Shown here: positions 1 to 64,000 of the stretch, one piece after another | Position numbering within the stretch: the first letter of the stretch is position 1 | Layout of the letters: every line of letters starts with the position of its first letter | Source of the DNA: Escherichia phage vB_EcoM_Goslar | Length of the DNA: 64,000 nucleotides | Direction: 5' to 3' (one strand) | Sequence record: NC_048170.1 | The notes under the pieces: generated by a model | What the model was told of the DNA's origin: nothing | Database searches by the model: none | The model's input: only the letters and a program-made list of their open reading frames with translations | Made by a program: the position numbers and the translations under genes

Positions 1-30
1 CCTTCCCTGATGGGTTGGAGGAGGGTTATG
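1..30 (+). terminator. partial conserved stem-loop (plus-sense copy, truncated by the window edge) with UUAUG
   Basis: ccttccc-tgat-ggg-ttggaggaggg then ttatg; 5' arm lies outside the window. Confidence 0.4.
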
Positions 31-39
31 CCGTCAAGC

Positions 40-56
40 AAAAAAAAAAAAAAAAA
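40..56. repeat. A17 homopolymer tract
   Basis: 17 consecutive A residues, 10 nt after the UUAUG that follows the partial hairpin. Confidence 0.9.
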
Positions 57-101
57 TGATAGTCACAGGCTCTCCAATGAAGGAGAGCCGTGACCGTCAG
101 T

Positions 102-803
102 TTAGGATGCGGATAATCTCGTGTACTTCTGGCGAATATGATTCTTACGGCGAACTTCGTCATCCTCGTCACGCCATTCGAGATAAGCAACGAATCGACG
201 TAACTGCGCTGCAGTCATCGCTGACGAGCGATCTTCTACATCTAGAACAACGTAACGAACGTCACCAACGCCATCGCAATCGACGTAACTGAATACCAAA
301 AGGCCATCGCCGTATTCAACGATGGTAACTTCGAATCGTTTATCGAACAAATAAAACAGTTCCGATTCAATGATCATCGGAATGACGCACATATCAGGAC
401 GATTGAGGATTTCCATCATCACCCGTAACGCGCGAGGAGTATGGCGAGCGAACTGGTCGTTAAAACGTTGTTTCATCGCTTGTTCCACACCATCTGTTTT
501 TGTTCCAAACCACGGACGTACTACAGATTTCGGTGGTGTAAGACGAAAGCGATATGCTTGTATAAACAACAGAATATCAGCGACGTTGGGAAATTCTTCC
601 TGGTCTTCGTATATCTTGCGGATAATATCCGGAATCGTAACCATCAAGTATTTCTTATCGCCTCCTACTTTCTCGAGATTAGCAATATGCCCTTCTACCA
701 CCGGCAGGTAAACGAAATTATACCAATGACGGTATCTTTCGGTACGTTGGTAGTTTGGGATAAAATTAAGAATACTACTCACTGCGCGTTTTAATGGGTT
801 CAT
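102..803 (-). CDS. hypothetical protein
   Basis: 233-aa ORF, ATG start at 801-803, no recognisable motif; follows the partial hairpin and A17 tract at the window start. Confidence 0.5.
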   Translation of the reverse strand: MNPLKRAVSSILNFIPNYQRTERYRHWYNFVYLPVVEGHIANLEKVGGDKKYLMVTIPDIIRKIYEDQEEFPNVADILLFIQAYRFRLTPPKSVVRPWFGTKTDGVEQAMKQRFNDQFARHTPRALRVMMEILNRPDMCVIPMIIESELFYLFDKRFEVTIVEYGDGLLVFSYVDCDGVGDVRYVVLDVEDRSSAMTAAQLRRFVAYLEWRDEDDEVRRKNHIRQKYTRLSAS

Positions 804-817
804 CGGAAGGATCCTTC

Positions 818-1231
818 TTATGTTTTAATATGCGCATCGTCAATCCCCTCGGTAATCCAGCCGATGGGAAGGACAATCGTTGTTATCCTGTTATGGGTGT
901 AGTGGTTGAGAAAATGGAAATAGTAATTTTTGTTAGACTGTTCGATCCGCAGGTCGAGATGCGCGTCTTCAGGTAACCGCAACCAAGCGCCGTACAGTTC
1001 ATTAAACTTACGCTGAATTTTACCGGGGTTCATTGGAACCCCACGACCGTGGTGGTGTAGCTGACGCAATGATTCAATCAAACACTCAGAGATACCCGTT
1101 GTCGTTCCGTTATCGCTTGTATCAATAACGATGAACTCTCGTGACCCACGACCGAGATAAAAACCGGCGACAAAAGCTGCAGCAACAAAAATTATCGTAC
1201 CGATACCAATATACCAATAGTAAGTATCCAT
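818..1231 (-). CDS. hypothetical membrane protein (single N-terminal TM helix)
   Basis: Track ORF 818..1252 starts at TTG; first ATG at 1229-1231 has SD GTGAGGT; hydrophobic stretch YWYIGIGTIIFVAAAFVAGFYLG. Confidence 0.45.
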   Translation of the reverse strand: MDTYYWYIGIGTIIFVAAAFVAGFYLGRGSREFIVIDTSDNGTTTGISECLIESLRQLHHHGRGVPMNPGKIQRKFNELYGAWLRLPEDAHLDLRIEQSNKNYYFHFLNHYTHNRITTIVLPIGWITEGIDDAHIKT

Positions 1232-1242
1232 AACGACCTCAC

Positions 1243-1770
1243 TTATACCCAATAGTCGGCAAGCGGTTTTACCTTATTAATGGGCAACTGTACTTTACCG
1301 ATGTTCTCTACATCCGCATCAGCGTAGAGAACAATTTTATCGTCGTCTCTTTCCCAACGAATAGTAAATCGGCCAGGAAGAAGATTACCCTGTTCAAGAG
1401 ACGCAGTAACCTGTTGTGTTAATACAGACAGCCAAGCAGGCATCAGTGTTGCAACATCTAAGTCATTTGACCACTCAGCGCGTTGCTCCACTGGGCGTAA
1501 CATACGTTCGACGGTGCGTTGAACTGTTGCGGTGATATAGCCTTTATCTTCGTCACTGATTGGATCAGGGCGAGACACAAAACGTTCAGCAGGCTTGTGG
1601 GTAATATATTCATGCAAATCGATGAGTGGTGTTGTCATAGTACTCGCTCCATCAGAATGTAATTGGGTAACCCGTAGGGTTGTCTGCATGCTATTCAGAA
1701 GCGCAAAAGCGCCATAAACAACAATGATGCTAAGTACGACCAAAACAGAAATCATTAATGTGTATTGCAT
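1243..1770 (-). CDS. hypothetical membrane protein (N-terminal TM helix)
   Basis: ORF 1243..1776; start moved to the second ATG (SD AGGAG 7 nt upstream); N-terminal hydrophobic segment LMISVLVVLSIIVVYGAFALL. Confidence 0.45.
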   Translation of the reverse strand: MQYTLMISVLVVLSIIVVYGAFALLNSMQTTLRVTQLHSDGASTMTTPLIDLHEYITHKPAERFVSRPDPISDEDKGYITATVQRTVERMLRPVEQRAEWSNDLDVATLMPAWLSVLTQQVTASLEQGNLLPGRFTIRWERDDDKIVLYADADVENIGKVQLPINKVKPLADYWV

Positions 1771-1871
1771 TGTCATCTCCTACTCACACGTATCTTGAAG
1801 ATTAGTTAAAATCAACAAAAGAAAAAACGATATAAAGCAAGGTCCTCTGATATCAGAGGACCTTGGATCAA

Positions 1872-2528
1872 TTAGCTTGCAGCTTCTTCATTTGTATCAG
1901 GTTTGCTTCCCCCTAACAAACCGTCAAACAGACCCGTATGTTTCAGGTAGAAGAGAGCGATAGCGCCCATCGCTGCTGCGCTCGTCGCCGTTAACGCAAC
2001 CCCAGCACGATACTGCCATTTACGGTCAGGCTTTTGATCAAGCGCCATACGACGCATGTATTCAGCCTCTGCCTCATTCCGATGAATTTCGGATTCGGCC
2101 AGACGGGCTAAGGTATCGCGGTCAAGGTTATCATAACGTACGTTCATGGTGGTTTCCTCTTGTTTGGAAGTTGATTGCTTAGTGGATTCTTGGTCAACAG
2201 TCGTTTCAGTTGGTTCAAACGGCTGGTTGTTCATTTTCTGATCTTTATTGGTCATGATAGACTCCTTCGATTTTTGAGATGAAATTGATTTAAACCATCG
2301 TGGATGGCGGTATTCGGTTTTACAGGTACAGTTAAGTTTCTCGTGCAGGAAAGCGTAAAAACGTTTTGCGCCTACACGTAAGGCTTTCAGCATTACCCAT
2401 CCACGAGCACTCAAACGGTGTAGCTGTTGCGGTATGTCTAGTTTCCTAGCCAAGCGAAAGTATCTTTCAATCACTTCGATAGGAAACCATTGTTGTTCCA
2501 CATCGGTGAGACTGAAAGTCTTATCCAT
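1872..2528 (-). CDS. hypothetical protein with C-terminal hydrophobic segment
   Basis: 218-aa ORF, ATG at 2526-2528; promoter-like motif D lies 25-50 nt upstream. Confidence 0.5.
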   Translation of the reverse strand: MDKTFSLTDVEQQWFPIEVIERYFRLARKLDIPQQLHRLSARGWVMLKALRVGAKRFYAFLHEKLNCTCKTEYRHPRWFKSISSQKSKESIMTNKDQKMNNQPFEPTETTVDQESTKQSTSKQEETTMNVRYDNLDRDTLARLAESEIHRNEAEAEYMRRMALDQKPDRKWQYRAGVALTATSAAAMGAIALFYLKHTGLFDGLLGGSKPDTNEEAAS

Positions 2529-2551
2529 GAATGAAATCTCGCTGGCTTACT

Positions 2552-2576
2552 TCACTTAAGTAATATAGCCGTGAAA
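2552..2576 (-). promoter_or_regulatory. conserved promoter-like motif, copy D
   Basis: Minus-sense TTTCACGGCTATATTACTTAAGTGA, 25-50 nt upstream of the 2528 start. Confidence 0.4.
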
Positions 2577-2678
2577 AATGTTGGATTAAGTTAAATACCG
2601 CAACCGCAGCTAATTTTATAGGCTTTTAGCCTAAACCAATCATCTTCGGAATCATCATCTTTGAAACAGGAATCTATC

Positions 2679-3500
2679 ATGGAAAAAGTATTTGTTTGTA
2701 AGTTGTTTACCAACGGCAATAGCCAACCAATGTATCTGACCGATCCAGTTCTGGGTAATCGGAACAGTACCGTATTCAAAGAAGCTTTCGAATACGCTAA
2801 AAATAAAGCCGTGAGAACGCTGACGTCTGATGACTGTATCAACGGTATCACGTGGGCAGAGTTATTCGGTGATGCTGTTAGACACTTCGTTCAGAACGCA
2901 AGAAAACAGGAAATCAGTCTCACGACTATCGTTGTGCGCGAAAACGCAGAAATTTTATCAAACGTTTTAGTTGATTTTAATGACGTTTGCGTGTTTAATC
3001 CAGAGAACACGTTTGAACAATATCTTACTGCCCTGAACAACCAGCTCGGTAAAGATATTCATCCCGAATTCGCCAAGTTAACATATCAGTTACTTTTTGA
3101 TGACATCGATCCAAATACGAAGATCAATACCAGCTCGTCACACCTGGTAAAGAAATACGGATCGGTTCTTGCTACGGCAACACCCACCACCGATGGCGGT
3201 TATGATATCGAATTGGATGGTCCATTAAAAGAACAAGAGCCTACTGGGGTTAGGGCGGTACATCACAACCTCGTCGTTAAATCTGATGGATGCGATGAAC
3301 ATTACGCTATGATAAACGATGAAAACAATTACCGTTTAAGTCAAGCGATTGGTGTTCTACGCTATACCGAACCCACTGTTGTAGACGATTATACATCGAC
3401 AACAACGCACACCACGTGTTTCATTTTCATTTATCCCAATGAAAGTGTGTACATTACTGACTGCTACGGCAACACTGTAGATAGCCTACGTCGTTACTAA
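2679..3500 (+). CDS. hypothetical protein
   Basis: Track ORF begins at TTG 2661; first ATG at 2679 has AGGA 9 nt upstream; followed by a hairpin plus T-tract terminator. Confidence 0.5.
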   Translation: MEKVFVCKLFTNGNSQPMYLTDPVLGNRNSTVFKEAFEYAKNKAVRTLTSDDCINGITWAELFGDAVRHFVQNARKQEISLTTIVVRENAEILSNVLVDFNDVCVFNPENTFEQYLTALNNQLGKDIHPEFAKLTYQLLFDDIDPNTKINTSSSHLVKKYGSVLATATPTTDGGYDIELDGPLKEQEPTGVRAVHHNLVVKSDGCDEHYAMINDENNYRLSQAIGVLRYTEPTVVDDYTSTTTHTTCFIFIYPNESVYITDCYGNTVDSLRRY

Positions 3501-3506
3501 TCGTCG

Positions 3507-3533
3507 AGCCTGTCCTTCGGGGCAGGCTTTTTA
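3507..3533 (+). terminator. rho-independent terminator (GC hairpin with TTCG loop, then TTTTT)
   Basis: agcctgtcc-ttcg-gggcaggct followed by tttttat immediately after the stop of the 2679..3500 gene. Confidence 0.6.
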
Positions 3534-3603
3534 TGCTGTTAAATATCCGGAATAAGAATTAACAAAATAGGAAAATGGTGTGAATATAACACAAAGGAGG
3601 GAG

Positions 3604-3726
3604 ATGATTATGTTACTCATTCTAATGGAGAGAGCATTGCTGGCGGGTATCTGCGCATTCTCTGTTAAACACGCTGTTGCTATCATGGCTGAAGAAAGGC
3701 GTAATACGCATAATGTATTACGCTGA
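3604..3726 (+). CDS. possible small hydrophobic peptide (40 aa), not in the ORF track
   Basis: ATG at 3604 preceded by AAGGAGG with 4-nt spacing; translation MIMLLILMERALLAGICAFSVKHAVAIMAEERRNTHNVLR; below the track's length cut-off. Confidence 0.3.
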   Translation: MIMLLILMERALLAGICAFSVKHAVAIMAEERRNTHNVLR

Positions 3727-3835
3727 AAACACTGTGTGCATTAGTGTATGACGAGAAATCGTCGAGGCCCCCGTCTTCACGAGGGCCAACACCTATGCAT
3801 GATTATCCATCGTCTGTTAAACAAAGGTTATAAAC

Positions 3836-4144
3836 ATGAGCAATTTGAACGTTGAGTTTACTTCAACAACGCCTGTCATGAATGGTGTTGGCACTGAAAC
3901 CAAAATCGTATTAGAACCCATTCCAGGGTTACGTGATCTCGGTGATTTTTATCAACTGATGCCGCGTATACGGAAGGCCTTAAACAGTATCGATCTTGAT
4001 TCTAATAAAGATTTCCAACACGATACAGAAAATACCGATCATGTGTTGCTGCCATCGGGGATCGCAAAATTCACCTACACGCAAACATTGAAAGCCTCCG
4101 ATGGTGAAATCCGTCGTTTTATCGTTGAAGTAGAAAGCGCATAA
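3836..4144 (+). CDS. hypothetical protein
   Basis: 102-aa ORF, ATG at 3836; ends at the conserved hairpin 4149-4180. Confidence 0.45.
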   Translation: MSNLNVEFTSTTPVMNGVGTETKIVLEPIPGLRDLGDFYQLMPRIRKALNSIDLDSNKDFQHDTENTDHVLLPSGIAKFTYTQTLKASDGEIRRFIVEVESA

Positions 4145-4148
4145 AAAC

Positions 4149-4180
4149 CATCCTCCCAACCCGTAAGGGAAGGGAGGATG
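4149..4180 (-). terminator. conserved intergenic stem-loop terminator
   Basis: catcctccc-aa-ccc-gtaa-ggg-aa-gggaggatg between convergent genes; minus-sense followed by UGGUUUUUAUGC. Confidence 0.55.
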
Positions 4181-4197
4181 AAATATGCCGTTAAACG

Positions 4198-4827
4198 TTA
4201 TTCAACAAACCCTGCGTTCAACAGATTGTCGTAAACACGATTAGCGACATCAACAGGAGAATGTGTGTTACTGGTGTCTATACACAACGTTTTCGCGTCG
4301 CCGAGATAGTCCATAAAATCCATGTAACGATAACGTCGTTTATTGAATGTCGCTTCATCGATGTTATCAAACATCTGATGTTTAGCGTGACGAACACGGA
4401 ACCGTCTTAAATACGTAGGATAGTCGATATCCAGATAAACATAGTAAGACGGCATGATAATCGACGGTAGGTTCGGCAACAATGCGTCAAACAACTTAAC
4501 GTTGGCATCATTAACCTGATAAACATACGTCGAAGCAATCGAACGATCGCTAAGCACAGTCTTCCCTTCGTTAAGGGCTGGATGAATCACCTTGTTGAAG
4601 AGATGATTGCGTTGCGACATCATCGCCAATAGCTCAGTTTCTGGATCGAATCTGTTCGTTGGCGTCTGATCTTCCAGGATAAGTTTACGAATGGCTTCTC
4701 CGTAGAGCGTACCACCAGGTTCGCGTACGACACAGACATTGTTTAAACGACTATGTAAAGACGAGATAACCGAACTCTTTCCTGAATAATCCAGGCCTTC
4801 AATAACGATATATTTATTACGAGACAT
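4198..4827 (-). CDS. tmk: thymidylate (dNMP) kinase-like protein
   Basis: P-loop IVIEGLDYSGKSS near the N-terminus, size about 210 aa; track start is TTG, first ATG at 4825-4827 has GGAG 9 nt upstream. Confidence 0.7.
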   Translation of the reverse strand: MSRNKYIVIEGLDYSGKSSVISSLHSRLNNVCVVREPGGTLYGEAIRKLILEDQTPTNRFDPETELLAMMSQRNHLFNKVIHPALNEGKTVLSDRSIASTYVYQVNDANVKLFDALLPNLPSIIMPSYYVYLDIDYPTYLRRFRVRHAKHQMFDNIDEATFNKRRYRYMDFMDYLGDAKTLCIDTSNTHSPVDVANRVYDNLLNAGFVE

Positions 4828-4843
4828 TCCCCGCTCCAATTAA

Positions 4844-6019
4844 CTACTTCGTTTTCGCCATTATCGGCTGCGATACTGTAATCTCGACCCGATCGACATC
4901 GGTACGTTTAACGATGATAAGGCTGCGTTCATCACCGAATGGTTCTGAGATCTTACAAGCCTCTTTAAGATTTTCGAGAATCTTGCCATGGGGTTCAAAC
5001 ACCGCAAAACCGGAACTAGCGTCGATTCTTATTAGACTTACACGCGTGCCGTTTACGGTAATAACATCTTCCGTCTTGAATTCACAACAGGAGGGTAGAC
5101 GGAACTGGCCGGGAATACCGGCTACGTATGCCTCACCACCGAACATTTCTATTAACGTCACTGGTTTGAATGTTTTCTCTGGGAAAGCATTATTAAGGAT
5201 ATCGTTTCCATTCACAAACCAGATCGTTACTTTATCTTCGGAATACGCTAGTCGGTACGGTTGGGTTGCGGACGCTTGCGCTTTATGTTGGTTAAACAAC
5301 TTTGATTTTGTCGCAATCACAGCACGACCTTGGGCGTCAAAGTACAGAACTTCATACCCAACACATCCGATAAACACGCGACGGTTATTAAGTTCCGGAA
5401 TTCTGACTACTAACGCATTACCGTCTTCCGTCGGTGTAATGCCGCGTAGGACGATCGATTCGTTATTCAATACTGAGTTGTCCACAACGATGCTTCGCAT
5501 TACCGCTGGGGTTACTGTTTTATCTGCGGTAGGTTCAGGTTGCTCAGCAATGCGGTCAAAAGGTTCGATGGATACCATGGGAACGAAGTATTCAACTATA
5601 TGCTTGTTTGCAGCACCAACGTCCATGACGGTGATCTGCAAACGCGTAGCATCCGAATTCAATGCTTGTTTCACACGTTCTGCATTAGGAGTATCACGGT
5701 CAATACGAATCAAGGCTTTTACCACACCGTCGTCTTCCAACCATCCCGTTAAAACGCGACCGACGATATCGTTCACGTCACGAATCGGGAAGCACAGTTC
5801 AGCGCCATCGAGCACCGCTTCGATTTTACTGCTAATGACGGGCACCTTACCATCGTTAAGATGCGCCAGCAGACCGGTTAATGCACCTTCACTAACCGGA
5901 TGTTTTGTCGTCGTACTGACCAACGGTACGATAAAACGATCTTCGCTGTATTTCTCTGCACCACAGATAACCGGGACTTGAGGGCATCGATCAACCAGAC
6001 CCCATTCAACGGTATTCAT
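4844..6019 (-). CDS. hypothetical protein
   Basis: Long ORF 4844..6097 (TTG start); internal ATG at 6017-6019 has the strong SD AAGAAGGA and avoids overlap with the upstream RuvC-like gene; 5' end uncertain. Confidence 0.45.
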   Translation of the reverse strand: MNTVEWGLVDRCPQVPVICGAEKYSEDRFIVPLVSTTTKHPVSEGALTGLLAHLNDGKVPVISSKIEAVLDGAELCFPIRDVNDIVGRVLTGWLEDDGVVKALIRIDRDTPNAERVKQALNSDATRLQITVMDVGAANKHIVEYFVPMVSIEPFDRIAEQPEPTADKTVTPAVMRSIVVDNSVLNNESIVLRGITPTEDGNALVVRIPELNNRRVFIGCVGYEVLYFDAQGRAVIATKSKLFNQHKAQASATQPYRLAYSEDKVTIWFVNGNDILNNAFPEKTFKPVTLIEMFGGEAYVAGIPGQFRLPSCCEFKTEDVITVNGTRVSLIRIDASSGFAVFEPHGKILENLKEACKISEPFGDERSLIIVKRTDVDRVEITVSQPIMAKTK

Positions 6020-6053
6020 AACGTTTTTTCCTTCTTGGGTTTTGTACATGTTG

Positions 6054-6668
6054 CTAACGGCGTTTTGTACCGACCTTCCCATTTCGATGGTCATCAAGAA
6101 TACGCCATTCTTCGAACAGGAGTTCGGCTGCGAAATAACCTACAGCGATGCTGTCTATCGCATGCTCATCAAGATTCGCTAACACAACACCGTTTCTGGG
6201 TGTGATGTTCATGAGGTTCAACACTTTCTGGCGAACATCGTCCTTACCAACACGGGACGTCATGATCCCAACAGCACGTTTCGCGCTTCGGTTATCAACC
6301 CCTAAGAAAGACACCGTAGGATCAAAATCGATAACCGTTGTCTGAATCGCTGAAAACAGCTCGCTGAGCGCCATCCCGCTTTGCTTGAAACGACCGATGA
6401 ACGGTGTCTCACAAGCAACCGCTTGCGGCTGGTACTCTTGCAATAACGTTGTCAGCGAACGACGGTGTTCTTGGATACGTGCGGCACGATTACCGTATCC
6501 AAGCGCAATATCGCCATCAGGATCATATCGACGTGAAGCGTGCCATGTCCCCGCATACAGCAGTTCAATATCTTCGACACGCACGTCCAAACGTAGTAAC
6601 GACGCACCGAGTGTATCGGTGCCAGGGTCGATTGCCAGAATATCGTAAGCGTATTCTGGTGGGATCAT
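6054..6668 (-). CDS. ruvC: RuvC-like Holliday junction resolvase
   Basis: N-terminal ILAIDPGTDTLG (RuvC IDPG acidic motif), ACETPF, C-terminal DEHAIDSIAVG; ATG at 6666-6668 overlaps the upstream stop as ATGA. Confidence 0.6.
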   Translation of the reverse strand: MIPPEYAYDILAIDPGTDTLGASLLRLDVRVEDIELLYAGTWHASRRYDPDGDIALGYGNRAARIQEHRRSLTTLLQEYQPQAVACETPFIGRFKQSGMALSELFSAIQTTVIDFDPTVSFLGVDNRSAKRAVGIMTSRVGKDDVRQKVLNLMNITPRNGVVLANLDEHAIDSIAVGYFAAELLFEEWRILDDHRNGKVGTKRR

Positions 6669-7477
6669 GGTGTTACAACAGCCTCTACTGACCATGGGAA
6701 GGTTTTCGCAACAACACCTTCCAGGAAGCGTTCAACTTCCGATTGCTCATACACCGAAAGCTTTTCGAACGGCGTTTGGTCTTCGGTTAAACCTACCGCA
6801 TGAATAGGACCCAGGTCTTTAACCAGGGTAACTTCGCCTTTAACGCCTTCGCGCTTAACGATGATCGCATGATCGTTAACCTTGGGATCGTACAGCACGC
6901 GCATCATGGTTACCGCGTCATCCGGTTCATAACCGAAATCGATAGCAACACGAGCATTCGTCCCTTCATCGTCCAGAAGCTTGCTTAGCGCTTTACAACG
7001 GTCTTCAATCCAATCCAACGCCACCACGGTTTCTTGGCGTAGCTGAACCTCAACCTCTTTTCCTTGTTCGTCGATACGTTTCACGGTAACAAAATCGTGC
7101 AATAAACGGTCAGGAAGGAGAGAAGCAATAAGCTCAACGTCGGGTTCAGGTTTTTCGTTTTCCAGAATGATGGTCGCTTGTGCGTCCAGATGTTCTTTAA
7201 AACGGATGTAGCGCGTTAATCGCAGAACCTCGTCTTGGGATTTTGCGTTTTCGGGAATAATCTCCGTCATGACGTTATAAATCTTTTCAGCGAACGTCGG
7301 AATTACGGTGATTGTAATTCGTGCTGGCGTACCACGCTCCTGGTACTCATCGGCTAACTTCTTCGCCATCCCGTTAAAGTAGGTCTGGAGAAACGGTTGC
7401 TGCGTTAAAAACATTTTCTCCAGATCGGAATAGCGATGCTTGCGTGCATGGCCCAGCTTCTTCATCGGCTTTTTCAT
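6665..7477 (-). CDS. hypothetical protein
   Basis: About 270-aa ORF directly downstream of the SbcC-like gene; start chosen at the second ATG (AAGGA spacing 9). Confidence 0.45.
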   Translation of the reverse strand: MKKPMKKLGHARKHRYSDLEKMFLTQQPFLQTYFNGMAKKLADEYQERGTPARITITVIPTFAEKIYNVMTEIIPENAKSQDEVLRLTRYIRFKEHLDAQATIILENEKPEPDVELIASLLPDRLLHDFVTVKRIDEQGKEVEVQLRQETVVALDWIEDRCKALSKLLDDEGTNARVAIDFGYEPDDAVTMMRVLYDPKVNDHAIIVKREGVKGEVTLVKDLGPIHAVGLTEDQTPFEKLSVYEQSEVERFLEGVVAKTFPWSVEAVVTP

Positions 7478-7498
7478 CAACATAAATCCTTATTTATC

Positions 7499-10018
7499 TT
7501 AAATAATCGTGACGTGTTCGTTATATGTTTCAGGGAGAATGATGTTCGTTTTATCAAGAACCATACACTCTGCTTTACGGAACGACGCATGGTTGATAAC
7601 ATAGTGGCTGATGAACCACACCTGACTTACACGGTGACCATCAACCAAACGACGAACAAAATCCATGGCATTAGATTGGTGTTGTGGATCAAATGTTGAT
7701 GCGAATTCATCTAACATCAACGGATAATCCGTAAACCCTTTGTAATGCATCATCGCGATGATAAACGCGATATTGATAATTTCCTTTTGCCCCTTACTCC
7801 CATAAACAATATCTTTTCGCGGTGTCGGATACTTCTCAGTTAAAAGCGGAAAACGATAGTTCAATCCTTGCGCATCGATAGCACATGGGAGTATCTGAAG
7901 TTGGTATTCCCAAATACTCGCAATGATACCATTCATGTATTCGACGAACGCGTTGATTGGACCCGCGATTGTTTCGGCAATCAGTCCGTTAGATGGACTT
8001 AACTCATCCAGAACCAGTTGTGCGTAACTGAGCTGTTCTTCCACCTCTTTTTGTGTCGTTTCCAACTGAGCCAAAAGCTGCTGGTCGGTTTTAGCTTCCT
8101 GTAGTTGTTGTTCGACATGACTTATTCGGCGAACCGTATCAGACATCGCAGCACGTAACGATTTCGTGTAGAGGTGTTGCAGATACTCTAGCCACAGTTG
8201 CGTTAACGCTTTATCGCTGTTATCAGAACGCACCTGATCTTCCATAATCGTCGTAATGGTTTCCAGCCTACCTTCCGTAGCTGTGATGGCTTGTGTTAAC
8301 CGTTCAACGGTAGTCAGCAACTCTGTCCTGTTCTTATAAAGCAATTCTCGACGTTGCTGTAACGGTTCAACATCAACCGCTTGTACACGTTCGAGCATGC
8401 CTTGAAGATGTTTACGTTCCTGTTCGGCTTGTGTGTAACGCGCAAGTTTCTCAAACGCAAGCAACCAATCGTTAATGATGCCAATGCTGCGGAATCCTAA
8501 ACCGTTTTTACGGCCTTCTTCCAGCAGATTGTCCCACATGGGTTTAATGGCGTAATAATCTTTCGTCCAACGTGTTAACTGACGATGCTGTTCCATCCAG
8601 AGCGTATAACGCTGCACCTTCTCATTAAGTTCGGCTAACGATTTCTCTTGTTCTTCAACCCAAGCACGACCCTTCTGAATACGTTGTTCAATACTCGCTT
8701 TGCTGGTCTTTTCTGTTTCACCAACATGAAAGCGATAATTGCATTTTGGACAGCTGGTCTGGGGTTGATGATTCAGGTGGTCAAGATGCGCTTCCAAATC
8801 GGCTAACGCATGTTTCGCGTTACGCAAACGCATTCTTGCCGCCTCTTCCTCCTTGATGTAAGCTTCAGCATCGTAAACATGATAGGTGTTGTCGGTATCA
8901 ATCCATTCTTGGAGTAATTCTGTTAACGGAGCCTGAACTTGCGTGAGCTGCTGTAAACAAACCGCGGCGTCCAGATTCATTGTTAAAAGCTCACCTGGAT
9001 GATCTTGCTGAAGTTGTTCGTCCAAACGTGCGAGACGGGCTTTAATCTGATCGATATCGCCTTCTCCAGACTGTTTCAACTGGTCAAGGATATTATCGAT
9101 ACCCAACAGCTCGTCAACCTGACTTTCGAGTTTCGCATTCGCATTCGCGAGTTGCTCTCTTAGTTCAGCCAGATTCCGCTGTTCTTGTTGCGATGTTCCT
9201 CCTTGGTAACGAACAACCGCATGAAGAAGCTCGCGATTAAAATGATGAGCACGTTGTGCGGATTCCAGAAGCTGTCGTTGATCAACATCACTATCGAATA
9301 ACGGCAATCCCATCATCGCTTCGAGCGCTGAGCGTTGCTGCTTTAACTCTGCTTCCAATCCCTGGTGGTCGGTTCCGGTGTATTTCGCTTCAATGCGCTG
9401 TGATGTTTCAACCAACTTATTCAGTGTATGCTCATTCACCGCTTTCAGTGAACGTACTTGTTGCTTAACAACCTGAAACAACTCAAGCGCATAATCGACG
9501 TTAACCGGACATATCTGCGTTAATCGTTCGCGACGTTTCATTGGCCCCATTTCAGTGAACTGGTAAGCTGTTTCGTAACCTAACAACAAACGAATGGTAT
9601 CGTCATTAAGTTCGAAATGTTCTTCGATCAGTTTCCACTGGGCCGGTTGTGTGCCACCACCATTCAGGTTCTCGCTATCGTTAACGTAGAACTCATGCTT
9701 AAACCCTTTTTCTAAACGACTGATAAGACGGTATTGCTTATTACGGTGTTCGCAGCGGTACTCGTAATACCCGTCTTTATCAAAATCGGCACGCTCAGGA
9801 ACGGTCGGATACAGCAAAGGCAATAGACTACTCTTACCCGAACCATTACTACCTAAAATGAGTTGTACGGGATTATCTGGCCGGATGACCAGCTCCCGAA
9901 TCATCCCGGTATCAAAACGATTGAATCCACGTAAGTGGAGATAGGTGCATCGCATGCTATGATAATCCTTCTTCGATACCTTCTGAACCCGTGGTTCAGA
10001 ATGCGAAGCTGAAGCCAT
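7499..10018 (-). CDS. SbcC/Rad50-like recombination ATPase
   Basis: Walker A LILGSNGSGKSSLL, long heptad-rich central region, CPKC zinc-hook-like motif in the middle, C-terminal LMLDEFAST Walker B/D-loop. Confidence 0.6.
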   Translation of the reverse strand: MASASHSEPRVQKVSKKDYHSMRCTYLHLRGFNRFDTGMIRELVIRPDNPVQLILGSNGSGKSSLLPLLYPTVPERADFDKDGYYEYRCEHRNKQYRLISRLEKGFKHEFYVNDSENLNGGGTQPAQWKLIEEHFELNDDTIRLLLGYETAYQFTEMGPMKRRERLTQICPVNVDYALELFQVVKQQVRSLKAVNEHTLNKLVETSQRIEAKYTGTDHQGLEAELKQQRSALEAMMGLPLFDSDVDQRQLLESAQRAHHFNRELLHAVVRYQGGTSQQEQRNLAELREQLANANAKLESQVDELLGIDNILDQLKQSGEGDIDQIKARLARLDEQLQQDHPGELLTMNLDAAVCLQQLTQVQAPLTELLQEWIDTDNTYHVYDAEAYIKEEEAARMRLRNAKHALADLEAHLDHLNHQPQTSCPKCNYRFHVGETEKTSKASIEQRIQKGRAWVEEQEKSLAELNEKVQRYTLWMEQHRQLTRWTKDYYAIKPMWDNLLEEGRKNGLGFRSIGIINDWLLAFEKLARYTQAEQERKHLQGMLERVQAVDVEPLQQRRELLYKNRTELLTTVERLTQAITATEGRLETITTIMEDQVRSDNSDKALTQLWLEYLQHLYTKSLRAAMSDTVRRISHVEQQLQEAKTDQQLLAQLETTQKEVEEQLSYAQLVLDELSPSNGLIAETIAGPINAFVEYMNGIIASIWEYQLQILPCAIDAQGLNYRFPLLTEKYPTPRKDIVYGSKGQKEIINIAFIIAMMHYKGFTDYPLMLDEFASTFDPQHQSNAMDFVRRLVDGHRVSQVWFISHYVINHASFRKAECMVLDKTNIILPETYNEHVTII

Positions 10019-10069
10019 ACTTCAGCGTTATTTTCTATATCGTTATTTAAATCAGTAGGAGATTACAGC

Positions 10070-11158
10070 ATGAGCGATCTGGCAACAGACAATCGCACAA
10101 AAGGGAGTCAGCTAGCTCCAGACAACAACGTAAGCGTTTTCCGTATCTATGCCTTGGGTACTGTTGCTGCCGACTTTTCCAATAAAAGTCTGGAGGAAGA
10201 TCCTAACCAGACGCTGGAGGTCTTTCTTGATGAGATGATGTCAGGCGCTGATGGGAAAGTTGAAGCGGCGGGAAGCGTTAAAGAAGTCAGTGCAACAGAC
10301 GCTCAAGGGAACAGTTATACGGCGAAAGCGGCAACAACAACCAGCGTACAGTGTTATTGGTTACCTTTCGGCAGTAACCGGATGACAGCACCTAACTTGA
10401 GGAAAGGTCAGCGTGTGGTGGTCTGGCGTACCGCCGATGAAGAACAACTCTACTGGCAACCCAAAGGAGGGGATAGTGAGTTGATGACCATGGAATCGGT
10501 TATCCTCACCGTCAGCGCACGTCCTAGCGCTAAGAAGGACCGTAAATCGATTTCAACGGAAGACTGCTATTACCTAATGGTTGATACCTTCCTCAAGAAA
10601 GCGGTTATCGGCACCAGCGCACAGCTTGGTGAAGTTACCCAAGTTTACATGGAACTTAATCTGGACGAGGGTTACCTACAGGTTGCGGACAGCGTCCATC
10701 AAAATCTGCTGTTACTCCATTTCGTTGAACATATGCTACGTTATCAAAACCAGGACGACAGCATCATCGACGTGACAAAAAAGAACATCACATTCCAGTG
10801 CGAGGATACGCTCAAAGCAATCGCTAAGAACGATATCCGAATGAAAGCAAAAAACATTTATACCGAATGTGAGAACTTCGAACGTACCAGCAAAACAGAA
10901 AGCGTTACGAGCCAGAATGTTTCTTTGAAGTGTGATCGTTACACGGCGCAAGTATCAGGACAGACCACGTTTAAATGTCCGAATACGGTATTCACTGGAG
11001 CTGTAAGCTTCACAGGTGAAGACGGAAACACGATGACGTTGAATGGGAACTTCATACACGTCGCAGGCTCTTGGCGTTCACCAACCGGAACAAACGTATA
11101 CACCCACGATCACGGTGGTGTAGATCGTGGTAGTGGTCGTACAGACCCGTTCCAATAA
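10070..11158 (+). CDS. possible baseplate central spike protein (gpV/gp5-like OB-fold)
   Basis: YWLPF...GQRVVVW...YWQPKGG resembles the gpV/VgrG OB-fold signature; C-terminal THDHGG could be a metal-binding HxH tip; AGGAG SD; low certainty. Confidence 0.3.
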   Translation: MSDLATDNRTKGSQLAPDNNVSVFRIYALGTVAADFSNKSLEEDPNQTLEVFLDEMMSGADGKVEAAGSVKEVSATDAQGNSYTAKAATTTSVQCYWLPFGSNRMTAPNLRKGQRVVVWRTADEEQLYWQPKGGDSELMTMESVILTVSARPSAKKDRKSISTEDCYYLMVDTFLKKAVIGTSAQLGEVTQVYMELNLDEGYLQVADSVHQNLLLLHFVEHMLRYQNQDDSIIDVTKKNITFQCEDTLKAIAKNDIRMKAKNIYTECENFERTSKTESVTSQNVSLKCDRYTAQVSGQTTFKCPNTVFTGAVSFTGEDGNTMTLNGNFIHVAGSWRSPTGTNVYTHDHGGVDRGSGRTDPFQ

Positions 11159-11185
11159 ACAGAAGAAAAAAGAAATGCTATACAA

Positions 11186-11220
11186 CCTCCTTCCCTAGCC
11201 GTCAAGGCCGGGGAAGGAGG
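11186..11220. terminator. conserved intergenic stem-loop (variant loop), between convergent genes
   Basis: cctccttccc-tagccgtcaaggccg-gggaaggagg; 10-bp outer stem, U-rich flanks on both strands. Confidence 0.5.
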
Positions 11221-11235
11221 ATTATAGTTTATTTA

Positions 11236-11625
11236 TTAACGCGTTGCATTCTGGATGATTTCTTTTCCGATCTTAACCAAAGCGGGTATCTGTACAGCGG
11301 TTGCGCCTCGATGACGAAACGCGGTCGTTAACGCAGTATCGATACTCACCGCACGTCCATGAAGACGATCGAAATAGACTTGAGTGATTGCGGTAGCGTA
11401 ATCCTTTCGCTGTTTCTTGGTTTGGCTCAACAGCGCCGCACTATGACTAACGATGAAGTAAGCGATTAAGAAGAACGCCGCTGAACGCGAACCGGGTAGA
11501 AAACCTTGTCGCTTAGGGAGCATCTCACAATCGCGAACACTATTATCGTTCGCCAGCTCTTCCATATCAACACAGCATAATTTTGCATAGGTGTGGAGAT
11601 AGTGGGTAAAAGTTGAATTTAACAT
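11236..11625 (-). CDS. hypothetical protein
   Basis: 129-aa ORF, ATG with GAGGAAAG SD; last gene of a minus-strand block of 8 small genes. Confidence 0.45.
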   Translation of the reverse strand: MLNSTFTHYLHTYAKLCCVDMEELANDNSVRDCEMLPKRQGFLPGSRSAAFFLIAYFIVSHSAALLSQTKKQRKDYATAITQVYFDRLHGRAVSIDTALTTAFRHRGATAVQIPALVKIGKEIIQNATR

Positions 11626-11730
11626 TTTCTTTCCTCGATTACAATGAGTTCAATGTATAGCTTAAACGTCACAGAACGACGTATAACAGTTTGTTTTAAT
11701 TTCTAAGGGGTTTCCTTATCTAAGATTGAA

Positions 11731-12093
11731 TTAAAGCGCTCTGAAGAGTTCTGTAGCGTTCTCGTCACGTAAACAGGCTTCGTTCAACAATTCAGCTAAC
11801 AGCTTCGACCGAACTTCAACAAATGTCCTGAGGCGATGCTCCCATTCTAAACGGATAGTGTACGTATTATCCAGGTTTTTGTAATCAACGACAGATGTAG
11901 AACAACGGGCTTCGCGTTTGTTCACAGCACTCCAAACATCACGGATAACCATCACGCCTTTCTTGGTACACGTAAACGTTAAAATAAAGCGATTATTCGC
12001 TGCTTCTTCACGGACATGACTAAATTCACTTCGTAACGATGAGACTTTGATAAGTCGGTCAATAGCTAACGATAAACCGATACGTTGTTGCAT
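11731..12093 (-). CDS. hypothetical protein
   Basis: 120-aa ORF, SD AAGAGGGG; start lies 1 nt from the stop of the upstream gene. Confidence 0.45.
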   Translation of the reverse strand: MQQRIGLSLAIDRLIKVSSLRSEFSHVREEAANNRFILTFTCTKKGVMVIRDVWSAVNKREARCSTSVVDYKNLDNTYTIRLEWEHRLRTFVEVRSKLLAELLNEACLRDENATELFRAL

Positions 12094-12094
12094 A

Positions 12095-12520
12095 TCAAAT
12101 CCCCTCTTTCAGAATCTCATTAAGACCGTCAGTAATCCAGTCGAACTTCGTCTTAATCATGGCTGGGTTCAATCCATATACTTCCCACACAAGCTGGGGT
12201 TTATGTGTTCCATCGTCCAAACAAAGCACATCGATTGAGAGTACCATACCACCCGTCAATTTCATGTTCTCGCAACTACGAAGATATGCGGATTCTAGCA
12301 ATACTTTCCCTAACGCAGTGCAAGCAAATGTTAACCGGGAAGAGTACAGGTACGATGACGTTTTACAGTAGGTTGCTGATATCGGTTGAATATGTTTGCG
12401 GAGTTTGGCGTCTTCACGTAAAAGCAATAACGTGTGATGTAACCGCGTATGCTCGGTAACCGATGAGCTATACTCACCGATGCACTCTTCGGCGACTGAT
12501 TTAGGCCATTTAATTTTCAT
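12095..12520 (-). CDS. hypothetical protein
   Basis: 141-aa ORF, SD GAGGAA 7 nt upstream of the ATG. Confidence 0.45.
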   Translation of the reverse strand: MKIKWPKSVAEECIGEYSSSVTEHTRLHHTLLLLREDAKLRKHIQPISATYCKTSSYLYSSRLTFACTALGKVLLESAYLRSCENMKLTGGMVLSIDVLCLDDGTHKPQLVWEVYGLNPAMIKTKFDWITDGLNEILKEGI

Positions 12521-12535
12521 GTTCGATTCCTCGTA

Positions 12536-12979
12536 TTAACACTGTGTTCCATTCGATAAGCGGGTGGTATCAAAACGATCCAGTTGGTGTACAATGCTAT
12601 CAGCAACACGATGCAAATAGTGTATTTTGTCCATTCGTGAAATCGCAGAAATCGTCCAGCAAGCCTCTGACGTCCAATAGGTGCCGTCTTCACTAAGGCT
12701 AACGTTATAAACTAACTTCGTCATCACATTTCTCGCCTTATGCTCAGCAGACCAGAATATGTTTTCTAACACATCCTTCCCCGTTTGTGAAAACACGAAC
12801 CCAAGCTTCACGTCGAAGTCGGATGCTTCAAGATTAACGCAGTGAAGATGATTCTCTAACGGCGCAAAAGAGGCTAAACGTTCCAGCGCATGTTGCAGTG
12901 TGGGATGATCGAGCTTTTCGAGATCATCCGCAGGTTGTTCAGGTACAATCGCGATCGATTTACAGAATTTAATTTCCAT
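12536..12979 (-). CDS. hypothetical protein
   Basis: Track ORF 12536..13057; internal ATG at 12977-12979 has SD AAGAGGA; a GC hairpin sits just upstream. Confidence 0.4.
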   Translation of the reverse strand: MEIKFCKSIAIVPEQPADDLEKLDHPTLQHALERLASFAPLENHLHCVNLEASDFDVKLGFVFSQTGKDVLENIFWSAEHKARNVMTKLVYNVSLSEDGTYWTSEACWTISAISRMDKIHYLHRVADSIVHQLDRFDTTRLSNGTQC

Positions 12980-13091
12980 GGCAGGTTCCTCTTGATAGTG
13001 GTTGATGATAGTAACGGGGACGGCGATGTCCCCTTGGTTTCTTATTGCCCCGCCCAAACCCGATGGGGTACAGGCGGGTGATGTTGATGCG

Positions 13092-13499
13092 TTATAGCGG
13101 CATCAGACGTTCTTTAAGTTGGGTTAACTTATTTGCAACGATGGTCTCAACATCGATGATCTTGTTCATGTTGTCGAGGGTATCCTGCCAGATGAAAATA
13201 TCCACGGAACCGGTTCCGACTAACGCGTTCTCAGGACGATGGTCACGGGTCACGTAGCGTGGTCCCTGCGGGCAGGTTTGTAACTCGATCCAAAGCGCAT
13301 CTAACGGACCACGGTCCGTGACACCTAAGGCGAAGAATTCACCTCGTACGACCAGAACATCATCAGCCGTCCTGACACGGGTTGATCCTTCGTACACCAA
13401 TTCCATCTTTGCTCGACAGGCTGGGTTCTCGTTCCACGCCTGGACGGCATCGGCAAGGGCTATTGACGTTGCGGTGGTGTTCGTTTGATCATGTTGCAT
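13092..13499 (-). CDS. hypothetical protein
   Basis: 135-aa ORF, SD CAGGAG. Confidence 0.45.
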   Translation of the reverse strand: MQHDQTNTTATSIALADAVQAWNENPACRAKMELVYEGSTRVRTADDVLVVRGEFFALGVTDRGPLDALWIELQTCPQGPRYVTRDHRPENALVGTGSVDIFIWQDTLDNMNKIIDVETIVANKLTQLKERLMPL

Positions 13500-13576
13500 T
13501 CTAAGCTCCTGTAACGCTCTCTAAGCGTCGTTTTAAGTTAAGGTATAGTTTCCCTTCTTTGGATTCGTTTATTGCG

Positions 13577-13852
13577 TTATACGGCTTTTCTGTGCGCGTA
13601 GAACGCCTTCGTTCCGTTGTTGATTGCTTCAACCACATCCCGGGTTAACACAACGGCGTTATCGCTTCGAGACGACGGTGCGTAATACCCTTCACCGTTC
13701 TCGGTAATCAGGCGATAACGGACTAAGCCTATGCTCGGTTCAACACGTAGCACCTTCTCAAGTTTGTATTTGATGATCTTCGTCAGGCTGACTGTGTCTG
13801 ACGCGTAGATTGCTTTATAAACCTTGTTCTTTGCTGTCGGTTTCATCAACAT
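13577..13852 (-). CDS. hypothetical protein
   Basis: 91-aa ORF, weak SD. Confidence 0.35.
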   Translation of the reverse strand: MLMKPTAKNKVYKAIYASDTVSLTKIIKYKLEKVLRVEPSIGLVRYRLITENGEGYYAPSSRSDNAVVLTRDVVEAINNGTKAFYAHRKAV

Positions 13853-13892
13853 GATTTCTGTTGTACTTTCCTTTTCGCTTGTTGGTGTTGGA

Positions 13893-14192
13893 TTAAGGTT
13901 TAGGTTCCGTTTTGTGTTGTGCGAGTAGTGTGTTGATCTGCTCCCGTTGTTCTTTTAAGCATGCGGGAAGCTGGTCTTCCCGTACCGTTCCGATTTCCAA
14001 CGTGATGTACCAGCGTTGTTCGGAAGCCTGCCATTGAAAACTGCTCTGTAGCCGTAGGATGCTAGGATCACGTACCTTGCTTGCGCTGTAGCGATCGAAC
14101 CAATCCAGGTAAGCGGCTTTCCCTTCCTCGTCGGCAACGTAACGCTGCACGCTGTTCTTCCCTTTGTTCTCGTATCCCGTTGCACGTATCAT
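13893..14192 (-). CDS. hypothetical protein
   Basis: Track ORF 13893..14246; ATG at 14190-14192 gives an ATGA overlap with the upstream stop (pattern recurs in this window). Confidence 0.4.
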   Translation of the reverse strand: MIRATGYENKGKNSVQRYVADEEGKAAYLDWFDRYSASKVRDPSILRLQSSFQWQASEQRWYITLEIGTVREDQLPACLKEQREQINTLLAQHKTEPKP

Positions 14193-14971
14193 GCGAGCGT
14201 TGCTCCTGCATCGTGTTGCGGATAGCGTAGCATGGTAGCATCCCATTGTACGATCCGGCTCCGGCTTACCCGCATCATGATGGATTCATCGTCAAGACCC
14301 GGCTGCGCAACCGGCAACCAACGTTCGTTAAGCACCTTCGCTTCAACGCGTTTCTTGCGGGGATTGTAACGCACCTCGCTAACCCAAGCGAATCCAAGCG
14401 GATGCACAACCCGCGGATAATACATGCGAAGCAATTGATGCATCCGATCTGTTACCTCCAAGCTCGCCTCCGCCATGTAAGGTTTCACCATGGTAAGCTT
14501 TTTGGTGTAATACGTTCCAACGGTATGGTTCGCCCACCCAGGAAGCGCGTGATGGAATCCTACCTGTAATTGTGTATTACCGTTCACCTTCAGCCATCCG
14601 TATTGTCCCGCTGCACGTCCCTCGTCGGTATCGATCCATGTAAGTATATCGATGAATGCATGATCGGTGATCTCGATGCGTTCCACCCGTTCATCCAACG
14701 CACCACGTACCACGAATCCGCTCGTGCTCATCCGTGCAGGATGCTGGCTGCGATGTGCGTACCAATTCTTGTTGCTGGTAAGCAGGTAAGGATACAAGTG
14801 TGCGCCACGCCAAACAACCTTTCCGTTCGTCCCGTCAACGCAGCGTACGCGCATCCCAGCCTGACCGCTGCTGTAGCATGCTACCTTCACGCATTCCGCT
14901 TGCACCGTTGTCGGTAACGCCAGGTATTCATCTTCGGTAAACATCGTATCAAAAATCAATGCTTCTTTCAT
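14189..14971 (-). CDS. hypothetical protein
   Basis: 260-aa ORF, SD AGAGGAA 9 nt upstream; first gene after the AT-rich non-coding island and promoter-like motif A. Confidence 0.5.
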   Translation of the reverse strand: MKEALIFDTMFTEDEYLALPTTVQAECVKVACYSSGQAGMRVRCVDGTNGKVVWRGAHLYPYLLTSNKNWYAHRSQHPARMSTSGFVVRGALDERVERIEITDHAFIDILTWIDTDEGRAAGQYGWLKVNGNTQLQVGFHHALPGWANHTVGTYYTKKLTMVKPYMAEASLEVTDRMHQLLRMYYPRVVHPLGFAWVSEVRYNPRKKRVEAKVLNERWLPVAQPGLDDESIMMRVSRSRIVQWDATMLRYPQHDAGATLA

Positions 14972-15052
14972 TTAAAAAGTTCCTCTGTTTCACGTTAATT
15001 AAACAACGTATTGATTTCTATTTGACAGAATACGAACAGTGTACGTATCTAT

Positions 15053-15076
15053 CATGAAGGTAATGTAGTCGTGAAA
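15053..15076 (-). promoter_or_regulatory. conserved promoter-like motif, copy A
   Basis: Minus-sense TTCACGACTACATTACCTTCATGA; one of four near-identical copies, about 80 nt upstream of the 14971 start. Confidence 0.45.
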
Positions 15077-15638
15077 GGATTTGTGTTACAGAAAGGGTTT
15101 TGTTTGTTTTAAGAAGGGATGGATTTAGAAGAGGTGTTTCAAGGAAGGTAAACGAGGATAGGTATTTTGATTTAAGTAAGCAAGTAAGATGTTATCTGTA
15201 TTTGTTAAAAGTGTATTGTCTATGTTATCTTGTTTATCTTAGGTTATGTCTTATTGTTCAATCGTTTTATCTTGGTATGTTTACGTTGTTTTTATTTATC
15301 TTAAATTAATTTAAAAGTAGATCAATAAGCTTATCTTCAAAACAATGGATAACATGTGTTTACTACCTTAACGGTAACACATGTCATCTGTGCATTACAC
15401 TACGTTACATGCTAGTTAAATCGGATAACTCAAAAAACCATTTGTGATACTCTTCTTCACGTTGTTCATCAGAGTATCTCGTCTATACTCATTGCATTCG
15501 TATACGACATAACCGTTATACGCTAACGCTACGCTTATAGCTTGATAACTCTAAGGATAAAAACATAAACTCGCTTCGCTCGTTTAGTTTTTCTTTTTCT
15601 TAGAGTTATCCTGTTGCTCGTCTCTAAAGGACTTCGCT

Positions 15639-15666
15639 CCTCCCCCGTCCCCCGAAGGGGCCGAGG
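15639..15666 (-). terminator. degenerate member of the stem-loop family (CCCC-CGAA-GGGG core)
   Basis: cctcccccgtcccccgaaggggccgagg inside the non-coding island. Confidence 0.3.
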
Positions 15667-15777
15667 TCGTGGAAATTTTACTTTCCAAATACATTTACAA
15701 CATCTGTAAACTTTTACTCCAGGTACTTAATCTTATCGTTAGAAATTATAAAAGAGAAGAATAAACACAAACATAAA

Positions 15778-15810
15778 CCTTCCTCCAACCCAACAGGGAA
15801 GGAGGAAGGG
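15778..15810 (-). terminator. conserved intergenic stem-loop terminator
   Basis: ccttcctcc-aa-ccc-aaca-ggg-aa-ggaggaagg directly after the stop of 15826..16719; minus-sense hairpin followed by UUUAUGUUUG. Confidence 0.6.
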
Positions 15811-15825
15811 AGAGCTTGATTTTAA

Positions 15826-16719
15826 TTAATCAGCAGTGTTATAACCGAATACTGCTTTACCGTAGGTGTGGGTACCGTTAGCTAATGACAGCACCAACAC
15901 ATGGTTGTACGTAGCGTTAACACCATTGTCGGTAGAACTGGTGGTAGCACCGTTATAGACAAAGGTAGCTGTTTGCAGATTGGCTTTCAGCTCGGTGATG
16001 ATCTCATCACTTACACCGGTCTGCTCTTTGATCAGCGTGGTCAGGTTACCTGCCAGGCTTTCATTGATCTTGGTTTCGTTATTGGTAATCCCCTGTAAAC
16101 CTGCAGTGTAGGTGCTGAAGTCTAACGGATAGGTTAACAGACGTGCTGACGTTTTGGTACCATCGCCTTCATCAACGTAGGTTAAGTTACCCAGGTTGGT
16201 AACCTTGATGATGTTAGCCAGATCCAGCGTAGTGTTATAAACTTTAACTTGAACAGAGCCATACCACGCCAACGAATCTTCTTTGGCTTCCAGGGTGATC
16301 GTCTGGATACCATGCTCGTTGAAGGTAACCGGATTAGATAACGTATCGGCTTTGATGTCTTTATCTTTATCCAGGAACTTCTCACCGGTCGGCGTGATCA
16401 TACCGTAGCGTTGAGCTACAAGGTCAACCACATCACCGATGGTGGTGTCAGCAGTAACGTTAACACGTACAGCGATTTTCTGGAACCACTTAGCCAGATC
16501 CAGACGATGGTAGGTAACATCGCGGTTATTGAAGTAAGGGGTACCTTCACCAGGGCTAAGCGTTAAAGTTGCGTCTGGAGCAGAATCACTTTTGGATTTA
16601 AGGACGTATTTAAGGTCGGTATATTTGAAGTTGGCACCAGTGTCAGTGTTGAGTTTGTTAATCTCATCAACGATAAGTTGCCAAGGTGTTTTTAAAGTAA
16701 GCGATACTTGAGTTGCCAT
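15826..16719 (-). CDS. virion-type protein, paralog family A (YxRxD and LAWxGSV motifs)
   Basis: Contains TYHRLDLAKWF and LAWYGSVQVKV shared with four other ORFs; optimal-codon-rich; SD GAGGT. Confidence 0.55.
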   Translation of the reverse strand: MATQVSLTLKTPWQLIVDEINKLNTDTGANFKYTDLKYVLKSKSDSAPDATLTLSPGEGTPYFNNRDVTYHRLDLAKWFQKIAVRVNVTADTTIGDVVDLVAQRYGMITPTGEKFLDKDKDIKADTLSNPVTFNEHGIQTITLEAKEDSLAWYGSVQVKVYNTTLDLANIIKVTNLGNLTYVDEGDGTKTSARLLTYPLDFSTYTAGLQGITNNETKINESLAGNLTTLIKEQTGVSDEIITELKANLQTATFVYNGATTSSTDNGVNATYNHVLVLSLANGTHTYGKAVFGYNTAD

Positions 16720-16861
16720 TTTCTACCTCTATGGTTGTTACATCACTCTCAAAAGATGTAAGTGTTTACAGAAATCAGTATATTTTATATTAATGTAAAT
16801 ATTATGGAGAACGACTCCGATTCTCCTTTTCGACCATCAAAAAATCAGAGGATACACAATC

Positions 16862-17404
16862 ATGGCCTTAGACTTTAACAAAGCAGCAAAATCCCTTCTG
16901 CTTGATCTTATCAACACCAAAGCAACCCGTTCACTGGCCGAACAAGAACTGCAGTTCGGTACTCCGGCGGCATCTTTCGAACATTCTAAGAACACCGTTA
17001 TTCAGCTGGACGCTGCGCCTGAAGCAGAAAACCTGCAGGGTACTCAGCAGTTCTACTACGATCGTCTGGCTCTGTCTGACGTTTTCGCTGATGTAACCGG
17101 CGATGTTACTTTCGAACTGCCGCACGGTACCGACAGCATTCAGGCTTCTGAACTGGTGAACAAACTGGTCACCAAATTCGGCCTGGCTTCACTGAACGGT
17201 GAAATCAAAGAAGAAACCTTCCAGCTGTCTGGAGGTACTGTTGGTCAGGTAACTCTGAATGCGATCGAGAACGGCCTGGTATATACCGGCACTCTGCAGG
17301 TTGCTCTGACCTATGCAGCAGCACCGAAAGACCAACTGGCAACCGTTCTGGCGGATAACGTAGCTGATGGCTTCGTGAAACCGACCGTTAGCGTTGTTGG
17401 CTAA
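16862..17404 (+). CDS. short paralog of family A, predicted highly expressed
   Basis: QFYYDRLALSDVF and LVYTGTLQVAL motifs; strongly optimised codons (CTG, CGT, ACC, GGT, GAA); SD GAGGA 9 nt upstream. Confidence 0.6.
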   Translation: MALDFNKAAKSLLLDLINTKATRSLAEQELQFGTPAASFEHSKNTVIQLDAAPEAENLQGTQQFYYDRLALSDVFADVTGDVTFELPHGTDSIQASELVNKLVTKFGLASLNGEIKEETFQLSGGTVGQVTLNAIENGLVYTGTLQVALTYAAAPKDQLATVLADNVADGFVKPTVSVVG

Positions 17405-17603
17405 TAAGCACATAGAGCAATAGTATGGGTTTTGTACAGCTCGGCTATTGCTCTTCTACAATTTGGTTGTAACAATCTGCGTGGTTGCACGCTTATCTTT
17501 CTCATTGAGCGCTTCGTATGAAGCGTGGTGTTGAAAGGGTTGTGGATCTCCTCAAGCGGCCAGGGACCCAGACCAACCTGAATAAACACAAACAAACCTT
17601 AAG

Positions 17604-17637
17604 CCCCTCCTCAGCCCTTATCGGGTTGGGGAGGGGT
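17604..17637 (+). terminator. conserved stem-loop terminator (plus-sense copy)
   Basis: cccctcc-tcagccc-ttat-cgggttg-gggagggg followed by cttatacgtctttatg; downstream of the 16862..17404 gene. Confidence 0.55.
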
Positions 17638-17699
17638 CTTATACGTCTTTATGCGTTTCGTTCGTTCTGGAGCGTTTTAGGGCGGTTTACGACAGGGTT

Positions 17700-18335
17700 T
17701 TATTCAACACTGAAACCATTCAAACAGATAGCTTCATAACGCTTACGTTCACGACGTTTACGCGCCTGCCAGCCGTAAATAAACTTCTCGTCTTTCTCAC
17801 GACGTTCAGCTAATTCGATGTAATAGGTGCTCTGCATATCCAGCATCGCATCGATGAGATAATCCTTACCGGTTGCGCCACGCTTAGCGATATAAGCATC
17901 AAGAGCCGCCAGTGTTTTGGGGCCCATTGCGCCATCAGCGTCGATATCTTTCCAGTAAGTTTGACGGTTGTTCATGACGTTCAGGTAACGCTGGAGGTTC
18001 TTAACCGCAACCGTTTTACCTGCATTGATACCCAGGTCAAAGAGACGGTCAGCTAAAAACACAGAACGTTTCATGACGTCATCAAGTTTCATTTTATCCC
18101 AGAAATGGGTCTTGTAGATAAAGAACGCCATTTCCGTGGTAAGGTTACGCATGTTACCGTTCCAGCCGAATTTCGTTTTCAGCGTGGTTTTGTATTGATC
18201 AGCAAGCGCTTGCGTAATGCCGTGGTTTGTACATTTTCCGCTGTCGTCTGGGTCATCAACATACCCGCCTTCAACATCGGTTTTGTCGCGAATGATGAAT
18301 TCGCAGGTAAAATCTTTTTCAGTAATCTTAGCCAT
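17700..18335 (-). CDS. endolysin, GH108-type lysozyme with peptidoglycan-binding domain
   Basis: N-terminal EFIIRDKTDVEGGYVDDPDDSGKCTNHGIT matches the GH108 catalytic region; C-terminal half consistent with a PG-binding domain; SD GAGGAG. Confidence 0.7.
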   Translation of the reverse strand: MAKITEKDFTCEFIIRDKTDVEGGYVDDPDDSGKCTNHGITQALADQYKTTLKTKFGWNGNMRNLTTEMAFFIYKTHFWDKMKLDDVMKRSVFLADRLFDLGINAGKTVAVKNLQRYLNVMNNRQTYWKDIDADGAMGPKTLAALDAYIAKRGATGKDYLIDAMLDMQSTYYIELAERREKDEKFIYGWQARKRRERKRYEAICLNGFSVE

Positions 18336-18461
18336 TAGAACTCCTCGTTGGAATAACGATTTAGAGGAACAGGAAGGGTCTAGAACGCGATAAACGATTT
18401 AATCCAGGCAAACCCCAGGTTAAACTTTTCGAAGCGTTACAACGCGTTCTAGAACGTTGAA

Positions 18462-20510
18462 TTAAATACCCTTGGTTCCTTTCACGTGATGTGCGATTTC
18501 TTCAACCATTGCACGCAGAGCACGAAGCTGTTGGTCGTGTTCGTACCAACCACCTAACAGAACCCCGCTATACACCATGGTGTCAAGACTTAACAGTCCT
18601 TTATCTGATACGTTGATCATTTCAGGGAACTGTTCTTGAACACGCTGTGCGATAACACCGATCTTCTCGACATCAGGATCGTAGTTGTGACGGAAACGGG
18701 CAAGCCCACTGCGCGCCATTTCACGTAAACGTTCACTGAGAGATTCCGGATGATCTTTCAGATAACGAATGTCGTGTTTACTACGTTCATCCGAGCGAAT
18801 GTAAGCGTTAGGAACATCGATATTGCTGTTGAAGTACAGCGCACTACCACCGCCTGCAGAGTTCCCCCAATAGAAGCGTGTGATCTCACCGCCGCCATTT
18901 TCCGTGATGATAACATGTTTACCTAAACGCGTACCACCATTACCATCAACGAAGACCAGTTTGTTTCCGCTGTAAGAACCCCAGAACAAGCGTGTATCGA
19001 TGATGTGTGTTGCAGCGAGACGGGCGTTACGTGGTGTAGAATACACGGTGTTAACATCTTGCTGCGCATGTGCATCGGAAGCGATACCATAGTTCTGTAC
19101 GTTACCCAATCCCACCTGCGCTTTCGTAACAGCGTGAGGGTTATCCCGACGGTTAGCGTGAGCGTTAACCAGATCACCCGCTAATTTCTGAATTGCCCAG
19201 TTGGTAGACTGTGGTGTCATGTAACGGTTCGTTGCAGAACCACCTTGCGCTTCAGCTTGGTTAGCGGTTGGGTAGTTCTCAACACTTCCTAACCCTACTT
19301 GTGCTTTAGACACTTGGTGTGGGTTATTCTTGTCAGCGATATGCGCATTAAGCGGAACTAACGCAAAGGTCTCAATGGACGCTTTGGTTGTGTTCGGTGC
19401 CATTAATCGGTTAGCTGCAACACCGGCACGCGCTTCTTCTTCAGAAGCCATTGGGTAGTCTTGCACATTCCCCAACCCAACCTGCGCTTTGGTTACCCTG
19501 TGTGGGTTGTTGTAATCGGCTTTATGCGCATTAAGTGGGATCAATGCGAACTGTTCAATCGATGCAGCGGTGCGTAGCGGCGTCATGAAACGGTTGTTCG
19601 CTGTTCCGGCTTTCGCCTCTTCATCCGAAGCGGTCGGGAAGTTATCAACGTTCCCAAGGTTAACCTGTGCTTTGGTGACGCTATGTGGGTTATCCCGACG
19701 GTTAGCATGCGCGTCGACCAGATCACCCGCCAGTTTAGCAATCGCCCAGCCAACCGTCTGTGCGGTCATGTAGCGGTCAGGTGCAGTACCGGCTTCTGCC
19801 TCCGCCTTGTTTGCGGTAGGATAGTTCTGTACGTTACCTAGTCCGACTTGGGCTTTTGTTACTTCGTGTGGGTTATCGGTACGGTTAGCATGCGCGTAAT
19901 GCAGATCGGTCAGATCTTTATCCGCCGCTTGCATGTCTTTGCGTAGCTGATCGATTGCCGCCCAGAGACGGTTATCGGACGCAGCATCACCGATAAGTAT
20001 TGCGGCTTTTAACGAATAGATCGCTAAGCAAAGATGTTCGGTACCGTAAATAGCACTAACGTGGTGGATGTGTGGCTCAGGCGGATAAAGTTCCGGTTTG
20101 TTCTTGATGTCATCCCAGTTGATCGGACGATCGTCAAGTTTGAGTTCTTCGATAGCCTGATATAACGCGTCAATAAGACTTACGTAAACACCACCGATGA
20201 TACGATAGTCGTTAACTAACGTCCCCTCGATATCATCGTTGATAATGGCGATGGCTGCACAGATTTCTTTACCCGCGTAAAGCGTTGCATCCTGGTACAA
20301 GAAAATGGGTTTATAATCCACGCCTCGTACCAGTGTCTTACCGGTAAGCTTTTCAGTGATGACCAGACTTTCGGTGAAGAACGGTCCGCCATCAAGGGCG
20401 TAACATTTATTCTCGGTTCGTGGAACGGTATGCTCTTCACCAACGATGTGGTTGCTGGCGAGTGTACCGGTCCAGTCCTCGGGGTACTTCAGGGTAATTG
20501 GTGTCGACAT
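18462..20510 (-). CDS. tail fibre protein with repeat array and C-terminal peptidase-S74 chaperone domain
   Basis: At least six repeats of NPHxVTKAQVGLGNVxNY (about 40-aa period); C-terminal ~110 aa contain S-D-E-R-S-K fitting the S-D-x-x-x-K self-cleavage site of S74 domains. Confidence 0.7.
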   Translation of the reverse strand: MSTPITLKYPEDWTGTLASNHIVGEEHTVPRTENKCYALDGGPFFTESLVITEKLTGKTLVRGVDYKPIFLYQDATLYAGKEICAAIAIINDDIEGTLVNDYRIIGGVYVSLIDALYQAIEELKLDDRPINWDDIKNKPELYPPEPHIHHVSAIYGTEHLCLAIYSLKAAILIGDAASDNRLWAAIDQLRKDMQAADKDLTDLHYAHANRTDNPHEVTKAQVGLGNVQNYPTANKAEAEAGTAPDRYMTAQTVGWAIAKLAGDLVDAHANRRDNPHSVTKAQVNLGNVDNFPTASDEEAKAGTANNRFMTPLRTAASIEQFALIPLNAHKADYNNPHRVTKAQVGLGNVQDYPMASEEEARAGVAANRLMAPNTTKASIETFALVPLNAHIADKNNPHQVSKAQVGLGSVENYPTANQAEAQGGSATNRYMTPQSTNWAIQKLAGDLVNAHANRRDNPHAVTKAQVGLGNVQNYGIASDAHAQQDVNTVYSTPRNARLAATHIIDTRLFWGSYSGNKLVFVDGNGGTRLGKHVIITENGGGEITRFYWGNSAGGGSALYFNSNIDVPNAYIRSDERSKHDIRYLKDHPESLSERLREMARSGLARFRHNYDPDVEKIGVIAQRVQEQFPEMINVSDKGLLSLDTMVYSGVLLGGWYEHDQQLRALRAMVEEIAHHVKGTKGI
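18465..18800 (-). other. predicted S74 self-cleaving chaperone domain (C-terminus of the fibre)
   Basis: YIRS|DERSKHDIRYL with Ser and Lys spaced as in the endosialidase/T5 pb1-type chaperone domain. Confidence 0.55.
19040..19880 (-). repeat. in-frame coding repeat array (about 120-nt units) in the fibre gene
   Basis: Six to seven consecutive copies of the NPHxVTKAQVGLGNV unit with flanking Ala/Gly-rich linkers. Confidence 0.6.
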
Positions 20511-20523
20511 AACCTGGAGGTCC

Positions 20524-23127
20524 TTATAACGTGACTGTACCTAATTTGGTTGTCTTATTGAGATTAATGACAGAGATCTGGGTATCGCTGGTCGTAATCG
20601 TTCCGATATTAACGCGCTGTCCTTTATCATCTTCTTGCTTGTAGATGGTTAACTCCAGCTCTAACTGATTACCATTAGGAACAACGGAAACGTACCATGT
20701 TTTATTACCTGGTGAACTATTATAGTCTTTTAGGTTATAATGGCCTTTAGGTAAGGTCATGACCTTACCGGCAAACAAGCAAGTGATGTCTTCGTTGATG
20801 TAGATATCGTAACCGGAAGCAGCAACGACCGTAGAAACCATGTAACGGTTTTTAACAGCGAGAGCTTTATATTCCGCAACGGAATTACCGACAGCGTTAA
20901 AGACCTGCCCGCCATTACCCATCACCGTAGAGACTGCGGTATCAACATAACCGATTCCCCACACCGGATGCACGTTCCAGCGATAGCCGCTTGTCTGTAG
21001 GTAAGCATACATACCTTCAAATGCGATGGTTGTCCAGTTCCCATCGTTTTGTCGTCCAGCTCGGAACTGATAGGTGTTCTGGTTCCCTGCAGACTGACGG
21101 GAGTACGGAACATGTCCCGCAACAAGCCATCCATCACTAACCTTCTTGTAAGCTAATACACCCCAGGCAGCATCCTGACTACCGATATTTGTTGAATCGG
21201 GTTCTTCGACATAACCCAGCAATTTGGTTACGCCCGTCACCGTAATAGCGCCTTTACGCGCGGATACGGTAACCTCTGCAGCGATTCGTCCATGTACGCG
21301 TGTGCTGGTATTACAGCCAGCAACAAACAGGATACAGGGTGCGTTTGTACCATCTGGAGGCACTGCTAACGCATGTCGCCACTGACTTACCCCTGATAAC
21401 TTAGATCCTGTATATGCGTTCCACACAAGCTGACCGCCTGCCTGCAGATTCGCTGCGGTTATGCTGATGGCTTCACCGGATGGTGCAAGTTTGGTTGCAT
21501 CGTAACCGATTTTGCTTGTTAGGACCGCATCGGTTAAATAAGACCCGCTAACCACCGTATTGTCATCGCTTAAATGCACGGTTAGGAAAGGTAACGACAT
21601 TTGACCCGTTCTAACCACCACGTTGTTGGAAGGCGGAAAACCGTAAACATTAATACCCTCGCCCTGATAATGGTAATTGAGGTTCCAGTCATAGGTCACT
21701 AGACGAGCCTCAAAATTACCCTGTCCGCCAGCCGTACGCGAGTTAACAAAAACCTTGTTCTTAGAAAAGAAACCCAGGTAACCATGGGACGCGAGTGCAC
21801 CAACGACGCGATCCCCGACGCTTTTCCAGTTTGAATCGTACTGTCTTCCACCGGTCGGGCCGAGTTTGGCGAGTTCGTCGAACACGTTTCCAGAGAAACC
21901 ATTGATGGTGTACGATCTCGCTTGGGGGGCGGATAAGTTGTCGTTTTGGATAAGGGCTACCTGACCACGTTCGTTGATTTCGATATTCCCGGTACCGTTA
22001 CCCGAACCCCATTGCCAGAAACCATCGTTATATGCACTTGTCCCCTCCGTTGTGTTGGAAGGTCCTATCCAGTCAATACCGCTGCTGGTTGACGTGTAAG
22101 TCGATTGTCCAGCGCCTGGGTTCATGCTGTAACTGTTGTTGGCGGTTTCGAAATCCAGATAAAACTGATGCAGCCCATTTTTATTCTTGTTATTGCGGTT
22201 GTTCGTCCACCACGCCGAAGCAATCAGAATGCGTGCTTTAGTGCCTTTGGTTGCTGCAAGCAGACGAATCTGGGCACGCCAGACGATTTGACCGATCCCG
22301 TCAGAAGGGAAATCGTTCGCAGTTATGCGGTTGCAGACAATCATCTCGGCGCTGTTGCTTATTGCCGTTCCTTCTATCGTTCTACCGCTAATATTCGTAA
22401 GCTGTGTAGCTGCTACGCTGCCACCGCTGGGACCGATGGAAGATTTAGTTACGGTATAAACATTTAAGTAGAGTTTATAACTGTTAGTGCCAGCAATAGC
22501 GATGTAGATTTTACCGTTAATTTCCCAACAGCAGACATTCGGTGACGTATCAACAAAGTTGGCAAGACTACCATCGAGATACATGGCGACGTGTTTGGAT
22601 GCATCAAACGTTCCGTCTGTCAATGCGATAAACATTTTAGGGCTGCTACCGTCTTCAAAAGCAGCTTGACCTAACATGATACCGTTCTGGTGACAGTATA
22701 TCGCCGTAGGAATACGGTCGAGCGTCGCGGGTTCATAACGACGACTGGTTGGGATAACTTCGGTGATTTGCCCGTTTTGATCTGTTTTACAGATAACGTA
22801 GTAAACCCCTTTCTTTACGCTGTTTGTTGCTGAACGCAATAACACGATGGTACCGTCCGATTCACGACATACGCCGTAACGACGGTATCTGTCGTTTAGG
22901 GAGATAGCACCATCAGCGGAGCCTTCAATTGCCAGAGGAAAATAACTTTGGTCCCCAACCTGTTCGATATCGGTTACGCCAATATCGATGTATTTTTCCA
23001 TCTCGGCGTTGAACTCAGCGGTACTGTAGGCCCCAAGATCACTCGCTTTTAGTCCCGTTGGGTTGTCGCGACTGGCGATACGCGTAGTAACGCTACTCAC
23101 CAGTTCGCTGAACTTTTTCATTGCCAT
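20524..23127 (-). CDS. tail fibre or tail spike protein (receptor-binding candidate)
   Basis: 867-aa ORF inside the fibre module, Gly/Ser/Thr/Asn-rich beta-type composition; SD GAGGTG. Confidence 0.45.
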   Translation of the reverse strand: MAMKKFSELVSSVTTRIASRDNPTGLKASDLGAYSTAEFNAEMEKYIDIGVTDIEQVGDQSYFPLAIEGSADGAISLNDRYRRYGVCRESDGTIVLLRSATNSVKKGVYYVICKTDQNGQITEVIPTSRRYEPATLDRIPTAIYCHQNGIMLGQAAFEDGSSPKMFIALTDGTFDASKHVAMYLDGSLANFVDTSPNVCCWEINGKIYIAIAGTNSYKLYLNVYTVTKSSIGPSGGSVAATQLTNISGRTIEGTAISNSAEMIVCNRITANDFPSDGIGQIVWRAQIRLLAATKGTKARILIASAWWTNNRNNKNKNGLHQFYLDFETANNSYSMNPGAGQSTYTSTSSGIDWIGPSNTTEGTSAYNDGFWQWGSGNGTGNIEINERGQVALIQNDNLSAPQARSYTINGFSGNVFDELAKLGPTGGRQYDSNWKSVGDRVVGALASHGYLGFFSKNKVFVNSRTAGGQGNFEARLVTYDWNLNYHYQGEGINVYGFPPSNNVVVRTGQMSLPFLTVHLSDDNTVVSGSYLTDAVLTSKIGYDATKLAPSGEAISITAANLQAGGQLVWNAYTGSKLSGVSQWRHALAVPPDGTNAPCILFVAGCNTSTRVHGRIAAEVTVSARKGAITVTGVTKLLGYVEEPDSTNIGSQDAAWGVLAYKKVSDGWLVAGHVPYSRQSAGNQNTYQFRAGRQNDGNWTTIAFEGMYAYLQTSGYRWNVHPVWGIGYVDTAVSTVMGNGGQVFNAVGNSVAEYKALAVKNRYMVSTVVAASGYDIYINEDITCLFAGKVMTLPKGHYNLKDYNSSPGNKTWYVSVVPNGNQLELELTIYKQEDDKGQRVNIGTITTSDTQISVINLNKTTKLGTVTL

Positions 23128-23139
23128 TATTCACCTCGA

Positions 23140-23625
23140 TTAAATAGGCGAGTCGGGTAGCTGACCATCATCGATCTCGATGGTGGCCACCTTACGTGTT
23201 GCAGCAAGATGTGATGTACCCTGGATTTTGTTCCAGGTGCCGATACGCATGGCGTTTTTGTAGCTACTATCGCTATCGTTCAGCGTGTAAACAAAACCGC
23301 TATCGGTTACGGCAAGATAGATCCAGCCCACAGACTCACTGATACCAGACACATCCAAAGTCGTTGCTGGTACTGTCCCTACCACCGTGTTGTATTCCGC
23401 TGTACCTTGACCAATGCTGATCCGCCCGTTGCTGTAACTGGCTGCCGGAAGCGTTTTATTTCGACTGAAGAAAAGAAACGGAAGGTAACGCTGGGTAACA
23501 AGCGGTGCAAGTTTAGGAGCCACTTCGGTCTTAACGTAGACATCTGTTTGTTCTGGCGTTACCTCGTGAGGGTTCTTTTGGGTAAGATACGTCCCCCATT
23601 CAGAAAGCAGTGTTGATAGCTTCAT
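23140..23625 (-). CDS. small fibre-associated protein (single fibre-repeat unit)
   Basis: N-terminus LTQKNPHEVTPEQTDVYVK resembles one unit of the fibre repeat. Confidence 0.45.
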   Translation of the reverse strand: MKLSTLLSEWGTYLTQKNPHEVTPEQTDVYVKTEVAPKLAPLVTQRYLPFLFFSRNKTLPAASYSNGRISIGQGTAEYNTVVGTVPATTLDVSGISESVGWIYLAVTDSGFVYTLNDSDSSYKNAMRIGTWNKIQGTSHLAATRKVATIEIDDGQLPDSPI

Positions 23626-23629
23626 GCGG

Positions 23630-24139
23630 TTACCCCATGTAACGTTTTTGGCCGAGGATGAAGACTTTGTTGAATACCACCGAAGTGATTCCTGTTGCGT
23701 TACAGCTCACCTGCCCGACGCGAATTGCTGTTGACGTATCGACCCCAGCACTACTCTGCCAGATCCAATCGATCGATCCGTCTTTCTGACGAATGAAAAG
23801 ATAACCGGTTTTGTTCGCCCAGTCGGAAGTAAGTTTTTTGATGTCTAGCGTTCCTTTCGCCAGAATATAGTCGGTACCGGCGATCATGACGGGTATTTCA
23901 GGATACGAGATTACCGTACCGCTGGCAGTAACGTTGCTGATGCGTTCGCTACGAATATCGGTACAGTCACCGAAATACGCTACGGGGAGTATCCCCTTAG
24001 GGAGCTTTTTGCCGATTCTCGTATCGATCGTGTTTTTATCGGGTGCGCCGATTTGTGCTGCGGTGACTTGGTTAGGGTTATCCTTCCTTGTGTACCAAGT
24101 CGTCATGCGAGCACCTAATTCACTCATTTTTGTGCCCAT
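23630..24139 (-). CDS. small fibre-associated protein (single fibre-repeat unit)
   Basis: N-terminus RKDNPNQVTAAQIGAPDKN; track start is GTG, ATG at 24137-24139 has SD TAGGA. Confidence 0.45.
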   Translation of the reverse strand: MGTKMSELGARMTTWYTRKDNPNQVTAAQIGAPDKNTIDTRIGKKLPKGILPVAYFGDCTDIRSERISNVTASGTVISYPEIPVMIAGTDYILAKGTLDIKKLTSDWANKTGYLFIRQKDGSIDWIWQSSAGVDTSTAIRVGQVSCNATGITSVVFNKVFILGQKRYMG

Positions 24140-24196
24140 TTTCACGTCCTATCGAAAAATAAAAAGAAGGAAAGGTGGGTAGAACCCACCCATCCG

Positions 24197-26350
24197 TTAT
24201 AACGTTTCGAAGTCGGTTGCTTTGATAACCGCGTTGAAGTTGGCAAGGAATTCCTTAAGCAGTGCTTGGAAGACATCACGAAACGCTGTGTTCGTCTGCA
24301 AGCTGGTTAAATAATCGTTCTTAAGGTAATCGCTCAGCTTACCGATCTTCTGCATCTTCTCGCCGTCTTGGTTCTCTCCAGGTTCTTGGCTGTTGATGTT
24401 AACCCATTTGATCCCTTCGAGATCGCCATCGGCAAGGAAGTTGGCGGGTGTCTCATCGTCGTTCAGGATTTTAATCGTATCACTGGATTCAATGCCACCG
24501 TAAGCTTCCAGAAGCTGGTTGACTGTTAGCTTATTGGTGTTGATTGAACCATTGACACCATCGATACCGATGCCTGCACCTGTGATGGATGTCGCCGAAA
24601 GATCGATCGGTCCGGTTAACTTACCACCGTTGATCGGTAACGCACCAACTTGCTCAGCGGTGTGTGTATGGTCAGCTAACGCCGCAAACGCCACGATAGA
24701 CTTATATGTCGAATACGGCGTCATATACGCTGATTGGTTGGTGTTGTCAGCCGCTTCAGTATCGGTAGCGATATTAAAGTTCTGCACGTTGCTGAGACCG
24801 ACCTGCACCTTCGTTACTTCATGCGGGTTGTTCTTATTGACAACGTGTGCTGCAAAACCATCACCAGCTAAAGCAGTGATTGCCGCTTTTGTCGCAGCCG
24901 GTGTCATATAGCGGTTGGTTGCTTCACCCGTTTGCGCCTCTTCGTCGGAAGCAACAGGATAGTTCTCAACGCTTCCCAAACCGACCTGAGATTTTGTTAC
25001 TTGGTGTGGGTTTTCGGTATTCGCAATATGACTACTGAACCCTTGACCCGCCAGTTGCTCGATTGCGTAACGAACAAGTATTGGTGTCATGTACTTGTTG
25101 TTAACTTGACCATCGATAGCTTCTTGGGTGGTGGCAACCCCGAAGTTTTGCACGCTCCCCAACCCAACTTGCGCTTTCGTAACAGCGTGGGGGTTATTGG
25201 TGTTACCGATGTGATCGGTAACCGTTGGGGTGATTAATCCTGCGATAGCGGCTGCCGTGGTCGCAGGGGTCATGTATTTATCGTTAGCAACACCCGCAGC
25301 AGCTTCTACGTTAGATGCTACACCGTAGTTCAATACATTTCCTAACCCAACCTGCGCCTTGGTTACCCCGTGGGGGTTGTTCTTGTCTCCGGTATGGGTT
25401 GTCAACGTAGCGTTAACGTTATCGATACGCGTGCTTAAGCTATCAGTGATTGCTTTGATTGCGGCTCGTACACCCGCTGGTGTTGTGTACAGATCTGTGG
25501 CCGTACCGGTAATGGTTGTATTACTATCGGCTACACCGTAGTTCTCAACGTTTCCGAGTCCCACCTGGGCTTTCGTTACCTTGTGTGGGTTGTTGTAGTT
25601 GCTGATGTGCGCAGCAGCACTATCACCACTCAGGTTAGCGATCATCTTACGCGTCATCGCCAACGTCATGTACAGATTTTCACCGATGGTTTCCAGATCG
25701 CTCTCGGTCGCCGTTGTGAAGTTCTGAACATTTCCTAACCCAACCTGCGCCTTGGTTACCCCGTGGGGGTTATCGCGACGATTCTCGTGCTGCAGCAATG
25801 CAGTCATTGCTTTATTGAACCCTTCTTCAAGCGGTTCTTTCAATGATTCGATTGCAGCCACCACATCGTCCCACGTCATTGTGTCGGTTTCGACATTATG
25901 TTGGTGGTTGATTGGCGGGAATACGGAAGGAACGTCAGCAACCTTTTCCCAGAACGTAACGCGAGGGTCGTAAAGGTTGTTGGCTAAAACGTTAAGAATT
26001 TGTTGTTGATCAAGTGTAAACTCACCCCCCAGTGAATAGTAGTTCAGTTGCAACTGTCCACTGAATGCGGTGTCCAACAGCATGATGGAACCGTATAATT
26101 CCAGGCCGGTCAGCGCAGCCATGGCACGGAAGGGGTGAGTGCATAAAAAGTCAACGCCTTCTTCCAGATACGCGTTTGTTTCAGGGTTGTAGATCTTTAA
26201 CCCATTGCGAAAATATGGCGCGTATTTAGGAACGAGAAAGTTAAATCCGGTCCCCGTGGAAGGACGGACAGTGACGAGTTCTTCTGGAACCCATGCGCCA
26301 TCCAAATTCCCCTGCGGGTTATACGGAAGGCGTTTAATTTCATCTGTCAT
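24197..26350 (-). CDS. tail fibre protein with repeat array
   Basis: At least eight repeats of NPHxVTKAQVGLGNVxN between residues ~190 and 540; C-terminal domain differs from the S74-containing fibre. Confidence 0.65.
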   Translation of the reverse strand: MTDEIKRLPYNPQGNLDGAWVPEELVTVRPSTGTGFNFLVPKYAPYFRNGLKIYNPETNAYLEEGVDFLCTHPFRAMAALTGLELYGSIMLLDTAFSGQLQLNYYSLGGEFTLDQQQILNVLANNLYDPRVTFWEKVADVPSVFPPINHQHNVETDTMTWDDVVAAIESLKEPLEEGFNKAMTALLQHENRRDNPHGVTKAQVGLGNVQNFTTATESDLETIGENLYMTLAMTRKMIANLSGDSAAAHISNYNNPHKVTKAQVGLGNVENYGVADSNTTITGTATDLYTTPAGVRAAIKAITDSLSTRIDNVNATLTTHTGDKNNPHGVTKAQVGLGNVLNYGVASNVEAAAGVANDKYMTPATTAAAIAGLITPTVTDHIGNTNNPHAVTKAQVGLGSVQNFGVATTQEAIDGQVNNKYMTPILVRYAIEQLAGQGFSSHIANTENPHQVTKSQVGLGSVENYPVASDEEAQTGEATNRYMTPAATKAAITALAGDGFAAHVVNKNNPHEVTKVQVGLSNVQNFNIATDTEAADNTNQSAYMTPYSTYKSIVAFAALADHTHTAEQVGALPINGGKLTGPIDLSATSITGAGIGIDGVNGSINTNKLTVNQLLEAYGGIESSDTIKILNDDETPANFLADGDLEGIKWVNINSQEPGENQDGEKMQKIGKLSDYLKNDYLTSLQTNTAFRDVFQALLKEFLANFNAVIKATDFETL
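24730..25780 (-). repeat. in-frame coding repeat array in the second fibre gene
   Basis: Same repeat family as 19040..19880. Confidence 0.6.
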
Positions 26351-26381
26351 GATGCGCCCTTTACAAGTTGTTAGTAAGTAT

Positions 26382-26400
26382 GGGATACCCTGGGGTATCC
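26382..26400. promoter_or_regulatory. palindromic operator-like site in a divergent intergenic region
   Basis: GGATACC-ctgg-GGTATCC between the divergent starts at 26350 and 26455. Confidence 0.3.
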
Positions 26401-26454
26401 TGTGTTAACAGCGGTAAAATATTACTGTAACTATAAAATAAGGGGGCCTCTCCC

Positions 26455-27735
26455 ATGTATACATTGGTAAAAACTTACGGGTTACCCGTAGGTTCTGGCA
26501 CGGCCTGGACAGCGCTTGAGGCGGGTGAAAGTGTCCTGAGTACGTTGTTCTCAACGTATCAAAAACTCAAGATCCAGGTCCACGAAAGCTATGCTGACCA
26601 GCAACAAGTTATTGATCTGTACACATTTCAATCCGAGCTTCAAAACAGCAGCGATACGCTCAATGCGTGGTTGAAAGCGAAATCGGATGCGCATACCAAC
26701 CTTCGAGGACAGCCTGGCGAGCTGTCGATTAAAACCCACAAGCTTTATTGTCACGACGCTATTACTGTAGGCTTTCTCCCTAAAGTCGGTAATAGTGGCT
26801 ATCATCCGAGCAACGCGATCCCTGAGTCGGAACGCACTGATATCCTGTTGACGAAAGCGAATACGAATTACGAAAATATCGGCAAACACTGCTTGTTCAC
26901 CGTAGGCGGTTATGTTCATCCTCACGTCTACGGTAAAGACGTCGGTGTCTATATCCAGGGTGGGTTCAAGACGGCACAGCGCAGCCAAGAAAACGATATC
27001 GGCATGATTGATTTTAGCCGTATCGGGAGTTTGGAAATCCATGCTATCACAGAAGAGATGATTGCTGATTCCACGAAGCTCTTGCCGTATAAGGACGAGA
27101 TGTACTTGCGGTTACCGCGCAAGGTCGCCGAAGATGAAACCGTCGCGCTGGTGTTCGGGGGATATTTACATCTTCTTGACGATTGTTACACGATCGTTAG
27201 CGACACGACAGCGAAAATAAACTGCATTAACATGTTTCTCTATGAACGGTACTTCCGTTCCCGTAAATACCTTGATCTAACATCTCTTGGTATTCTGTTG
27301 AACGAAGAAGACCCACAGTCCGACATTGTTGCCAATCGTTTATTGTCCGATAAAGCATTAAAAGCGTGGGTGACGCATCCTTGCAGTTTCTGGGTGTATA
27401 TCAAAGCAACATCAATTCAGGTTACGCAAGAACCTTTACCACGAAGCGGTGTACCGGGACAGTATTTCTTAGGTAAGAAACCGGAAGGATTGATTCGGGC
27501 CGATCTCGGTGAGTTACCCGCTTACGTGCAGACCTATGAAAAACCGTTATGGGTACTTCACTCGCGCTGGGGACTTCGTAAGAACATGTTGTTTGAAAAT
27601 ACGTTGTACAAACATACGCGCGTTAAGCGACTTAACGATACGCCTTATCTTCACCAGGTCTGGTTGGAAACGCATGCGACGTTGCAGACAGTACACAAGC
27701 TCGAATTGATCGATTCCAGTCAGAAAAACAAATAA
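26455..27735 (+). CDS. hypothetical protein (divergent from the fibre gene)
   Basis: 426-aa ORF, ATG with AAGGGGG SD; upstream TATAAAATA-containing AT-rich stretch. Confidence 0.5.
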   Translation: MYTLVKTYGLPVGSGTAWTALEAGESVLSTLFSTYQKLKIQVHESYADQQQVIDLYTFQSELQNSSDTLNAWLKAKSDAHTNLRGQPGELSIKTHKLYCHDAITVGFLPKVGNSGYHPSNAIPESERTDILLTKANTNYENIGKHCLFTVGGYVHPHVYGKDVGVYIQGGFKTAQRSQENDIGMIDFSRIGSLEIHAITEEMIADSTKLLPYKDEMYLRLPRKVAEDETVALVFGGYLHLLDDCYTIVSDTTAKINCINMFLYERYFRSRKYLDLTSLGILLNEEDPQSDIVANRLLSDKALKAWVTHPCSFWVYIKATSIQVTQEPLPRSGVPGQYFLGKKPEGLIRADLGELPAYVQTYEKPLWVLHSRWGLRKNMLFENTLYKHTRVKRLNDTPYLHQVWLETHATLQTVHKLELIDSSQKNK

Positions 27736-27745
27736 CCAAACATAA

Positions 27746-27777
27746 CCCTCCTCCAACCCGTAAGGGAAGGAGGAGGG
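27746..27777 (-). terminator. conserved intergenic stem-loop terminator
   Basis: ccctcctcc-aa-ccc-gtaa-ggg-aa-ggaggaggg; minus-sense hairpin followed by UUAUGUUUGG; sits between convergent genes. Confidence 0.6.
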
Positions 27778-27786
27778 AATATGCTG

Positions 27787-28692
27787 TTATGCTACATATA
27801 ACGTCAGATAACCGTCGATGAGCGTATTCATCACACTGAGCTGAAGTACGACAGCTTTACTAACATCTGTACGTACACCGAACGGTAGTGTTTTGAATTG
27901 CTCTGGATCGGCTATTACTTGCGCATTCTGCAAGTTGAGCGGTCCAGGCATTGCTGATAATACCCAGCGATCGTTGACCATAAGGCCGTCGATCTCTTCA
28001 GAGAGACCCAATTGCAGTGCGTTCATTTCTGCGATTAGTGCCTCCGATTGCGTATCGCCTGAGGTTAGCGTATACCCATCGGTAAGCGATGCCAGAACAC
28101 CAGCAGATACGAACCAGTTGTACGAAACAATAGCGCCTGGGAGTTTACTGCTATCTCGATCGATGATATAATTCAACCCAGCCAACATATTGTTGCGAAC
28201 GAGGTTGTTGAGGTCGTTATGTCCTGAGGTTAACTCAACAAGTAACTGACCAACCCATACTTGGTTACCGGGTTTAGGTGTTATCACAACCTGTATCGGT
28301 GACTTGGATTTATCCAGATCCGCGTCGACAATCTCGGTTTTGTTGAGAAGGATACCGTACGTCGATGCTAAGACAGGTAGGATCTCAGAGACCTTGGTTA
28401 GTGCATCTAAGGTTTCGATCTCGATAGGCCAGCGGTGCTGTCCGCCAGACCAAGTACCTAGTTTACCAAGATCGATGCGGTTATAATAGATGTCGACAGA
28501 GTTCACCAGCCCTGAACCCGGTTGGGGATGCACGGTTAACTTGCTGTTACGCTTGTACCCGGTGCTTTCAGAAGCCTCACCGATAACCAGTTTATCCAGC
28601 GTTACGCCTCGAGCATCGAAATCGCTATGCTTTCGAATCAGCCGAAAGAGGATTTCTTTCGATTCTAACCCTAGGATTTCACTGTACTCCAT
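27787..28692 (-). CDS. virion-type protein, paralog family A
   Basis: IYYNRIDLGKLGTW motif and overall similarity to 29609 and 30471 ORFs; SD AAGGGG. Confidence 0.5.
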   Translation of the reverse strand: MEYSEILGLESKEILFRLIRKHSDFDARGVTLDKLVIGEASESTGYKRNSKLTVHPQPGSGLVNSVDIYYNRIDLGKLGTWSGGQHRWPIEIETLDALTKVSEILPVLASTYGILLNKTEIVDADLDKSKSPIQVVITPKPGNQVWVGQLLVELTSGHNDLNNLVRNNMLAGLNYIIDRDSSKLPGAIVSYNWFVSAGVLASLTDGYTLTSGDTQSEALIAEMNALQLGLSEEIDGLMVNDRWVLSAMPGPLNLQNAQVIADPEQFKTLPFGVRTDVSKAVVLQLSVMNTLIDGYLTLYVA

Positions 28693-28707
28693 TTAACACC
28701 CCTTAGG

Positions 28708-29592
28708 TTACGGTAGGATTTCTGCGCCCGTCGGGCCTGCCTTACGAGCTTCCAACGCACCAAGGTCGTATTTCAGTGTCAGCGTATCGTTGGTAGTATA
28801 AAGGTTGTGGTAAGTCGAAATCAGATCGGTAACCTGCGCGCCGACGATTTCGTTCATGTCGAAGGCCGAACCTTGACCATCATCAGCACGAACGATTTTA
28901 TCGCCAGCAGAGACCATCCCGATTTCAGAAATAACCGCGTACTCTTCACCACCTTCGGTGAGTTTAGCCACATTGAGATATTCGTTAATATCCCACGGCG
29001 TCCAAACCAAAGAGACTTTACAGCTGTAGTCGTAGTACTCTCCGGTCGCTACCAGAATTCCGGTTGTTGGGATATCCGGTCGGGTGGGGTTGAGGTTCTT
29101 GTCGGTTGGGTGCCATTCGATGGTCTGAGCGACGCCGTCGACGTATTTGGTATAACGCATGGAGCGGACAACGTTATCGAAATCGATGCGACGACCGTAA
29201 TAACAGATATACTTTTTACCGCTTTCCAGTGTCTCAATACGACGTAACCCAAATTTAGCGCGTTCGTCTGTGGTCAAATCGTTACCAACTTCACGCATCA
29301 CGAACGGCTTGATTTTCCACGGTGAAAGATCGCTTGCTTCGTGAGCGATCGGCATCGAGGAAGGGATACCGTTAGCGTTGCGGATGAATTCATGACCTTG
29401 GTTGCCGATACAGAAGTAACGTACAGCAGGATTACCCTCGGGGTAAACCTTTGATTGAATCTGAAGCTTTTCATTCAAGGTGCTGTGTTCTTCCCATGCA
29501 TGAGGAAGACCGAGCGTAAGGTTAGTTTGTACTTGACCGCCGATAATCGTACGGACGATACGATCGGTAGCACGGATTTGTGTAGAAGCCAT
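28708..29592 (-). CDS. hypothetical structural-type protein
   Basis: 294-aa ORF embedded between family A paralogs; SD AGGAAAAG. Confidence 0.45.
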   Translation of the reverse strand: MASTQIRATDRIVRTIIGGQVQTNLTLGLPHAWEEHSTLNEKLQIQSKVYPEGNPAVRYFCIGNQGHEFIRNANGIPSSMPIAHEASDLSPWKIKPFVMREVGNDLTTDERAKFGLRRIETLESGKKYICYYGRRIDFDNVVRSMRYTKYVDGVAQTIEWHPTDKNLNPTRPDIPTTGILVATGEYYDYSCKVSLVWTPWDINEYLNVAKLTEGGEEYAVISEIGMVSAGDKIVRADDGQGSAFDMNEIVGAQVTDLISTYHNLYTTNDTLTLKYDLGALEARKAGPTGAEILP

Positions 29593-29608
29593 GTCTTTTC
29601 CTATTTAA

Positions 29609-30460
29609 TCAGTTATATTGCATCAACAGGATACCGCCGTAGTTCGTGCAGTAATCTTGGCTAAGCGTAACGATAACAGCGTTAGCGAACGCAGGGTTAA
29701 CAGGATAACCCTGTGCGATAAGTTCTGTTGTTTTACCGGTTGCAAGCACGGTGGCTCCGTAAAGGTTGTTTTCGTCTTCACGGCCGTTATAAACCCATGG
29801 GGTTGGCGCAACGTTGTTGAATAAGCTAACCAATGCGCTTAAGTTGCCACCAACTTTTAACCCGGCGAGATCGGAACGGATAGCTGTACAGTCTATAGCG
29901 TAACTGTAGACCAATGCCTGGATACGATTTGCGGTGTAGTACGGGAAATTGAGACCGGTCATCACCGTGGACTTCATCATCCCCGCAATATCGCGTGCGC
30001 TATCGAGGAGGTAGAACGTGACACTTCCCGTCCAAGCCAATCCGGTTGTTTTCAACTCTACGGTGTGAGGGAACGGATATTCATCACCTCGTACAATCGG
30101 AGAATCGACGCAGCTATCCTGATCGATAACGATTCCGTACGTTGATTGAATCAGAGGGATAAGATCGTGCGTTGTTCTAACCCCGGCATCGATAGCAAGC
30201 TTCGGTTCCATTCCCAAGAAGAAGTCTTGAATAGGGATACGATCGTACCATACGTAGCTGCTTTCACGGTATTGTGCCGGTGTTACTGTTGCCGAAGGGG
30301 ATACCTTAGCGCGAGTGTTTCGGCTATACGCGTGGTTTCCGTTTTCAGCAACATCCGTGATATCAAGTGCATCGAAGTTAAAGTCGAAGTCAGGATTGGC
30401 TGCCTGAATAAGTTCAGCGACCAGTACTTTAGGACTTTTGTTTAACAATTTCTGACTCAT
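29609..30460 (-). CDS. virion-type protein, paralog family A
   Basis: YVWYDRIPIQDFFLG, LAWTGSVTFYLLDS, C-terminal DYCTNYGGILLMQYN; SD AAGGAA. Confidence 0.5.
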   Translation of the reverse strand: MSQKLLNKSPKVLVAELIQAANPDFDFNFDALDITDVAENGNHAYSRNTRAKVSPSATVTPAQYRESSYVWYDRIPIQDFFLGMEPKLAIDAGVRTTHDLIPLIQSTYGIVIDQDSCVDSPIVRGDEYPFPHTVELKTTGLAWTGSVTFYLLDSARDIAGMMKSTVMTGLNFPYYTANRIQALVYSYAIDCTAIRSDLAGLKVGGNLSALVSLFNNVAPTPWVYNGREDENNLYGATVLATGKTTELIAQGYPVNPAFANAVIVTLSQDYCTNYGGILLMQYN

Positions 30461-30470
30461 TGTTTATTCC

Positions 30471-31406
30471 TTAGCCTTGTTCTTCTGGAGAACGACCCTG
30501 GAGGCTTGCGGTATGTCCGTCGACGTTGTAATAGAAAATCAATGGACCGCCGACGGCAGTACAGTAGTTTTCATCCAGACCGATCTCGATACCGTATTGG
30601 TAACCCGCTCGTGCTGGAATACGTCCGCCTAACTCGCCGTTGAAAGCCACTTTAGCGTTATACAGGTTATACGGTGCTGCGTTGTCGTCTAATACCCAAC
30701 GATCGGCGGTCATTTCAGCCAGAAGATCGGCGACCACCACATCGCTAATGACGGTACCTGTTACCAGCGAAGCTAGCAACTCACCGTAATCAGAAGTATC
30801 GCGACTGTAACTGTAGATCTCACCGCTAGCGCGTACGCCCTGTCCGAAGAACTTAAGACCATCAAGCTCTTTGATCGCGATAATATCATCAAGATTCGGT
30901 ACACGCGATTTCATCAAGATACGAACACTTCCCGTCCAAGCCAGGCAGCTAGATACGACACGGAGCAATTGTCCGTTAACGGTATCCCAGTTAAGTTCGT
31001 CGTTGACAATTTCTTCCGCGGTAAGGCCAAGACCGAAACGTTCTTTGATGATAGGCCAGATATCACGCATCTTGGTGGCGTCTGGCGCATCGATAAGAAT
31101 AGGCGCTACGTTACGCAGATACGCACCGATATTGATACGATCGTAATACAGCGTCGTCGAACCTTCATAATCGTCTAACTCGGTAAGCTTAGCGGTTGCT
31201 GTCGCCGTAATCTGGGTGTCGCGCTCGTAGGCGCTTTGGTTGGTGGTTGGTGTTCCTAAAACCAATAATTCAGGGGTTAGAACATGCTCTCCGTTCTGAG
31301 GTGGGTTATCGTGGTTGATAAGACCATACACGAGATCGGATGAGGGTAAAGAGACGTCGACCGGGTAAAGTTCGGTGTCGTCAATAGTTGTTACCGTATC
31401 ACTCAC
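30471..31406 (-). CDS. virion-type protein, paralog family A
   Basis: TLYYDRINIGAYL, LAWTGSVRILMKS, C-terminal ENYCTAVGGPLIFYYN; track start is GTG without SD, second GTG at 31404-31406 has GGAGG 6 nt upstream. Confidence 0.5.
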   Translation of the reverse strand: MSDTVTTIDDTELYPVDVSLPSSDLVYGLINHDNPPQNGEHVLTPELLVLGTPTTNQSAYERDTQITATATAKLTELDDYEGSTTLYYDRINIGAYLRNVAPILIDAPDATKMRDIWPIIKERFGLGLTAEEIVNDELNWDTVNGQLLRVVSSCLAWTGSVRILMKSRVPNLDDIIAIKELDGLKFFGQGVRASGEIYSYSRDTSDYGELLASLVTGTVISDVVVADLLAEMTADRWVLDDNAAPYNLYNAKVAFNGELGGRIPARAGYQYGIEIGLDENYCTAVGGPLIFYYNVDGHTASLQGRSPEEQG

Positions 31407-31465
31407 GGTGACCTCCACGCCAGGAATTAATTAAAAAAGACTTTACGATTTGCAGCGCTATCACG

Positions 31466-33877
31466 TTAAGCGTCCTCGATAGGCAAAGGTTTAACAATCA
31501 AACGATTGAGCGGATTCGATAGACGCATACTGATAGGCTTATACGCAACATGATTCGTCTCACTTAGAGCCACTGATCTGAAACGACCGTTCAACTGTTT
31601 GTAAATCGGCTCTATCCAGAGACCTTGAAGATCGCGTTTACGGAAACGTTGTTCGAACGGTTTGATCGGGGTTACGGTCAACCCACGCAACGACTCTGAT
31701 GGCAGACGTTCACGAAGGTCGCGCGGTGCCCGACCTGGGAACGGCGCAAGCCACAACCCGTCAAGCGGATTTTTACGGAAACGTAACGAGATAGGATCAC
31801 TGATGACTTGTGCCCAATATTGCGTACTGAATCGAACGGTTTGGGTGTTCTCGTAACCACTACAATCACACCAGGTTGGTTTCGGAGGCGCTTCCAAACT
31901 TTCAACCGCTGATTCACGCCAGTTCGTCATCGGGTTGTTATCATGCACGAATTTGATAACTTCCGTAGCCTGGTTATCCGTATCATGAACGTTTGCCTGT
32001 GCCCAGTCTTCCCACAGTTCTTCACTACCACTTACTAAACTCGAACCAAGACGGACGGCAATTTTGTTTAGTGGTTTGATTGGATCACTGTTGATTGTCT
32101 GGATAAAATGGATGGTGTAACTGCTCAATGTCTTAAGCAGCTGCAGCATTCCGTATTGAATATCCTTAAGACTGGTGACATCTTCCAAATCTTGACCGGT
32201 GGCCTTTGTGAAGATATCGAGAGCCAGAATTCCCGCCTCTTCTTGACTGATTGCGTCAAGCTCCCAATCCATCGCTAAGAACCATTCCTTGTAAAGCTGC
32301 CCAATACCGAAGTCGACACCAACATCCATGTAAAAGTTTTCAACGATGGCTTCAGCCATACCTCGAGCTTGATAATGCTCTTGGAGCTGGTACATGAACT
32401 GATGACGACGCCAGCCCTGGTAGATCTCGGTAACGGCGGTCAGAAACTCTTCAGTACTGACGACAGCACGCAGCGTCACTTGTTTATCCAAACACCACCA
32501 GATCAGTTTATCGGGAATGATAGCAGGATCGGTAATGCTACGGAGATGGTCGAATGTCGGTAGCGTTAACACCCTGACATGGTTAGCATGGATCTTAGGT
32601 ACTTCAATCAGCGTCATGCCCATCGAATAGTTCAGCAAATACAAGAACAGCTTGTATGCATCTTTCATCGACATCGTCATGGTATCACCCGTCACCGGGT
32701 TGGTTGTCGTTAACCGTGACTGATACATGCCTATTGCGCTAAGATGAATCCATTCATTCAGCAGGAAATCATACTTAGGATACAATTCACTGTCTGTAAG
32801 GTCTTCGGCTTCACTTTCCAACACCTTGGTCGTTAAGGTATTGTTGTCGTGCATCGACATCTTCTCTATCGTGCGGTTAAGCTCGGTATAATACTCCGCT
32901 TCGTTATCCCGCGCTAAAGGGAACTGTTGCTGCATCACGGTGGTGACCTTACGTCTTACCGTGCCATTACCGACGATCTCTTGAAGGTTAAGCGGTTTAC
33001 GCTCCATGTAAACTGCGGGTTTTAACGTTTGGGGTATCTCGGAAGCGTCTTGTTTGATCGAGAACGCACCGATTGGAATCCCACGATCGGTTAATACCTT
33101 TTGAATGAGCTTATCGTAGTTTTCCGTCCTACCCATGTTTCGTTCAACGTAAGCGATGTTACGATAGAACCAGAGCATTTGGGATTCGGTCATGTATCGC
33201 TTGAATCGATCGAGACCTTGATGGCTTGCCAGATAACTCCAGATATGGAAGCTATGGGCATAATGGGTATGACAGTTTTCCCAACGAATACCTTTTATCA
33301 TCTCAGGTATTTGTGTGAATAGAATGGCGTATAGCGCAGGCCAATGAAGCATATCGACGCTCTCATATGCCGGATGTTCCCAGCGTCTGAAGTAATCGTC
33401 GATTTCTTGCTGTAAACGTGGAATAAGATTGGCCTCGCGTGACTCAACCTCTTGTGTATCGTACCAGAGAATCTCGTGATTGCGGGCTGCAATTGCTTTC
33501 TCGATATCGATGGGGTTAAGGATACCCAAGATCAACATACGTTGTTCCGGGTACCGCGCAATTAAACGATTGAAATAATCTCCACCATACGCGTATTCCC
33601 TTGCCGTCATGCGATGCCGTAACATGTTTTCCTTGGTGAACTCGATCTCTTCGAGCGTATCCAGGGAATTTACGGTCATCATTGTCTGACAAGGATGATA
33701 CTCGCCAGCGAGATTCATGTAGTATAACCACGTGCGTGGGTCGTCCCCGACGGCCATCTGGTAGACTTCGGAAACCTTGAGGTTTAACCGTTCTGCCGTG
33801 ATGTCGCTTTTAATAATCAGGGTGTCCGTTAGACGCTGCACGCTTTCCGAATAAAGCTGATAGTCAGTGTTGGACAC
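31466..33877 (-). CDS. large hypothetical protein with C-terminal triple repeat
   Basis: Track ORF starts at TTG 33946; GTG at 33875-33877 has GGAGGA 7 nt upstream; C-terminus has three copies of RFRK(N/R)xLxGLW(L/I)xP. Confidence 0.45.
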   Translation of the reverse strand: MSNTDYQLYSESVQRLTDTLIIKSDITAERLNLKVSEVYQMAVGDDPRTWLYYMNLAGEYHPCQTMMTVNSLDTLEEIEFTKENMLRHRMTAREYAYGGDYFNRLIARYPEQRMLILGILNPIDIEKAIAARNHEILWYDTQEVESREANLIPRLQQEIDDYFRRWEHPAYESVDMLHWPALYAILFTQIPEMIKGIRWENCHTHYAHSFHIWSYLASHQGLDRFKRYMTESQMLWFYRNIAYVERNMGRTENYDKLIQKVLTDRGIPIGAFSIKQDASEIPQTLKPAVYMERKPLNLQEIVGNGTVRRKVTTVMQQQFPLARDNEAEYYTELNRTIEKMSMHDNNTLTTKVLESEAEDLTDSELYPKYDFLLNEWIHLSAIGMYQSRLTTTNPVTGDTMTMSMKDAYKLFLYLLNYSMGMTLIEVPKIHANHVRVLTLPTFDHLRSITDPAIIPDKLIWWCLDKQVTLRAVVSTEEFLTAVTEIYQGWRRHQFMYQLQEHYQARGMAEAIVENFYMDVGVDFGIGQLYKEWFLAMDWELDAISQEEAGILALDIFTKATGQDLEDVTSLKDIQYGMLQLLKTLSSYTIHFIQTINSDPIKPLNKIAVRLGSSLVSGSEELWEDWAQANVHDTDNQATEVIKFVHDNNPMTNWRESAVESLEAPPKPTWCDCSGYENTQTVRFSTQYWAQVISDPISLRFRKNPLDGLWLAPFPGRAPRDLRERLPSESLRGLTVTPIKPFEQRFRKRDLQGLWIEPIYKQLNGRFRSVALSETNHVAYKPISMRLSNPLNRLIVKPLPIEDA

Positions 33878-33904
33878 GATCGGTCCTCCAAGGAGCCAGT
33901 GTAA

Positions 33905-36814
33905 ATGAACGATATAAATAAAGGGCGCGTCGCCCTCGAACGTCAAATGAGCAATAATGACGTTGCGAAGGCACTCATGAACAAATTTGTCGCTCCTGCT
34001 CCGCAGTCACGTCTTTATAACACACGTGATGCGGAAGGAGCGAACGGTCGTTTCGGGTTAGTTGTTCCCGACCAAATGACGATGAACACGGTTACGCGTG
34101 CGACCGCGACAAACATCGAGGATAATAAAAACATCCTCGAGTTGTTCCCTGAACTTAAACGCGTGATGCAGATCTATGTTGCCGCGTTGACGAACCCTAA
34201 CGATCTTAAGACGGTCGAGATGTTTATCGACAGCGAAGATTTCCCCGGCAGAGTCGCAGAAATCGTTCAGCCGATGATCGATACCATCGACACGCATTTT
34301 AAGAATATCTATAAAATAAAGACGCTTATCCCTCGTATCATCGAAGACGTCTTCTTTATCAAGGGCAGTTATAACTTCGTTGTTCTGCCAGAAAGCACGC
34401 TCGACCGCGCCATTAATGGTAACGGTCAACTGAAACTTGAAGAATACGGTTTTAAAGACAACCATTTTGCAAGCTGGGGACTTTTAGGTAACGACAGTCG
34501 CAAACGCCACGAAAATCAATTACCTGCGACGGTTTCGATGGAAGATTATTTCTCAGGCGTTAATGAAACCATACCGTACGATCCTGTTGTTCGCATAGAC
34601 AGCATTAAATTTACCAATACCCTGCTTCGTGATAAGGACGGTAAATTCATTGAAGCGAAGATCGATATTCCGGATATGGTTACGGTTGTCGATAACCCGG
34701 ATATCCTCCGCATGCCTATTCTGCATCAACGTCGAGCAGCGACAGCAGTGCAGCGTGCGTTACGTGCAAACACGTTAGGAGGTAGTGGTTTGGTAACGCT
34801 GTCAGGTGATCCGACCCTAACCGCTAACCGACGTGAGCTGACGCAAGAGCAGGTTAACGAGATCTGGAATAAACTCAACATCCAGCGTCACACCAAGGTA
34901 TCTCCCGTTTACGCGTTGGCAACCCCAGATACACTCGATCGTCAAAGCGTCGGTCATCCTGGTGTGATGCACGTACCACCTGAGGCATTAGAACCTGTAC
35001 ATGCGCCGGGTGATCCGGAGAACCATATCGGATATTTGGTTCAGTTGGATGAGTTTGGTTATCCGGTGCGTTTGGTTGAAGATGCTGCGTATTACAAGCA
35101 GTTGGAAGGTCGGTTGTCGAAGATCACTGCAGATATCGCGGGCACGTCAAGCAACGGCATGGCGAGCGAGATGATTGGTGCAGCCAAGAACATGATCCAA
35201 GGTACGTCATGTAATCAGGTAGACATGTCGGCCTTCGTATCGTCGTACGAATCGCTGATGCAACGTTACATTGTCGAACGTATCGTTAACGGTTATCTTG
35301 GCAGTGCGGTGGAGATCGGTGCGACATCATCGTTTTATCTGTCGATGCTTGCCCGTAGCCTCGCTCACAAGCAGACCCGTGTTTTGTTTATTCCTCGAGA
35401 GATGGTGACTTACATCGCCTATGAATACAACAAATACGGTATCGGTCGTTCGCTGCTTGAAAGTACGAAGATGATCTCGTCGCAACGAGCCATGCTCATG
35501 GTTCAAGAACTGATGGCAAAAATCAAAAGTTCGTTGAACTATACGACGCTAAGCGTAATGCTTGAAGACACCGACAGAAACCCGGTCGATACCGTCGAAC
35601 AAGCACTGCATAGTTTCGCTCGTGTCTACCAGTCTGGTTTCCCGTTGGGTGAAACTAACCCGATGGATATCATCAACGCGTATGAACGAAGCTCGATTCG
35701 ATTGAAGGTTGAGGGGAATAACCCACGCTTCCCGAAATTGAATACAGACGTCAGTGTTGAGCAGCGTAACTATCAGTCTCCTGATAATGAGCTGATGGAT
35801 CGTTACCGTCGTGACCATTTCATGGGCTTGGGTGTGTCTCCGGAGATTATCGATACTTCCTACCAATCTGAATTCGCAGCTTCTGTGATTACAGCTAACG
35901 CGATGCAAGAGAAACAGTTCACGGTTTGTCGTGAGGTGATCACGAATGGATTATCGGACCACATCAAGAAATATACGGCATACAGTCCCGTGTTGTTGAC
36001 GTCGTTACGAAACACGGTTCGTGCGAACATGTCTAAGCTTTCCCAGGCACAATTGAAGCAGCTTTTTGGTAGCGATTTCGAAAACGGTGTTATCCGTAAC
36101 GTTAACGCCTATCAGGAGATTGACGACCAATCAGCAACAATGGATCTGGATTACACTAAACCAGAAGTCCAGGAAGTTATTGCCGATGCTTATGTGTCCA
36201 TGTTCTTAAACAGCCTGCGTGTGCGTTTACCGGATAGCAATGCTCGTCGCCTTGAAGATCAGGTACGTGAATATAATCAGTACAAGGAAGCGATTACTGC
36301 GCAACTTGATGATTATTTAACGCCTGATTACGTCATGGGTCTGGGTGGGGTTGATGAAACAACGCTGCAGATGATCCGCGCATGCATTATTGGTACCGCG
36401 ATGCGTACGTGGGCAAAAGAGAACAACTTCAATCAGGAGCTGGCTGATCTCTTCAGTCTTGACGATAAGAAGAATGCCGTGCAAGATTGGAAACGTATGT
36501 CCATGGAACATATTGAAGTCATGGGTAAATGCATGGGTGATTTTGCATTGTATATTCAGAATCTGACGAAGAAGATTGAAGAGAAGATGGGAGCTCAAGC
36601 ACAGGACGGTAGCGTTTCATCTGATGGTTCGTGGTCATCCGATTCAAGTAGCGATACCGGTTCTTCTGATGACTTCGGTGGCGGTGACGATTTCGGAGAT
36701 ACCGATTTCGATACCGAAACGATGGAGGAAACCTCAACAGAAGAAACAACCACATCTGAGGAAACGACTACCGACACAACGTCAGAAGACGACACTTCAG
36801 GTGGCGTTGTCTAA
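33905..36814 (+). CDS. large hypothetical virion-type protein with acidic S/T/D/E-rich C-terminal tail (portal is one guess)
   Basis: 969-aa ORF, ATG with AAGGAG SD; C-terminal ~70 aa low-complexity acidic (SSDSSSDTGSSDDFGGGDDFGDTDFDTE...). Confidence 0.45.
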   Translation: MNDINKGRVALERQMSNNDVAKALMNKFVAPAPQSRLYNTRDAEGANGRFGLVVPDQMTMNTVTRATATNIEDNKNILELFPELKRVMQIYVAALTNPNDLKTVEMFIDSEDFPGRVAEIVQPMIDTIDTHFKNIYKIKTLIPRIIEDVFFIKGSYNFVVLPESTLDRAINGNGQLKLEEYGFKDNHFASWGLLGNDSRKRHENQLPATVSMEDYFSGVNETIPYDPVVRIDSIKFTNTLLRDKDGKFIEAKIDIPDMVTVVDNPDILRMPILHQRRAATAVQRALRANTLGGSGLVTLSGDPTLTANRRELTQEQVNEIWNKLNIQRHTKVSPVYALATPDTLDRQSVGHPGVMHVPPEALEPVHAPGDPENHIGYLVQLDEFGYPVRLVEDAAYYKQLEGRLSKITADIAGTSSNGMASEMIGAAKNMIQGTSCNQVDMSAFVSSYESLMQRYIVERIVNGYLGSAVEIGATSSFYLSMLARSLAHKQTRVLFIPREMVTYIAYEYNKYGIGRSLLESTKMISSQRAMLMVQELMAKIKSSLNYTTLSVMLEDTDRNPVDTVEQALHSFARVYQSGFPLGETNPMDIINAYERSSIRLKVEGNNPRFPKLNTDVSVEQRNYQSPDNELMDRYRRDHFMGLGVSPEIIDTSYQSEFAASVITANAMQEKQFTVCREVITNGLSDHIKKYTAYSPVLLTSLRNTVRANMSKLSQAQLKQLFGSDFENGVIRNVNAYQEIDDQSATMDLDYTKPEVQEVIADAYVSMFLNSLRVRLPDSNARRLEDQVREYNQYKEAITAQLDDYLTPDYVMGLGGVDETTLQMIRACIIGTAMRTWAKENNFNQELADLFSLDDKKNAVQDWKRMSMEHIEVMGKCMGDFALYIQNLTKKIEEKMGAQAQDGSVSSDGSWSSDSSSDTGSSDDFGGGDDFGDTDFDTETMEETSTEETTTSEETTTDTTSEDDTSGGVV

Positions 36815-36845
36815 ACGGATATAAAAAAAAATAACACATAGTTAA

Positions 36846-36880
36846 CCTTCTCCCCAACCCGATGAGGGAAGGGGAGAAGG
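36846..36880 (-). terminator. conserved intergenic stem-loop terminator (variant loop GATGA)
   Basis: ccttctcccc-aa-ccc-gatga-ggg-aa-ggggagaagg between convergent genes; stem changes are compensatory. Confidence 0.55.
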
Positions 36881-36897
36881 GCTATGCGCTATTTAAT

Positions 36898-37173
36898 TTA
36901 TTTCGAGGTTAACCACGATTCAATTGTGGTGAGTTTGCTTCTCAGTACGCGCCAACTAGGGTGTGGTGGGATCACAGCGCCATTGTCGATTACGGTTAGC
37001 TGAACCTGGTACTTCTGTTGCATACGTGCTACCGTGTCGCTTATCGAGAGGAAAAGCTGGTAACGTTCATATGCCGTCAGTTCACTGTCCTGTTGAACTG
37101 CGTTGGCTGCTAACGTAATTTCGCGTAAGTCCTTTGCATCCACAGAGACGGTAATGAGTTTATATTGACTCAT
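36898..37173 (-). CDS. hypothetical small protein
   Basis: 91-aa ORF, SD AAGGAAA. Confidence 0.45.
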   Translation of the reverse strand: MSQYKLITVSVDAKDLREITLAANAVQQDSELTAYERYQLFLSISDTVARMQQKYQVQLTVIDNGAVIPPHPSWRVLRSKLTTIESWLTSK

Positions 37174-37234
37174 ACGGTTTCCTTATCAACTGGGGTATTG
37201 CAAATACAATACCCGTCGTCGGACGATAAGTTAA

Positions 37235-39793
37235 TTACTGCTCTTCACGTTCCAGCAGATACTCGGAAGCGGTAATACCGTTTACCGTACGTACTGCTTT
37301 CAGACGAGTATCATCACTCAGAATCACGGTAACAGATTGCAGACCTTTTACTTTGGTTTCGAAGGTCTTGAACACCTGATCCAGCATACGAGCAATGCTT
37401 GGGTTGGTTGCAGCCGATGCGTGGGTGTAACCGCTTTGGTTCAGCTTCAGAATCTTGGCGTTGGTCGGTACGCGAACAACAACATGCGGACGCATCGCGA
37501 ATACGCTGTGATTGAACCAGTAAGCGTCGTTACTATCTTCGTCGGTAACGATGTCTGGATTAACACGCATATCCTCGACAGCCGCATCCGCCAAACGACG
37601 TTCGATTTCATCGGCGTCCAGAGAGCCATCTTTCTCCAGTTCTGCACGATACTCACTCATGGCAACCAGATGACGTTCACGATTCGCTGCGGATTTTTCG
37701 TGAGCGGCTTTCAGGTAGTCATGCATGTTGTACAGTTCTGCCATGGAAAGACGAATGTTCCACTGACCTTCGCCATCGCGATTGCAGTAGAGACACTTCA
37801 GCATGTTGACCCAGGTATAGTAGCAATTGGCGAATTCATCTTCAATGAACTTCTGGTCCATTTTAAGATCGTGAATCAGCCAACCGGACAGTTCTCCGAT
37901 ATCATCAACGAAGCTAGAGATGGTGGTTTCAGAGAAGTTCTTCGGTACGATACGTTTGATCAGCTTATTGACGTCTTTGGTCATGCTATCGTTCAGGAAA
38001 TGCCAGATACGCAGAGGAATGACATCTCGATACTGTTGCATGATCTGACGATAAGCTTTGATATCGTCGCTACGACCTTTATCAATAGACAACGCATCCA
38101 GGAATTCATGGATTGCATCCAGCTCTTTGTCGGTATAGGTTCCCAGATAGGAATTGACGGTGGCCAGGAATGCTAATGCGTCGTTTTGGTTGACGTCGGT
38201 GTTGGTCTGCTGAATGATCGCCACTGCAGCTTTAGTTTCAGCATCCTCAACGCTTGACGCTGCGATCGCGTCGGTGACGGTAAACAGTTTCATTTCGCGC
38301 TGCTCACCGACAACGATTGGCTCACGCTGAACCGGCTTGTTAAGACTAACGCGAACAACTTCTGCTTGCGCGATACGATCCAGTTTTGCCATTTCCTGCT
38401 CTGCCATACGACGAGCGGTTGGATCTGATTCAAGTTCGATGTATTCCACTTCTTCCTCCGTGAGGGATGTAATGTCAACAATGGTTTCATGAAGAATTCC
38501 GTTTTCGTCGATACGTGCTCGACGAGCGAAGTGCCTGAAGTCATACAACGTCGGCCAACGACTATTAGGTGCAAAGTCTTTGGCTTTCAGACGCATCTGC
38601 ATAAATTCTTCATGTTGAACAACACGACCGTAACGCTTAGCATCTTCGGTCGCATCAATTGGATTAACGGTCTTTGTTGCCGTAGCGGAACGAGCCGTAC
38701 GAACCGGTTCCGGTTTCACCTGCGCCGGTTCAGGTTGAACGGGTTTCTGCTGTCCAGCCTTAACATGCCATTCTGGCTCTTCGTACTGTTCAGCAAATTG
38801 CTCAGCCGCTGCAAAGATATCGTTGATACCACCAATATCTCCTTCAGGATTTGTCGAGTAAATCCGTGGTTGCGGTGCCTCGTAACGCGGCGCTGTAGCA
38901 GCAGGTGCCTCATCAACGATAGGATCATCATCACCGACATCATACAAACGGTTGAACGCACAATCCTTCGAATCAATGTACGATGGTGTTTGTGGTTGGA
39001 CAACCGTAGGCCGAGGTTGTGTGCCGTATCCTGGTGTTGTTGGAGCCATACCACGCATAACTGCTGGGTTAGGTTGGTATTGTGGTTGTGGGTAGGTTCC
39101 ACCATACATGGCGTACGCAGGCTGTTGTGGTTGACCATACCCGTTGCTAACCATCGCACTTGCTTGCGGCCCACGATAAGTCATCCCCATCTGCATCACC
39201 TGCTGCTTCAAACCACGTGACTTCTGCGCGATTTGCGCTAGGCTTCCGCTTTTATTCAGCTGCGTGTACTTATTCGCGGCTTCCGGGTTAATGCGTGATA
39301 ATTCAATCGCGCGATAATATTCCGGGTACTGATTCGGTTCAAAGAGCCACGTTACAAGATGATACAGCGCAACTGTACTCACGGCAGCAGAGACGATCTG
39401 GTCGTCGGACGCGTTCTGTGGCATCGGGTTGATGTAAGAGAACACGTTCCAACAACAGTCTTCAACAAGCGATTCCATCATCATATCGTTATTGGTATAA
39501 CGTGCGACGAACTCGGTTTGTATTTTGTCTTGCTGAGCGAAGTCTTTCAGGACATTAAAGATGGCTTGACGGATTTTGACGATCGTCGCTTCTTGGGTGA
39601 TGAAGTTATAGTTCTGCTGATATGAGGGTTGTTGGTATTGTGGTGGTTGATAGGCGTTATTCGGGTATGCGCCGTACGGCGATTGCTGATACTGTTGCTG
39701 ACGAACCTGTTCAGCCGCATAATTAATCGTGCTCGTATAAGGGTTTTCGCTATAGCCCATTTGTTGATACATGTTGTTACTGCCATTATACAT
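37235..39793 (-). CDS. large hypothetical protein with Q/Y/P/G-rich low-complexity segments
   Basis: 852-aa ORF, SD AAAGGA; N-terminal YQQSPYGAYPNNAYQPPQYQQPSYQQNY and internal GYGQPQQPAYAMYGGTYPQPQYQPNP. Confidence 0.5.
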   Translation of the reverse strand: MYNGSNNMYQQMGYSENPYTSTINYAAEQVRQQQYQQSPYGAYPNNAYQPPQYQQPSYQQNYNFITQEATIVKIRQAIFNVLKDFAQQDKIQTEFVARYTNNDMMMESLVEDCCWNVFSYINPMPQNASDDQIVSAAVSTVALYHLVTWLFEPNQYPEYYRAIELSRINPEAANKYTQLNKSGSLAQIAQKSRGLKQQVMQMGMTYRGPQASAMVSNGYGQPQQPAYAMYGGTYPQPQYQPNPAVMRGMAPTTPGYGTQPRPTVVQPQTPSYIDSKDCAFNRLYDVGDDDPIVDEAPAATAPRYEAPQPRIYSTNPEGDIGGINDIFAAAEQFAEQYEEPEWHVKAGQQKPVQPEPAQVKPEPVRTARSATATKTVNPIDATEDAKRYGRVVQHEEFMQMRLKAKDFAPNSRWPTLYDFRHFARRARIDENGILHETIVDITSLTEEEVEYIELESDPTARRMAEQEMAKLDRIAQAEVVRVSLNKPVQREPIVVGEQREMKLFTVTDAIAASSVEDAETKAAVAIIQQTNTDVNQNDALAFLATVNSYLGTYTDKELDAIHEFLDALSIDKGRSDDIKAYRQIMQQYRDVIPLRIWHFLNDSMTKDVNKLIKRIVPKNFSETTISSFVDDIGELSGWLIHDLKMDQKFIEDEFANCYYTWVNMLKCLYCNRDGEGQWNIRLSMAELYNMHDYLKAAHEKSAANRERHLVAMSEYRAELEKDGSLDADEIERRLADAAVEDMRVNPDIVTDEDSNDAYWFNHSVFAMRPHVVVRVPTNAKILKLNQSGYTHASAATNPSIARMLDQVFKTFETKVKGLQSVTVILSDDTRLKAVRTVNGITASEYLLEREEQ

Positions 39794-39827
39794 TTCTTAC
39801 GATCCTTTTTATTTATTCGGTTATGTG

Positions 39828-41624
39828 TCAATCGATTATGTCGCGATCGTTAATTTCTACAATTTCTTCATCGAATCGACCGACGTCTTTCTTCAAGCCT
39901 GCATTGGTTGCTGCAACGTCATTTGCAATTTGTGGGGTAATGATTAACCGACCGCGCTCATCGATAGGTGCGTACATACTGAACTTCTGACGTCCGGTTG
40001 GTTCGGAGTGTGGAAGATTCAGATAGCTTGCACAGAACGGGATGGAACCACTAACCAAACGACTCTCGTCAGCCAATGCAGCACCGCCTGCGTTTTGGCT
40101 CTGGAGAACAACATGCGTGCTCACTTTGAACAGCATGCAATCACCAGGTGACTGAATCGATGTTGCCACTTTCTCACGTTTATCACGATTGCTCTGGATA
40201 TTGAGAATCGCTTCCGTTGCAACTTGATTTCGCAACGCCTTCTGTACATCGCGATTGGTCATCTCTTTACGGTTGTTCTGTCGTTTACCACGTTCTGTGG
40301 TTTTAAGATGGAACCCCAGTTTAAAGATGCTCTTACGCACATCCTCCATGACATATTCCAACACCATCAATTCCTTACCGAACATCGTCGTGGTATCAAC
40401 ACGACTCATTTCGATAGTGACATTGTCAATCAGATACGCCATAAATTCGTAGAAGTCGTCGCAAGGAATATTTTCCTGTTTGAACTTCTTCTGTTGAATC
40501 TCGTCAACGTAAAGATCGAGACTGTCGATGTGGTGGTTTACATCACGCAACAAACGCGCATCCGCATTGTTGTTATTAAAGATAATCAAACCGAGTAATG
40601 TACGCCAATGGTCTGGCGCATTCGCGAACTCCTCAACCGGATAGTCTTCCGGAAAACGATCGTAATAACGGTCGATGAGATACAAGAATGCACCGACAAG
40701 GCCAAGAACAATACGTTCCGTGCCTCCACGTCTTACAGCAATTTGAATATCAGGATGTTTGTAACGTACAGCGCTAGCGCTACGGCTTTTACCGCTTTTG
40801 CTGATACTAAAGCCTTTAGGAATAACCCCCATGGTGCGATAGATTACCCATTGGTCACGCGGAAAATCACGTTCAGCAAGGTTCCGTCCGGTTACGGCTT
40901 CGACACCTGCAAAACGTCGGAAACACTCACCCACCCCGTACTTCGCAAAGAGATAGTGACCCAGTGTGGTTACGCTGGTGTGGTTGATGTTGTCACCGTT
41001 CACTTTACTTTGTTTAGTAAGATGATAGATTTGCGACCAGGGTAATGACAGGTAATGACGATAATCGATACCGGTCGGTGTATCATTGCTCAGGAACTGA
41101 TACGGTGTACGTTTAACCGTGATTTTGTCACGCGGAAGCATGATGAACGCCATGTCTTTCGTGTAACTGATTACGGGGTCAGCGAGTACCGCACTGAGAA
41201 TGAAGTTCGCACCACGTAGACGCATTTTACCACCCTGACCTACCGCGGGCAATAGGAGAGGATGTCGGATAATGCAGTAGTCCTTTCCTGGTTCACGACG
41301 GTCACCTGATTCCATCGCGCCGTACCAGCGGAATTCCAGCATCACCATAAACACATCGGAAGGCGCAAGGTCGAAGGTCAGCTTACCGCTATCCTTCCCT
41401 TTGGTTTTCTTTCCTCCGCTTAAGTAGTGGAACTGTTCGCGGGCCATACAACGACGCAGGCCATGATACACCAGATCCTTAGGTAAACTATCTTTGCTGT
41501 TCCGCCAAAGACGATCAACATAGGACTCAACATCTTGCATCTTATCGACGACGATGTTGCGTGCTATCTTCTCGTTCATCTTCGGTGCAAGCTCAGCGAC
41601 AGCTTTGCAGAATCTAGGATCCAT
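39828..41624 (-). CDS. hypothetical protein
   Basis: About 598-aa ORF; track start is GTG, adjacent ATG at 41622-41624 has SD AAAGGAG. Confidence 0.5.
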   Translation of the reverse strand: MDPRFCKAVAELAPKMNEKIARNIVVDKMQDVESYVDRLWRNSKDSLPKDLVYHGLRRCMAREQFHYLSGGKKTKGKDSGKLTFDLAPSDVFMVMLEFRWYGAMESGDRREPGKDYCIIRHPLLLPAVGQGGKMRLRGANFILSAVLADPVISYTKDMAFIMLPRDKITVKRTPYQFLSNDTPTGIDYRHYLSLPWSQIYHLTKQSKVNGDNINHTSVTTLGHYLFAKYGVGECFRRFAGVEAVTGRNLAERDFPRDQWVIYRTMGVIPKGFSISKSGKSRSASAVRYKHPDIQIAVRRGGTERIVLGLVGAFLYLIDRYYDRFPEDYPVEEFANAPDHWRTLLGLIIFNNNNADARLLRDVNHHIDSLDLYVDEIQQKKFKQENIPCDDFYEFMAYLIDNVTIEMSRVDTTTMFGKELMVLEYVMEDVRKSIFKLGFHLKTTERGKRQNNRKEMTNRDVQKALRNQVATEAILNIQSNRDKREKVATSIQSPGDCMLFKVSTHVVLQSQNAGGAALADESRLVSGSIPFCASYLNLPHSEPTGRQKFSMYAPIDERGRLIITPQIANDVAATNAGLKKDVGRFDEEIVEINDRDIID

Positions 41625-41663
41625 CACACACTCCTTTCAGAAAGTTGCTTAAGCAGATTAAAG

Positions 41664-43100
41664 TTACTTTTTCGATGACGCCTTCTCAAGAATCTTGAAA
41701 AAGGTCATACCTATACCGACAACAGCCGCGGTTATACTCGCAGCGGCTTTCCAAACATCGACGTTACGTTGACGTCGCGCTTCTTCCGCTTCACGTTGTC
41801 TTTTTGCCTCTTCATCACGTCGACGTATCTCAGCCGCAAACTCGTCATGCTTACGTTTGGCTTCTTCGTCTCGACGACGAAGTTCAGCGACGAATTCTTC
41901 ATGTTTGCGTTTAGCCTCGTCGTCACGACGTTTTAAATCAGCTTGATAATCTTCGTGTATTTGTCTACGTAGATCATCTTGACGTTTCATTTCGGCTTGG
42001 TGTTGTTCCATCCTACGTTTTTGTTCGTCTTTAAGCTGATCGAGTTCGGCTTTATGTTGTTCATCACGCAGCTTTGCGTCGGCGCGATGCGCCTCATGCA
42101 TCTGTGCGATAACTGCCTTGTGTTCATCCGCCATACGTCGCATTTCAGCCATCACCCCTTTAAGGGTTTCTTCTGATGCCTTACGTTCGTAGCTACGTTG
42201 GTCGAAATCATTTTTGTAGGCTTCTTTTTGGATGGGGTCGCGCCAATGCAATGCCGATTCACGCGTCGGAAAAACATTGTACTTCCACATCTCTTTTTCC
42301 AAATCTTCGACCGGTACGAAGACGGAGTCATTATTCCCGAAGGTAACCAACATACCTGGCGCGCCTGCTCCATTCGTTGGTTTTATTTCGAACGCTTTCC
42401 CCAACACGTTAACCCATAAGCTATACGGATTATGAAAGTCGGGCGGCGTCCAATGGATAGTGAGTTGCGTTCCGAGAATCCGGAAACCCTCTGTTTTTCC
42501 CGTCAAGCTCCGCGCGCACGTTGCGATGTAGGGGTGATCAATCCCTTTCGTAACGTGGTCTGCGCTTTTGTATTCTCCTTTAACTTTTACGATTGCCACG
42601 TTGATTTGCGCGACATAAGCGGGTTGATTAAAGTTCAACGTGTTGAGGTCAATTTGACATATTTCATCCAGCGTATCGTACCAGTCTTGCTGGTCTAATA
42701 GACGCGGCATTTTCTCTGTGTTAACAATACGACGGATATGCGGTTTCCTTATCGCGTAACCTGTGCCGTTTTTAACACGGAGTATATCCCGACGTCTACC
42801 CGCGTAGACGAAGTTTCTGAATGCACCATTCGCATTAGATACGTCATGGCTGTCAACTATTACAGGACTACGAAATTTTGAACGTCGTACGATCCTGAAT
42901 GTATTGCCGTCCTCAACCCTACCAGGAATGTACTGGAACATATTGTCGGAGGTGATAACCAACACGGTATGGCCAGATTCATTAATACATGCCCATCCTA
43001 ATTCCAGGTCATATAACGGTTCAGCATAACCGTCAATGCGATATGCGTGCGTACCATCCCACGGTTCGAACGCAGTATCACATATTGGCATGGAGGGCAT
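41664..43100 (-). CDS. hypothetical tail-anchored membrane protein with tandem coiled-coil repeats
   Basis: ATG at 43098-43100 (SD GGAGG); three tandem 18-aa repeats RRDEEAKRKH(E/D)EF(V/A)AE(L/I), then C-terminal TM helix ASITAAVVGIGMTFF. Confidence 0.5.
   Translation of the reverse strand: MPSMPICDTAFEPWDGTHAYRIDGYAEPLYDLELGWACINESGHTVLVITSDNMFQYIPGRVEDGNTFRIVRRSKFRSPVIVDSHDVSNANGAFRNFVYAGRRRDILRVKNGTGYAIRKPHIRRIVNTEKMPRLLDQQDWYDTLDEICQIDLNTLNFNQPAYVAQINVAIVKVKGEYKSADHVTKGIDHPYIATCARSLTGKTEGFRILGTQLTIHWTPPDFHNPYSLWVNVLGKAFEIKPTNGAGAPGMLVTFGNNDSVFVPVEDLEKEMWKYNVFPTRESALHWRDPIQKEAYKNDFDQRSYERKASEETLKGVMAEMRRMADEHKAVIAQMHEAHRADAKLRDEQHKAELDQLKDEQKRRMEQHQAEMKRQDDLRRQIHEDYQADLKRRDDEAKRKHEEFVAELRRRDEEAKRKHDEFAAEIRRRDEEAKRQREAEEARRQRNVDVWKAAASITAAVVGIGMTFFKILEKASSKK
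41765..41945 (-). repeat. tandem 54-nt in-frame repeats (3 units)
   Basis: Repeated ttcttcgtctcgacgacgaagttcagcgacgaattc-type units encoding the RRDEEAKRKHxEF repeats. Confidence 0.5.
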
Positions 43101-43250
43101 CGTCAACCTCCATCAGATTGAAAACTATCACGCATAATACATTTCCCTTTTTCTTGTTCTTATCAAGCCGACAGCCGACGGTTTCAGCATCGTTCCTAGC
43201 GCGAGAACGACCTTACGTGTTGTCTATGCCTTATTCATCGCAGGCGTCTG

Positions 43251-43274
43251 TCACCTAGGTAATGTAAGCGTCAA
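43251..43274 (-). promoter_or_regulatory. conserved promoter-like motif, copy C
   Basis: Minus-sense TTGACGCTTACATTACCTAGGTGA, about 35 nt downstream (minus sense) of hairpin 43310-43339 and ~150 nt upstream of the 43100 start. Confidence 0.45.
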
Positions 43275-43309
43275 ATTTTTTCTATTCGCAACGATAAACG
43301 GCATAGAAA

Positions 43310-43339
43310 CCTCCCCCAACCCTTACGGGCTGAGGGAGG
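43310..43339 (-). terminator. conserved intergenic stem-loop terminator (variant)
   Basis: cctccc-ccaa-ccc-ttac-ggg-ctga-gggagg; minus-sense followed by UUUCUAUGCCG; downstream of the candidate capsid gene. Confidence 0.5.
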
Positions 43340-43438
43340 CTGACTTATGTATCACGGTGCCGGATGAATGTCCGGTGCAATGAAACCATCTGCAACGTTG
43401 TCATCAAGAATATCATCCAACGAAGCAGCTACGGTAGT

Positions 43439-45661
43439 TCAGTTAGTCTGAACCGGCAGCTTGATGTTTTCAGTGTAGACCTTACGCAGGTTCACAACGT
43501 TAATCAGACCCAGCAGCGGGCAGTTGTTAACGAAGCGGCAGCGCGGCTGAACCATGGTTTCTTTAGAAACCTGACCGTTACGGGTAACCTGAGCAACAGA
43601 TACCAGTTCCGGTACATACAGGAACATACCGAAGGTCAGCGGATCCGGAGAACCCTGGATACCACGAGACAGGGTCACGAAGATCTTATCGCGCAGCATG
43701 ACGTTCGGGTTATCTACAACCACGAAGTTGAAGCTTACACCAACGGTACGGAAATCGCCATCGGTCTGCAGGAACTGCGGGATGTAGTTGTCAGTTGCTA
43801 CTACGCAACGCGGTTTCTCATCAGCGTTGGAAGACAGCAGCTGCAGAGCTGGCTGATAACCAGACTCGGAGTACATGCGGTATGCCATCTCACGAATCAC
43901 GTTCATGATCGCAGCAGACACTTCAGCACGACGTTCTGCAGTGGTGGTACCCTGAACAGATTTCTCCAGGTCCAGATTGATTTCTTCGAACCACGGACGG
44001 ATCAGGTAACGACCGAAACCTTCGATCTGGATGTCACCGAACTGACGGAAGCGAGAGGTCGCAACCGCTTTCAGTGCGTCTTTGTAGCTGAACAGTTTCT
44101 CAACCATCAGGTTGTCGAAACGTGCGTTAGCAGCTTGGATCAGAACGTCCAGGTCAGCAGCGTTTTCTTCCCAATCCAGCGGACGAGGAATGGAGAACGG
44201 AGCCAGCAGGCCGATTGCGTAACGTTCTTGCTTCATGTTGAAGTCAAGGTGCTTACCGCGCTCACGACGGTTGCTGTTGTTACGACGGATACGCAGTTCG
44301 TAACCAACCAGTTTGAAGCTCAGGTCTTCAGCCAGTTGTTTGAACTCTTCGCTCTTACGCGGTTGTTCGATGTTGTCCTGATCAACCAGGCGATACAGTT
44401 CAGCGTTAGCGCCGTTAACACGCAGACCCGCTTTCTCTACGTTGGAAGAACCGTAAACTTCGATCGCCAGCTGAGCAGCGGATTTCGCATCGATGATGTC
44501 CTGCAGCGCTTCGGCTTTCGCACCTTTAACGTCTTTGGTGTTCTCATCAACGAAGATGGAGTGGGTGTCGAACGCCAGGGTCATTTTGCGGAAGTCGCCT
44601 TCCAGGGATTTCTGGAAACCGTTGGTGATCAGACCAGATACGTCGAACGGTACGTAAGAGGTTTTGCTGTGCTTGGTAGATTTGATTTCCACCAGGATTT
44701 TGGTCAGCGTGATCTGAGCATCCAGCGCGTCGGTGTTGTCGCTGTAACCGTTAGCCAGAATGCTGTCGTCTTCAGCGATACCGATCATGTCGATCAGTTT
44801 ATCAACAGCCAGGTAAGACGTTTTATAAGTTACGCCTTTAATTTCGATGTCGCGCGGAGCAACGATAGCTTTGTCAACGAAGTACTGCGCGTTAGCATCG
44901 TCAGCACGATAGATCGGATGCAGATCGGTCACGTCGTTGGACAGAACGTCGTTATACATGAACGCATCCAGCAGCGGACGACGTACCCAATCAGCCGGAG
45001 TACCGTCAGCGTTACGACGCAGGTGGTTGAACACCAGCGGACGACGGAAAGATACGTCGTAACCGATCTGGTTCGGAGCCAGAACGATGGTGTTGTACAG
45101 TTCGTTACCCATGCGGCTCAGACGAGAAGCCTTCACGTTGAACACGACGGAGTACGGCATCATGTCACGCAGTTCTTTCTGGTCGTAGGACAGCTGAACC
45201 AGTTCTTCAGATTCGCAACCGCAGGAATCAGCAGCCATCATGACGAAGTTAGAGCTGTCAACTTCACGACCTGACGGAGTGGTGCTGATGTTCATGGAAC
45301 GTGCTTGTTTAGCATATTCTACCGGGTTGCCATGAGCCAGCATGATCAGTGCTGCTGCACGAGCCTGCTGTGCGTTCATGGTGAACAGCTGTTCTTCAAT
45401 ACGCTGCTTCTCTTCCGGAGTGGTGGTTTCGAAGCCCAGCAAGGTCAGAACCGGTTCTTCGGCTTTACGGATGTCGCTGCTGAAGCTCTTAACATCCATT
45501 TCGTTAACCAGTTTGTCCATGGATTTGAAATCAACCTTAGAAGCAGATTCCATAGACAGGAAGGTGTTCTCCAGACCTTTGTCTGCTGGTTTGCTACCAT
45601 TAGCGGTCAGGAACTGGCGAGTGGCCGCGACCTGTTGGCTAAGAAGGGTTTTATCATTCAT
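43439..45661 (-). CDS. putative major capsid protein (jumbo-phage-like size); tail sheath not excluded
   Basis: 740 aa; strongest optimal-codon bias in the window; SD AAGGA 9 nt upstream; own promoter-like and terminator elements; N-terminal ~160 aa contain S/A/G-x-E motifs (SME, GFE) of the kind cleaved by prohead proteases. Confidence 0.35.
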   Translation of the reverse strand: MNDKTLLSQQVAATRQFLTANGSKPADKGLENTFLSMESASKVDFKSMDKLVNEMDVKSFSSDIRKAEEPVLTLLGFETTTPEEKQRIEEQLFTMNAQQARAAALIMLAHGNPVEYAKQARSMNISTTPSGREVDSSNFVMMAADSCGCESEELVQLSYDQKELRDMMPYSVVFNVKASRLSRMGNELYNTIVLAPNQIGYDVSFRRPLVFNHLRRNADGTPADWVRRPLLDAFMYNDVLSNDVTDLHPIYRADDANAQYFVDKAIVAPRDIEIKGVTYKTSYLAVDKLIDMIGIAEDDSILANGYSDNTDALDAQITLTKILVEIKSTKHSKTSYVPFDVSGLITNGFQKSLEGDFRKMTLAFDTHSIFVDENTKDVKGAKAEALQDIIDAKSAAQLAIEVYGSSNVEKAGLRVNGANAELYRLVDQDNIEQPRKSEEFKQLAEDLSFKLVGYELRIRRNNSNRRERGKHLDFNMKQERYAIGLLAPFSIPRPLDWEENAADLDVLIQAANARFDNLMVEKLFSYKDALKAVATSRFRQFGDIQIEGFGRYLIRPWFEEINLDLEKSVQGTTTAERRAEVSAAIMNVIREMAYRMYSESGYQPALQLLSSNADEKPRCVVATDNYIPQFLQTDGDFRTVGVSFNFVVVDNPNVMLRDKIFVTLSRGIQGSPDPLTFGMFLYVPELVSVAQVTRNGQVSKETMVQPRCRFVNNCPLLGLINVVNLRKVYTENIKLPVQTN

Positions 45662-45810
45662 TGAAAGTATCCTTTACAGAATTAACTTATATAAGTCGGT
45701 CGATAGACCATAGCGTACACGCGTGCATGCGCCACTATAGTATCAGTAAACACTTACCGTTATTGAGGTCGTGATACAACACTAAAAATGCCGCATAACT
45801 TTTCCCTACG

Positions 45811-46431
45811 TCATAAACGACGCAGGCGATAATGGATGGAACGATTGGTGCAATATGAACGGAACAGCGGCAATTGCGCAACTTCCGCAAGACTCATATT
45901 AATTCGCAGGTGTTCAATAACGGCGCTGTAGTTATCAGCAATACGATCGCTCAATAACTCTTCTGCCAATAAAGGAAGACAATCGACAACAATCGCGATC
46001 ACATCCTCATTAACATAACGCACCCGAACACTCAACGGACGTTTGTCTGGGCTGTAAGTTGGATCCGCCAAACGACGTTCAATATCACGCGGATAGCTCG
46101 TCAGTAAATGGTAATAACCATTGTCATAACGATTGATGTACTCGCACAGCACATCAACATTCTTCTCTGGCGGCAAACCTGTTTCGTCATAGTGATACGC
46201 AAACATACCACCAAGCAGGTTGTTAAGATGAACTGCAGGGTTCGCTTGTTCGTGTTCTTTCGTGATGAAGAAAGGCACGTTTTGAGCCGCGAAATAAAAA
46301 CCTACATCATTGGGCGATAGTATGCCGAAAAGACTTTTAGGATCTAATAACACCTGTAAGTCATCACGCGCATTTCGAATGATCGCGTGTTCTACCCAAT
46401 TCGGAACGACGAGATATCGGAGTTCCTTCAT
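45811..46431 (-). CDS. hypothetical protein
   Basis: 206-aa ORF, SD AAGAGG. Confidence 0.45.
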   Translation of the reverse strand: MKELRYLVVPNWVEHAIIRNARDDLQVLLDPKSLFGILSPNDVGFYFAAQNVPFFITKEHEQANPAVHLNNLLGGMFAYHYDETGLPPEKNVDVLCEYINRYDNGYYHLLTSYPRDIERRLADPTYSPDKRPLSVRVRYVNEDVIAIVVDCLPLLAEELLSDRIADNYSAVIEHLRINMSLAEVAQLPLFRSYCTNRSIHYRLRRL

Positions 46432-46470
46432 TATGATTACCTCTTTGCAAGTATCGAAAGGATTGAGTCG

Positions 46471-48081
46471 ATGGACCCAAAACAGATAGCCATTAAGATT
46501 ATTACGTTACTGTTTCGTAATGCACAATTGAACCATCCCGATCCCAGTACGATCGAACATGTTAAATCCGTCTTAGATAAAGTCGAACCCCCGAAAAACC
46601 ATCTCGCTACAGACGTAGATAGAGAGGTTTTCAGCAACCTGATGAACACCATTCATTGGATGCTGGAACAACCGTTATCGGAACCTTTCGATAAACAACA
46701 GTTGTTACAAAGGATACGTTTAGATTGCCTTGAACAAAGCAATCTTTACGAGATTCTTGCCGACGGACTGTACGATATCGAAGACGACGCTCATATCAGT
46801 AAGGTCTGTTCGCTCTATTACAATGAATTACGTAATCTGATTACCCGTCGTCGTGTTTTCGAAACCTTTAAAAACACGTACATGGATATCAGTAACGGGC
46901 GACTTGGGGATAAAGAATTTTTCGATGCGATGGCGAATTTGAAATTATCGCTAGACAGTATCGAAATGGATACCGAAAATCCCGAAGAGATGTCGTGTAT
47001 GATTGACGGCTTTATCGCTGACAGCGAAGACGATATCGAGAAAGTTGAACGTATGTTCGTCAAAGCGATGGAACGTAACAGTCCTGAAGGTGGATTTGTA
47101 ACCGGCTGGCAAGGCTTTAATAAAATGTTGGGGTCGGTCGGTGTTTTACGTCGCGGTACCTTAGGACTGATTGGTGCAATGCAGCACCGAAACAAGTCAG
47201 GTGTGTTGTTAAAACTGTTCACGCATCTGGCACTGTACAATAAACCCCATTTCTTTTTTCCGGAGCGAGCAAAGAAAGCACTACTGATTCACTTGTCAAC
47301 AGAAAACGAAGTAGAAGAAAACACGCTTCAGATATACAAGAACATGCGAGAACAGGAAACAGGCGAATATGTCGATATTCGTAAGATTGACCCTCGCGAG
47401 GCATCACGTTATGTGTTGAAGGTGTTCAACGATGCGGGTTTCTCTGTTTGTATGCGTCGTGTTGATGGGATGAGTTATAAACAACTCGCTAATCTCATCG
47501 ACCATTTCGAACGCATGGGTTATGAAGTCATGGCGTTGTTCATTGACTATCTGAAAATGTTCTCATCGGAAGGGTTGGATAGAAATGGACCGACCGGCGC
47601 ATGGTTACAAGAACTCTTCAACAAAGTACGTAACCTCTGCAGCGTTAAACGTATTTTAGGTATGACCGTACACCAGCTGTCATCCGACGCGAAGATGCGC
47701 GCACGTGACGGTAACGATGAAGAGTTCGTTGACCAAGTCGCGGGTTTAAGTTACTGGGATGGTTGTAAAGGGATTGACCGTGAGATTGACCTCGAAGTGA
47801 TTGTTGATATCGTTAAGGAACCGGGTAAACGTCAAAGCTGGCAAGTCTTTGCGTTAGGGAAAGACCGTCAACCGGATAACGGTTCAACGAAACCTGAAGA
47901 CAAACATTTCGCGATGCCATTCCAAACCATCGGGATGCTTCCTGATGATTACGGTAAGAAAGCAGTATATTGCCGCAAGGTTGGCGGACAACCTGTCTCC
48001 GAGGGAGGTAAAGGTCCGTGGAACAAGTTCGATGAAAACGCAGCACCGAGTAATGAATTACAATTTGATTTAGAATTTTAA
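46471..48081 (+). CDS. DnaB-like helicase-family ATPase (divergent Walker A)
   Basis: Start moved to ATG 46471 (SD AAAGGA); motifs in DnaB order: LIGAMQHRNKSG (H1-like, atypical), FIDYLKMF (H2/Walker B), VHQLSSD (H3-like), VKEPGKRQS (H4-like); only plus-strand gene in this block. Confidence 0.4.
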   Translation: MDPKQIAIKIITLLFRNAQLNHPDPSTIEHVKSVLDKVEPPKNHLATDVDREVFSNLMNTIHWMLEQPLSEPFDKQQLLQRIRLDCLEQSNLYEILADGLYDIEDDAHISKVCSLYYNELRNLITRRRVFETFKNTYMDISNGRLGDKEFFDAMANLKLSLDSIEMDTENPEEMSCMIDGFIADSEDDIEKVERMFVKAMERNSPEGGFVTGWQGFNKMLGSVGVLRRGTLGLIGAMQHRNKSGVLLKLFTHLALYNKPHFFFPERAKKALLIHLSTENEVEENTLQIYKNMREQETGEYVDIRKIDPREASRYVLKVFNDAGFSVCMRRVDGMSYKQLANLIDHFERMGYEVMALFIDYLKMFSSEGLDRNGPTGAWLQELFNKVRNLCSVKRILGMTVHQLSSDAKMRARDGNDEEFVDQVAGLSYWDGCKGIDREIDLEVIVDIVKEPGKRQSWQVFALGKDRQPDNGSTKPEDKHFAMPFQTIGMLPDDYGKKAVYCRKVGGQPVSEGGKGPWNKFDENAAPSNELQFDLEF

Positions 48082-48106
48082 ACGCAAAAAAAAAGATTGT
48101 GCGGTT

Positions 48107-48138
48107 CCCTCCTCCAACCCGTAAGGGAAGGAGGAGGG
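48107..48138 (-). terminator. conserved intergenic stem-loop terminator
   Basis: ccctcctcc-aa-ccc-gtaa-ggg-aa-ggaggaggg; on the minus strand followed within ~10 nt by a U9 tract; between convergent genes. Confidence 0.6.
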
Positions 48139-48154
48139 GTTATGACCGCTTTGA

Positions 48155-48481
48155 TTAACTTATTGTCATGAATTCATTAGGTGAAAATTTCCAGCCGTTC
48201 TCAGTGAGAAGCGTGTTGAGTTTCGCTGCAACGATAAGCCATGCATGCATGGCCGTTACATCGTATTGGCGATTCACTCGACGTTGGTTTTCGATATTGA
48301 TTTGCTCCTGTTCAGTGATGTTTGGATAAAGTGCGATAGCGCTAGGTTTACCCAGCGCGCTAGTCATCACCGCAGTACATTCACTGATAATGTTGTTTAA
48401 GTGGTAGTTATACACCGTTCCACGCATGACGCGATGACGGCATTCGATAATAGCGTCGTAAATGATTTCTCGAGTAATCAT
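48155..48481 (-). CDS. hypothetical protein
   Basis: 108-aa ORF. Confidence 0.45.
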   Translation of the reverse strand: MITREIIYDAIIECRHRVMRGTVYNYHLNNIISECTAVMTSALGKPSAIALYPNITEQEQINIENQRRVNRQYDVTAMHAWLIVAAKLNTLLTENGWKFSPNEFMTIS

Positions 48482-48487
48482 GATAAT

Positions 48488-48889
48488 TTAAAACATACGG
48501 TCGTTTTTAGCACGGGCGTCCATTACCAGATCGTAGATGCCTGCGGTTCGTAAGCACTCTTCGTAGTAACGATGCGCGCCTTCATCAGCCATCCACGATA
48601 ACCCTCGGCTATCCGCAACGATAACCAGTTTGTTATTGTTGAACGCACACACCACACGGTAGGTCGCGTTGTTATTCGGATCGCGAGTGATAAGTTCGTA
48701 AACGCCGTTAACAGGTTTACTGAATTCACCGTTTAACGGGATGAGTTCGGTAGTACCTTCAGCAAACGTTACGTTGATCGGTGATGGGTCTTTAGCGATA
48801 ACAGTATATTCCACATTGTGTTCTTTACTGGTCATGATACCGAAGTAAGAACTCACAGGGGAACGCGGTACACTAAGAATATTAAACAT
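48488..48889 (-). CDS. hypothetical protein
   Basis: 133-aa ORF, SD AAGAGGA. Confidence 0.45.
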   Translation of the reverse strand: MFNILSVPRSPVSSYFGIMTSKEHNVEYTVIAKDPSPINVTFAEGTTELIPLNGEFSKPVNGVYELITRDPNNNATYRVVCAFNNNKLVIVADSRGLSWMADEGAHRYYEECLRTAGIYDLVMDARAKNDRMF

Positions 48890-48943
48890 GGATGTTGTCC
48901 TCTTAATTGGATTTAGATTGTTGGGTATGGATTGGGAAATGAA

Positions 48944-49513
48944 TTAGACGATGAGTGACCAGGTGGTAAGCACCCCGCTTGCGAATTCGAGCTTAAGACG
49001 TTTACCGATAAGTTGTTGTTGGATCATCTTCTCGGTGATGCGTCGATCTTGCTGAACCGCTTTATCAAACGCTTCTTTTGCTTCAGCTTGGTAGAAGTTC
49101 GTTTCTTCGTTGTCGTCGATCTCTTCGAGAGTATCGTCGTCGATGTCGGCAAGTTTCACTCGACCGTTTTCATCAGGTTGTTCTGCAGGTTCATTGTCAT
49201 ACGGCGTGTCTTTTGTTGGTGCGACACGATGTTGCAACTCGACCTGTGTTAACATGATCTCCATCTCACCATCGATAGGAATGATTTCATCGGCGCTGCC
49301 GTTTTCGGTTAGCTCTCGACTTTCCAGTAATGTCGTGGTAACAGAGAACACCTCTTCAACAGGAACCTCGTCATCGTCGATGGTGTTAACCGTGTTGCTG
49401 GTAACTTCGGCAACGACCATCAAATCAAATGCGTGAGGGTCACCTGGCATTTTGATTCCTGGAAGTTTGTTGAGGTACCAAGGATCAAGAATCATGATTT
49501 CTGGATTAAACAT
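48944..49513 (-). CDS. hypothetical acidic protein
   Basis: 189-aa ORF, Asp/Glu-rich; SD AAAGG. Confidence 0.45.
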   Translation of the reverse strand: MFNPEIMILDPWYLNKLPGIKMPGDPHAFDLMVVAEVTSNTVNTIDDDEVPVEEVFSVTTTLLESRELTENGSADEIIPIDGEMEIMLTQVELQHRVAPTKDTPYDNEPAEQPDENGRVKLADIDDDTLEEIDDNEETNFYQAEAKEAFDKAVQQDRRITEKMIQQQLIGKRLKLEFASGVLTTWSLIV

Positions 49514-49716
49514 CGTATTTTTACCTTTCTATGTTAGGTGGATTGCGGATAGAAGAATCAATGCATAGATTGATCGTTCTATGTTAGAAATTATTGCCGA
49601 ACTGGTTATGGTTATAACGCGTGTTTTCGTATTCTGACGGGTCGCGTATTAATAAGGTCATGACTGTATCCTCGATTATTAAGAGAAATTTACAACGATA
49701 ACAGTAACCGCTGTTA

Positions 49717-49740
49717 TCATCTAGGTAATGTAGTCGCGAA
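49717..49740 (-). promoter_or_regulatory. conserved promoter-like motif, copy B
   Basis: Minus-sense TTCGCGACTACATTACCTAGATGA, about 35 nt downstream (minus sense) of hairpin 49776-49807. Confidence 0.45.
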
Positions 49741-49775
49741 ATAAACTGGAGTAATGCGAAATAAGACAGCATAAG

Positions 49776-49807
49776 CCCTCTCCCAACCCGTAAGGGAAGG
49801 GAGAGGG
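49776..49807 (-). terminator. conserved intergenic stem-loop terminator
   Basis: ccctctccc-aa-ccc-gtaa-ggg-aa-gggagaggg; compensatory stem changes relative to other copies; followed by CUUAUGCUG. Confidence 0.6.
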
Positions 49808-49811
49808 AATA

Positions 49812-51179
49812 TTAAACGGTTGGACGAACGGTGTTGTCTTTTTCTGGTGCAAGCCATAACGTGACCGTACCATGGCATGTCCACTGTGGTTCACGTACAG
49901 AAGAACCTGCCATCGTAACAGCACAATCGGTACGCATGATAACCCCGTATGCTTCGCAGAGATTGTTATCCTGCATCCACACAACTTTAGCAGGCATGCC
50001 GGGATACAACAAATCCATGTTTGCGTATTCCCACACCAACTGCATTGTTCTACCGCGTAATCCAGCAGTATTGCTTAATTCACGCCATCGGTTATCGGTT
50101 ACGCGTCCCATCCCTTTCGCCACCTTCACGTTATCGCCACGTTCTTCAGTTACGTACTCGCTAACGTTTACAGTACGACTGATTATTGTATCGCCCCCTT
50201 TTGATAACGTCATTCCCTGGCTCATCTGACTTGCCGAAACAAAACGCCCACCCGCATTACCTAACAACGAAGCCGCGTTATTGATGTCGCTTACCGACGC
50301 CCCTCTCGTACATGCAATTTCCACGTATTTGTCACGATTGATCCAGGTCTTGTCCATGCCCGGAAACATATCGGCAGGATAGTTGTAAAAGATAGCCGTG
50401 CGCCGACCATCAGAAAAACGGGTTTCGTCATAGAGAGGATAAATATACAGATACGGAGATTGATAATAACAACCGACGTCCGCTGAATAAATACCGACCT
50501 GGTTCTGGATTTTGTCTACGAGATCCATTGCGTTGGTACCGTGCGGAAGAATAAGCAACTTGAACAGGTTGTCGTTATTCGGTGCAACAATATCCACACC
50601 CTGCATTTTGAATCCGGTGTCAGCTTCAACCGCAGAAAGTATCTTGCTGAATTCGAGCCGTAACACATCCAGCACTTTCGACCCGGTATAGTTCTCACCG
50701 GTTTCTGATTGCATGAAGCTTTCAAGAACAGGATCGAACAGTTGAAATTGAAGGTCGACCATTTGTTCGTAGTCTTTCTTCGAAGAATCGGTTGCGGTAC
50801 GTTCGTCGGTAGCAGACATACGACTGTCTACGGTTGTTAAACAAACCGCCCGGTAGACATAAGCCTGTGTGGCATCGTCTACGGTTTGGCGTTGTCCACG
50901 CATCAGGCTGTACGCCTGCACGATGATGCGCATTTTAAGTTGTTGTTGGTACGGTAGAATGTATTTTCCGTAACTGCCGGGCGGGAACTTTACAGAGATA
51001 TAAAGTTCATCTCCTGCGTTACGTTCATAGTCTCGATACGTGTGGACTTGAGTCACTAAAGGAACAGACACCGTCATTGACGGCGTGATTAATTCCGCGG
51101 TGACTTTATACGCAACAGCAACTGCTTCCTGCGCAAATGTACCGATATACCGTCCTAACGGCGTCTGTTTGTAATCCAT
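49812..51179 (-). CDS. hypothetical structural-type protein
   Basis: 455-aa ORF at the end of a long co-directional block. Confidence 0.5.
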   Translation of the reverse strand: MDYKQTPLGRYIGTFAQEAVAVAYKVTAELITPSMTVSVPLVTQVHTYRDYERNAGDELYISVKFPPGSYGKYILPYQQQLKMRIIVQAYSLMRGQRQTVDDATQAYVYRAVCLTTVDSRMSATDERTATDSSKKDYEQMVDLQFQLFDPVLESFMQSETGENYTGSKVLDVLRLEFSKILSAVEADTGFKMQGVDIVAPNNDNLFKLLILPHGTNAMDLVDKIQNQVGIYSADVGCYYQSPYLYIYPLYDETRFSDGRRTAIFYNYPADMFPGMDKTWINRDKYVEIACTRGASVSDINNAASLLGNAGGRFVSASQMSQGMTLSKGGDTIISRTVNVSEYVTEERGDNVKVAKGMGRVTDNRWRELSNTAGLRGRTMQLVWEYANMDLLYPGMPAKVVWMQDNNLCEAYGVIMRTDCAVTMAGSSVREPQWTCHGTVTLWLAPEKDNTVRPTV

Positions 51180-51181
51180 GT

Positions 51182-51787
51182 TTAACGACCCCGTTGCTGT
51201 TGTTGAATGATGAATTCTTCGATCTTCGTACCACGGAATTCGCTGTGACGAACTGCTTGCAGTTGCTCTTCAACGGTTGGGCCTGCATTGAGACCACCAC
51301 GACGTGCGCGGTTGATGCCGATTTTACGGCGCTGGCCGATTTCACGCAAACGTGAAGATAATCCGCTCATTTCGGTTGGGTCTTTAATACGACCGCGTGC
51401 AACGTTCCACAGACCGCCCATGAACTCTTCGAGAATACGGCTGGCTTCGAGAGACGGTACGCGCGCGTTGGGATCGTTTTCAAGATTGTATTTAACGTAT
51501 TCCGTGTGTTCCAGAAGAAGCATGAACATCTTCATGGCGTTCACGTCGGGATTTGCAATACGCATAGGAACACCACGAGAATGTTTTTCAGCGGCCTGCG
51601 GTACGGTAAGCTGTGCGGGCACCTCTTCGTTCATGGCCATATCGTCGATTTCTGCAACCCCTGAAGAGTAGACGCCGCTGACCTCATTGGTGTAGTTATC
51701 CACCATGAATTTACGGGGAATCCAGAATTCGAATTTACGTTCAAATAGACGTTTGGTTGGGGTATCTTTAACGTGTTGTAGACTCAT
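51182..51787 (-). CDS. hypothetical protein
   Basis: 201-aa ORF; ATGA start/stop overlap with the upstream gene. Confidence 0.5.
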   Translation of the reverse strand: MSLQHVKDTPTKRLFERKFEFWIPRKFMVDNYTNEVSGVYSSGVAEIDDMAMNEEVPAQLTVPQAAEKHSRGVPMRIANPDVNAMKMFMLLLEHTEYVKYNLENDPNARVPSLEASRILEEFMGGLWNVARGRIKDPTEMSGLSSRLREIGQRRKIGINRARRGGLNAGPTVEEQLQAVRHSEFRGTKIEEFIIQQQQRGR

Positions 51788-53100
51788 GGTTCAATAGCTC
51801 CTGCTCGTAACAGCATAATAACGAACGGTGTGAAATAATAACGATCTAGCGGAGAAAGCAACGGTATTGCGTCGACCATCTGTTTCAGTGCTGGATGACT
51901 GATTGCTTTCTCGTCGACCATATCACGTACCATACTCTCAATGATCGTCATTGGGGCTTGGTTGCGATAGAAAGCCTCTGTGAAAACATAGTACGGATCG
52001 TCCGCTACCGATGGAAACAACGGAACGCCGTCATACTCCATCGATGTAAGGTTGGTCACCAACGGATTTGTCGGTGGTGTGTTTTCAGGTACAGCCAACT
52101 CTTTACCGACGTCTTCACCGAGCGACGTGGTCGCAGGCCACATACAGAACCGCGCACCACTAAAACGAATCCCGCCTGCAGCCGGGTATTGATAGAAACG
52201 CTTTGTTGACAACAGTGTGAATTTCACCGTCAACCGCGCCTCGTCTTCCCGACGTCCATCCATGACCCATTCAAAGACAGAAATCGCATTCGCTTCCTGG
52301 TTATCGTCTACGTTAAGGCGTCCAAAGTTCCATGATGGCTTTCCTTCAAGCGACGACCATAATTTCGTAAACGCGTTAACGCACCAGGGATCGTAGGTTG
52401 CAGCATCTTGACCAGGAACAAGCAGTGTGTTGAGTTCACGGCTGTAGAATTCATGGTAATACGCGTGACAAAGCCCCAGCGCACGACGGAGATAATCATA
52501 CTTACGATTGTATTTCTCCGTTGCCATTACGGGATGTTTTCCGTGCTTTAACTGGTCTTGGTCGTACAGTGTATCCTCAACGATTTTCGCTTCCAGTTCG
52601 ATAAGCTGTTTTTCGTCAAGAATACGTTGGAAGGAAATATCACATTCGTAAGCCGGTGCTAAGCTGATGTTCTTCGGCGTGATTCGGGTGATTGTGTACA
52701 CCGCGATACGATGATCGAGACCGGAGATTAACAGCATGTTACCTAAAAGAGGAACCGATACCGCCGGAAGTATACACGTACCCTCTGATTGAAAACGCGC
52801 AGTACCGTTGTCGTACGATGGCGTCAATGACGACATTAACTTGATAGGGTAATGTCTGATGCGACGGTACTGCTGTTCAGCGATGTCACGGTTAGCTTGA
52901 AAACTGCTTTGTTCATCATCGCGACCGAGAATCTGTTCGTAATAATCGCATTCTACGGAATAACCGGATGCGTAATTCACTAACCCGATTTGACTATTGT
53001 ATTGCTCATCCACCACCGCAGAACGATAAACATCGTCGCGAGCCTTCGCGGGTTGTTGGGGGTTGATGTTGGGTTTCGCGGGCTTCTTAGCGAGCGCCAT
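51784..53100 (-). CDS. hypothetical protein
   Basis: 438-aa ORF, SD TAGGAG. Confidence 0.5.
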   Translation of the reverse strand: MALAKKPAKPNINPQQPAKARDDVYRSAVVDEQYNSQIGLVNYASGYSVECDYYEQILGRDDEQSSFQANRDIAEQQYRRIRHYPIKLMSSLTPSYDNGTARFQSEGTCILPAVSVPLLGNMLLISGLDHRIAVYTITRITPKNISLAPAYECDISFQRILDEKQLIELEAKIVEDTLYDQDQLKHGKHPVMATEKYNRKYDYLRRALGLCHAYYHEFYSRELNTLLVPGQDAATYDPWCVNAFTKLWSSLEGKPSWNFGRLNVDDNQEANAISVFEWVMDGRREDEARLTVKFTLLSTKRFYQYPAAGGIRFSGARFCMWPATTSLGEDVGKELAVPENTPPTNPLVTNLTSMEYDGVPLFPSVADDPYYVFTEAFYRNQAPMTIIESMVRDMVDEKAISHPALKQMVDAIPLLSPLDRYYFTPFVIMLLRAGAIEP

Positions 53101-54652
53101 AGCGTTTTACTCCTACGATGGTACCGACAAGAATTCTCGGTACGAATAAACTACGATGTTTGAACCATGAAGCTGTTGTTGGGATACGTTTGATGGCTTC
53201 GATAAGCCCGATTAGCGTATAGCACCCCCGACTGTTCTTCTTAGGCCAGTACTTTTTATCTAGACCTAATACTGCAAACAGTTCATCCACCAGATTGGGA
53301 TAACAACACAACGCTTCAAGTGTTTCAACCTGTAACTGACTTAAATCTAACAGTATCGCTAGACGAACGTGGTAATCACTCCGTAAGTCTAACGGATCTT
53401 TCGCTTCAAGATCGCCAACGTCGGTTAATGTCCACGCGTCTCTTGCGTAGCGGTATTTGCCCTTCCAAACCTCAAGGAAAAAAGGAGACTGGTAATGACA
53501 TTTTGACCATTCCGGGTACTCGCGGAACCATCGAACAAGATCGGGATGGAATTCACCTTCTTCGGCTAACGAGTCCAACGTCACCAATAGGTTAGGTTGT
53601 TCGGGATCGATAGCAAGCAGCGCGGTGAAAAGCGTGCTTGATGGAAGCTCGGTTTCCACGCTCGATGGAGGCAACCATTCATCCAAATCGGGATACCGAT
53701 ACGCTTGAATCGACGCACCCTGCTCGGGCAAGAACGAATCACGAAGAATGTCCTGATACTGCACCACCATACCACCACGACGCGCACGGGATTTATCGCG
53801 CACCGAGAGGCTCGGTTTGTATAGGTACTCTTCGGGGAGTATCTGTTGGTGTACTTGAACCGGATACCGTGCTACGATGTGTGTTGGTGTGTCGTACGTG
53901 TAACGGTAAGAGAAGGTTGCGTTGTATGAAGAACTGTTCTCATTCTTCTCGGGTTTCGGAGCGTCGGTGAAATCAAATTGACCAGAGATCTCTTCTTGCA
54001 TTTCCCTGATAACCAATTTAACGCTCTTACCGTCACCTGCAACCGTCGTCATGGTGGTTGCACGGTTGTCGAACCCGTCTCTAAGATACTCACTGAATTT
54101 ATCCCCATAACCCGCGACAGCCTCTCGGTGGGTGTGGATAACTTTTAACAACATGAGAAACTGTGTAGGGATCGCATAGCTGTATTCGGCACTGAGAAAC
54201 GCGGCAACATGCTGACTTGTGAGCAAGCGTTTCATGTCGTACCACCAACGTTCGGCGGTGACCTGATCCTCGAACCGTTTGGTGATCTGCATGGTCGCAA
54301 CCATCGTACTGTAAACAGGTACTAGCGATACGCCAAGGTTACGGTCTTCAAATACTGGAAGACTGTTTCGTTTGTAAACGGTATCGTACATGGACGCCTG
54401 TTCTTCAGGGACAATGTTAAGCTCAATTTGGATGAACCCGTCAGCAGGCCCTTTTACATCCTGATCAACAACTTGCGGCGGTTGCTCGTTCGCAGCGCTC
54501 ATTTTAGCGTGAAGCGCTTCCCCTCGAAAAAGAATGTTCTCCCGATTATAATCCCACCCGCAAAGCTCGCTGATCTGCCGTAACACCGCGATTGCAACCG
54601 GACGTGTTACCGTCGCGTATACGTCATTGATTTTTCGATCAAGTTTAGGCAT
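53087..54652 (-). CDS. hypothetical protein
   Basis: Track ORF starts at GTG 54679; ATG at 54650-54652 preferred (SD GAGGA). Confidence 0.45.
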   Translation of the reverse strand: MPKLDRKINDVYATVTRPVAIAVLRQISELCGWDYNRENILFRGEALHAKMSAANEQPPQVVDQDVKGPADGFIQIELNIVPEEQASMYDTVYKRNSLPVFEDRNLGVSLVPVYSTMVATMQITKRFEDQVTAERWWYDMKRLLTSQHVAAFLSAEYSYAIPTQFLMLLKVIHTHREAVAGYGDKFSEYLRDGFDNRATTMTTVAGDGKSVKLVIREMQEEISGQFDFTDAPKPEKNENSSSYNATFSYRYTYDTPTHIVARYPVQVHQQILPEEYLYKPSLSVRDKSRARRGGMVVQYQDILRDSFLPEQGASIQAYRYPDLDEWLPPSSVETELPSSTLFTALLAIDPEQPNLLVTLDSLAEEGEFHPDLVRWFREYPEWSKCHYQSPFFLEVWKGKYRYARDAWTLTDVGDLEAKDPLDLRSDYHVRLAILLDLSQLQVETLEALCCYPNLVDELFAVLGLDKKYWPKKNSRGCYTLIGLIEAIKRIPTTASWFKHRSLFVPRILVGTIVGVKRYGAR

Positions 54653-55028
54653 CGATGTCGTCCTCGCTAATTTCCTCACCTCCTTGTTGTCGATATCCGG
54701 TATAATGAATCAGACTGCTCTGTAGAAGCTCTTTAACGAGCCCTAGACGCGTTTTATCTGTTTCATTGGACGTTTCCATTAATGTTTCTATTTCGTTGTT
54801 TAAAACAGCGTATAGCGCTTCTAACGGCAATCCTTGGATGATTGGTTTGTTGGTACCTTCCGGTAGTGCCGCAACAGGAATCTGCACGACGGTTTCATGT
54901 GAGGTATGTGGGTTGATACGGCAAATATACATACCGGGTACTGAATGTCGCGGGCACGCCGCTACCAAGCATGTCTGTTGCTGCGCACCGTTAAGTGCGA
55001 GTGAAAGAAATTTTGCTTCACGTGTCAT
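54645..55028 (-). CDS. hypothetical protein
   Basis: 127-aa ORF. Confidence 0.45.
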   Translation of the reverse strand: MTREAKFLSLALNGAQQQTCLVAACPRHSVPGMYICRINPHTSHETVVQIPVAALPEGTNKPIIQGLPLEALYAVLNNEIETLMETSNETDKTRLGLVKELLQSSLIHYTGYRQQGGEEISEDDIDA

Positions 55029-55079
55029 CGCAGATTCCTGTTTGAAAGATAAGATATCACATGATGGTCGACAGCATAA

Positions 55080-55101
55080 AGCCCACCCCGAAGGGCGGGC
55101 T
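55080..55101 (-). terminator. variant hairpin terminator with the same downstream UUAUG
   Basis: agccc-acccc-gaag-ggcgggct, minus-sense followed by UUUAUGCUG; directly after the stop of the 1125-aa gene. Confidence 0.5.
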
Positions 55102-55116
55102 GTTTATGCGTACGGA

Positions 55117-58100
55117 TTACTTGTAGGCACCGCAATGTGCTTTGATGAGGAAAAGCACCGCTTGCATCGGTTTATTGAACTGTTGCCATAACGTCAATGC
55201 AGGATGGAACAACCAATCTTCCAGGCCAAGAACAATACCGTAGTTAACGACATTATTAACATCGTTCTCAACGTTGAGTTCGCTGTCCAGGAATTTATCG
55301 ATTGAACGCAGGGTCTGCATGGCGTTGTCAGCAATAAGCCAAGCTTCATGTGCTTCACGAGCCGCACGCAGCACTGCCTCCAGTTCGCTGATAGTAGCTA
55401 CCGGTAATTCCTCACTGGTGAGGTCGTCAGAAACCGTAAACTGGCGATTGATACCGGTGTAGATCCACTGCATCAGTTTCGCTGCTTCCTCGTTCGGGTT
55501 GTTGCGCGTTGTCGCATAAGTCGCGCTCACCTTCACGATGTGCGTTTCACCAAGATACGCTTTGGACCCAACACCTTTACGATCGCTGTCTTTCCACGGT
55601 TGTACGGTAGCGACCATGAGCTTATCCCATTTCTGAATAGGAATACGCTTCAGACCAACAACCGATCCGGCGGATGTTTCGGACTGGTTGCTCTTCCGCA
55701 CTTCGCTGAGCTCACGATCGATAGCAACGATTAATTCACGCGTCATGTTACCGAGCATTTTGATTTCACCCAACGCAGCGATGAGCTTCTTCACATCGGT
55801 AACAGGTTCACCACCGATGGTAAGATGACGGATGAAACGTTTCAGAATAATCCGTTCCGCTGCTGGATTACCGCGACGCGCTTTGGCCAGCGCTTGCTGT
55901 GTTTCGGCGAACAGCTTATCCCATGGAGCCGTAGCGGCGGTATAGTAACGGTGGTTGGTTTCAATCCAGTTACCGATACGGTTGACCGCGCTCTTAACGG
56001 TATCCATGAATCCTTCCATCGCAATTTCGGTAGCTTCCACGTTACCCTGGAAGTTATCAGGACCGATCTCGCGTGCCGCTACCAGAATACCTTCCACCGC
56101 ACTCACCGCATGACGACCGATAGCCAGATTTCGCTGCGCTTCTTCAGCACGCTCAACGAATTCCACTACCGCAGGATCGTCGACGATTTCCGCCTCGGCA
56201 ACAGCACGCGTACCCGCATCACCTTCCAGCGTTTCGATGGTGACAACCGGATCGTTTTCACCGGCAACATCCTGGTACTCTTCCTGTTTGAGATCGCCGT
56301 TATCAGCCGCTGCGACAGCGGTGAGTATACGGACGGTAACATCACCGAGTTCTTTTGCAGTGAATCCGTAGACGGTGCATGCTGTTGTCGCAAAGTTCAT
56401 CAGTGTGCGTGTGCGTTTAACGATGTAGCCAACATCATAATCGCTACCGCTCTTATCGATGTCACGGATTAACCGTTCAGCTGTCTCCTGAAGTTGTGTA
56501 GCTGCTTTCAGAAGGTCTTCGTCAAACAGTTTCGTTGACGCATCGATCAGCATATCAACGCTAACGTTAGACGGTACAGCATCATCCTGCTGTTTCATGG
56601 CGCTAAGTTCGTCACGGAACTTACGAATACCGTCTAAAGCGGCGTCAGCGGTATGTCCGAACGCAGCCACGCCTGACATTGTTGTTGCCGTCAGCATGTC
56701 TGAATCTGCGTTTGGACTTTCGCCTTCTTTAAGATTCTTCAACTGGTCGAAGAACTTACGAGATGCTTCAGCGATACGTTTACTGTCTTTGACCGCGTTT
56801 ACGATCTTATCGACAGATTTAGCGTCGTTCGCGAGCAGAGTATCCAGTTTATTCCACTCAACGTCAACCTTCTTGGTATCGCTTGGTGGTGGAAGCAGTT
56901 TCATCACTGGCGTTGTACGTTGTTCTTTGGTGAGCTTATCGGCCTTCTCATCGATTTTCTTTTTACTAACACCGAAGAGTTTTCTTAGGCGTGCCACGAT
57001 TGCTTTTAAGAACTTCGCGACCGCTTCGTAAACCGATTTCAGAATCTGTTTAAAGCGACCTGGCTGCTTTTCCCCGTCTTCCAGATTGAGATCGCTATTC
57101 AGTGCGACATCAAGCTGTTTGTACGATTCCATGATGTATTCGTCTTTGATTTCAGGACGAATCTCGAAGCTTTCCATCGGACCTTCAGCCGGACGGAATT
57201 CCATTTTCAGTTCGCCTTGCAGGGTAGGGTCGATAATAGCGATAGCTTCACCCTGACCATCAGCGTTAAAGCGTTCAGCGTAACGAGTACGGCGAACAAT
57301 AACACTCTTATCCCCATCAAGACGACGTACCACCATGGTGCCAGGAATGTACGGTTGTTCTGTTTCAATGACGGTTACATCTGCTTCACCTTCGCCGAGA
57401 ATAACCGATGCGCGCTGTTCAACAACAGGAACATCTAATACGCCACGGGCTTCCAGCTCTTGACGAATTTCGAACGACTCTTGTTTCAGATCTTCATCTT
57501 CTTCGTTTTCGTCGTCTTCATCATCGTCACCTTTGGTGTTTTCATTACCCTCGGTGGTTGTGGTGTTTGTAGCAGCAGCGTCGGCGTCTGTGTTGGTAGG
57601 TTCTTCGGACGCAGGTTCGGTGGTGCCGTCCTCGGCAGGCGTTTCGTCAGCGTTATCGACGTCAACATCACCTTGCAGCTCCGTTTCTTGAGCAACTGCT
57701 TCGGCTTTCTGCTCGCCGGTATTACCATCATTAGCGTCGACAACAGGTTGTTCGTCAGCGACGGTATCTTCAACCTTTTCTACTTTCTCCACGACACGTT
57801 TAATCACGGTGACTTTGATGGGTTCTTCCGTTGTTTTGGTTTCTGGCGTCACCTCGGCTGCCGCAGCCGCTGTTTCAGCAACAGGTTCTGCTTTTTCCGG
57901 TTCGACGACATTACCTTTAACACCTTCGGTGGTTTCTGCAGGTTGCGCTGCCTGTTCGATTTGCGCCGGATTGGTTGGATCGATGGCGTTAGCCGCATCC
58001 TGAATCTTGTTCTTCAGGTTGTCGCGGTCAGCGTTAACGGTCGGGTCGTTGGTCACTTTCGGTGCCGGTGTTTCGGTCGGCGCGTTTGCCGGATACGGGT

Positions 58101-58494
58101 TCTTCGGCTCCTCGCCAGGTGCGGTCGGTACCGCGATCAGAACGAACGGCTGAACGTCGTTACCGTCTTCCATGGTTACGCCGCCGTTGCTTGGCGTGAA
58201 ACGGATTCGCAAACTACCATCGATAGGACGGGTCACAATAACAGCACGTACGACATCCTCGCCGTTTTCATCTGTGCTACGAATCACGCGAACAGCGTCA
58301 TCAACGGTAGCCCCTTCCTCGAGCGTATCTGATTCGATCGTCGCTTCGATGCTGTCTGGCCGTGCCGCTGTAGGTAATGCGATCACTTGCTCTTCTTTAT
58401 CAGTAGAAAGCGTTGCTTTGACTTCGATAGGTGTATCGCCGCTTTCCAGGTTAAGATGCGACTTACGCATCAGATCAGCTAACGATTTTTTCAT
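55117..58494 (-). CDS. large hypothetical virion-type protein with acidic low-complexity region
   Basis: 1125 aa; central Thr/Glu/Asp/Ala-rich disordered segment including DDDEDDENEEDEDL; internally duplicated ~80-aa unit (ESFEIR motifs). Confidence 0.5.
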   Translation of the reverse strand: MKKSLADLMRKSHLNLESGDTPIEVKATLSTDKEEQVIALPTAARPDSIEATIESDTLEEGATVDDAVRVIRSTDENGEDVVRAVIVTRPIDGSLRIRFTPSNGGVTMEDGNDVQPFVLIAVPTAPGEEPKNPYPANAPTETPAPKVTNDPTVNADRDNLKNKIQDAANAIDPTNPAQIEQAAQPAETTEGVKGNVVEPEKAEPVAETAAAAAEVTPETKTTEEPIKVTVIKRVVEKVEKVEDTVADEQPVVDANDGNTGEQKAEAVAQETELQGDVDVDNADETPAEDGTTEPASEEPTNTDADAAATNTTTTEGNENTKGDDDEDDENEEDEDLKQESFEIRQELEARGVLDVPVVEQRASVILGEGEADVTVIETEQPYIPGTMVVRRLDGDKSVIVRRTRYAERFNADGQGEAIAIIDPTLQGELKMEFRPAEGPMESFEIRPEIKDEYIMESYKQLDVALNSDLNLEDGEKQPGRFKQILKSVYEAVAKFLKAIVARLRKLFGVSKKKIDEKADKLTKEQRTTPVMKLLPPPSDTKKVDVEWNKLDTLLANDAKSVDKIVNAVKDSKRIAEASRKFFDQLKNLKEGESPNADSDMLTATTMSGVAAFGHTADAALDGIRKFRDELSAMKQQDDAVPSNVSVDMLIDASTKLFDEDLLKAATQLQETAERLIRDIDKSGSDYDVGYIVKRTRTLMNFATTACTVYGFTAKELGDVTVRILTAVAAADNGDLKQEEYQDVAGENDPVVTIETLEGDAGTRAVAEAEIVDDPAVVEFVERAEEAQRNLAIGRHAVSAVEGILVAAREIGPDNFQGNVEATEIAMEGFMDTVKSAVNRIGNWIETNHRYYTAATAPWDKLFAETQQALAKARRGNPAAERIILKRFIRHLTIGGEPVTDVKKLIAALGEIKMLGNMTRELIVAIDRELSEVRKSNQSETSAGSVVGLKRIPIQKWDKLMVATVQPWKDSDRKGVGSKAYLGETHIVKVSATYATTRNNPNEEAAKLMQWIYTGINRQFTVSDDLTSEELPVATISELEAVLRAAREAHEAWLIADNAMQTLRSIDKFLDSELNVENDVNNVVNYGIVLGLEDWLFHPALTLWQQFNKPMQAVLFLIKAHCGAYK

Positions 58495-58509
58495 AAAGCG
58501 TTATTCCTC

Positions 58510-59616
58510 TTAAAAGTAATATTTCAGCGCCTCGCGAGAGACATCAAGCATAGCCGCTGTTGAATTCGTAAAGAACTCGGCATAGCCCACAAGCGGCACC
58601 TTGATCCACGCGGTATACGCTGTAAGGTATCGAGAAAGGGCTACCATAGCATCATCAGAAGCAGTAGTAACTGACAACTGACCTTGTTGACGATAAACGT
58701 CGTTAAGTTTTGCTTGTAGATTCCCTGCGATTTCGAGTAACTCGTTGGCGTACTTTTTACGATGGTAACTAACCAGCAAATCAACACCCGTATTTACAGA
58801 CTCGAGTAGAAGACCAACTTGTTCTAATGTTGGCATTGTAACCACCATATCCCGTTCAACGGATGGGACATCCTGGACTTCAAACCGTGCGGATTGAATG
58901 GCGAGGGACTGTTGAATTGATCCAGAACCTGAAGCGGTAACTTGATCGAGTCGTAGCATACGGTTGCCCAGTAACGTCACGTTGACGAGTTTCGATTCGT
59001 TCAGCGTACTGTAGACTTTATGCAATAACGTATACGCATCACGGTTAATCACATCGATTAATGCGGTATCCGTCTGTTTTAAGATAATGTCGAGTGCTCT
59101 ATCTAACGTATTAGCGAACTGCTTAAAATCATCACGGAACGACGAAGACAAGAGATATTCAGCGATCGCTAAATTCTGTTTGTATAACGTATTCCCGGTT
59201 GTGAAATCGAACCCAAAACTGTTCCCATACCGTAGGTGCGGAGCCAACGTCGACGAAGCTTCGAAGCTTTGCGCGATAGGTTTACGACCAACGGCTTTTG
59301 TGTAGTGACGGCGGATGTTGCTGAGTTCGAGCTGTAGTGCGCGACTACGATCGATAAACCGTGCGATAAACGCGGTAATGTTCCGCAACGTTGTCCAGAT
59401 TGCATCGATGATAGCTTTGATGATCTTCATCGCAAGTTGATCGTACGATTCCATTGTGAGGAGATCAGCACTTTCCGTGGTATAACTGGTTGATAGCATA
59501 CCACCCGCTTGCTGATAAATAAGCTGGTGAATTTGTCGTTGCGTTGCTGTCTCTGGCACAGGTAATGTTTTTAACAAGCTTAACGCTTGAATCTGTCCAT
59601 CATTGGTCTGCAGCAT
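58510..59616 (-). CDS. paralog family B protein (tandem array member)
   Basis: Track ORF 58510..59667; ATG at 59614-59616 has SD TGAGGAA; shares the helical core LTMESYDQLAMKIIKAIIDAIW with the three downstream ORFs. Confidence 0.45.
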   Translation of the reverse strand: MLQTNDGQIQALSLLKTLPVPETATQRQIHQLIYQQAGGMLSTSYTTESADLLTMESYDQLAMKIIKAIIDAIWTTLRNITAFIARFIDRSRALQLELSNIRRHYTKAVGRKPIAQSFEASSTLAPHLRYGNSFGFDFTTGNTLYKQNLAIAEYLLSSSFRDDFKQFANTLDRALDIILKQTDTALIDVINRDAYTLLHKVYSTLNESKLVNVTLLGNRMLRLDQVTASGSGSIQQSLAIQSARFEVQDVPSVERDMVVTMPTLEQVGLLLESVNTGVDLLVSYHRKKYANELLEIAGNLQAKLNDVYRQQGQLSVTTASDDAMVALSRYLTAYTAWIKVPLVGYAEFFTNSTAAMLDVSREALKYYF

Positions 59617-60901
59617 TGCTGGTTTCCTCAAGTTCGAGATGCGCGTCAAGATAATCATTAAGACCATCGATGACGTCGCAGACAGTTAACAGGAATCGGG
59701 CAAAAGCAACCGCCTGGAAGCCGACGACGTTACGCGCGATACCCACGCGTTGAACGATAGCGGATGCTGCGGTATCGTTATTGCCCATCTGTTGTAGCAA
59801 ACGTTCATACGGTTGAATCCATTCGTCCTGGTCGGCAAGGCTTGCTTCAAGACAACGTTTAAATTCCAACTGTCGTAGCGTAGACCATAACGTACTTAAT
59901 GCGTTGATGATCGCGTTGGTTCCGTCGATAACATCGTTTAACGGTAAGAAACGGAATCCGTCTTTTGCTGATTGGAAAGGTGCGGCTTCCCACACAACGC
60001 TGAACTGCGTTCCTGTTGCGTCTTCGATGTTGTGTAATTTAAGATAGGAAGCACCAACAGGAACGTCAACGACCAGATCGTCTGTTCCGGTAGGTGTTAA
60101 CGGCTTCTCGCATAACGCCTCGTTGATGGCCTCGAGAATATTCTCCCAACAGGCTTCGTTTTCCGCAGCGATACCTTCTTTGTTATCCGCTGATGGTGCT
60201 TTTAGTAGCTGCATTAATAACGGATCAAGTTGACGGTGCCATGCTGCGAGGATTCCTGTGTTCGTTACGATGTTTTCTGCGGTTTGTCGTAAATCAGCAA
60301 TACTGCTTACCGCACCGCCTTTCGGATGGAGATATCGCCAGTTGTAGGGAAAGTTCTCCCAGAATGCGTTATCTTCATCGACGTCGTATTCGGAAATAGT
60401 TTTCAACGCAGCCGCTTTCTTTAATAACGGCTTCACCTGACGAACGAATCGACGATAACAGCGATTGCAGATATCGATCGCATAGCGGTATAATTCGTTC
60501 ATGTAAAGCCATAATGCACGGGTTGCTTCTTTTGCTGTCTTGTCAAAACTTTCCATGTTCAGACTCATCCCGCTGGAAGTTTCCTCTTCCAGACCCTCGA
60601 TGATGTGGTTTGGATCCATCCCCATCCCGGCTGCTGCGGTCGATGCGATATGTTTGATGGTGTTGATATCGCGTTCCTCGACTTCAGCCATGTTTGGGAC
60701 AATATCCAGCCTGAGTTTATTTAATGTTTGAAGGTGTTGTTCACCTTCTTTCATCGCCGTGTTTGTTTCGTCGATTGAGTGAAACTGATTCTCAATATTA
60801 CTGGCATCGAGAATGTTGCCAGCGATACCGAACGATTCTACAGGTTCATCATCAATCCCTTGAAACAACGATGTCATGGGTTGTTGTAACACGTTTTCCA
60901 T
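59600..60901 (-). CDS. paralog family B protein
   Basis: Conserved IKHIASTAAAGMGMD and ALWLYMNELY blocks; SD TAGGAG. Confidence 0.5.
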   Translation of the reverse strand: MENVLQQPMTSLFQGIDDEPVESFGIAGNILDASNIENQFHSIDETNTAMKEGEQHLQTLNKLRLDIVPNMAEVEERDINTIKHIASTAAAGMGMDPNHIIEGLEEETSSGMSLNMESFDKTAKEATRALWLYMNELYRYAIDICNRCYRRFVRQVKPLLKKAAALKTISEYDVDEDNAFWENFPYNWRYLHPKGGAVSSIADLRQTAENIVTNTGILAAWHRQLDPLLMQLLKAPSADNKEGIAAENEACWENILEAINEALCEKPLTPTGTDDLVVDVPVGASYLKLHNIEDATGTQFSVVWEAAPFQSAKDGFRFLPLNDVIDGTNAIINALSTLWSTLRQLEFKRCLEASLADQDEWIQPYERLLQQMGNNDTAASAIVQRVGIARNVVGFQAVAFARFLLTVCDVIDGLNDYLDAHLELEETSNAADQ

Positions 60902-61008
60902 TTGGGACTCCTACGTAGGAAAATCTTGGCGGGTGATCATGTCCGCCATTTACCTTCTGAACCGTTGATTCAGAAGTCAAAAGATAACCGGATACCAACG
61001 CCATAAAA

Positions 61009-61041
61009 CCTTCCTCCAACCCGTAAGGGAAGGAGGAAGGG
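61009..61041 (-). terminator. conserved intergenic stem-loop terminator
   Basis: ccttcctcc-aa-ccc-gtaa-ggg-aa-ggaggaagg; minus-sense followed by UUUUAUGGCG. Confidence 0.6.
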
Positions 61042-61050
61042 ATATAGTGG

Positions 61051-62340
61051 TTATGCTTTTTCGGTTACAGCATCGAAGTATTTCGCTGCAGCAAATACGG
61101 CATCCGCATATTGACGGTTAGCAACACGGAGGATCTTAGCTGCTAATACCGCACTCAAGAGCGCCATTTCAGAAATGGCGCTTATATAAGGGCGAACGGT
61201 TTCACGATCTGCTTCCGGTAGATTGTCGAGCATACCGTCCCATTTGGTTTTAATTTTCATACCGTTCAGTTTAGCGGTACGTTCGACAGTACTCGTTAAA
61301 CTTTCCGTCTGGTTAAAATACGCAGGGTCAACAATACGAAACGCGTTAAGATACGAAGTCAGTGCGGCTTTCAATTCGTCGTCGTTATTGAAAATGTTCG
61401 CGTTTTCGATACTACCAGTCGCGGTTTCTTCCACTTCGATCTGAATATTCTTCACGAGCGCGCAGGCCTTAATGGTATCTTTCTCAGCCATAAGAGCGTC
61501 AAGACCTTTAACAACATATCGTTTCCCACCGCTTTCTGGTATTTTGAGTCCTTTTAACGCGGGCTTGATGGCGTAAATATAGTCGTCCAGAATATCGGCA
61601 AGTGTCGTCAAATCGGTTAGTTTATTAACTTTCTTGTTAATGTCGTCGGTTTGGAGTAGTAAAAAAGAGGATGCTTGTGTGGATGCCGCTAACTGCTCAA
61701 TATGTTTACGGACCTCCAACGCGTTAACTGTTTTTGCGTTAGGGAACATGCTAATCATATTCCCGGTCGGTTTATTTAGTTGTTTGATGTGACGCTCGCC
61801 TTTATTTACAGCGGTTGCAACATCGGTAATTTTTTTATACGCTACCGCAAGGTTTTTGAAAAGCAGCTGAATCAGTTTACATAACTGTTCAGCCATGTTC
61901 GCAATGATTACCCAAACTGCGTATAGCGCTTGTGCTGCGCGTTCTTTAAAGCCTTCCAGTACGATAGCCTGCCCTTCCACCAAACGATCGTCAGCTTGGA
62001 ACATGTCTTCATCAGACATCCCCAGGTTAGCTGCTGACGTCGAAGCAATCTGGCGGATAAGGGCGATGTCGCTCGCACGTGCTTCAGGGATCGTAGGTGC
62101 GATCATGTACGCGGTATCTTCCAGCGTTGCTGAGGTACGCACCGCAATTTCAGCCAGTTCGCTGGATTCGTCGATCGTCTCGTCGGTGCGTCGAATCACC
62201 AACTCAACTTCGTCCTCTTCAATTTCTGCGTTAGGATCGTTCTGCTCCGCTGGAATTGCCGCAAGAAGATCTTCGGCGCTGAGCAGTGCGAGTTCGAATG
62301 CGTTTTTATTGACGTTATCAAAAAGAGAAATGCGGGCCAT
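61051..62340 (-). CDS. paralog family B protein
   Basis: IRQIASTSAANLGM and LVEGQAIVLEGFKERAAQALYAVWVII blocks; acidic N-terminus; SD AAGGAA. Confidence 0.5.
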   Translation of the reverse strand: MARISLFDNVNKNAFELALLSAEDLLAAIPAEQNDPNAEIEEDEVELVIRRTDETIDESSELAEIAVRTSATLEDTAYMIAPTIPEARASDIALIRQIASTSAANLGMSDEDMFQADDRLVEGQAIVLEGFKERAAQALYAVWVIIANMAEQLCKLIQLLFKNLAVAYKKITDVATAVNKGERHIKQLNKPTGNMISMFPNAKTVNALEVRKHIEQLAASTQASSFLLLQTDDINKKVNKLTDLTTLADILDDYIYAIKPALKGLKIPESGGKRYVVKGLDALMAEKDTIKACALVKNIQIEVEETATGSIENANIFNNDDELKAALTSYLNAFRIVDPAYFNQTESLTSTVERTAKLNGMKIKTKWDGMLDNLPEADRETVRPYISAISEMALLSAVLAAKILRVANRQYADAVFAAAKYFDAVTEKA

Positions 62341-62349
62341 GTTAGTTCC

Positions 62350-63666
62350 TTAACCTTTGGTATAAGCGTTAACGAGAGTGTTGATAAATGAAGTCAGTGC
62401 GCGAAGATACTGGTAAGCGAATTGGTTTTCAATACGGTTCTCTTTACCGCAAAGCAGAATCGCACGCTTAACGAGTTTAGGATAGATCTCGACATACGGT
62501 TGGTAGCTTGCATCAAAATTCTGCTCGTTGAAGCGTTTCATGGTGATTTCCTGGATACGCTCCATGGTGCGAATTTTATTGCGAGAGAATATCTCAGAGA
62601 AAGCACGTCCGCGTTTTGTTACCATCAACAAATCTTTCGCGAACGTCAGTTGTCGAACGCTACGTAATTCGTCAGGTGTTGGCAGGACATACGTTTCTGG
62701 ATCGTTATCCCATTCAACATCTTCAACGATAATATCCAAGTCGAGGTAACGTTTAACAGCATCGATGATGTTGTCTTTTGACGCATCGAATTCTTTCAAG
62801 AAGACTGCGCCGTTGATGTAGCGGATGCGTTTCCCAGAAACTGTTGGGGTGATAACATCAGCACCTTCCACGGAACCGCGATTTTCCAGTGTCGATTTGA
62901 CAGCGTGCAAGAAAGACAGATAATCAACAGGAAGTTTTTCAACCTTATCTAAATGGAAGTCGATGATGTTTAATCCTAACCCATCAATAACTGAATAGCC
63001 GTCCGATTTAAGGAACATCTGATTGAAGGTATCGATGTTGCTTTTCAGCGTGTCTACGCCACCAACGCTGTTACGGTTAGGGAAAAGTGTCCGCCACTCC
63101 GCTTTAAACGCAACCTCTTTATTTTCCTCGTATTTGCCTTTAGGCATTTGTTCGAGGTCTGCAACGGCTTTCTGAAAATTGCGCGTCTCGTCGTAAACAA
63201 GACGGGTAAGCTTCTCGAAGGCTGCTGCCAAGGTCAGGGCAATATCAACAATGATATCCCAGATCTTTTTCATGGCTTTTACAACGGTGTCCTTAAACCC
63301 CTCAACAACCAAAGCTTCTCCAACCTCAACACGATCGGTTGGCGTCAGCAATGCTTCGGAGGGTAGACCCAGAGCAATCGACGCGGATTCTTGAACGTTA
63401 CGAACCAACGCAACATCACTGTAGTTAGCCGATTCGATAGTCGGAGCAACATCAAAACTGATTTCCCGTAATGCAGCAACAGCAGGGAAAGCACGATCAA
63501 GCGCATCTTCATGTTCGTCGATTGCCGCCAAACGTAATTCGACGCCATCGGCATCGATGACTTCAGCGGCAGGCTCCACAGCAAGCGCCTCAGCAACAAT
63601 AGGATCTTTTTCAAACGCCTCAAGGCTGATATCGCCTTGGGTCGCAAATAGCGGTATGTGTACCAT
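62350..63666 (-). CDS. paralog family B protein
   Basis: VRNVQESASIALGL and VEVGEALVVEGFKDTVVKAMKKIWDII blocks; track start is TTG, ATG at 63664-63666 has GGAG spacing 9. Confidence 0.5.
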   Translation of the reverse strand: MVHIPLFATQGDISLEAFEKDPIVAEALAVEPAAEVIDADGVELRLAAIDEHEDALDRAFPAVAALREISFDVAPTIESANYSDVALVRNVQESASIALGLPSEALLTPTDRVEVGEALVVEGFKDTVVKAMKKIWDIIVDIALTLAAAFEKLTRLVYDETRNFQKAVADLEQMPKGKYEENKEVAFKAEWRTLFPNRNSVGGVDTLKSNIDTFNQMFLKSDGYSVIDGLGLNIIDFHLDKVEKLPVDYLSFLHAVKSTLENRGSVEGADVITPTVSGKRIRYINGAVFLKEFDASKDNIIDAVKRYLDLDIIVEDVEWDNDPETYVLPTPDELRSVRQLTFAKDLLMVTKRGRAFSEIFSRNKIRTMERIQEITMKRFNEQNFDASYQPYVEIYPKLVKRAILLCGKENRIENQFAYQYLRALTSFINTLVNAYTKG

Positions 63667-63714
63667 GTGTTGTCTCCAGTAATGATTCAAAAGATAAACC
63701 TGAGCGGCATAGAA

Positions 63715-63746
63715 CCCTCTCCCAACCCGTGAGGGAAGGGAGAGGG
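63715..63746 (-). terminator. conserved intergenic stem-loop terminator (GTGA loop)
   Basis: ccctctccc-aa-ccc-gtga-ggg-aa-gggagaggg; minus-sense followed by UUCUAUGCCG. Confidence 0.6.
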
Positions 63747-63768
63747 AATATGTCAGTTTATTAACTGA

Positions 63769-63999
63769 TTACTGCTGTGCTGCGTCAGCCGGTTTCTCAG
63801 CCGCCTGGCCGCCGTACTCTTTCAGCATTTTAGCAACGCCATCCAGGACAGCGTTACCTGCCTGAACACCGTATTTCATCAGACCGGTCTGCGGGTTCAC
63901 GTAGCAGGAACGTGCGTCTTTCAGTGCAGACAGTACAGCTTGAACACGCTGTTTTTCCTGAGCGGAAACTTCGCCTTTCTTAGACAGATCGGCTTCCAT
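63769..63999 (-). CDS. small protein, predicted highly expressed; 5' end may lie beyond the window
   Basis: 76-aa ORF with strongly optimised codons; ATG at 63997-63999 touches the window edge. Confidence 0.4.
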   Translation of the reverse strand: MEADLSKKGEVSAQEKQRVQAVLSALKDARSCYVNPQTGLMKYGVQAGNAVLDGVAKMLKEYGGQAAEKPADAAQQ

Positions 64000-64000
64000 A

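Follow-up and report, generated by a model that had tools for sequence, protein, structure and literature searches.

A repeat-built charged stalk and a putative carboxyl-terminal membrane anchor in a chimallivirus orthologue of phiKZ gp122

Nucleus-forming jumbo phages of the Chimalliviridae share about 70 core genes. One of them is the gene for phiKZ gp122 (core gene cg35), labelled 'hypothetical' (PMC10299810), and its family is still 'hypothetical' or 'uncharacterized'. The phiKZ gp122 mRNA peaks early and then falls, and silencing of chmA prolongs it, as it does the mRNA of the nvRNAP gene gp74 and unlike that of the capsid gene (PMC12571901). While gp122 mRNA falls, capsid mRNA rises about six-fold. 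Both gp122 antisense oligomers scored '+' (mild), against '+++' for the capsid gene. With gp122 silenced, phage transcription was strongly affected at 30 min; gp122, gp123, and gp124 mRNA were not lowered by the gp122 oligomer at 15 min. Transposon insertions number zero across phiKZ orf119-124 (PMC12676376, Table S2). The preprint itself cautions about polar effects, and both the insertion result and the transcription phenotype could reflect polarity on the adjacent nvRNAP gene, orf123.

Two membrane-linked steps of these phages have no described phage membrane factor: genome transfer and capsid assembly. The injected genome is held in a lipid vesicle and is moved to the protein nucleus 'by an as-yet unknown mechanism' (PMC10541120), and the inner membrane is where chimallivirus capsids assemble (PMC12908238). 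Our literature search found no paper that pairs 'tail-anchored' with 'phage nucleus'.

Two sets of cellular proteins resemble the tail-anchored layout that we propose below. The E. coli proteins ElaB, YqjD, and YgaM (DUF883) have a cytoplasmic helical amino-terminal part and a carboxyl-terminal membrane helix with a basic end, and are inserted post-translationally. They provide the bacterial precedent, although they are ribosome-associated stress proteins of about 100 residues, whereas the protein described here has 478 residues and a large β-rich domain; Pfam scans found no similarity between it and these DUF883 proteins. The eukaryotic golgins giantin and golgin-84 are tail-anchored coiled-coil tethers. 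Their likeness to the proposal is one of outline, in architecture alone: a carboxyl-terminal membrane helix, a long helical rod, and binding at the far end. The rod described here is about ten times shorter and very highly charged, and its period is 3.6 residues where theirs is a heptad; no kinship in sequence is expected, the protein comes from a virus and works inside bacteria, and its capture of a partner is hypothetical.

The window, the whole 64,000-nucleotide stretch of DNA that was analysed, is that of a divergent phiKZ-like (chimallivirus) jumbo phage from Salmonella/E. coli samples. The gene lies on the minus strand between two neighbors of the same orientation: the major capsid gene (43439-45661(-); PhiKZ_MCP, PF25620, E 5e-218) and the nvRNAP β-subunit gene (39828-41627(-); phrog_2943 polymerase subunit, gp123 homologue). 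The open reading frame, 41664..43106 (-), opens at a TTG. The true coding sequence instead runs from ATG 43100 to the stop at 41664, as an earlier note on this DNA had placed it, because all homologues share the start MPSMP and a GGAGG stands 6 nt 5' of this ATG. On the capsid side lies a terminator-like hairpin (-31.3 kcal/mol, z -5.2; 0 of 200 shuffles were equally stable). It is absent from the output of a simple terminator scan; phage LucasX has a terminator annotated at the matching position. A sigma-70 promoter scan upstream of the gene gave no match, as expected because the phage uses its own polymerases. The gp122 gene looks to be co-transcribed with the nvRNAP subunit rather than with the capsid gene.

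By synteny and profile comparison, the encoded protein is the orthologue of phiKZ gp122. The gene order helicase / gp119-like / capsid / X / gp123 / gp124, with the gene at X, is found in nine reference chimalliviruses (phiKZ, LucasX, Noxifer, Xoo-sp14, pEa_SNUABM_54, DT01, RsoM3USA, Eowyn, and RP12) and in close relatives of the present phage. A profile of the amino-terminal domain matches a profile of eight classical gp122 homologues with 96.1% probability (E 2.9e-9, 219 columns; hhalign). PHROG 7727 matches the protein at E 4.4e-6, and PHROG 7286 provides a bridge to phiKZ gp122. Pairwise BLASTP and single-sequence hhalign against gp122 alone give weak matches. In a Foldseek search of BFVD, the best 30 matches (E <= 1e-3) were all uncharacterised jumbo-phage proteins of 277-549 aa, including one from 201phi2-1, a likeness of fold that is supportive only, since the query model is of low confidence.

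The two orthologues have in common the slot between the capsid gene and nvRNAP gp123, a homologous amino-terminal domain, and a three-part plan (phiKZ gp122: PHROGs 15024 / 7286 / 7727), at an identity of only about 15%. They differ in several respects: the domain here carries lineage-specific insertions (aa ~95-135); the linker has 162 residues and is made of 18-residue repeats, compared with 59 residues in phiKZ; the carboxyl-terminal helix is clearly hydrophobic here and marginal in phiKZ; and the small extra gene gp121, upstream in phiKZ and Noxifer, is absent from this window. All 12 family members that we examined, with mutual identities of only 10-30%, consist of an amino-terminal domain, a linker, and a terminal hydrophobic helix. 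The architecture described in the earlier note (a large amino-terminal domain, a charged stalk, and a single carboxyl-terminal hydrophobic helix) is therefore not peculiar to this phage. Linker length, 57-162 residues with its maximum in this window, varies as expected of a putative spacer.

No match to the protein was found by tblastn in 50,697 phage records at 1e-5, nor to the gene by Megablast in complete E. coli genomes or among PLSDB plasmids, and IMG/VR yielded two loci only, near-identical. Pfam has no family for the protein or for the 12 amino-terminal domains; one relative gave weak, sub-threshold matches to DUF7552 and DUF5881. Exhaustive HMMER searching with the amino-terminal domain added just two distant relatives, and a word-indexed search with the 12-member profile only three more, so the alignment available for structure prediction is shallow. 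Neither the family profile nor phiKZ gp122 found a homologue among PDB sequences; therefore, none is modelled in any deposited virion structure.

Table 1. Position of the gene, its flanking signals, and the parts of its product within the window
Feature	Coordinates	Strand	Basis
Terminator-like hairpin between capsid gene and target (15-bp stem, GUAA loop, U-rich tail)	43308..43341	-	RNA fold
Shine-Dalgarno GGAGG, 6 nt upstream of ATG 43100	43107..43111	-	Direct sequence reading; favors ATG 43100 over TTG 43106
Complete coding sequence, 478 aa plus stop, phiKZ gp122/cg35 orthologue	41664..43100	-	ORF list, shared ATG, synteny, hhalign, core-gene table (PMC10299810)
β-rich globular amino-terminal domain without signal peptide, aa 1-288	42237..43100	-	AlphaFold2 secondary structure
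Charged α-helical stalk, aa 289-443, ~22 nm if one continuous helix	41772..42236	-	AlphaFold2 helix 289-439
Three older degenerate 18-residue units, aa 336-389	41934..42095	-	18-residue register table
Repeat copy 1, KRRDDEAKRKHEEFVAEL, aa 390-407	41880..41933	-	Sequence
Repeat copy 2, RRRDEEAKRKHDEFAAEI, aa 408-425	41826..41879	-	Sequence; 72% aa and 69% nt identity to copy 1
Repeat copy 3 (half copy), RRRDEEAKRQREAEEARR, aa 426-443	41772..41825	-	Matches copies 1 and 2 over first 9-10 residues only
Juxtamembrane segment QRNVDVWK, aa 444-451, family-wide (D/E)-x-(W/I/L)-K motif	41748..41771	-	Family alignment
Carboxyl-terminal hydrophobic helix, putative tail anchor, aa 452-471, AAASITAAVVGIGMTFFKIL, Gly/Ala-rich	41688..41747	-	Hydrophobicity scans
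Short basic tail EKASSKK, aa 472-478	41667..41687	-	Sequence

The amino-terminal domain has a dN/dS of 0.02-0.07 and carries the conserved family motifs N40, H189-P190, and G234. AlphaFold2 models its core strands at pLDDT 70-87; the lineage-specific loops 77-144 and 177-211 fall below 50, and the mean is 62 for the full protein and 54 for the domain alone. The model has no significant match in the PDB. Since it is poor and resembles nothing known, no partner can be named. Hydrophobicity scans detect no hydrophobic segment at the amino terminus.

The earlier note's long charged helical region is borne out and can be defined more closely. Residues ~305-448 are 55% D/E/K/R with a net charge of -1, and AlphaFold2 predicts one uninterrupted helix over residues 289-439 (pLDDT 85-90 centrally). 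The stalk contains 83 opposite-charge i+3/i+4 pairs, compared with 42.4 +/- 5.0 in 2000 shuffles. Composition, near-zero net charge, charge pairs at twice the chance level, and a single unbroken predicted helix are all features of ER/K single α-helix spacers, such as the lever extensions of myosin VI/X. Unlike these, the stalk has many His and Gln residues as well as a sparse hydrophobic stripe, with one F/V/A/L in every 18 residues (period 3.6), so it could pair as a non-supercoiled dimer. About 16% of its residues are hydrophobic, with a period that peaks at 3.60-3.65 residues. The stalk does not fit a canonical heptad coiled coil: the spectral peak is not at 3.5, and the insertions and deletions that distinguish related stalks (18, 18, and 11 residues) are not multiples of 7. 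Rigidity is not a family-wide property, because the linker of pEa_SNUABM_54 is Pro/Ser-rich and non-helical.

Much of the stalk is built from a repeat with a period of 18 aa, or 54 nt. The closest pair of adjacent 18-mers agrees at 15/18 positions, a count that never rose above 10 in 5000 composition-preserving shuffles; self-identity at lag 18 is 0.357, against 0.107 +/- 0.026 (z 9.5), and the signal recurs at lags 36 and 54. The repeat that the earlier note described as three head-to-tail copies is thus real and far beyond chance, but the third copy is only half a unit, retaining RRRDEEAKR. In the other direction, the degenerate units at aa 336-389 continue the register of the three copies upstream. 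The repeat is weak as DNA. The copies are 56-69% identical, their longest exact shared word is 6-8 nt, copies 1 and 2 write 8 of their 13 identical residues with different codons, and Tandem Repeats Finder reports no array at the locus. The three terminal copies are under strong purifying selection (dN/dS 0.01-0.10 at dS 0.5-1.2), whereas the degenerate stretch has dN/dS of 0.13-0.34 and mosaic ancestry. Conservation of the terminal copies suggests that they may have a specific binding or pairing role and are not purely spacing.

Related phages encode proteins of 460, 478, 489, and 507 aa. DNA alignment of these four variants resolves their differences into two 54-nt indels and one 33-nt indel, equivalent to five turns (18/5 = 3.6) and three turns (11/3 = 3.67) of helix. 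Both 54-nt indels lie in or at the 3' edge of the degenerate units; upstream of these, still within the stalk, is the 33-nt indel. Differences in length are also combined with recombinational exchange of the stalk module. The three terminal copies are present in the same number, ungapped, in all 11 full-length relatives. Within one lineage length looks fixed, in that all 14 of the full-length members listed for a 208-member cluster have 478 aa.

These comparisons divide a claim made at the outset, that the repeats expand and contract readily and that stalk length may vary between isolates as a result. Stalk length does differ between phages, but the number of the repeats then named is invariant among relatives. 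Slippage fails as the cause: diverged as they are, with no exact word longer than 8 nt, the terminal copies offer no substrate for it, and they are held by strong purifying selection. It is accordingly very improbable that the 54-nt repeats form a fast-changing contingency tract, in which isolates would keep gaining and losing units and so differ in stalk length. In favor of such a tract are the four lengths found among close relatives and the two indels of exactly 54 nt; against it are a constant repeat number, short shared words, the want of a TRF array, and equal lengths throughout the listed 478-aa cluster members, and the length classes follow deep lineages (dS 0.5-1.2) and recombination blocks.

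In the AlphaFold2 model the stalk helix breaks at residues 440-445, ahead of the terminal hydrophobic helix. The top Kyte-Doolittle 19-mer (1.76) is at aa 453. The best 17-mer, aa 452-468, has a summed Hessa-scale value of +1.4, compared with +7.5 for the next best segment in the protein, and is followed by just 10 residues, KILEKASSKK; most of the family has a short tail with a basic end. In 11 of 12 members the terminal helix is by far the most hydrophobic segment, and it always falls within the last ~35 residues. Its 17-mer mean on the Kyte-Doolittle scale is 1.6-2.3 across the family, and its summed Hessa-scale values range from -0.4 to +4.2, compared with 7-13 elsewhere in the proteins. 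The exception is phiKZ gp122, where the helix is marginally hydrophobic (7.0, compared with 7.3 elsewhere). The phiKZ anchor may be weak or lost, and the phiKZ literature may for this reason not transfer to the present phage. Among relatives at dS 0.3-0.5, the last 35 residues are identical. Retention of this topology in 12 of 12 members, at 10-30% identity, is strong evidence that the putative anchor is functional.

Together, these features suggest that the gp122 orthologue is a tail-anchored membrane tether that faces the cytoplasm and includes a rigid spacer, a reading to which we give somewhat better than even odds; membrane insertion, topology, rigidity, the tether role, and timing in this phage are the parts that we infer. 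The protein would be made in the cytoplasm and afterwards inserted into the host inner membrane, or into the derived vesicle that holds the injected genome. A cytoplasmic amino-terminal domain and post-translational insertion are the probable arrangement, given the lack of a signal peptide and the need, in the opposite orientation, to move a 150-residue, 55%-charged helix through the membrane. The β-rich domain would then stand about 20-27 nm off the membrane on a stiff, salt-bridged helix, either an ER/K-type single α-helix or a weakly packed, non-heptad coiled coil, and early in infection would be offered to a partner from phage or host. The spacer of this lineage probably grew by serial duplication of the five-turn unit, and lineages differ by whole 18-residue units, by one 11-residue (three-turn) piece, and by swaps of the stalk module. 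Such whole-unit changes would shift the reach by about 1.6-2.7 nm and keep the helical phase.

The terminal helix might instead be a protein-protein element, serving in stalk bundling or as a plug for the chimallin shell or another phage assembly, in which case the protein would be soluble or shell-associated. The Gly/Ala/Thr-rich composition of the helix also fits this role, as do its small-xxx-small patterns, although such motifs are equally frequent in oligomerising membrane helices. Most of the predicted insertion energies are positive (+0.8 to +4.2, and +7.0 for phiKZ gp122) and so count against a membrane anchor; the basic residues beyond the helix would hinder passage of the tail across the membrane; and silencing of gp122 in phiKZ disturbs phage transcription, a nuclear process. 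This alternative nevertheless appears unlikely to us. It leaves unexplained the family-wide hydrophobicity and terminal position of the segment, as well as its flanking aromatic and basic belt (WK ... K/KK), which is typical of membrane-helix boundaries. A membrane-bound role could also lie in procapsid assembly, with the protein as initiator or tether, much as T4 gp40 is a membrane factor that helps portal initiation in T4. Every chimallivirus examined has the gene immediately downstream of its major capsid gene, and the literature that we searched contains no phage-encoded membrane factor for the capsid step. Capsids at partial stages of assembly have been observed on the inner membrane (PMC12908238; PMC10299810). 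Against this, the phiKZ gene is early and its mRNA declines as capsid mRNA climbs; the capsid gene and the gp122 orthologue have the strong hairpin between them, both here and in LucasX; transcription appears to be shared with the nvRNAP subunit; and the phiKZ knock-down is mild by comparison with that of the capsid gene. We regard the procapsid role as quite improbable.

A lysis function, in which the membrane helix itself would be the active part of a holin, antiholin, or spanin-like protein, is scarcely credible. The Gly/Ala-rich helix would suit it, and the gross topology (N-in, single-pass, with most of the mass cytoplasmic) recalls that of the class III phiKZ holin, gp142 (PMC12894885). 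That holin has ~130 aa and no detected homology to the present protein, and it belongs to a separate locus, the late lysis cassette gp141-144 (PMC12894885), whereas the gp122 family is early-expressed in phiKZ, has 360-507 aa with a conserved globular domain, far above holin size, and is flanked by capsid and RNA polymerase genes with no endolysin or lipoprotein partner adjacent. Anchoring of PhuZ filaments was considered separately and ruled out: gp122 is core, and PhuZ is non-essential and missing from many chimallin-encoding phages (PMC13282480).

If the anchor does not bind membranes, what is left is an orphan phage protein with an unremarkable helical linker expanded by repeats. If a gene that is core, early in phiKZ, and free of insertions there does carry a conserved anchor on a rigid stalk of variable length, the tail-anchored tether becomes a concrete candidate for both membrane-linked steps. 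A more specific version, which we consider rather unlikely as it stands, is that cg35/gp122 is the missing phage membrane factor: an early tether, inserted from the cytoplasm into the EPI vesicle or the adjoining inner membrane, whose amino-terminal domain would hold the nascent chimallin nucleus, ribosomes and mRNA, or the import and transfer machinery. The stalk would fix their distance from the membrane, and the tether would thereby aid handover of the genome from vesicle to protein nucleus. Were this true, the lineage-specific stalk lengths would be rulers tuned to that gap. The natural series of 460, 478, 489, and 507 aa, together with the family range of 57-162 linker residues, amounts to a ready-made set of ruler mutants.

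The window is that of a phiKZ-like jumbo phage. The gene studied lies between a capsid gene upstream (PhiKZ_MCP, PF25620, E 5e-218) and a phrog_2943 polymerase subunit downstream, the homologue of nvRNAP gp123; further large ORFs encode virion proteins, an SbcC-like nuclease, and a DnaB-like helicase. No catalogued phage has a capsid protein more than ~34% identical to this one, so the lineage is deep and uncatalogued. The same gene order, helicase(-), gp119-like, capsid, X, gp123, and gp124, is found in phiKZ, LucasX, Noxifer, Xoo-sp14, pEa_SNUABM_54, DT01, RsoM3USA, Eowyn, and RP12, where X denotes the slot of our gene. In phiKZ, X is gp122, preceded by the small gp121. Direct BLASTP against phiKZ gp122 was uninformative. 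Comparison of an N-domain profile from the window clade with one built from eight classical X proteins gave 96.1% probability (E 2.9e-9, 219 columns), and the family alignment has several motifs in common: an N-x-x-x-H beta-hairpin; HP(Y/F); Y-x-N-x-x-G; DG-x-Y; and F-x-T-x-x-EA. The top 30 Foldseek hits among predicted viral structures (E down to 5e-10) are all uncharacterised proteins of jumbo phages, one of them from 201phi2-1, and a sequence search of PDB chains returned no gp122 homologue. The Chimalliviridae core-genome table (PMC10299810) lists phiKZ gp122 as core gene cg35, 'hypothetical', and a 2025 antisense screen (PMC12571901) calls it 'Uncharacterized'. Within this known but uncharacterised core family, the window's gene is divergent and has an expanded stalk.

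Coordinates of features in the window
Feature	Position	Strand	Remark
ORF with TTG start	41664..43106	minus	ORF list
CDS of gp122-like protein, 478 aa	41664-43100	minus	ATG start and GGAGG
18-residue motif of the earlier note	41772-41933		
Terminator-like hairpin (15-bp GC-rich stem, GUAA loop, U-rich tail)	43308-43341	minus	-31.3 kcal/mol, z -5.2
Positional counterpart of phiKZ gp124	37235-39793	minus	852 aa, no PHROG match
Two paralogous virion or tail-fibre-like ORFs, phrog_2163 / phrog_13857	18462-20510, 24197-26350	minus	profile matches
636-aa ORF	43364-45274	plus	antisense to capsid gene

Six bases after the TTG comes MPSMP, the start of every homologue, and a GGAGG precedes the ATG at 43100 by 6 nt; the coding sequence therefore has the bounds that the earlier note gave it. 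An AlphaFold2 model built from a 22-sequence alignment has three parts: a beta-rich N-domain (aa 1-288), without match to any known fold, in which the core strands reach pLDDT 70-87 and two lineage-specific loops fall below 50; an unbroken helix (289-439; pLDDT 85-90 mid-helix); and, after a kink at 440-445, a terminal helix (446-474). The long helix would be ~22 nm at 0.15 nm per residue. Its composition is 55% D/E/K/R with a net charge of -1; opposite-charge pairs at i+3/i+4 number 83, against 42 +/- 5 expected; and its sparse hydrophobic residues recur with period 3.60-3.65, versus 3.5 for heptad coiled coils. The terminal helix, 10 residues from the C-terminus, is the sole hydrophobic segment (KD 19-mer mean 1.76; summed Hessa-scale value +1.4, runner-up +7.5), and hydrophobicity scans found no signal-like N-terminal segment.

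The proposed topology (N-domain, charged stalk, C-terminal anchor) is strongly supported across the family. The last ~35 residues contain the 17-mer of highest hydrophobicity in 12 of 12 members compared; 2-16 residues, usually ending in K/R, follow it, and in most members a (D/E)-x-(W/I/L)-K motif precedes it. Summed scale values are -0.4 to +4.2, with next best segments at 7-13, except in phiKZ gp122, where the terminal segment is only marginally hydrophobic (7.0 versus 7.3). The linker from the conserved EA motif to the anchor spans 57 residues in Eowyn, 59 in phiKZ, 121 in Noxifer, and 162 in the window, the longest among the compared members; that of pEa_SNUABM_54 is Pro/Ser-rich and not helical. 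This architecture is a family trait, and the stalk is its variable part.

An 18-residue register covers the C-terminal third of the protein, with units from aa 336 (EAHRADAKLRDEQHKAEL), 354 (DQLKDEQKRRMEQHQAEM), 372 (KRQDDLRRQIHEDYQADL), 390 (KRRDDEAKRKHEEFVAEL), 408 (RRRDEEAKRKHDEFAAEI), and 426 (RRRDEEAKRQREAEEARR), after which QRNVDVWK-AAASITAAVVGIGMTFFKIL-EKASSKK runs to the C-terminus. The periodicity is far above chance (lag-18 identity 0.357 versus 0.107 +/- 0.026 in shuffles, z 9.5; best tandem 18-mer match 15/18, at most 10 in 5000 shuffles). The earlier observation holds: of the three head-to-tail copies, two are good and the third is a half copy; at least three older, degenerate units lie upstream. 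The earlier note also held that tandem DNA repeats of this length expand and contract readily, so that stalk length may vary between isolates; the DNA speaks against such a cause here. Taken as DNA, the repeat is old: copies are 56-69% identical, copies 1 and 2 use different codons for 8 of their 13 identical residues, the longest common exact word is 6-8 nt, and Tandem Repeats Finder reported no array there. That the repeats form a slippage tract is scarcely credible. The repeat itself is ordinary.

Stalk length does vary, by another route. Close relatives (84-99% identical), from assemblies with the labels Salmonella, E. coli, and Shigella, fall into four classes: 460, 478, 489, and 507 aa. 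(In the 208-member 478-aa cluster, 14/14 full-length members among the matches listed have 478 aa.) DNA alignment of one representative per class reveals exactly three indels, of 33, 54, and 54 nt, every one in the stalk. Ongoing slippage in the terminal copies was rejected as the source of the variation: the indels lie elsewhere, and these copies are gap-free in 11/11 full-length sequences. dN/dS is 0.02-0.07 in the N-domain, 0.01-0.10 in the terminal repeats (dS 0.5-1.2), about 0 in the anchor and tail, and 0.13-0.34 in the upstream stalk. Such strict conservation of the terminal repeats suggests that the membrane-proximal rod is more than a spacer, e.g., in pairing or partner binding. Between relatives L004 (460 aa) and L008 (489 aa), the N-domains hardly differ (dS 0.09) and the anchors not at all, yet the upstream stalks are 65% identical (dS 1.1). 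The N-domain encoded in the window pairs with that of relative L007 (dS 0.125), but the upstream stalk is similar to that of L004. On these comparisons the gene is a mosaic. The indel pattern, invariant repeats, and mosaicism together indicate that lineages came to differ in length by ancient indels of unit size and by exchange of modules. The sizes of the indels agree with a helix: in a 3.6-residue helix, 18 residues make 5.0 turns and 11 make 3.06; whole-turn indels would therefore keep the head-to-anchor angle and the 3.6-period stripe, each altering reach by 2.7 or 1.65 nm with helical phase unchanged.

Transcription of the phiKZ orthologue has been recorded. At five time points, gp122 reads were 3405, 4255, 2580, 2200, and 945 in the control, and 2895, 4753, 4960, 5776, and 5927 with chmA silenced (PMC12571901 source data). 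Early, vRNAP-driven genes, nvRNAP gp74 for one, follow this pattern; the capsid gene takes the opposite course (21025 to 121458 in the control, flat without ChmA; PMC12571901). Both antisense oligomers against gp122 are marked '+', and its knock-down is listed with those that strongly affect phage transcription at 30 min (PMC12571901). Phage TnSeq found no insertions in orf119-124 and 16 sites in orf125 (PMC12676376 Table S2); its authors caution on polar effects (PMC12676376), and orf123 adjoins orf122 directly downstream. In the window, the very stable hairpin between the capsid and gp122-like genes, ~100 nt past the capsid stop codon, is likely an intrinsic terminator; a simple consensus terminator scan missed it, and LucasX has a terminator annotated at the corresponding place. 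Since this hairpin parts the two genes, the arrangement fits a transcription unit, separate from the capsid gene, that holds the gp122-like gene and the polymerase subunit.

The best-supported mechanism is that of a cytoplasm-facing, tail-anchored membrane protein whose conserved, beta-rich head sits on a stiff and charged rod. The protein would be inserted by its C-terminal helix, present its head to the cytoplasm on the rod, and act early in infection, its reach differing by whole turns from one lineage to another. (We infer insertion into the membrane, topology, and rigidity, as well as early timing in the window phage.) A terminal helix serving as a protein-protein element rather than a lipid anchor is unlikely. 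The hand-over from EPI vesicle to nucleus, described as mechanistically unknown (PMC10541120), might employ the core protein as a membrane tether, a role we consider quite unlikely. A procapsid initiator is decidedly doubtful, and a lysis protein extremely improbable: the phiKZ lysis cassette, gp141-144, is at a separate locus (PMC12894885). In the searchable literature, no report was found of a chimallivirus core gene whose product has a conserved tail anchor. Such a tail-anchored core protein, early and insertion-free in phiKZ, offers a concrete handle on open questions.

Contigs of 235-248 kb from this lineage turn up in many isolate assemblies, whose labels are Salmonella enterica (several serovars), E. 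coli (O157 among them), and Shigella flexneri; one C. difficile record has a partial copy. Complete E. coli genomes and PLSDB plasmids lack the lineage. A carrier state, a broad host range, or carry-over in the laboratory or during sequencing could account for this.

An extra ~150-aa gene separates capsid and gp122 homologue in phiKZ (L003 8709-10200, gp121/gp122; gp121 overlaps gp122 by 44 nt) and Noxifer (L012 6855-7301, gp123), and is absent from the window, LucasX, Xoo-sp14, DT01, RsoM3USA, Eowyn, and RP12. In Salmonella phage SA002 (L011 6627-7445), the post-capsid gene, at the end of the linear record, encodes a 272-aa Gly-rich protein that is no homologue of gp122; a permuted record, with the true neighbour at its other end, is the probable cause. 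The gp124 counterpart (847-863 aa across close relatives) has a Q/Y/N/P-rich low-complexity start (aa ~1-65) and a second, Q/P/Y/G-rich stretch (aa ~210-300); in phiKZ, gp124 knock-down also strongly disturbs phage transcription (PMC12571901). The 636-aa ORF is very likely a spurious shadow of the PF25620 gene on the opposite strand. Each of the two phrog_2163 / phrog_13857 ORFs has 4-6 separate profile-matching stretches, which suggests fibre proteins with internal repeats.

Follow-up and report, generated by a model that had tools for sequence, protein, structure and literature searches.

The question raised by this locus is whether the 740-aa product of a minus-strand open reading frame (ORF) is a major capsid protein (MCP) or a tail sheath, and how its expression and maturation would be directed. 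The ORF lies in a 64,000-nucleotide stretch (hereafter, the window) of the record NC_048170.1, from Escherichia phage vB_EcoM_Goslar, which belongs to the Chimalliviridae and is a jumbo phage that forms a nucleus. A candidate MCP of the phiKZ gp120 type had been predicted from the letters of the window, with a tail sheath as the main alternative. The coordinates of all features are given in Table 1.

The ORF encodes gp41, the Goslar MCP

According to the ORF list of the window, the gene starts with ATG and ends with TGA. Its product was identified by a protein-cluster look-up and by matches to PDB sequences. It is identical to Goslar_00041 (YP_009820726.1, A0A482GE55), annotated as major head/capsid protein, and no difference at the protein level from gp41 was found (740/740 residues). 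An identity of 100% over residues 1-740 was also obtained with PDB entries 11BT, 11FG, 11MK and 11ML, while the chain of 36za corresponds to residues 158-740, again at 100% identity. All these entries appear in the accession list as Goslar capsid depositions, and 11BT (hexon) and 11FG (penton) are solved MCP chains. The ORF 43439..45661 encodes gp41, the MCP of Escherichia phage vB_EcoM_Goslar.

The profile scans gave the same answer. The Pfam family PF25620 (PhiKZ_MCP, curated cut-off 27 bits) was matched with 725.7 bits (E=5e-218) over profile positions 2-635 of 635, and PHROG 3231, "major head protein", with E=3.3e-164. All PDB matches were capsid proteins, among them phiKZ gp120 (8Y6V, E=1e-55) and the MCP of Klebsiella phage FBKp24 (8BFL, E=6e-62). 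A contractile tail sheath would fit the size range alone (about 700 aa, abundant structural protein), with no analysis result in its favour. The Pfam and PHROG matches were to capsid families only, with no sheath family among them; solved MCP chains have the very sequence of this product, and the sheath of Goslar is formed by another protein, gp218. The tail sheath was excluded on these grounds, its probability being practically nil, and the original prediction of an MCP was confirmed. The reading as a whole is considered almost certain as regards the gene product, no evidence having been found against its identity as gp41; processing from a precursor, selection on the codons and the transcription proposed below are inferred steps within it.

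As the virion structure of gp41 has already been solved, the prediction was right and the finding is not new. The gene itself brings nothing new, and for the field nothing changes, the building block of the T=27 head being already structurally characterised. The raw sequence alone did suffice to recognise a jumbo-phage MCP gene, through its size, codon bias and protease-site-like triplets.

HK97 gp5 and T4 gp23 are much smaller proteins that form much smaller capsids and are processed with a different protease specificity; neither gave a detectable sequence match to gp41 here. In the cryo-EM preprint (10.64898/2026.04.21.720040), the Goslar head consists of 1,615 copies of gp41 in a T=27 icosahedral HK97-fold capsid, ~147 nm across, and the subunit is divided into N-arm, P, A, inserted I domains and C-arm. 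phiKZ gp120 (8Y6V), the founding member of PF25620, shares the HK97 fold, the inserted I domain, the T=27 architecture and the 1,615 copies, and in neither mature shell are the N-terminal ~160 residues seen. The two are similar in length (747 aa in phiKZ, 740 aa in Goslar) but only ~26% identical (10.64898/2026.04.21.720040). The major head protein of the Klebsiella jumbo phage vB_KpM_FBKp24 (8BFL/8BFP; the phage behind 8BFL was identified by tblastn) belongs to the same family as a distant relative. The alignment covers residues 188-737 (E=6e-62), and the deposited chain of the Klebsiella protein represents the 570-aa mature part only.

The genes neighbouring the MCP gene match Goslar_00036, Goslar_00040 and A0A482GMW8 exactly; in the case of Goslar_00040 the exact match works only from the ATG at 43100 and fails from the TTG at 43106. 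The 206-aa upstream gene was taken as gp42 because it is adjacent to Goslar_00041, and gp42 is the homologue of phiKZ gp119 (10.64898/2026.04.21.720040). The phiKZ gp120 gene lies directly downstream of gp119, as gp41 does of gp42; the gp42-gp41 order is thus syntenic with phiKZ gp119-gp120, and it is the same in the relatives L003 and L005.

Relatives were obtained via IMG/VR and a homologue search. Megablast of the MCP gene against the GenBank phage collection gave no match, and the best tblastn match in that collection reached ~33% identity. No megablast match was found in complete E. coli genomes or in PLSDB plasmids either, so there is no sign there of Goslar-like replicons as plasmids or prophages. 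An exact-protein contig look-up with the MCP also gave no match. Two relatives, L001 and L002, are 99% identical and too close to inform on non-coding conservation. More informative homologues came from Logan assemblies of uncultivated Goslar-clade phages, namely P0016 (ERR3928893, 71% identical to gp41) and P0017 (SRR22177369, 68%). These phages resemble Goslar in MCP length, in the order divDNAB, gp42-like, MCP, gp40-like, in the upstream blocks, and in the downstream arrangement of hairpin, TATGCCG and ACATTACCTA. They differ from it by 29-32% amino-acid divergence and by the sequences of the hairpin stems, and in L003 an additional gene, of 179 aa, separates the MCP gene from the gp40 homologue.

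Table 1. Features at and around the gp41 gene (window coordinates).
Feature	Position	Strand	Basis
gp42, 206 aa, upstream neighbour, vertex-binding-complex protein	45811..46431	-	Exact match to A0A482GMW8_BPGOS
gp42-gp41 intergenic region, 149 nt, likely MCP promoter site(s)	45662..45810	-	Conservation and TATG cores; promoter function putative
Upstream TATG cores	45797-45794; 45712-45709	-	Sequence
Conserved upstream blocks GATACTATAGTG (45744-45733), CACGCGTGTAC, ACTTATATAAGTTAA (45696-45682)	within 45662..45810	-	Conserved in relatives
Shine-Dalgarno AAGGA, 8 nt upstream of MCP ATG	45670..45674	-	Sequence; conserved in L003 and L005
gp41 CDS, MCP precursor	43439..45661	-	ORF list, exact protein identity, PF25620 match
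N-terminal region, codons 1-157, putative propeptide/scaffold-like domain	45191..45661	-	No density; 36za = 158-740; 7 S/A/G-x-E triplets
Candidate prohead-protease sites, G-C-E-S-E-E, codons 148-153, two overlapping S/A/G-x-E	45203..45220	-	Motif positions; nearest first ordered residue S158
HK97-fold body, codons 158-740	43442..45190	-	Modelled hexon residues; alignment to phiKZ gp120 and FBKp24 MCP
636-aa stop-free antisense frame, codon-bias artefact	43364..45274	+	Exact codon register with gp41
Terminator-like hairpin, 15-bp stem, GTAA loop, ~97 nt after MCP stop	43308..43341	-	Fold -32 kcal/mol, z=-5.1
TATGCCGT, 2 nt past hairpin, matches chimallivirus nvRNAP late-promoter core TATG	43298..43305	-	phiKZ consensus (PMC7618050)
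ACATTACCTAGGTGA, second promoter-like motif, 150 nt upstream of gp40 start	43251..43265	-	Recurrence and conservation in L003, L005
Goslar_00040 (gp40), 478 aa, downstream neighbour, ATG at 43100 after GGAGG	41664..43100	-	Exact sequence match

N-terminal region and putative maturation cut

In classical HK97-fold capsid proteins such as HK97 gp5 and T4 gp23, an N-terminal assembly domain is removed by the prohead protease before capsid expansion. Residues 1-157 of gp41 have no cryo-EM density, and the hexon model comprises residues 158-740 (583 aa; 10.64898/2026.04.21.720040). The missing density suggests an N-terminal processing like that of phiKZ. gp41 would be made as a 740-aa precursor, the N-terminal ~150-157 residues of which would act in prohead assembly and, by analogy with phiKZ gp120, be excised afterwards by the prohead protease of the phage. 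That the virion would contain the protein in large amounts and shortened at its N-terminus had been predicted, in agreement with the 1,615 copies and with the absence of density for residues 1-157. The prediction of several S/A/G-x-E triplets in the first ~160 residues also held: seven were counted in residues 1-157 and seven in 158-740, corresponding to 4.5 and 1.2 per 100 aa, a ~3.7-fold higher density that is weak in a composition shuffle (P=0.04).

The cut of phiKZ gp120 is located between Glu163 and Asn164, in the motif G-L-E (PMC11297242); where that paper cites Thomas 2012, cuts of phiKZ head proteins are reported after Glu in S/A/G-x-E. In the alignment, phiKZ N164 falls on Goslar S158, and phiKZ G-L-E163↓N164 (the arrow marks the junction) on V155-Q156-L157↓S158. 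The gp41 triplet at the homologous position, V-Q-L, does not have the form S/A/G-x-E, and the nearest such motifs end at E150 and E153. G148-x-E150 is kept in the homologues of 71% and 68% identity. P0016 has N-E-G in place of S151-E-E153 and thus lacks this second motif. The cut would most likely occur after E150 (G-C-E, conserved in the clade) or after E153 (S-E-E), which would leave 4-7 disordered residues ahead of S158.

Two other readings were weighed against a cut after E150 or E153. gp41 could be cut exactly at L157↓S158 by a Goslar-clade protease of changed specificity, with no cut after either glutamate. S158 is the first ordered hexon residue and the 36za chain begins there; phiKZ N164 and the site S-L-E↓A of P0019 align precisely with the junction, and the three Goslar-clade proteins have the conserved stretch (V/A)-(Q/M)-L↓S-(Y/F)-D-Q in common. 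However, at the sites listed for head proteins of phiKZ, cleavage by proteases of this type follows the Glu of S/A/G-x-E, as stated in PMC11297242 where it cites Thomas 2012, the conserved G-x-E is only 7 residues upstream, and a short disordered N-terminus is nothing unusual in a cryo-EM model. A cut at L157↓S158 is regarded as possible, although rather improbable. It could also be supposed that gp41 is the MCP but stays uncleaved, with residues 1-157 attached and merely disordered inside the head, since the missing density is the only direct Goslar evidence for processing and V-Q-L stands where phiKZ has its cleavage motif. Against this, the propeptide of phiKZ, which is homologous, is cut at the corresponding position, protease-type triplets are enriched in residues 1-157 with G148-x-E150 conserved, and a second PDB deposition (36za) gives the chain as 158-740 only. 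Moreover, 1,615 x 157 disordered residues would amount to a very large mass, absent from the model, with which the packaged DNA would have to compete. An uncleaved gp41 is therefore judged quite unlikely. The preferred cut after E150 or E153, as opposed to L157↓S158, is a specific and testable prediction.

Codon usage and the antisense frame

Codon usage was compared among the 53 non-overlapping window ORFs of at least 100 aa, with our own list of E. coli optimal codons. The MCP gene showed the highest optimal-codon fraction (0.846) and the lowest effective number of codons (Nc 30.2), so that the bias, predicted to be the most extreme in the window, ranked first. Leu is encoded by CTG in 64 of 68 cases, Arg by CGT in 35 of 46, Phe by TTC in 35 of 35, Gly by GGT in 27 of 34 and Thr by ACC in 27 of 38. 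In codons 1-74 the optimal fraction is slightly lower, 0.70 versus 0.81-0.92 elsewhere in the gene. Compared with phiKZ gp120, the codon usage of Goslar gp41 is tuned to E. coli and not to Pseudomonas. The extreme use of optimal codons probably reflects selection for very strong translation late in infection. The second most codon-biased gene of the window encodes a DUF7941 protein, probably gp23, and gp23 is estimated at ~2,140 copies per virion (10.64898/2026.04.21.720040). Codon optimisation thus seems to track virion copy number in Goslar, the MCP ranking first and the DUF7941 protein second.

A stop-free frame of 636 aa, with an ATG start, opposes the gene in the antisense direction, and it could be taken for a real overlapping gene. 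It lies in exact codon register with gp41, and in that register an antisense stop can arise only from the sense codons TTA, CTA and TCA. The MCP gene contains no TTA, no CTA and a single TCA (codon 130), which is the antisense stop; the avoidance of these codons in favour of optimal ones fully accounts for the missing stops. Furthermore, codon changes against close relatives follow the sense frame, with 31 synonymous to 4 nonsynonymous in one comparison and 48 to 11 in the other. A real antisense gene was rejected as exceedingly improbable, and the frame is an artefact of the codon bias, as had been proposed.

Signals for translation and transcription

The Shine-Dalgarno (SD) sequence of the MCP gene had been described as strong. 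Its duplex with the anti-SD was calculated at -5.4 kcal/mol, 29th of 53 and about the window median (-5.5 kcal/mol), and the description did not stand. As the SD is merely average, ribosome binding strength does not explain high expression.

The late-promoter core of phiKZ recognised by the phage non-virion RNA polymerase (nvRNAP) is (-3)TATG(+1) (PMC7618050). A search for this core showed TATG at 45797, 45712 and 43305. Two copies fall within the 149 nt upstream of the gene, against ~0.6 expected for a random 4-mer, a 4-nt core being weak alone. The 149-nt region carries 0-1 substitutions relative to the 99% relatives, and its blocks are kept even in those relatives that share only 68-71% identity in the MCP. 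These blocks, including ACTTATATAAGTTAA and GATACTATAGTG, do not recur elsewhere in the window, so they appear to be MCP-specific and not part of a general promoter family. A scan for sigma-70-type promoters upstream of the MCP gene gave nothing relevant and stayed below the shuffle expectation, as expected for a phage that uses its own polymerases; the promoter assignment accordingly draws only on conservation and the 4-nt core. As the scans for sigma-70 promoters and canonical terminators found nothing relevant, an explanation of the expression by host-type signals was rejected. Transcription of the MCP gene probably starts in the conserved 149-nt region, at TATG late promoters of the phage nvRNAP, or reads through from gp42, or both.

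The gene had also been credited with promoter-like and terminator elements of its own. The family hairpin and the motifs were indeed found downstream, but the motifs sit 3' of the gene and thus cannot drive it; they do not belong to the MCP but probably to the next gene. ACATTACCTAGGTGA recurs at 49731-49717, 15066-15052 and 2566-2552, each time between genes, on the minus strand and ahead of minus-strand genes. TATGCCG is invariant in all three lineages (Goslar, L003, L005), and TATGCCGT is part of either the terminator signal or the gp40 transcription unit that follows.

The hairpin is one of ~13 similar hairpins in the window, and its structure is kept in L003 and L005 with changed, covarying stem sequences. 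It has the stable, G+C-rich stem of a canonical terminator, yet no clean T-run directly follows it (the tail is TCTATGCCGTTT), and a canonical hairpin and T-run scan of 42900-46500 called no terminator and stayed below the shuffle expectation. The MCP transcript is predicted to end at this conserved hairpin, ~97 nt beyond the stop codon.

A survey of the 64-kb window and about 59 kb of relatives revealed that a dyad-symmetric element, (G)CATA followed by a GC-rich tetraloop hairpin and then TATG(C), marks almost every gene end in Goslar-clade phages. Read along the gene that is terminated, 12 of 13 sites have TATG after the hairpin, including sites between convergent genes, where no downstream gene could be served. 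Convergent sites lie at 4149-4180, 27746-27777 and 36846-36880. Because TATG follows the hairpin even between convergent genes, the initiation core of the nvRNAP may also form part of a termination signal. In published work on the transcription of phiKZ and 201phi2-1, late promoters, a terminator motif and more than one promoter for the MCP are reported, but no coupling of a hairpin to TATG; no Goslar transcript-end maps were found in the literature. It is tentatively proposed, with more doubt than confidence, that TATG may belong to the nvRNAP termination signal, or that terminator and late promoter may form one obligatorily coupled module in this element, and that the Goslar-clade MCP cut may have shifted away from its ancestral position or use a non-Glu P1 (V-Q-L↓S). 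Neither the hairpin-TATG element nor the possibly shifted MCP cut is described in the literature examined. The element could aid the annotation of transcription units in Goslar-like phages.

Identity and distribution of the major capsid protein

The 740-aa reading frame, gp41, lies exactly where the original prediction had placed it. An exact-sequence look-up returned Goslar_00041 (YP_009820726.1, UniProt A0A482GE55), which is annotated as "major head protein" in Escherichia phage vB_EcoM_Goslar. The products of three nearby genes, Goslar_00036, Goslar_00040 and A0A482GMW8, were likewise exact matches, so that the window is identified as Goslar DNA. The Pfam profile PF25620 "Bacteriophage PhiKZ major capsid protein gp120" was covered entirely at 725.7 bits (cut-off 27 bits), and PHROG 3231 "major head protein" was matched with E=3e-164. 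In a PDB search, the "Major capsid protein" chains of 11BT, 11FG, 11MK and 11ML were 100% identical over 740 residues, as was the 583-aa chain of 36za to residues 158-740. Remoter matches were 8BFL (E=6e-62) and phiKZ gp120 (8Y6V, E=1e-55). The assignment as a phiKZ-type major capsid protein (MCP), probably N-terminally processed, is supported. A tail sheath, the main alternative in the original prediction, is ruled out, as the Goslar sheath is a different protein, gp218 (10.64898/2026.04.21.720040).

The gene is already known and experimentally characterised. In a cryo-EM study of the virion, 1,615 copies of gp41 build a head about 147 nm wide with T=27 (h=3, k=3) symmetry; the subunit has the HK97 fold, made up of an N-arm, the P and A domains, an inserted I domain and a C-terminal arm, and it superposes on phiKZ gp120 at 4.3 Å with an identity of only 25.8% (10.64898/2026.04.21.720040). 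The penton model comprises 576 residues and the hexon model 583, residues 1-157 having no density, and the matching PDB codes are the capsid depositions of that study (10.64898/2026.04.21.720040). A second capsid deposition, 36za, is absent from its list; it has 1,365 chains, each exactly gp41 residues 158-740, S158 having been taken as the chain start, and it appears to be an independent structure of the Goslar capsid.

Megablast of the gp41 gene against the GenBank phage collection gave no match, and the best tblastn match of the protein there had about 33% identity. Far nearer MCPs, 71% and 68% identical, were found in two uncultivated lineages on Logan contigs (L003, 71 kb, from ERR3928893; L004; L005, from SRR22177369). 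Both lineages keep the gene order divergent DnaB / gp42-like / MCP / gp40-like, L003 differing from Goslar by an additional gene, of 179 aa, that separates the MCP from the gp40 homologue. Hundreds of contigs carry identical or >90% identical copies of gp41, gp42, gp40 and Goslar_00036; the exact gp42 alone is on 664, many of 235-259 kb. Their sources are draft assemblies labelled Salmonella enterica, E. coli, Shigella flexneri and Enterobacter hormaechei. Complete RefSeq E. coli genomes and PLSDB plasmids gave no match. Goslar-like phages seem often to accompany enterobacterial isolates, either as contamination or in a carrier state.

Since gp42, encoded directly upstream of gp41, belongs to the vertex-binding complex and is a homologue of phiKZ gp119 (10.64898/2026.04.21.720040), the gp42-gp41 pair is syntenic with phiKZ gp119-gp120. 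The divergent DnaB-like ATPase gene on the opposite strand, read from its first GTG, overlaps the start of gp42 by 45 nt; its true start is probably further downstream, because the protein has 564 aa in the window versus 536-537 aa in relatives. For Goslar_00040 the mechanical ORF list began at TTG 43106; only ATG 43100, preceded by GGAGG, gives the 478-aa database protein. A 10-codon mini-ORF (MRDSFQSDGG) overlaps this GGAGG, the Shine-Dalgarno sequence (SD) of Goslar_00040.

Coordinates of genes, hairpins and motifs in the window and in related contigs
Feature	Position	Strand	Remarks
gp41	43439..45661	-	740 aa, ATG start, TGA stop
Antisense frame	43364..45274	+	636 aa
Goslar_00036	33905..36814	+	exact protein match
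Goslar_00040 (gp40)	41664..43100	-	exact protein match
gp42 (A0A482GMW8)	45811..46431	-	exact protein match, 206 aa
DnaB-like ATPase, divergent	46387-48081	+	PF20307, E=1.6e-120
DUF7941 ORF	16862..17404	+	180 aa
Mini-ORF region	43100-43136	-	ATG 43134
gp41 upstream region	45662-45810
Hairpin after gp41	43308-43341	-	~97 nt past stop, 15-bp stem, GTAA loop, -32 kcal/mol, z=-5.1
Family hairpins, window	3506-3529, 4149-4180, 11186-11220, 15778-15809, 17603-17637, 27746-27777, 36846-36880, 43308-43341, 48106-48139, 49776-49807, 55074-55109, 61009-61040, 63715-63746
Family hairpins, L003	4882-4918, 12260-12293, 18872-18906
Family hairpins, L005	964-1001, 7247-7285
Motif (t)TTc.cgaCTACATTACCTAg.TGA	43251-43265, 49717-49731, 15052-15066, 2552-2566	-	intergenic, upstream of minus-strand genes
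Region at window start with partial hairpin+TATGCCGT element	~35-95		followed by long poly-A run
Hairpin with T-tract	61-95		adjoins poly-A

Probable position of the maturation cut

In phiKZ, gp120 is cut between Glu163 and Asn164 (PMC11297242, citing Thomas et al. 2012), directly after G161-L162-E163. The S/A/G-x-E triplets noted in the first ~160 residues of gp41 are present: residues 1-157 contain seven, and the other 583 together also seven (4.5 versus 1.2 per 100 aa; composition-shuffle P = 0.04), an enrichment that is real but weak.

S158, the first ordered residue, stands opposite phiKZ N164 in the HMMER alignment, and the position of the phiKZ motif is occupied in Goslar by V155-Q156-L157, without Glu. 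A cut at L157|S158 would call for a protease of altered specificity and is a less probable but serious alternative. In the distant homologue P0019 (31% identity) S-L-E is found exactly at the phiKZ-like position. The canonical triplets nearest to it in Goslar are G148-C149-E150 and S151-E152-E153. When the divergent homologues P0016 (71%), P0017 (68%) and P0019 were taken into the alignment, G-x-E150 was kept in every Goslar-clade protein of the set (gp41, P0016 and P0017), as GCE, GVE or GSE, and S-E-E153 was not kept in P0016 (N-E-G). The best reading is that gp41 would be cut after E150 or E153, a few disordered residues then preceding S158.

Codon usage and upstream region

Among 53 non-overlapping ORFs of at least 100 aa in the window, gp41 ranked first both by E. 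coli optimal-codon fraction (0.846, with our own list of optimal codons) and by effective number of codons (lowest Nc, 30.2). This agrees with the extreme bias originally noticed, and the counts confirm the dominant codons: Leu CTG 64/68, Arg CGT 35/46, Phe TTC 35/35, Gly GGT 27/34 and Thr ACC 27/38. The antisense frame lies in exact codon register with gp41, where sense TTA, CTA and TCA would give antisense stops. It is an artefact, as had been proposed, because gp41 has no TTA or CTA and a single TCA, codon 130, at which the frame closes. Codon changes against two IMG/VR relatives (proteins 99% identical) were synonymous:nonsynonymous 31:4 and 48:11, which shows that the sense frame is under strong purifying selection.

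The second strongest bias (optimal-codon fraction 0.82, Nc 34.5) belongs to the ORF with a DUF7941 domain, probably Goslar gp23 by gene counting from gp36. An exact-sequence look-up of this ORF gave no match, so the annotated start may differ. For gp23, about 2,140 copies per virion have been estimated (10.64898/2026.04.21.720040). Judging from these two genes, codon optimisation appears to track virion abundance.

The SD of gp41, described as strong in the original prediction, is not exceptional: AAGGA, 8 nt from the ATG, has an anti-SD duplex energy of -5.4 kcal/mol, 29th of 53 and about the window median. The upstream region is nearly invariant in close relatives, and the blocks GATACTATAGTG, CACGCGTGTAC, ACTTATATAAGTTAA and the AAGGA are kept in distant ones; no second copies of these conserved blocks were found within the window. 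A gp41 promoter within this region is plausible, since it contains two TATG cores and the MCP gene has three consecutive promoters in phiKZ and 201phi2-1 (PMC11512511).

The hairpin-TATG element

Downstream of gp41, L003 and L005 carry a hairpin at the same place as Goslar, with different stem sequences and GAAA and TTCG loops. TATGCCG follows it invariantly in all three lineages, and a conserved ACATTACCTA(G/A)(G/T)TGA block lies 32-40 nt further on. Because its tail is TCTATGCCGTTT, the Goslar hairpin does not count as a terminator in the canonical hairpin+T-run scan. The core of the phiKZ late promoter for the phage non-virion RNA polymerase is (-3)TATG(+1) (PMC7618050). Three further copies of the ACATTACCTAGGTGA motif were found in the window, all of them intergenic minus-strand copies that precede a gene on that strand. 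The hairpin and promoter-like motifs that had been ascribed to gp41 are present, but the motifs, lying 3' of the gene, would belong to the next transcription unit (gp40) and are not the MCP's own. In two cases the (t)TTc.cgaCTACATTACCTAg.TGA motif follows a hairpin+TATGC element at a distance of about 40 nt, and downstream of the MCP it is kept in the relatives whose MCPs are only 68-71% identical.

The hairpin is one of about 13 family members in the window, which are GC-rich with a tetraloop and lie at gene ends (typically CCYTCCTCC..CCC-GTAA/TTAC-GGG..GGAGGRGG). Viewed along the terminated gene, 12 of 13 sites have TATG 1-12 nt beyond the stem, the distance exceeding 6 nt only at 17603-17637; the TATG is often extended to TATGC(C/T)GT. 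Ten hairpin sides had TATGC within 20 nt, against about one expected. The element, (G)CATA-hairpin-TATG(C), is dyad-symmetric, and it is also present between convergent genes (e.g. 4149-4180, 27746-27777, 36846-36880), where a promoter would yield only antisense RNA. The coupling is also kept in L003 and L005. TATG may therefore be part of the termination signal, perhaps a polymerase-specific one; alternatively, terminator and promoter may be coupled in this element. The phiKZ/201phi2-1 transcriptome literature examined does not describe such coupling.

The hairpin after the DUF7941 ORF is near-identical to that after the MCP (CCTCCTCAGCCC..GGGTTGGGGAGG). Where the window begins, the strong hairpin beside the poly-A run leads, on the minus strand, into a long run of T; no other hairpin seen has a classical T-tract.

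Follow-up and report, generated by a model that had tools for sequence, protein, structure and literature searches.

Does a DnaB-like gene that stands alone on its strand, and whose Walker A motif lacks the glycine before the lysine, still encode a working replicative helicase? The question is raised by positions 46471 to 48081 of the window analysed here, a stretch of 64,000 nucleotides from Escherichia phage vB_EcoM_Goslar (NC_048170.1). A preliminary description had seen in this gene a DnaB-like ATPase whose Walker A is non-canonical and had offered three options for it, namely an active divergent helicase, a loader-like inactive paralog, or a different RecA-fold ATPase. Family profiles, a profile-sequence alignment to E. 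coli DnaB, and the predicted fold agree with the DnaB-like assignment. The protein belongs to the divergent DnaB family PF20307, and we consider it very probable that it serves a PhiKZ-like jumbo phage (chimallivirus, "group 1") as replicative hexameric helicase of the DnaB type.

Gene and protein family

The open reading frame was confirmed as a real gene. In the ORF listing, the mechanical frame opens with the GTG codon at 46387, a start that we rejected as it overlaps the divergent gene and would add an N-terminus present in no homolog. All homologs begin at the N-terminus MD.K.L, which is encoded from the ATG at 46471, and AGGAT at the Shine-Dalgarno site in front of this ATG is kept in the relatives L004 and L007 (74% identical).

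46471..48081, plus strand: coding sequence of the divergent DnaB-like, very probably replicative helicase, 536 aa (PF20307, phrog_3213, Foldseek)
46457..46462, plus strand: Shine-Dalgarno sequence AAAGGA of the helicase gene, 8 nt upstream of the ATG (sequence)

The 536-aa product matches the Pfam family PF20307, "Divergent DnaB-like ATPase" (divDNAB), with an E-value of 1.4e-120 and 402.7 bits against a cut-off of 26, so that the match is not due to chance; residues 151-513 align with profile positions 3-355 of 356 (353/356 covered). Among the PHROG families, phrog_3213 extends over residues 1-516 (E 7.5e-123), and the general DnaB family phrog_19 is reached with E 2.4e-11. In Pfam, neither PF03796 (DnaB_C) nor PF00772 (DnaB N-terminal) matched the protein at E <= 0.1, and no NCBIfam model matches it; precomputed PF03796 matches are present in a few of its relatives. 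Homologs, mostly labelled DnaB-like replicative helicase, were found in 280 phage records, and as the family gene occupies 282 places in these 280 genomes it is almost always single-copy. Altogether, the PF20307-type family is large, comprising more than 650 clusters at 50% identity. The Goslar locus itself gave no nucleotide-level match by megablast against 50,697 phage records; at the protein level, identity to the homolog of any isolated phage does not exceed 34%, and metagenomic relatives reach 74-98%.

By position, the gene is the ortholog of PhiKZ gp118 (PHIKZ118) and of gp315 of Erwinia phage RAY, and it is a core gene of chimalliviruses, adjoining the PhiKZ-type major capsid gene. Iyer et al. 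2021 described the divergent DnaB as typical of group 1 jumbo phages and judged it to be catalytically active (PMC7824862); in their description its ATP-binding motif is modified and its Mg site intact (PMC7824862). Both Pfam and that work had thereby already recorded the family together with its divergence and its changed nucleotide-binding motif (PMC7824862).

Fold and relation to DnaB

Homology to proteins in the PDB could be traced only with a family profile, because phmmer with the single helicase sequence returned nothing but noise. The profile matches solved DnaB structures from Aquifex (4nmn, E 4.7e-6) and Geobacillus (2r6a and 2vye), and its alignment to Aquifex DnaB begins in the N-terminal/linker region. 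With hhalign, E. coli DnaB was matched over 255 columns (E 3.7e-6, probability 87%), every motif being in register. The preliminary description had itself proposed a profile comparison; besides the PF20307 match, it yielded this similarity to DnaB, and the Walker A alignment puts the motif at GAMQHRNKSG.

In the AF2 monomer model (pLDDT 76.7), helices fill residues 3-202 and are followed by an alpha/beta domain. When the model was searched with Foldseek, the top 50 matches were all DnaB-family proteins (DnaB, T4 gp41, G40P; E 1e-13 to 1e-9); the alignments to full-length DnaB chains span about 500 columns, with a probability of 1.00 and an identity of 12-15%. The protein is predicted to have the two-tier DnaB layout of a helical N-terminal domain, a linker helix and a RecA-fold C-terminal domain, the match of the N-terminal domain being indirect. 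Likeness to cellular DnaB is apparent only at the profile or fold level.

Beyond the ATPase domain, the chain ends in a tail with low model confidence:

47983..48078, plus strand: flexible C-terminal tail, residues 505-536, a Gly-rich linker followed by the acidic/aromatic tip ...PWNKFDE...FDLEF (pLDDT below 50)

Of 170 relatives, 160 are net acidic over their final 12 residues, and a pair of aromatic residues close to the C-terminus is frequent. About 20 additional C-terminal residues of the Goslar protein are common only to its metagenomic relatives at 74-98% identity.

Walker A loop and other catalytic motifs

The motif strings named in the preliminary description, FIDYLKMF, HQLSSD, GAMQHRNKSG and a basic block, are all present, the last as GKDR at residues 463-466.

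47173..47202, plus strand: P-loop (Walker A) GAMQHRNKSG, residues 235-244 (translation; gap-free alignments; column statistics)
47302..47304, plus strand: E278, aligned to the catalytic Glu of DnaB motif H1a, fSLEm (conservation; alignment to Aquifex and E. coli DnaB)
47539..47562, plus strand: motif H2 / Walker B FIDYLKMF, residues 357-364, with D359 (aligned to DnaB IDYLQLM)
47671..47688, plus strand: motif H3 HQLSSD, residues 401-406, with H401 and with Q402 at the gamma-phosphate sensor position of DnaB (aligned to DnaB SQL)
47857..47868, plus strand: GKDR, residues 463-466, on the K-x-R arginine-finger block GKQR(NG) of DnaB (hhalign to E. coli DnaB; translation)

Following the P-loop, E278, D359, Q402 and K464/R466 stand in DnaB order and align with SLEM, IDYLQLM, SQL and GKQRNG of E. 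coli DnaB. Column statistics were taken from 173 family representatives drawn from 50%-identity clusters, whose overall identity is about 25-45%. The Walker A residues K242 and S/T243, the catalytic E278 and the Walker B D359 are each present in 173/173, Y360 in 172/173, Q402 in 170/173 and H401 in 155/173, and both K464 and R466 of the K-x-R block are held in 169/173. To judge from its alignment, R466 is the candidate arginine finger.

Within the P-loop, K242 and S243 are canonical and N241 takes the place of the Gly before Lys; the canonical Walker A pattern [AG]xxxxGK[ST] is not matched, the helicase reading AMQHRNKS with Asn at the Gly position. In three independent profile alignments, ...IGAMQHRNKSG... 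lies on ...VAARPSMGKTT... of DnaB without a gap, and the loop aligns gap-free to the P-loops of DnaB, T7 gp4 and T4 gp41. The position of the "first G" of the Walker motif is Ala in bacterial DnaB and A236 in the helicase. The replacement of Gly by Asn had been recognized correctly in the preliminary description, but its further claim, that the loop is one residue longer than that of DnaB, is a misreading which arose because the count began at G235, one residue upstream of A236.

The residue before the Walker Lys varies throughout the 173 representatives (Y 73, F 64, N 18, W 7, G 4, H 4). Asn at this position is scattered over about 14 lineages, as judged by nearest-neighbour and UPGMA clustering, with the nearest relatives there carrying F or Y; among these lineages is the isolated Erwinia phage Desertfox (GALQHNNKTG). 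Around it, the loop A-L-Q-H-x-[FYN]-K-[ST]-G is well conserved, A236 being found in 154, L237 in 153 and H239 in 151 of the 173; the Goslar helicase departs from the consensus in having Met237 instead of Leu and Arg240 instead of Asn. The odd ATP-binding loop is a hallmark of the whole family and no peculiarity of the Goslar copy. The AF2 model starts the helix that follows the P-loop at H239, some three residues ahead of the Lys, which hints at a non-standard P-loop. As a side remark on nomenclature, Iyer et al. print "Walker B" for the altered motif (PMC7824862); the alignments made here place the alteration in Walker A.

Genomic setting

According to the ORF map, the helicase gene is the sole plus-strand gene from 36898 to the end of the window at 64000, so that its isolation, previously noted for a minus-strand block of about 20 kb, extends over about 27 kb. 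The remaining plus-strand ORFs of this region are shadows within longer minus-strand genes; one of 636 codons, at 43364..45274, shadows the capsid gene and was discarded for this reason.

43439..45661, minus strand: PhiKZ-type major capsid gene (PF25620 PhiKZ_MCP, E 5e-218; phrog_3231)
45811..46431, minus strand: divergent neighbour, 206 aa, between the helicase gene and the major capsid gene (synteny)
46432..46470, no strand assigned: divergent intergenic region of 39 nt (sequence)
46439..46444 in plus-strand coordinates, minus strand: Shine-Dalgarno sequence AGAGGT (minus-strand letters) of the divergent gene, within the 39-nt gap
48086..48149, no strand assigned: bidirectional terminator with a GC-rich hairpin (CCCTCCTCC..GGAGGAGGG), between the convergent helicase gene and 48155..48481 (minus strand)

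The major capsid gene lies two genes from the helicase gene, and the order capsid (minus), gene of about 200 aa (minus), helicase (plus) is repeated in Xoo-sp14, PA7/PhiKZ, Desertfox and metagenomic relatives; likewise, core block 5 of RAY holds the DnaB-like helicase gp315 together with the capsid gene (PMC10299810). The product of 45811..46431 is the positional counterpart of Desertfox gp318 and PA7 gp254 (labelled "virion structural protein"). Its N-terminal 60 aa resemble Desertfox gp318 (E 8e-6); for the 206-aa protein no match was found in Pfam or PHROG, and no significant similarity to PA7 gp254.

The distance to this divergent gene, earlier given as about 40 nt, is 39 nt, and the gap contains little beyond two back-to-back ribosome-binding sites. 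The earlier suggestion that promoters here overlap coding sequence is geometrically sound, since a 39-nt gap filled by two Shine-Dalgarno sequences leaves little room. In relatives, the corresponding gap measures 36 and 37 nt (L004 and L007) or 28 nt (Desertfox), and the tight spacing is not anomalous, because junctions of 28-39 nt recur among them. PhiKZ-type promoters are very compact (PMC7598289). A scan for sigma-70 promoters gave 4 sites against 5.5 expected. The octamer TATATTAC, which we take to be PhiKZ early-promoter-like, was not enriched (2 found, 1.6 expected), and no copy lies near the helicase gene. The TATG at 46432..46435, which fits the T-ATG core of PhiKZ late promoters, was rejected as a candidate, as L004 has TACG and L007 has TGGT there. 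None of these searches yielded a promoter that could be assigned.

At the other end of the gene, the terminator hairpin is followed by GTTATG on the plus strand and by ACAATC plus T9 on the minus strand. It folds with a dG of -32 to -34 kcal/mol (z -4.2 and -4.9), and none of 200 shuffled sequences folds as well. In L007, Xoo-sp14 and Desertfox, the corresponding site also has a hairpin plus U-run, and the Goslar hairpin resembles the conserved PhiKZ terminator motif with TTAT (PMC10914365). A standard terminator scan of 45500..48600 reported none; it missed the hairpin at 48101..48149, which was found by folding, because the T-run lies 6 nt from the stem. Solitary placement on its strand, a short gap to the divergent gene (39 nt here) and a bidirectional terminator after the 3' end all belong to an architecture that the family conserves.

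Discussion

Of the options raised at the outset, an active divergent replicative helicase is the best reading, because the catalytic positions are near-invariant and the fold matches full-length DnaB; outside the altered glycine, these positions are invariant or nearly so in 173 relatives, and the gene is single-copy in nearly all 280 genomes. From this conservation we infer that the enzyme is catalytically active; the searchable literature yielded no report in which a family member had been assayed for ATPase or helicase activity. The Gly before the Walker Lys is nearly universal among active P-loop NTPases, and its swap for bulky residues is mechanistically unexplained and counts against the reading as an active helicase. 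MCM2-7 and archaeal MCM have a Walker A of the form GDPxx[AS]KS, in which the Gly before Lys is replaced, yet they are active, a precedent indicating that this Gly is not indispensable. However, MCM is an AAA+ and not a RecA-fold protein, its replacement is small (Ala or Ser) and not aromatic or Asn, and it has no evolutionary relation to the PF20307 family.

On a rival reading, the protein would be a catalytically dead or severely impaired DnaB-like ring that serves as a scaffold, loader-like factor or regulatory paralog and has ceased to hydrolyse NTP because its P-loop lacks the glycine. N241 at the Gly position, a family consensus of F or Y there, and the AF2 model, which suggests a shortened loop with a helix from H239, are in line with such a ring. 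We nevertheless regard it as improbable, as a pseudo-enzyme would not retain K242, S/T243, E278 and D359 in 173/173 representatives at about 25-45% identity, with Q402, K464 and R466 likewise held in 169-170/173. Furthermore, the gene is the sole DnaB-like gene in nearly all genomes and a core gene (PMC10299810), and a canonical DnaB is unreported for group 1/chimallivirus phages (PMC7824862; PMC13648687). A loader-like inactive paralog, as envisaged in the preliminary description, found no support either, since no loader family (DnaC/DnaI AAA+, lambda P, T4 gp59, DciA) appears among the Pfam and PHROG matches or the top 50 fold matches. Known helicase loaders have other folds. Still less credible, and equally without support here, is a different RecA-fold ATPase, such as a RadA/Sms-, KaiC- or RecA-like recombination or repair factor, that would be only superficially DnaB-like. 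An identity to DnaB of just 12-15% and the missing Pfam DnaB_C match leave some space for it, but the top 50 fold matches are all of the DnaB family over about 500 columns including the N-terminal domain and linker, the Aquifex DnaB alignment starts from the N-terminal/linker region with the DnaB motifs in register, some relatives have precomputed PF03796 matches, and RAY possesses a separate UvsX recombinase, gp150 (PMC10299810).

If the helicase is active, its remodelled P-loop might change nucleotide binding, either in NTP preference or because hydrolysis is gated by a partner, for instance the polymerase complex; the Walker A change would then be a functional adaptation and not neutral drift. 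Good conservation of the family loop A-L-Q-H-x-[FYN]-K-[ST]-G and an otherwise unusual replisome (PMC13648687) speak for this; against a precise side-chain role stands the range of chemically dissimilar residues tolerated before the Lys (Y, F, N, W, H, G), and we hold such an adaptation to be conceivable but rather unlikely. As a tentative and somewhat doubtful extension, the replacement of the Walker Gly by Tyr, Phe or Asn within this loop may represent a new phosphate-holding mode of the RecA fold, leading to altered NTP preference or partner-gated hydrolysis fitted to the chimallivirus replisome, with the acidic/aromatic tail as a polymerase tether.

The active replicative helicase that we favour would form a ring on single-stranded DNA, like DnaB, T4 gp41 and T7 gp4, with NTP sites at the subunit interfaces. 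There, NTP-Mg would be bound by K242 and S243 of the P-loop plus D359, water would be activated by E278, the gamma-phosphate would be sensed by Q402, and R466, together with K464, would reach in from the neighbouring subunit as arginine finger. Sequential hydrolysis would then drive translocation and fork unwinding in the phage nucleus, along with the split family-B polymerase. The absent Gly would reflect a P-loop remodelled throughout the family and tolerated by the enzyme, with presumably little constraint on the residue before the Lys (Tyr, Phe, Asn, Trp or His, and Gly only rarely), and the Asn of the Goslar helicase would be a recurrent minority variant and no mark of decay. Likely, the gene forms its own transcription unit, opposed to the surrounding virion genes and closed by the bidirectional PhiKZ-type terminator, which should also halt antisense read-through from the neighbouring minus-strand genes. 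The DnaB-like helicase gp315 of RAY was found inside the phage nucleus (PMC10299810), and PhiKZ gp118 is listed among nuclear proteins (10.1101/2024.03.27.586873). Chimalliviruses have one DnaB-like helicase, their primase and clamp not being identified (PMC13648687), and their replisome comprises a split polymerase and a clamp-derived subunit, with no known primase or loader (PMC13648687).

We consider the annotation of 46471..48081, as the probable core replicative helicase of a PhiKZ-like phage clade whose closest homolog in an isolate is about 34% identical, to be settled. The family P-loop breaks the near-universal G-K-[ST] rule while all other catalytic residues are fixed, a question that concerns the whole family and not the Goslar window. 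The structure or kinetics of PhiKZ gp118 would show how the P-loop works without the Walker glycine, and would help to fill in the chimallivirus replisome.

With PhiKZ gp118, RAY gp315 and Desertfox gp317 (PF20307), the Goslar helicase shares the family, the length class, the Gly-less type of P-loop, the invariant catalytic residues, and the opposite-orientation site by the major capsid gene. With bacterial DnaB (E. coli, Geobacillus stearothermophilus, Aquifex aeolicus, Vibrio cholerae), it has in common the two-domain fold and the motif order of Walker A, H1a Glu, H2/Walker B DYL, H3 QLS, an EQD-type acidic block and K-x-R, whereas its Walker A reads GAMQHRNKS, with no Gly before Lys, instead of AARPSMGKT, and a His precedes the sensor Gln (HQLS), unlike in bacterial DnaB. 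T4 gp41 and SPP1 G40P are fold matches to the helicase (8gao, 8dtp, 3bgw); T4 gp41 and T7 gp4 keep the canonical G-K-[ST], which the helicase does not, and T7 gp4 is fused to a primase, whereas the helicase has no primase domain. T7 gp4 also carries an acidic C-terminal tail with a terminal Phe, by which it binds its own polymerase, and the acidic/aromatic tail of the Goslar helicase is reminiscent of it.

Gene model and family assignment

The helicase gene lies on the plus strand at 46471..48081, as previously described: all homologs begin with the MD.K.L N-terminus read from ATG 46471, and a ribosome-binding site precedes this codon, so that the longer start at GTG 46387, which opens the mechanical plus-strand ORF (46387..48081), was rejected. 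No other plus-strand gene lies between 36898 and the end of the window (~27 kb), in line with the lone position within a minus-strand block already noted for it. On the ORF map the remaining plus-strand ORFs of this region are shadows within longer minus-strand genes, and a 636-codon plus-strand ORF opposite the PhiKZ-type major capsid gene (minus strand, 43439..45661) was likewise dismissed as a shadow. All motif strings quoted in the preliminary description are present in the 536-aa protein.

Features of the helicase gene and its flanks
8 nt before ATG 46471, plus strand: ribosome-binding site AAAGGA, from sequence
Residues 235-244 (47173..47202), plus strand: Walker A GAMQHRNKSG, from translation
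Residues 357-364, plus strand: FIDYLKMF, from translation
Residues 401-406, plus strand: HQLSSD, from translation
Residues 463-466, plus strand: GKDR, from translation
Residues 505-536 (47983..48078), plus strand: C-terminal tail, disordered and Gly-rich
45811..46431, minus strand: divergent neighbour, 206 aa, between capsid and helicase genes
48082..48154, 3' of the helicase gene: convergent gap of 73 nt with a strong hairpin, from folding

The protein belongs to Pfam PF20307 'Divergent DnaB-like ATPase' by a score of 402.7 bits (E 1.4e-120; cut-off 26). It also matches PHROG 3213 'DnaB-like replicative helicase' over its full length (E 7.5e-123) and, at E 2.4e-11, the general DnaB PHROG 19. 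A single-sequence search of the PDB gave no match; the family profile found DnaB helicases there (Aquifex 4nmn, E 4.7e-6, also Geobacillus 2r6a and 2vye), and hhalign aligned 255 columns with E. coli DnaB (E 3.7e-6, probability 87%), bearing out the DnaB kinship suspected from the motifs.

The helicase has homologs in 280 phage records, almost always one per genome and most commonly annotated 'DnaB-like replicative helicase'; PHIKZ118 (gp118) is the PhiKZ ortholog. An exhaustive profile search returned 1608 cluster representatives, 656 of them at <1e-30. The closest isolate homologs (Xanthomonas phage Xoo-sp14, Erwinia Agricanviruses, Ralstonia RP12) are ~34% identical, metagenomic assemblies encode proteins 98% and 74% identical, and none of 50,697 deposited phage records matches the locus at the nucleotide level. 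The window's copy is a fairly distant new member of a known family.

The PhiPA3 homolog (NC_028999.1) matches at two separate places (118348..119502). Some metagenomic members are 560-640 aa long, and in P0146 and P0159, noted here together with P0036, the profile match is split into two stretches. This points to introns, inteins or homing-endonuclease insertions as intervening sequences in part of the family.

An altered Walker A in a probably active helicase

Three independent alignments place the P-loop gap-free on the canonical one: the family pattern v-i-G-A-L-Q-H-n-f-K-s-G-f lines up with Aquifex DnaB ILAARPGMGKTAF, E. coli DnaB IVAARPSMGKTTF, T7 gp4 VTSGSGMGKSTF and T4 gp41 LMAGVNVGKSL, with the Lys and Ser/Thr in register. 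The first Walker position is A236, also Ala in bacterial DnaB, and the Gly before the Lys is the sole canonical residue absent. The replacement of this Gly thus stands as previously reported, whereas the motif is not one residue longer, a count that had begun at G235. Among 173 sequences (50%-identity representatives plus three isolates; mutual identity typically 25-45%), the residue before the Lys is Y in 73, F in 64, N in 18, W in 7, G in 4 and H in 4. Asn occurs in ~14 separate lineages whose nearest relatives have F or Y, one being the cultured Erwinia phage Desertfox (GALQHNNKTG). As judged from these sequences, the missing Gly is a hallmark of the family and Asn a recurrent minority state. 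In the AlphaFold2 secondary structure the following helix begins at H239, three residues ahead of the Lys, which hints at a remodelled P-loop.

Besides an active divergent helicase, the preliminary description had considered an inactive paralog and a different RecA-fold ATPase. The latter is ruled out by the AlphaFold2 model (23 relatives, mean pLDDT 76.7), with its helical N-terminal half, disordered hinge (169-180), helix (186-202) and alpha/beta C-terminal domain: the Foldseek top 50 in the PDB are exclusively DnaB-family hexameric helicases (bacterial DnaB, T4 gp41, SPP1 G40P; E 1e-13 to 1e-9, probability 1.00, ~500 alignment columns). A dead paralog would not be expected to keep its catalytic positions, yet K242, S/T243, E278 and D359 are conserved in 173/173 sequences, Y360 in 172, Q402 in 170, and K464 and R466 in 169, as predicted for purifying selection on NTP hydrolysis. 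In the hhalign alignment with E. coli DnaB, conserved residues fall on the catalytic Glu (SLEM), Walker B (IDYLQLM), the sensor Gln (SQL) and the GKQRNG block (arginine finger). In Erwinia phage RAY the ortholog, gp315, belongs to the core genes and its product localises to the phage nucleus (PMC10299810), as does that of PhiKZ gp118, and the divergent DnaB is the sole replicative helicase candidate reported in these phages (PMC7824862, PMC13648687). The searchable literature yielded no assay of any family member. From catalytic conservation, near-universal single copy, core and nuclear status and the lack of another reported candidate, we infer that the protein is very probably an active, divergent replicative helicase.

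Iyer et al. had described a modified ATP-binding motif with an intact Mg-binding site, and hence probable activity, the altered motif being printed as 'Walker B' (PMC7824862). Our alignments show an invariant Walker B Asp and an altered Walker A, so we read this as the same observation; since the PF20307 entry name carries an equivalent description, the finding is a correct rediscovery, and the feature is ordinary for the phage group and already catalogued. What remains of interest is how a P-loop lacking this Gly works biochemically, a question for the whole family.

The tail tip is acidic and aromatic (PWNKFDE...FDLEF); in 160/170 family members the final 12 residues carry a net negative charge, and an aromatic pair close to the C-terminus (PFWDF, AWW, DWF) is common. 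T7 gp4 and SSB have C-terminal partner-binding tails, which the helicase tail would appear to resemble.

Genomic neighbourhood

Among the other neighbouring genes are ones for PhiKZ-like virion proteins and for a head-tail joining protein, and one falls in a 'polymerase' PHROG; the window is therefore part of a PhiKZ-like (chimallivirus) jumbo phage. The order capsid (minus), ~200-aa gene (minus), helicase (plus) recurs in Xoo-sp14, PA7/PhiKZ, Desertfox and metagenomic relatives, and matches what Prichard et al. (PMC10299810) term 'core block 5'. The 206-aa gene, small, syntenic and fast-evolving, matches nothing in Pfam or PHROG; it is weakly similar to its Desertfox positional counterpart (first 60 aa, E 8e-6), and similarity to the PA7 counterpart, annotated as a virion structural protein, is not detectable.

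The divergent gap, earlier put at ~40 nt, measures 39 nt and is essentially two Shine-Dalgarno sequences back to back. Such tightness is normal for the group (36 nt in L004 and 37 nt in L007, both metagenomic loci, the helicase being 74% identical; 28 nt in Desertfox). The promoters, once taken to overlap coding sequence of necessity, must either do so or lie further upstream. In PhiKZ a late promoter is little more than a TATG where transcription starts, and a middle promoter little more than a weak AT-rich stretch (PMC7598289). The gap contains a single TATG, which relatives do not share and which was rejected as a promoter. A sigma-70 scan gave 4 sites where 5.5 were expected, and a PhiKZ early-promoter-like octamer 2 where 1.6 were expected, none of the latter near the gene, so that no promoter was assigned.

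L004 carries three additional plus-strand genes (126, 362 and 390 aa) 3' of the helicase (5621..8271; also L005, L006), so that the helicase is not 'lone' there; they lack Pfam matches, are absent from the window and L007, and may have been inserted at the terminator site as accessory genes. In Xoo-sp14 (MT939492.1, L001) the helicase is annotated from locus position 8250, ~83 codons too late; the tblastn match and MDAKLLL start at 8001, and the opposite-strand 'hypothetical protein' Xoosp14_119 overlies the true N-terminus (8001..8250).

Putative terminators

The hairpin 3' of the helicase gene (dG -32 to -34 kcal/mol, z -4.2 to -4.9) is followed by GTTATG on the plus strand and by ACAATC and T9 on the minus strand; L007, Xoo-sp14 and Desertfox have a hairpin and U-run at the equivalent position. 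The element is similar to the conserved terminator of PhiKZ (a CCYCCCC...GGGRRGG hairpin, then TTAT) and the experimentally mapped bidirectional terminators between convergent PhiKZ genes (PMC10914365). By this analogy the helicase gene would thus be transcribed as a unit of its own, which the terminator should shield from antisense transcription coming from the adjoining minus-strand virion genes.

A GC-rich hairpin with core CCTCCTTCCCTTACGGGTTGGAGG is repeated in the window, the copies at 27750, 48111 and 61013 being identical.

Repeated GC-rich hairpin sites
4145..4197
11159..11235
15782..15805
27736..27786
36815..36897
48082..48154
61013..61036

It occupies 5/6 convergent gene junctions and at least 2 co-directional gaps, its pattern (<=3 mismatches) gives 4 matches against 0 expected, and it too resembles the PhiKZ intrinsic terminator motif (hairpin plus TTAT; PMC10914365); a consensus terminator scan overlooks the copies. 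One copy (15782..15805) lies in 14972..15825 (~850 nt), where the greedy ORF map has no ORF >=70 aa.

Only three T-runs >=9 occur in the 64 kb (40..56, 36823..36831 and 48086..48094), all on the minus strand and each after a strong hairpin (dG -27 to -37). Two coincide exactly with the 3' ends of plus-strand genes within minus-strand blocks (33905..36814 and the helicase gene) and would block antisense read-through there. Next to the helicase gene, and at the equivalent position in three relatives, a spacer of 6-9 nt (AAUC, ACUC, AUCUC) separates stem and U-run, a difference from textbook terminators.
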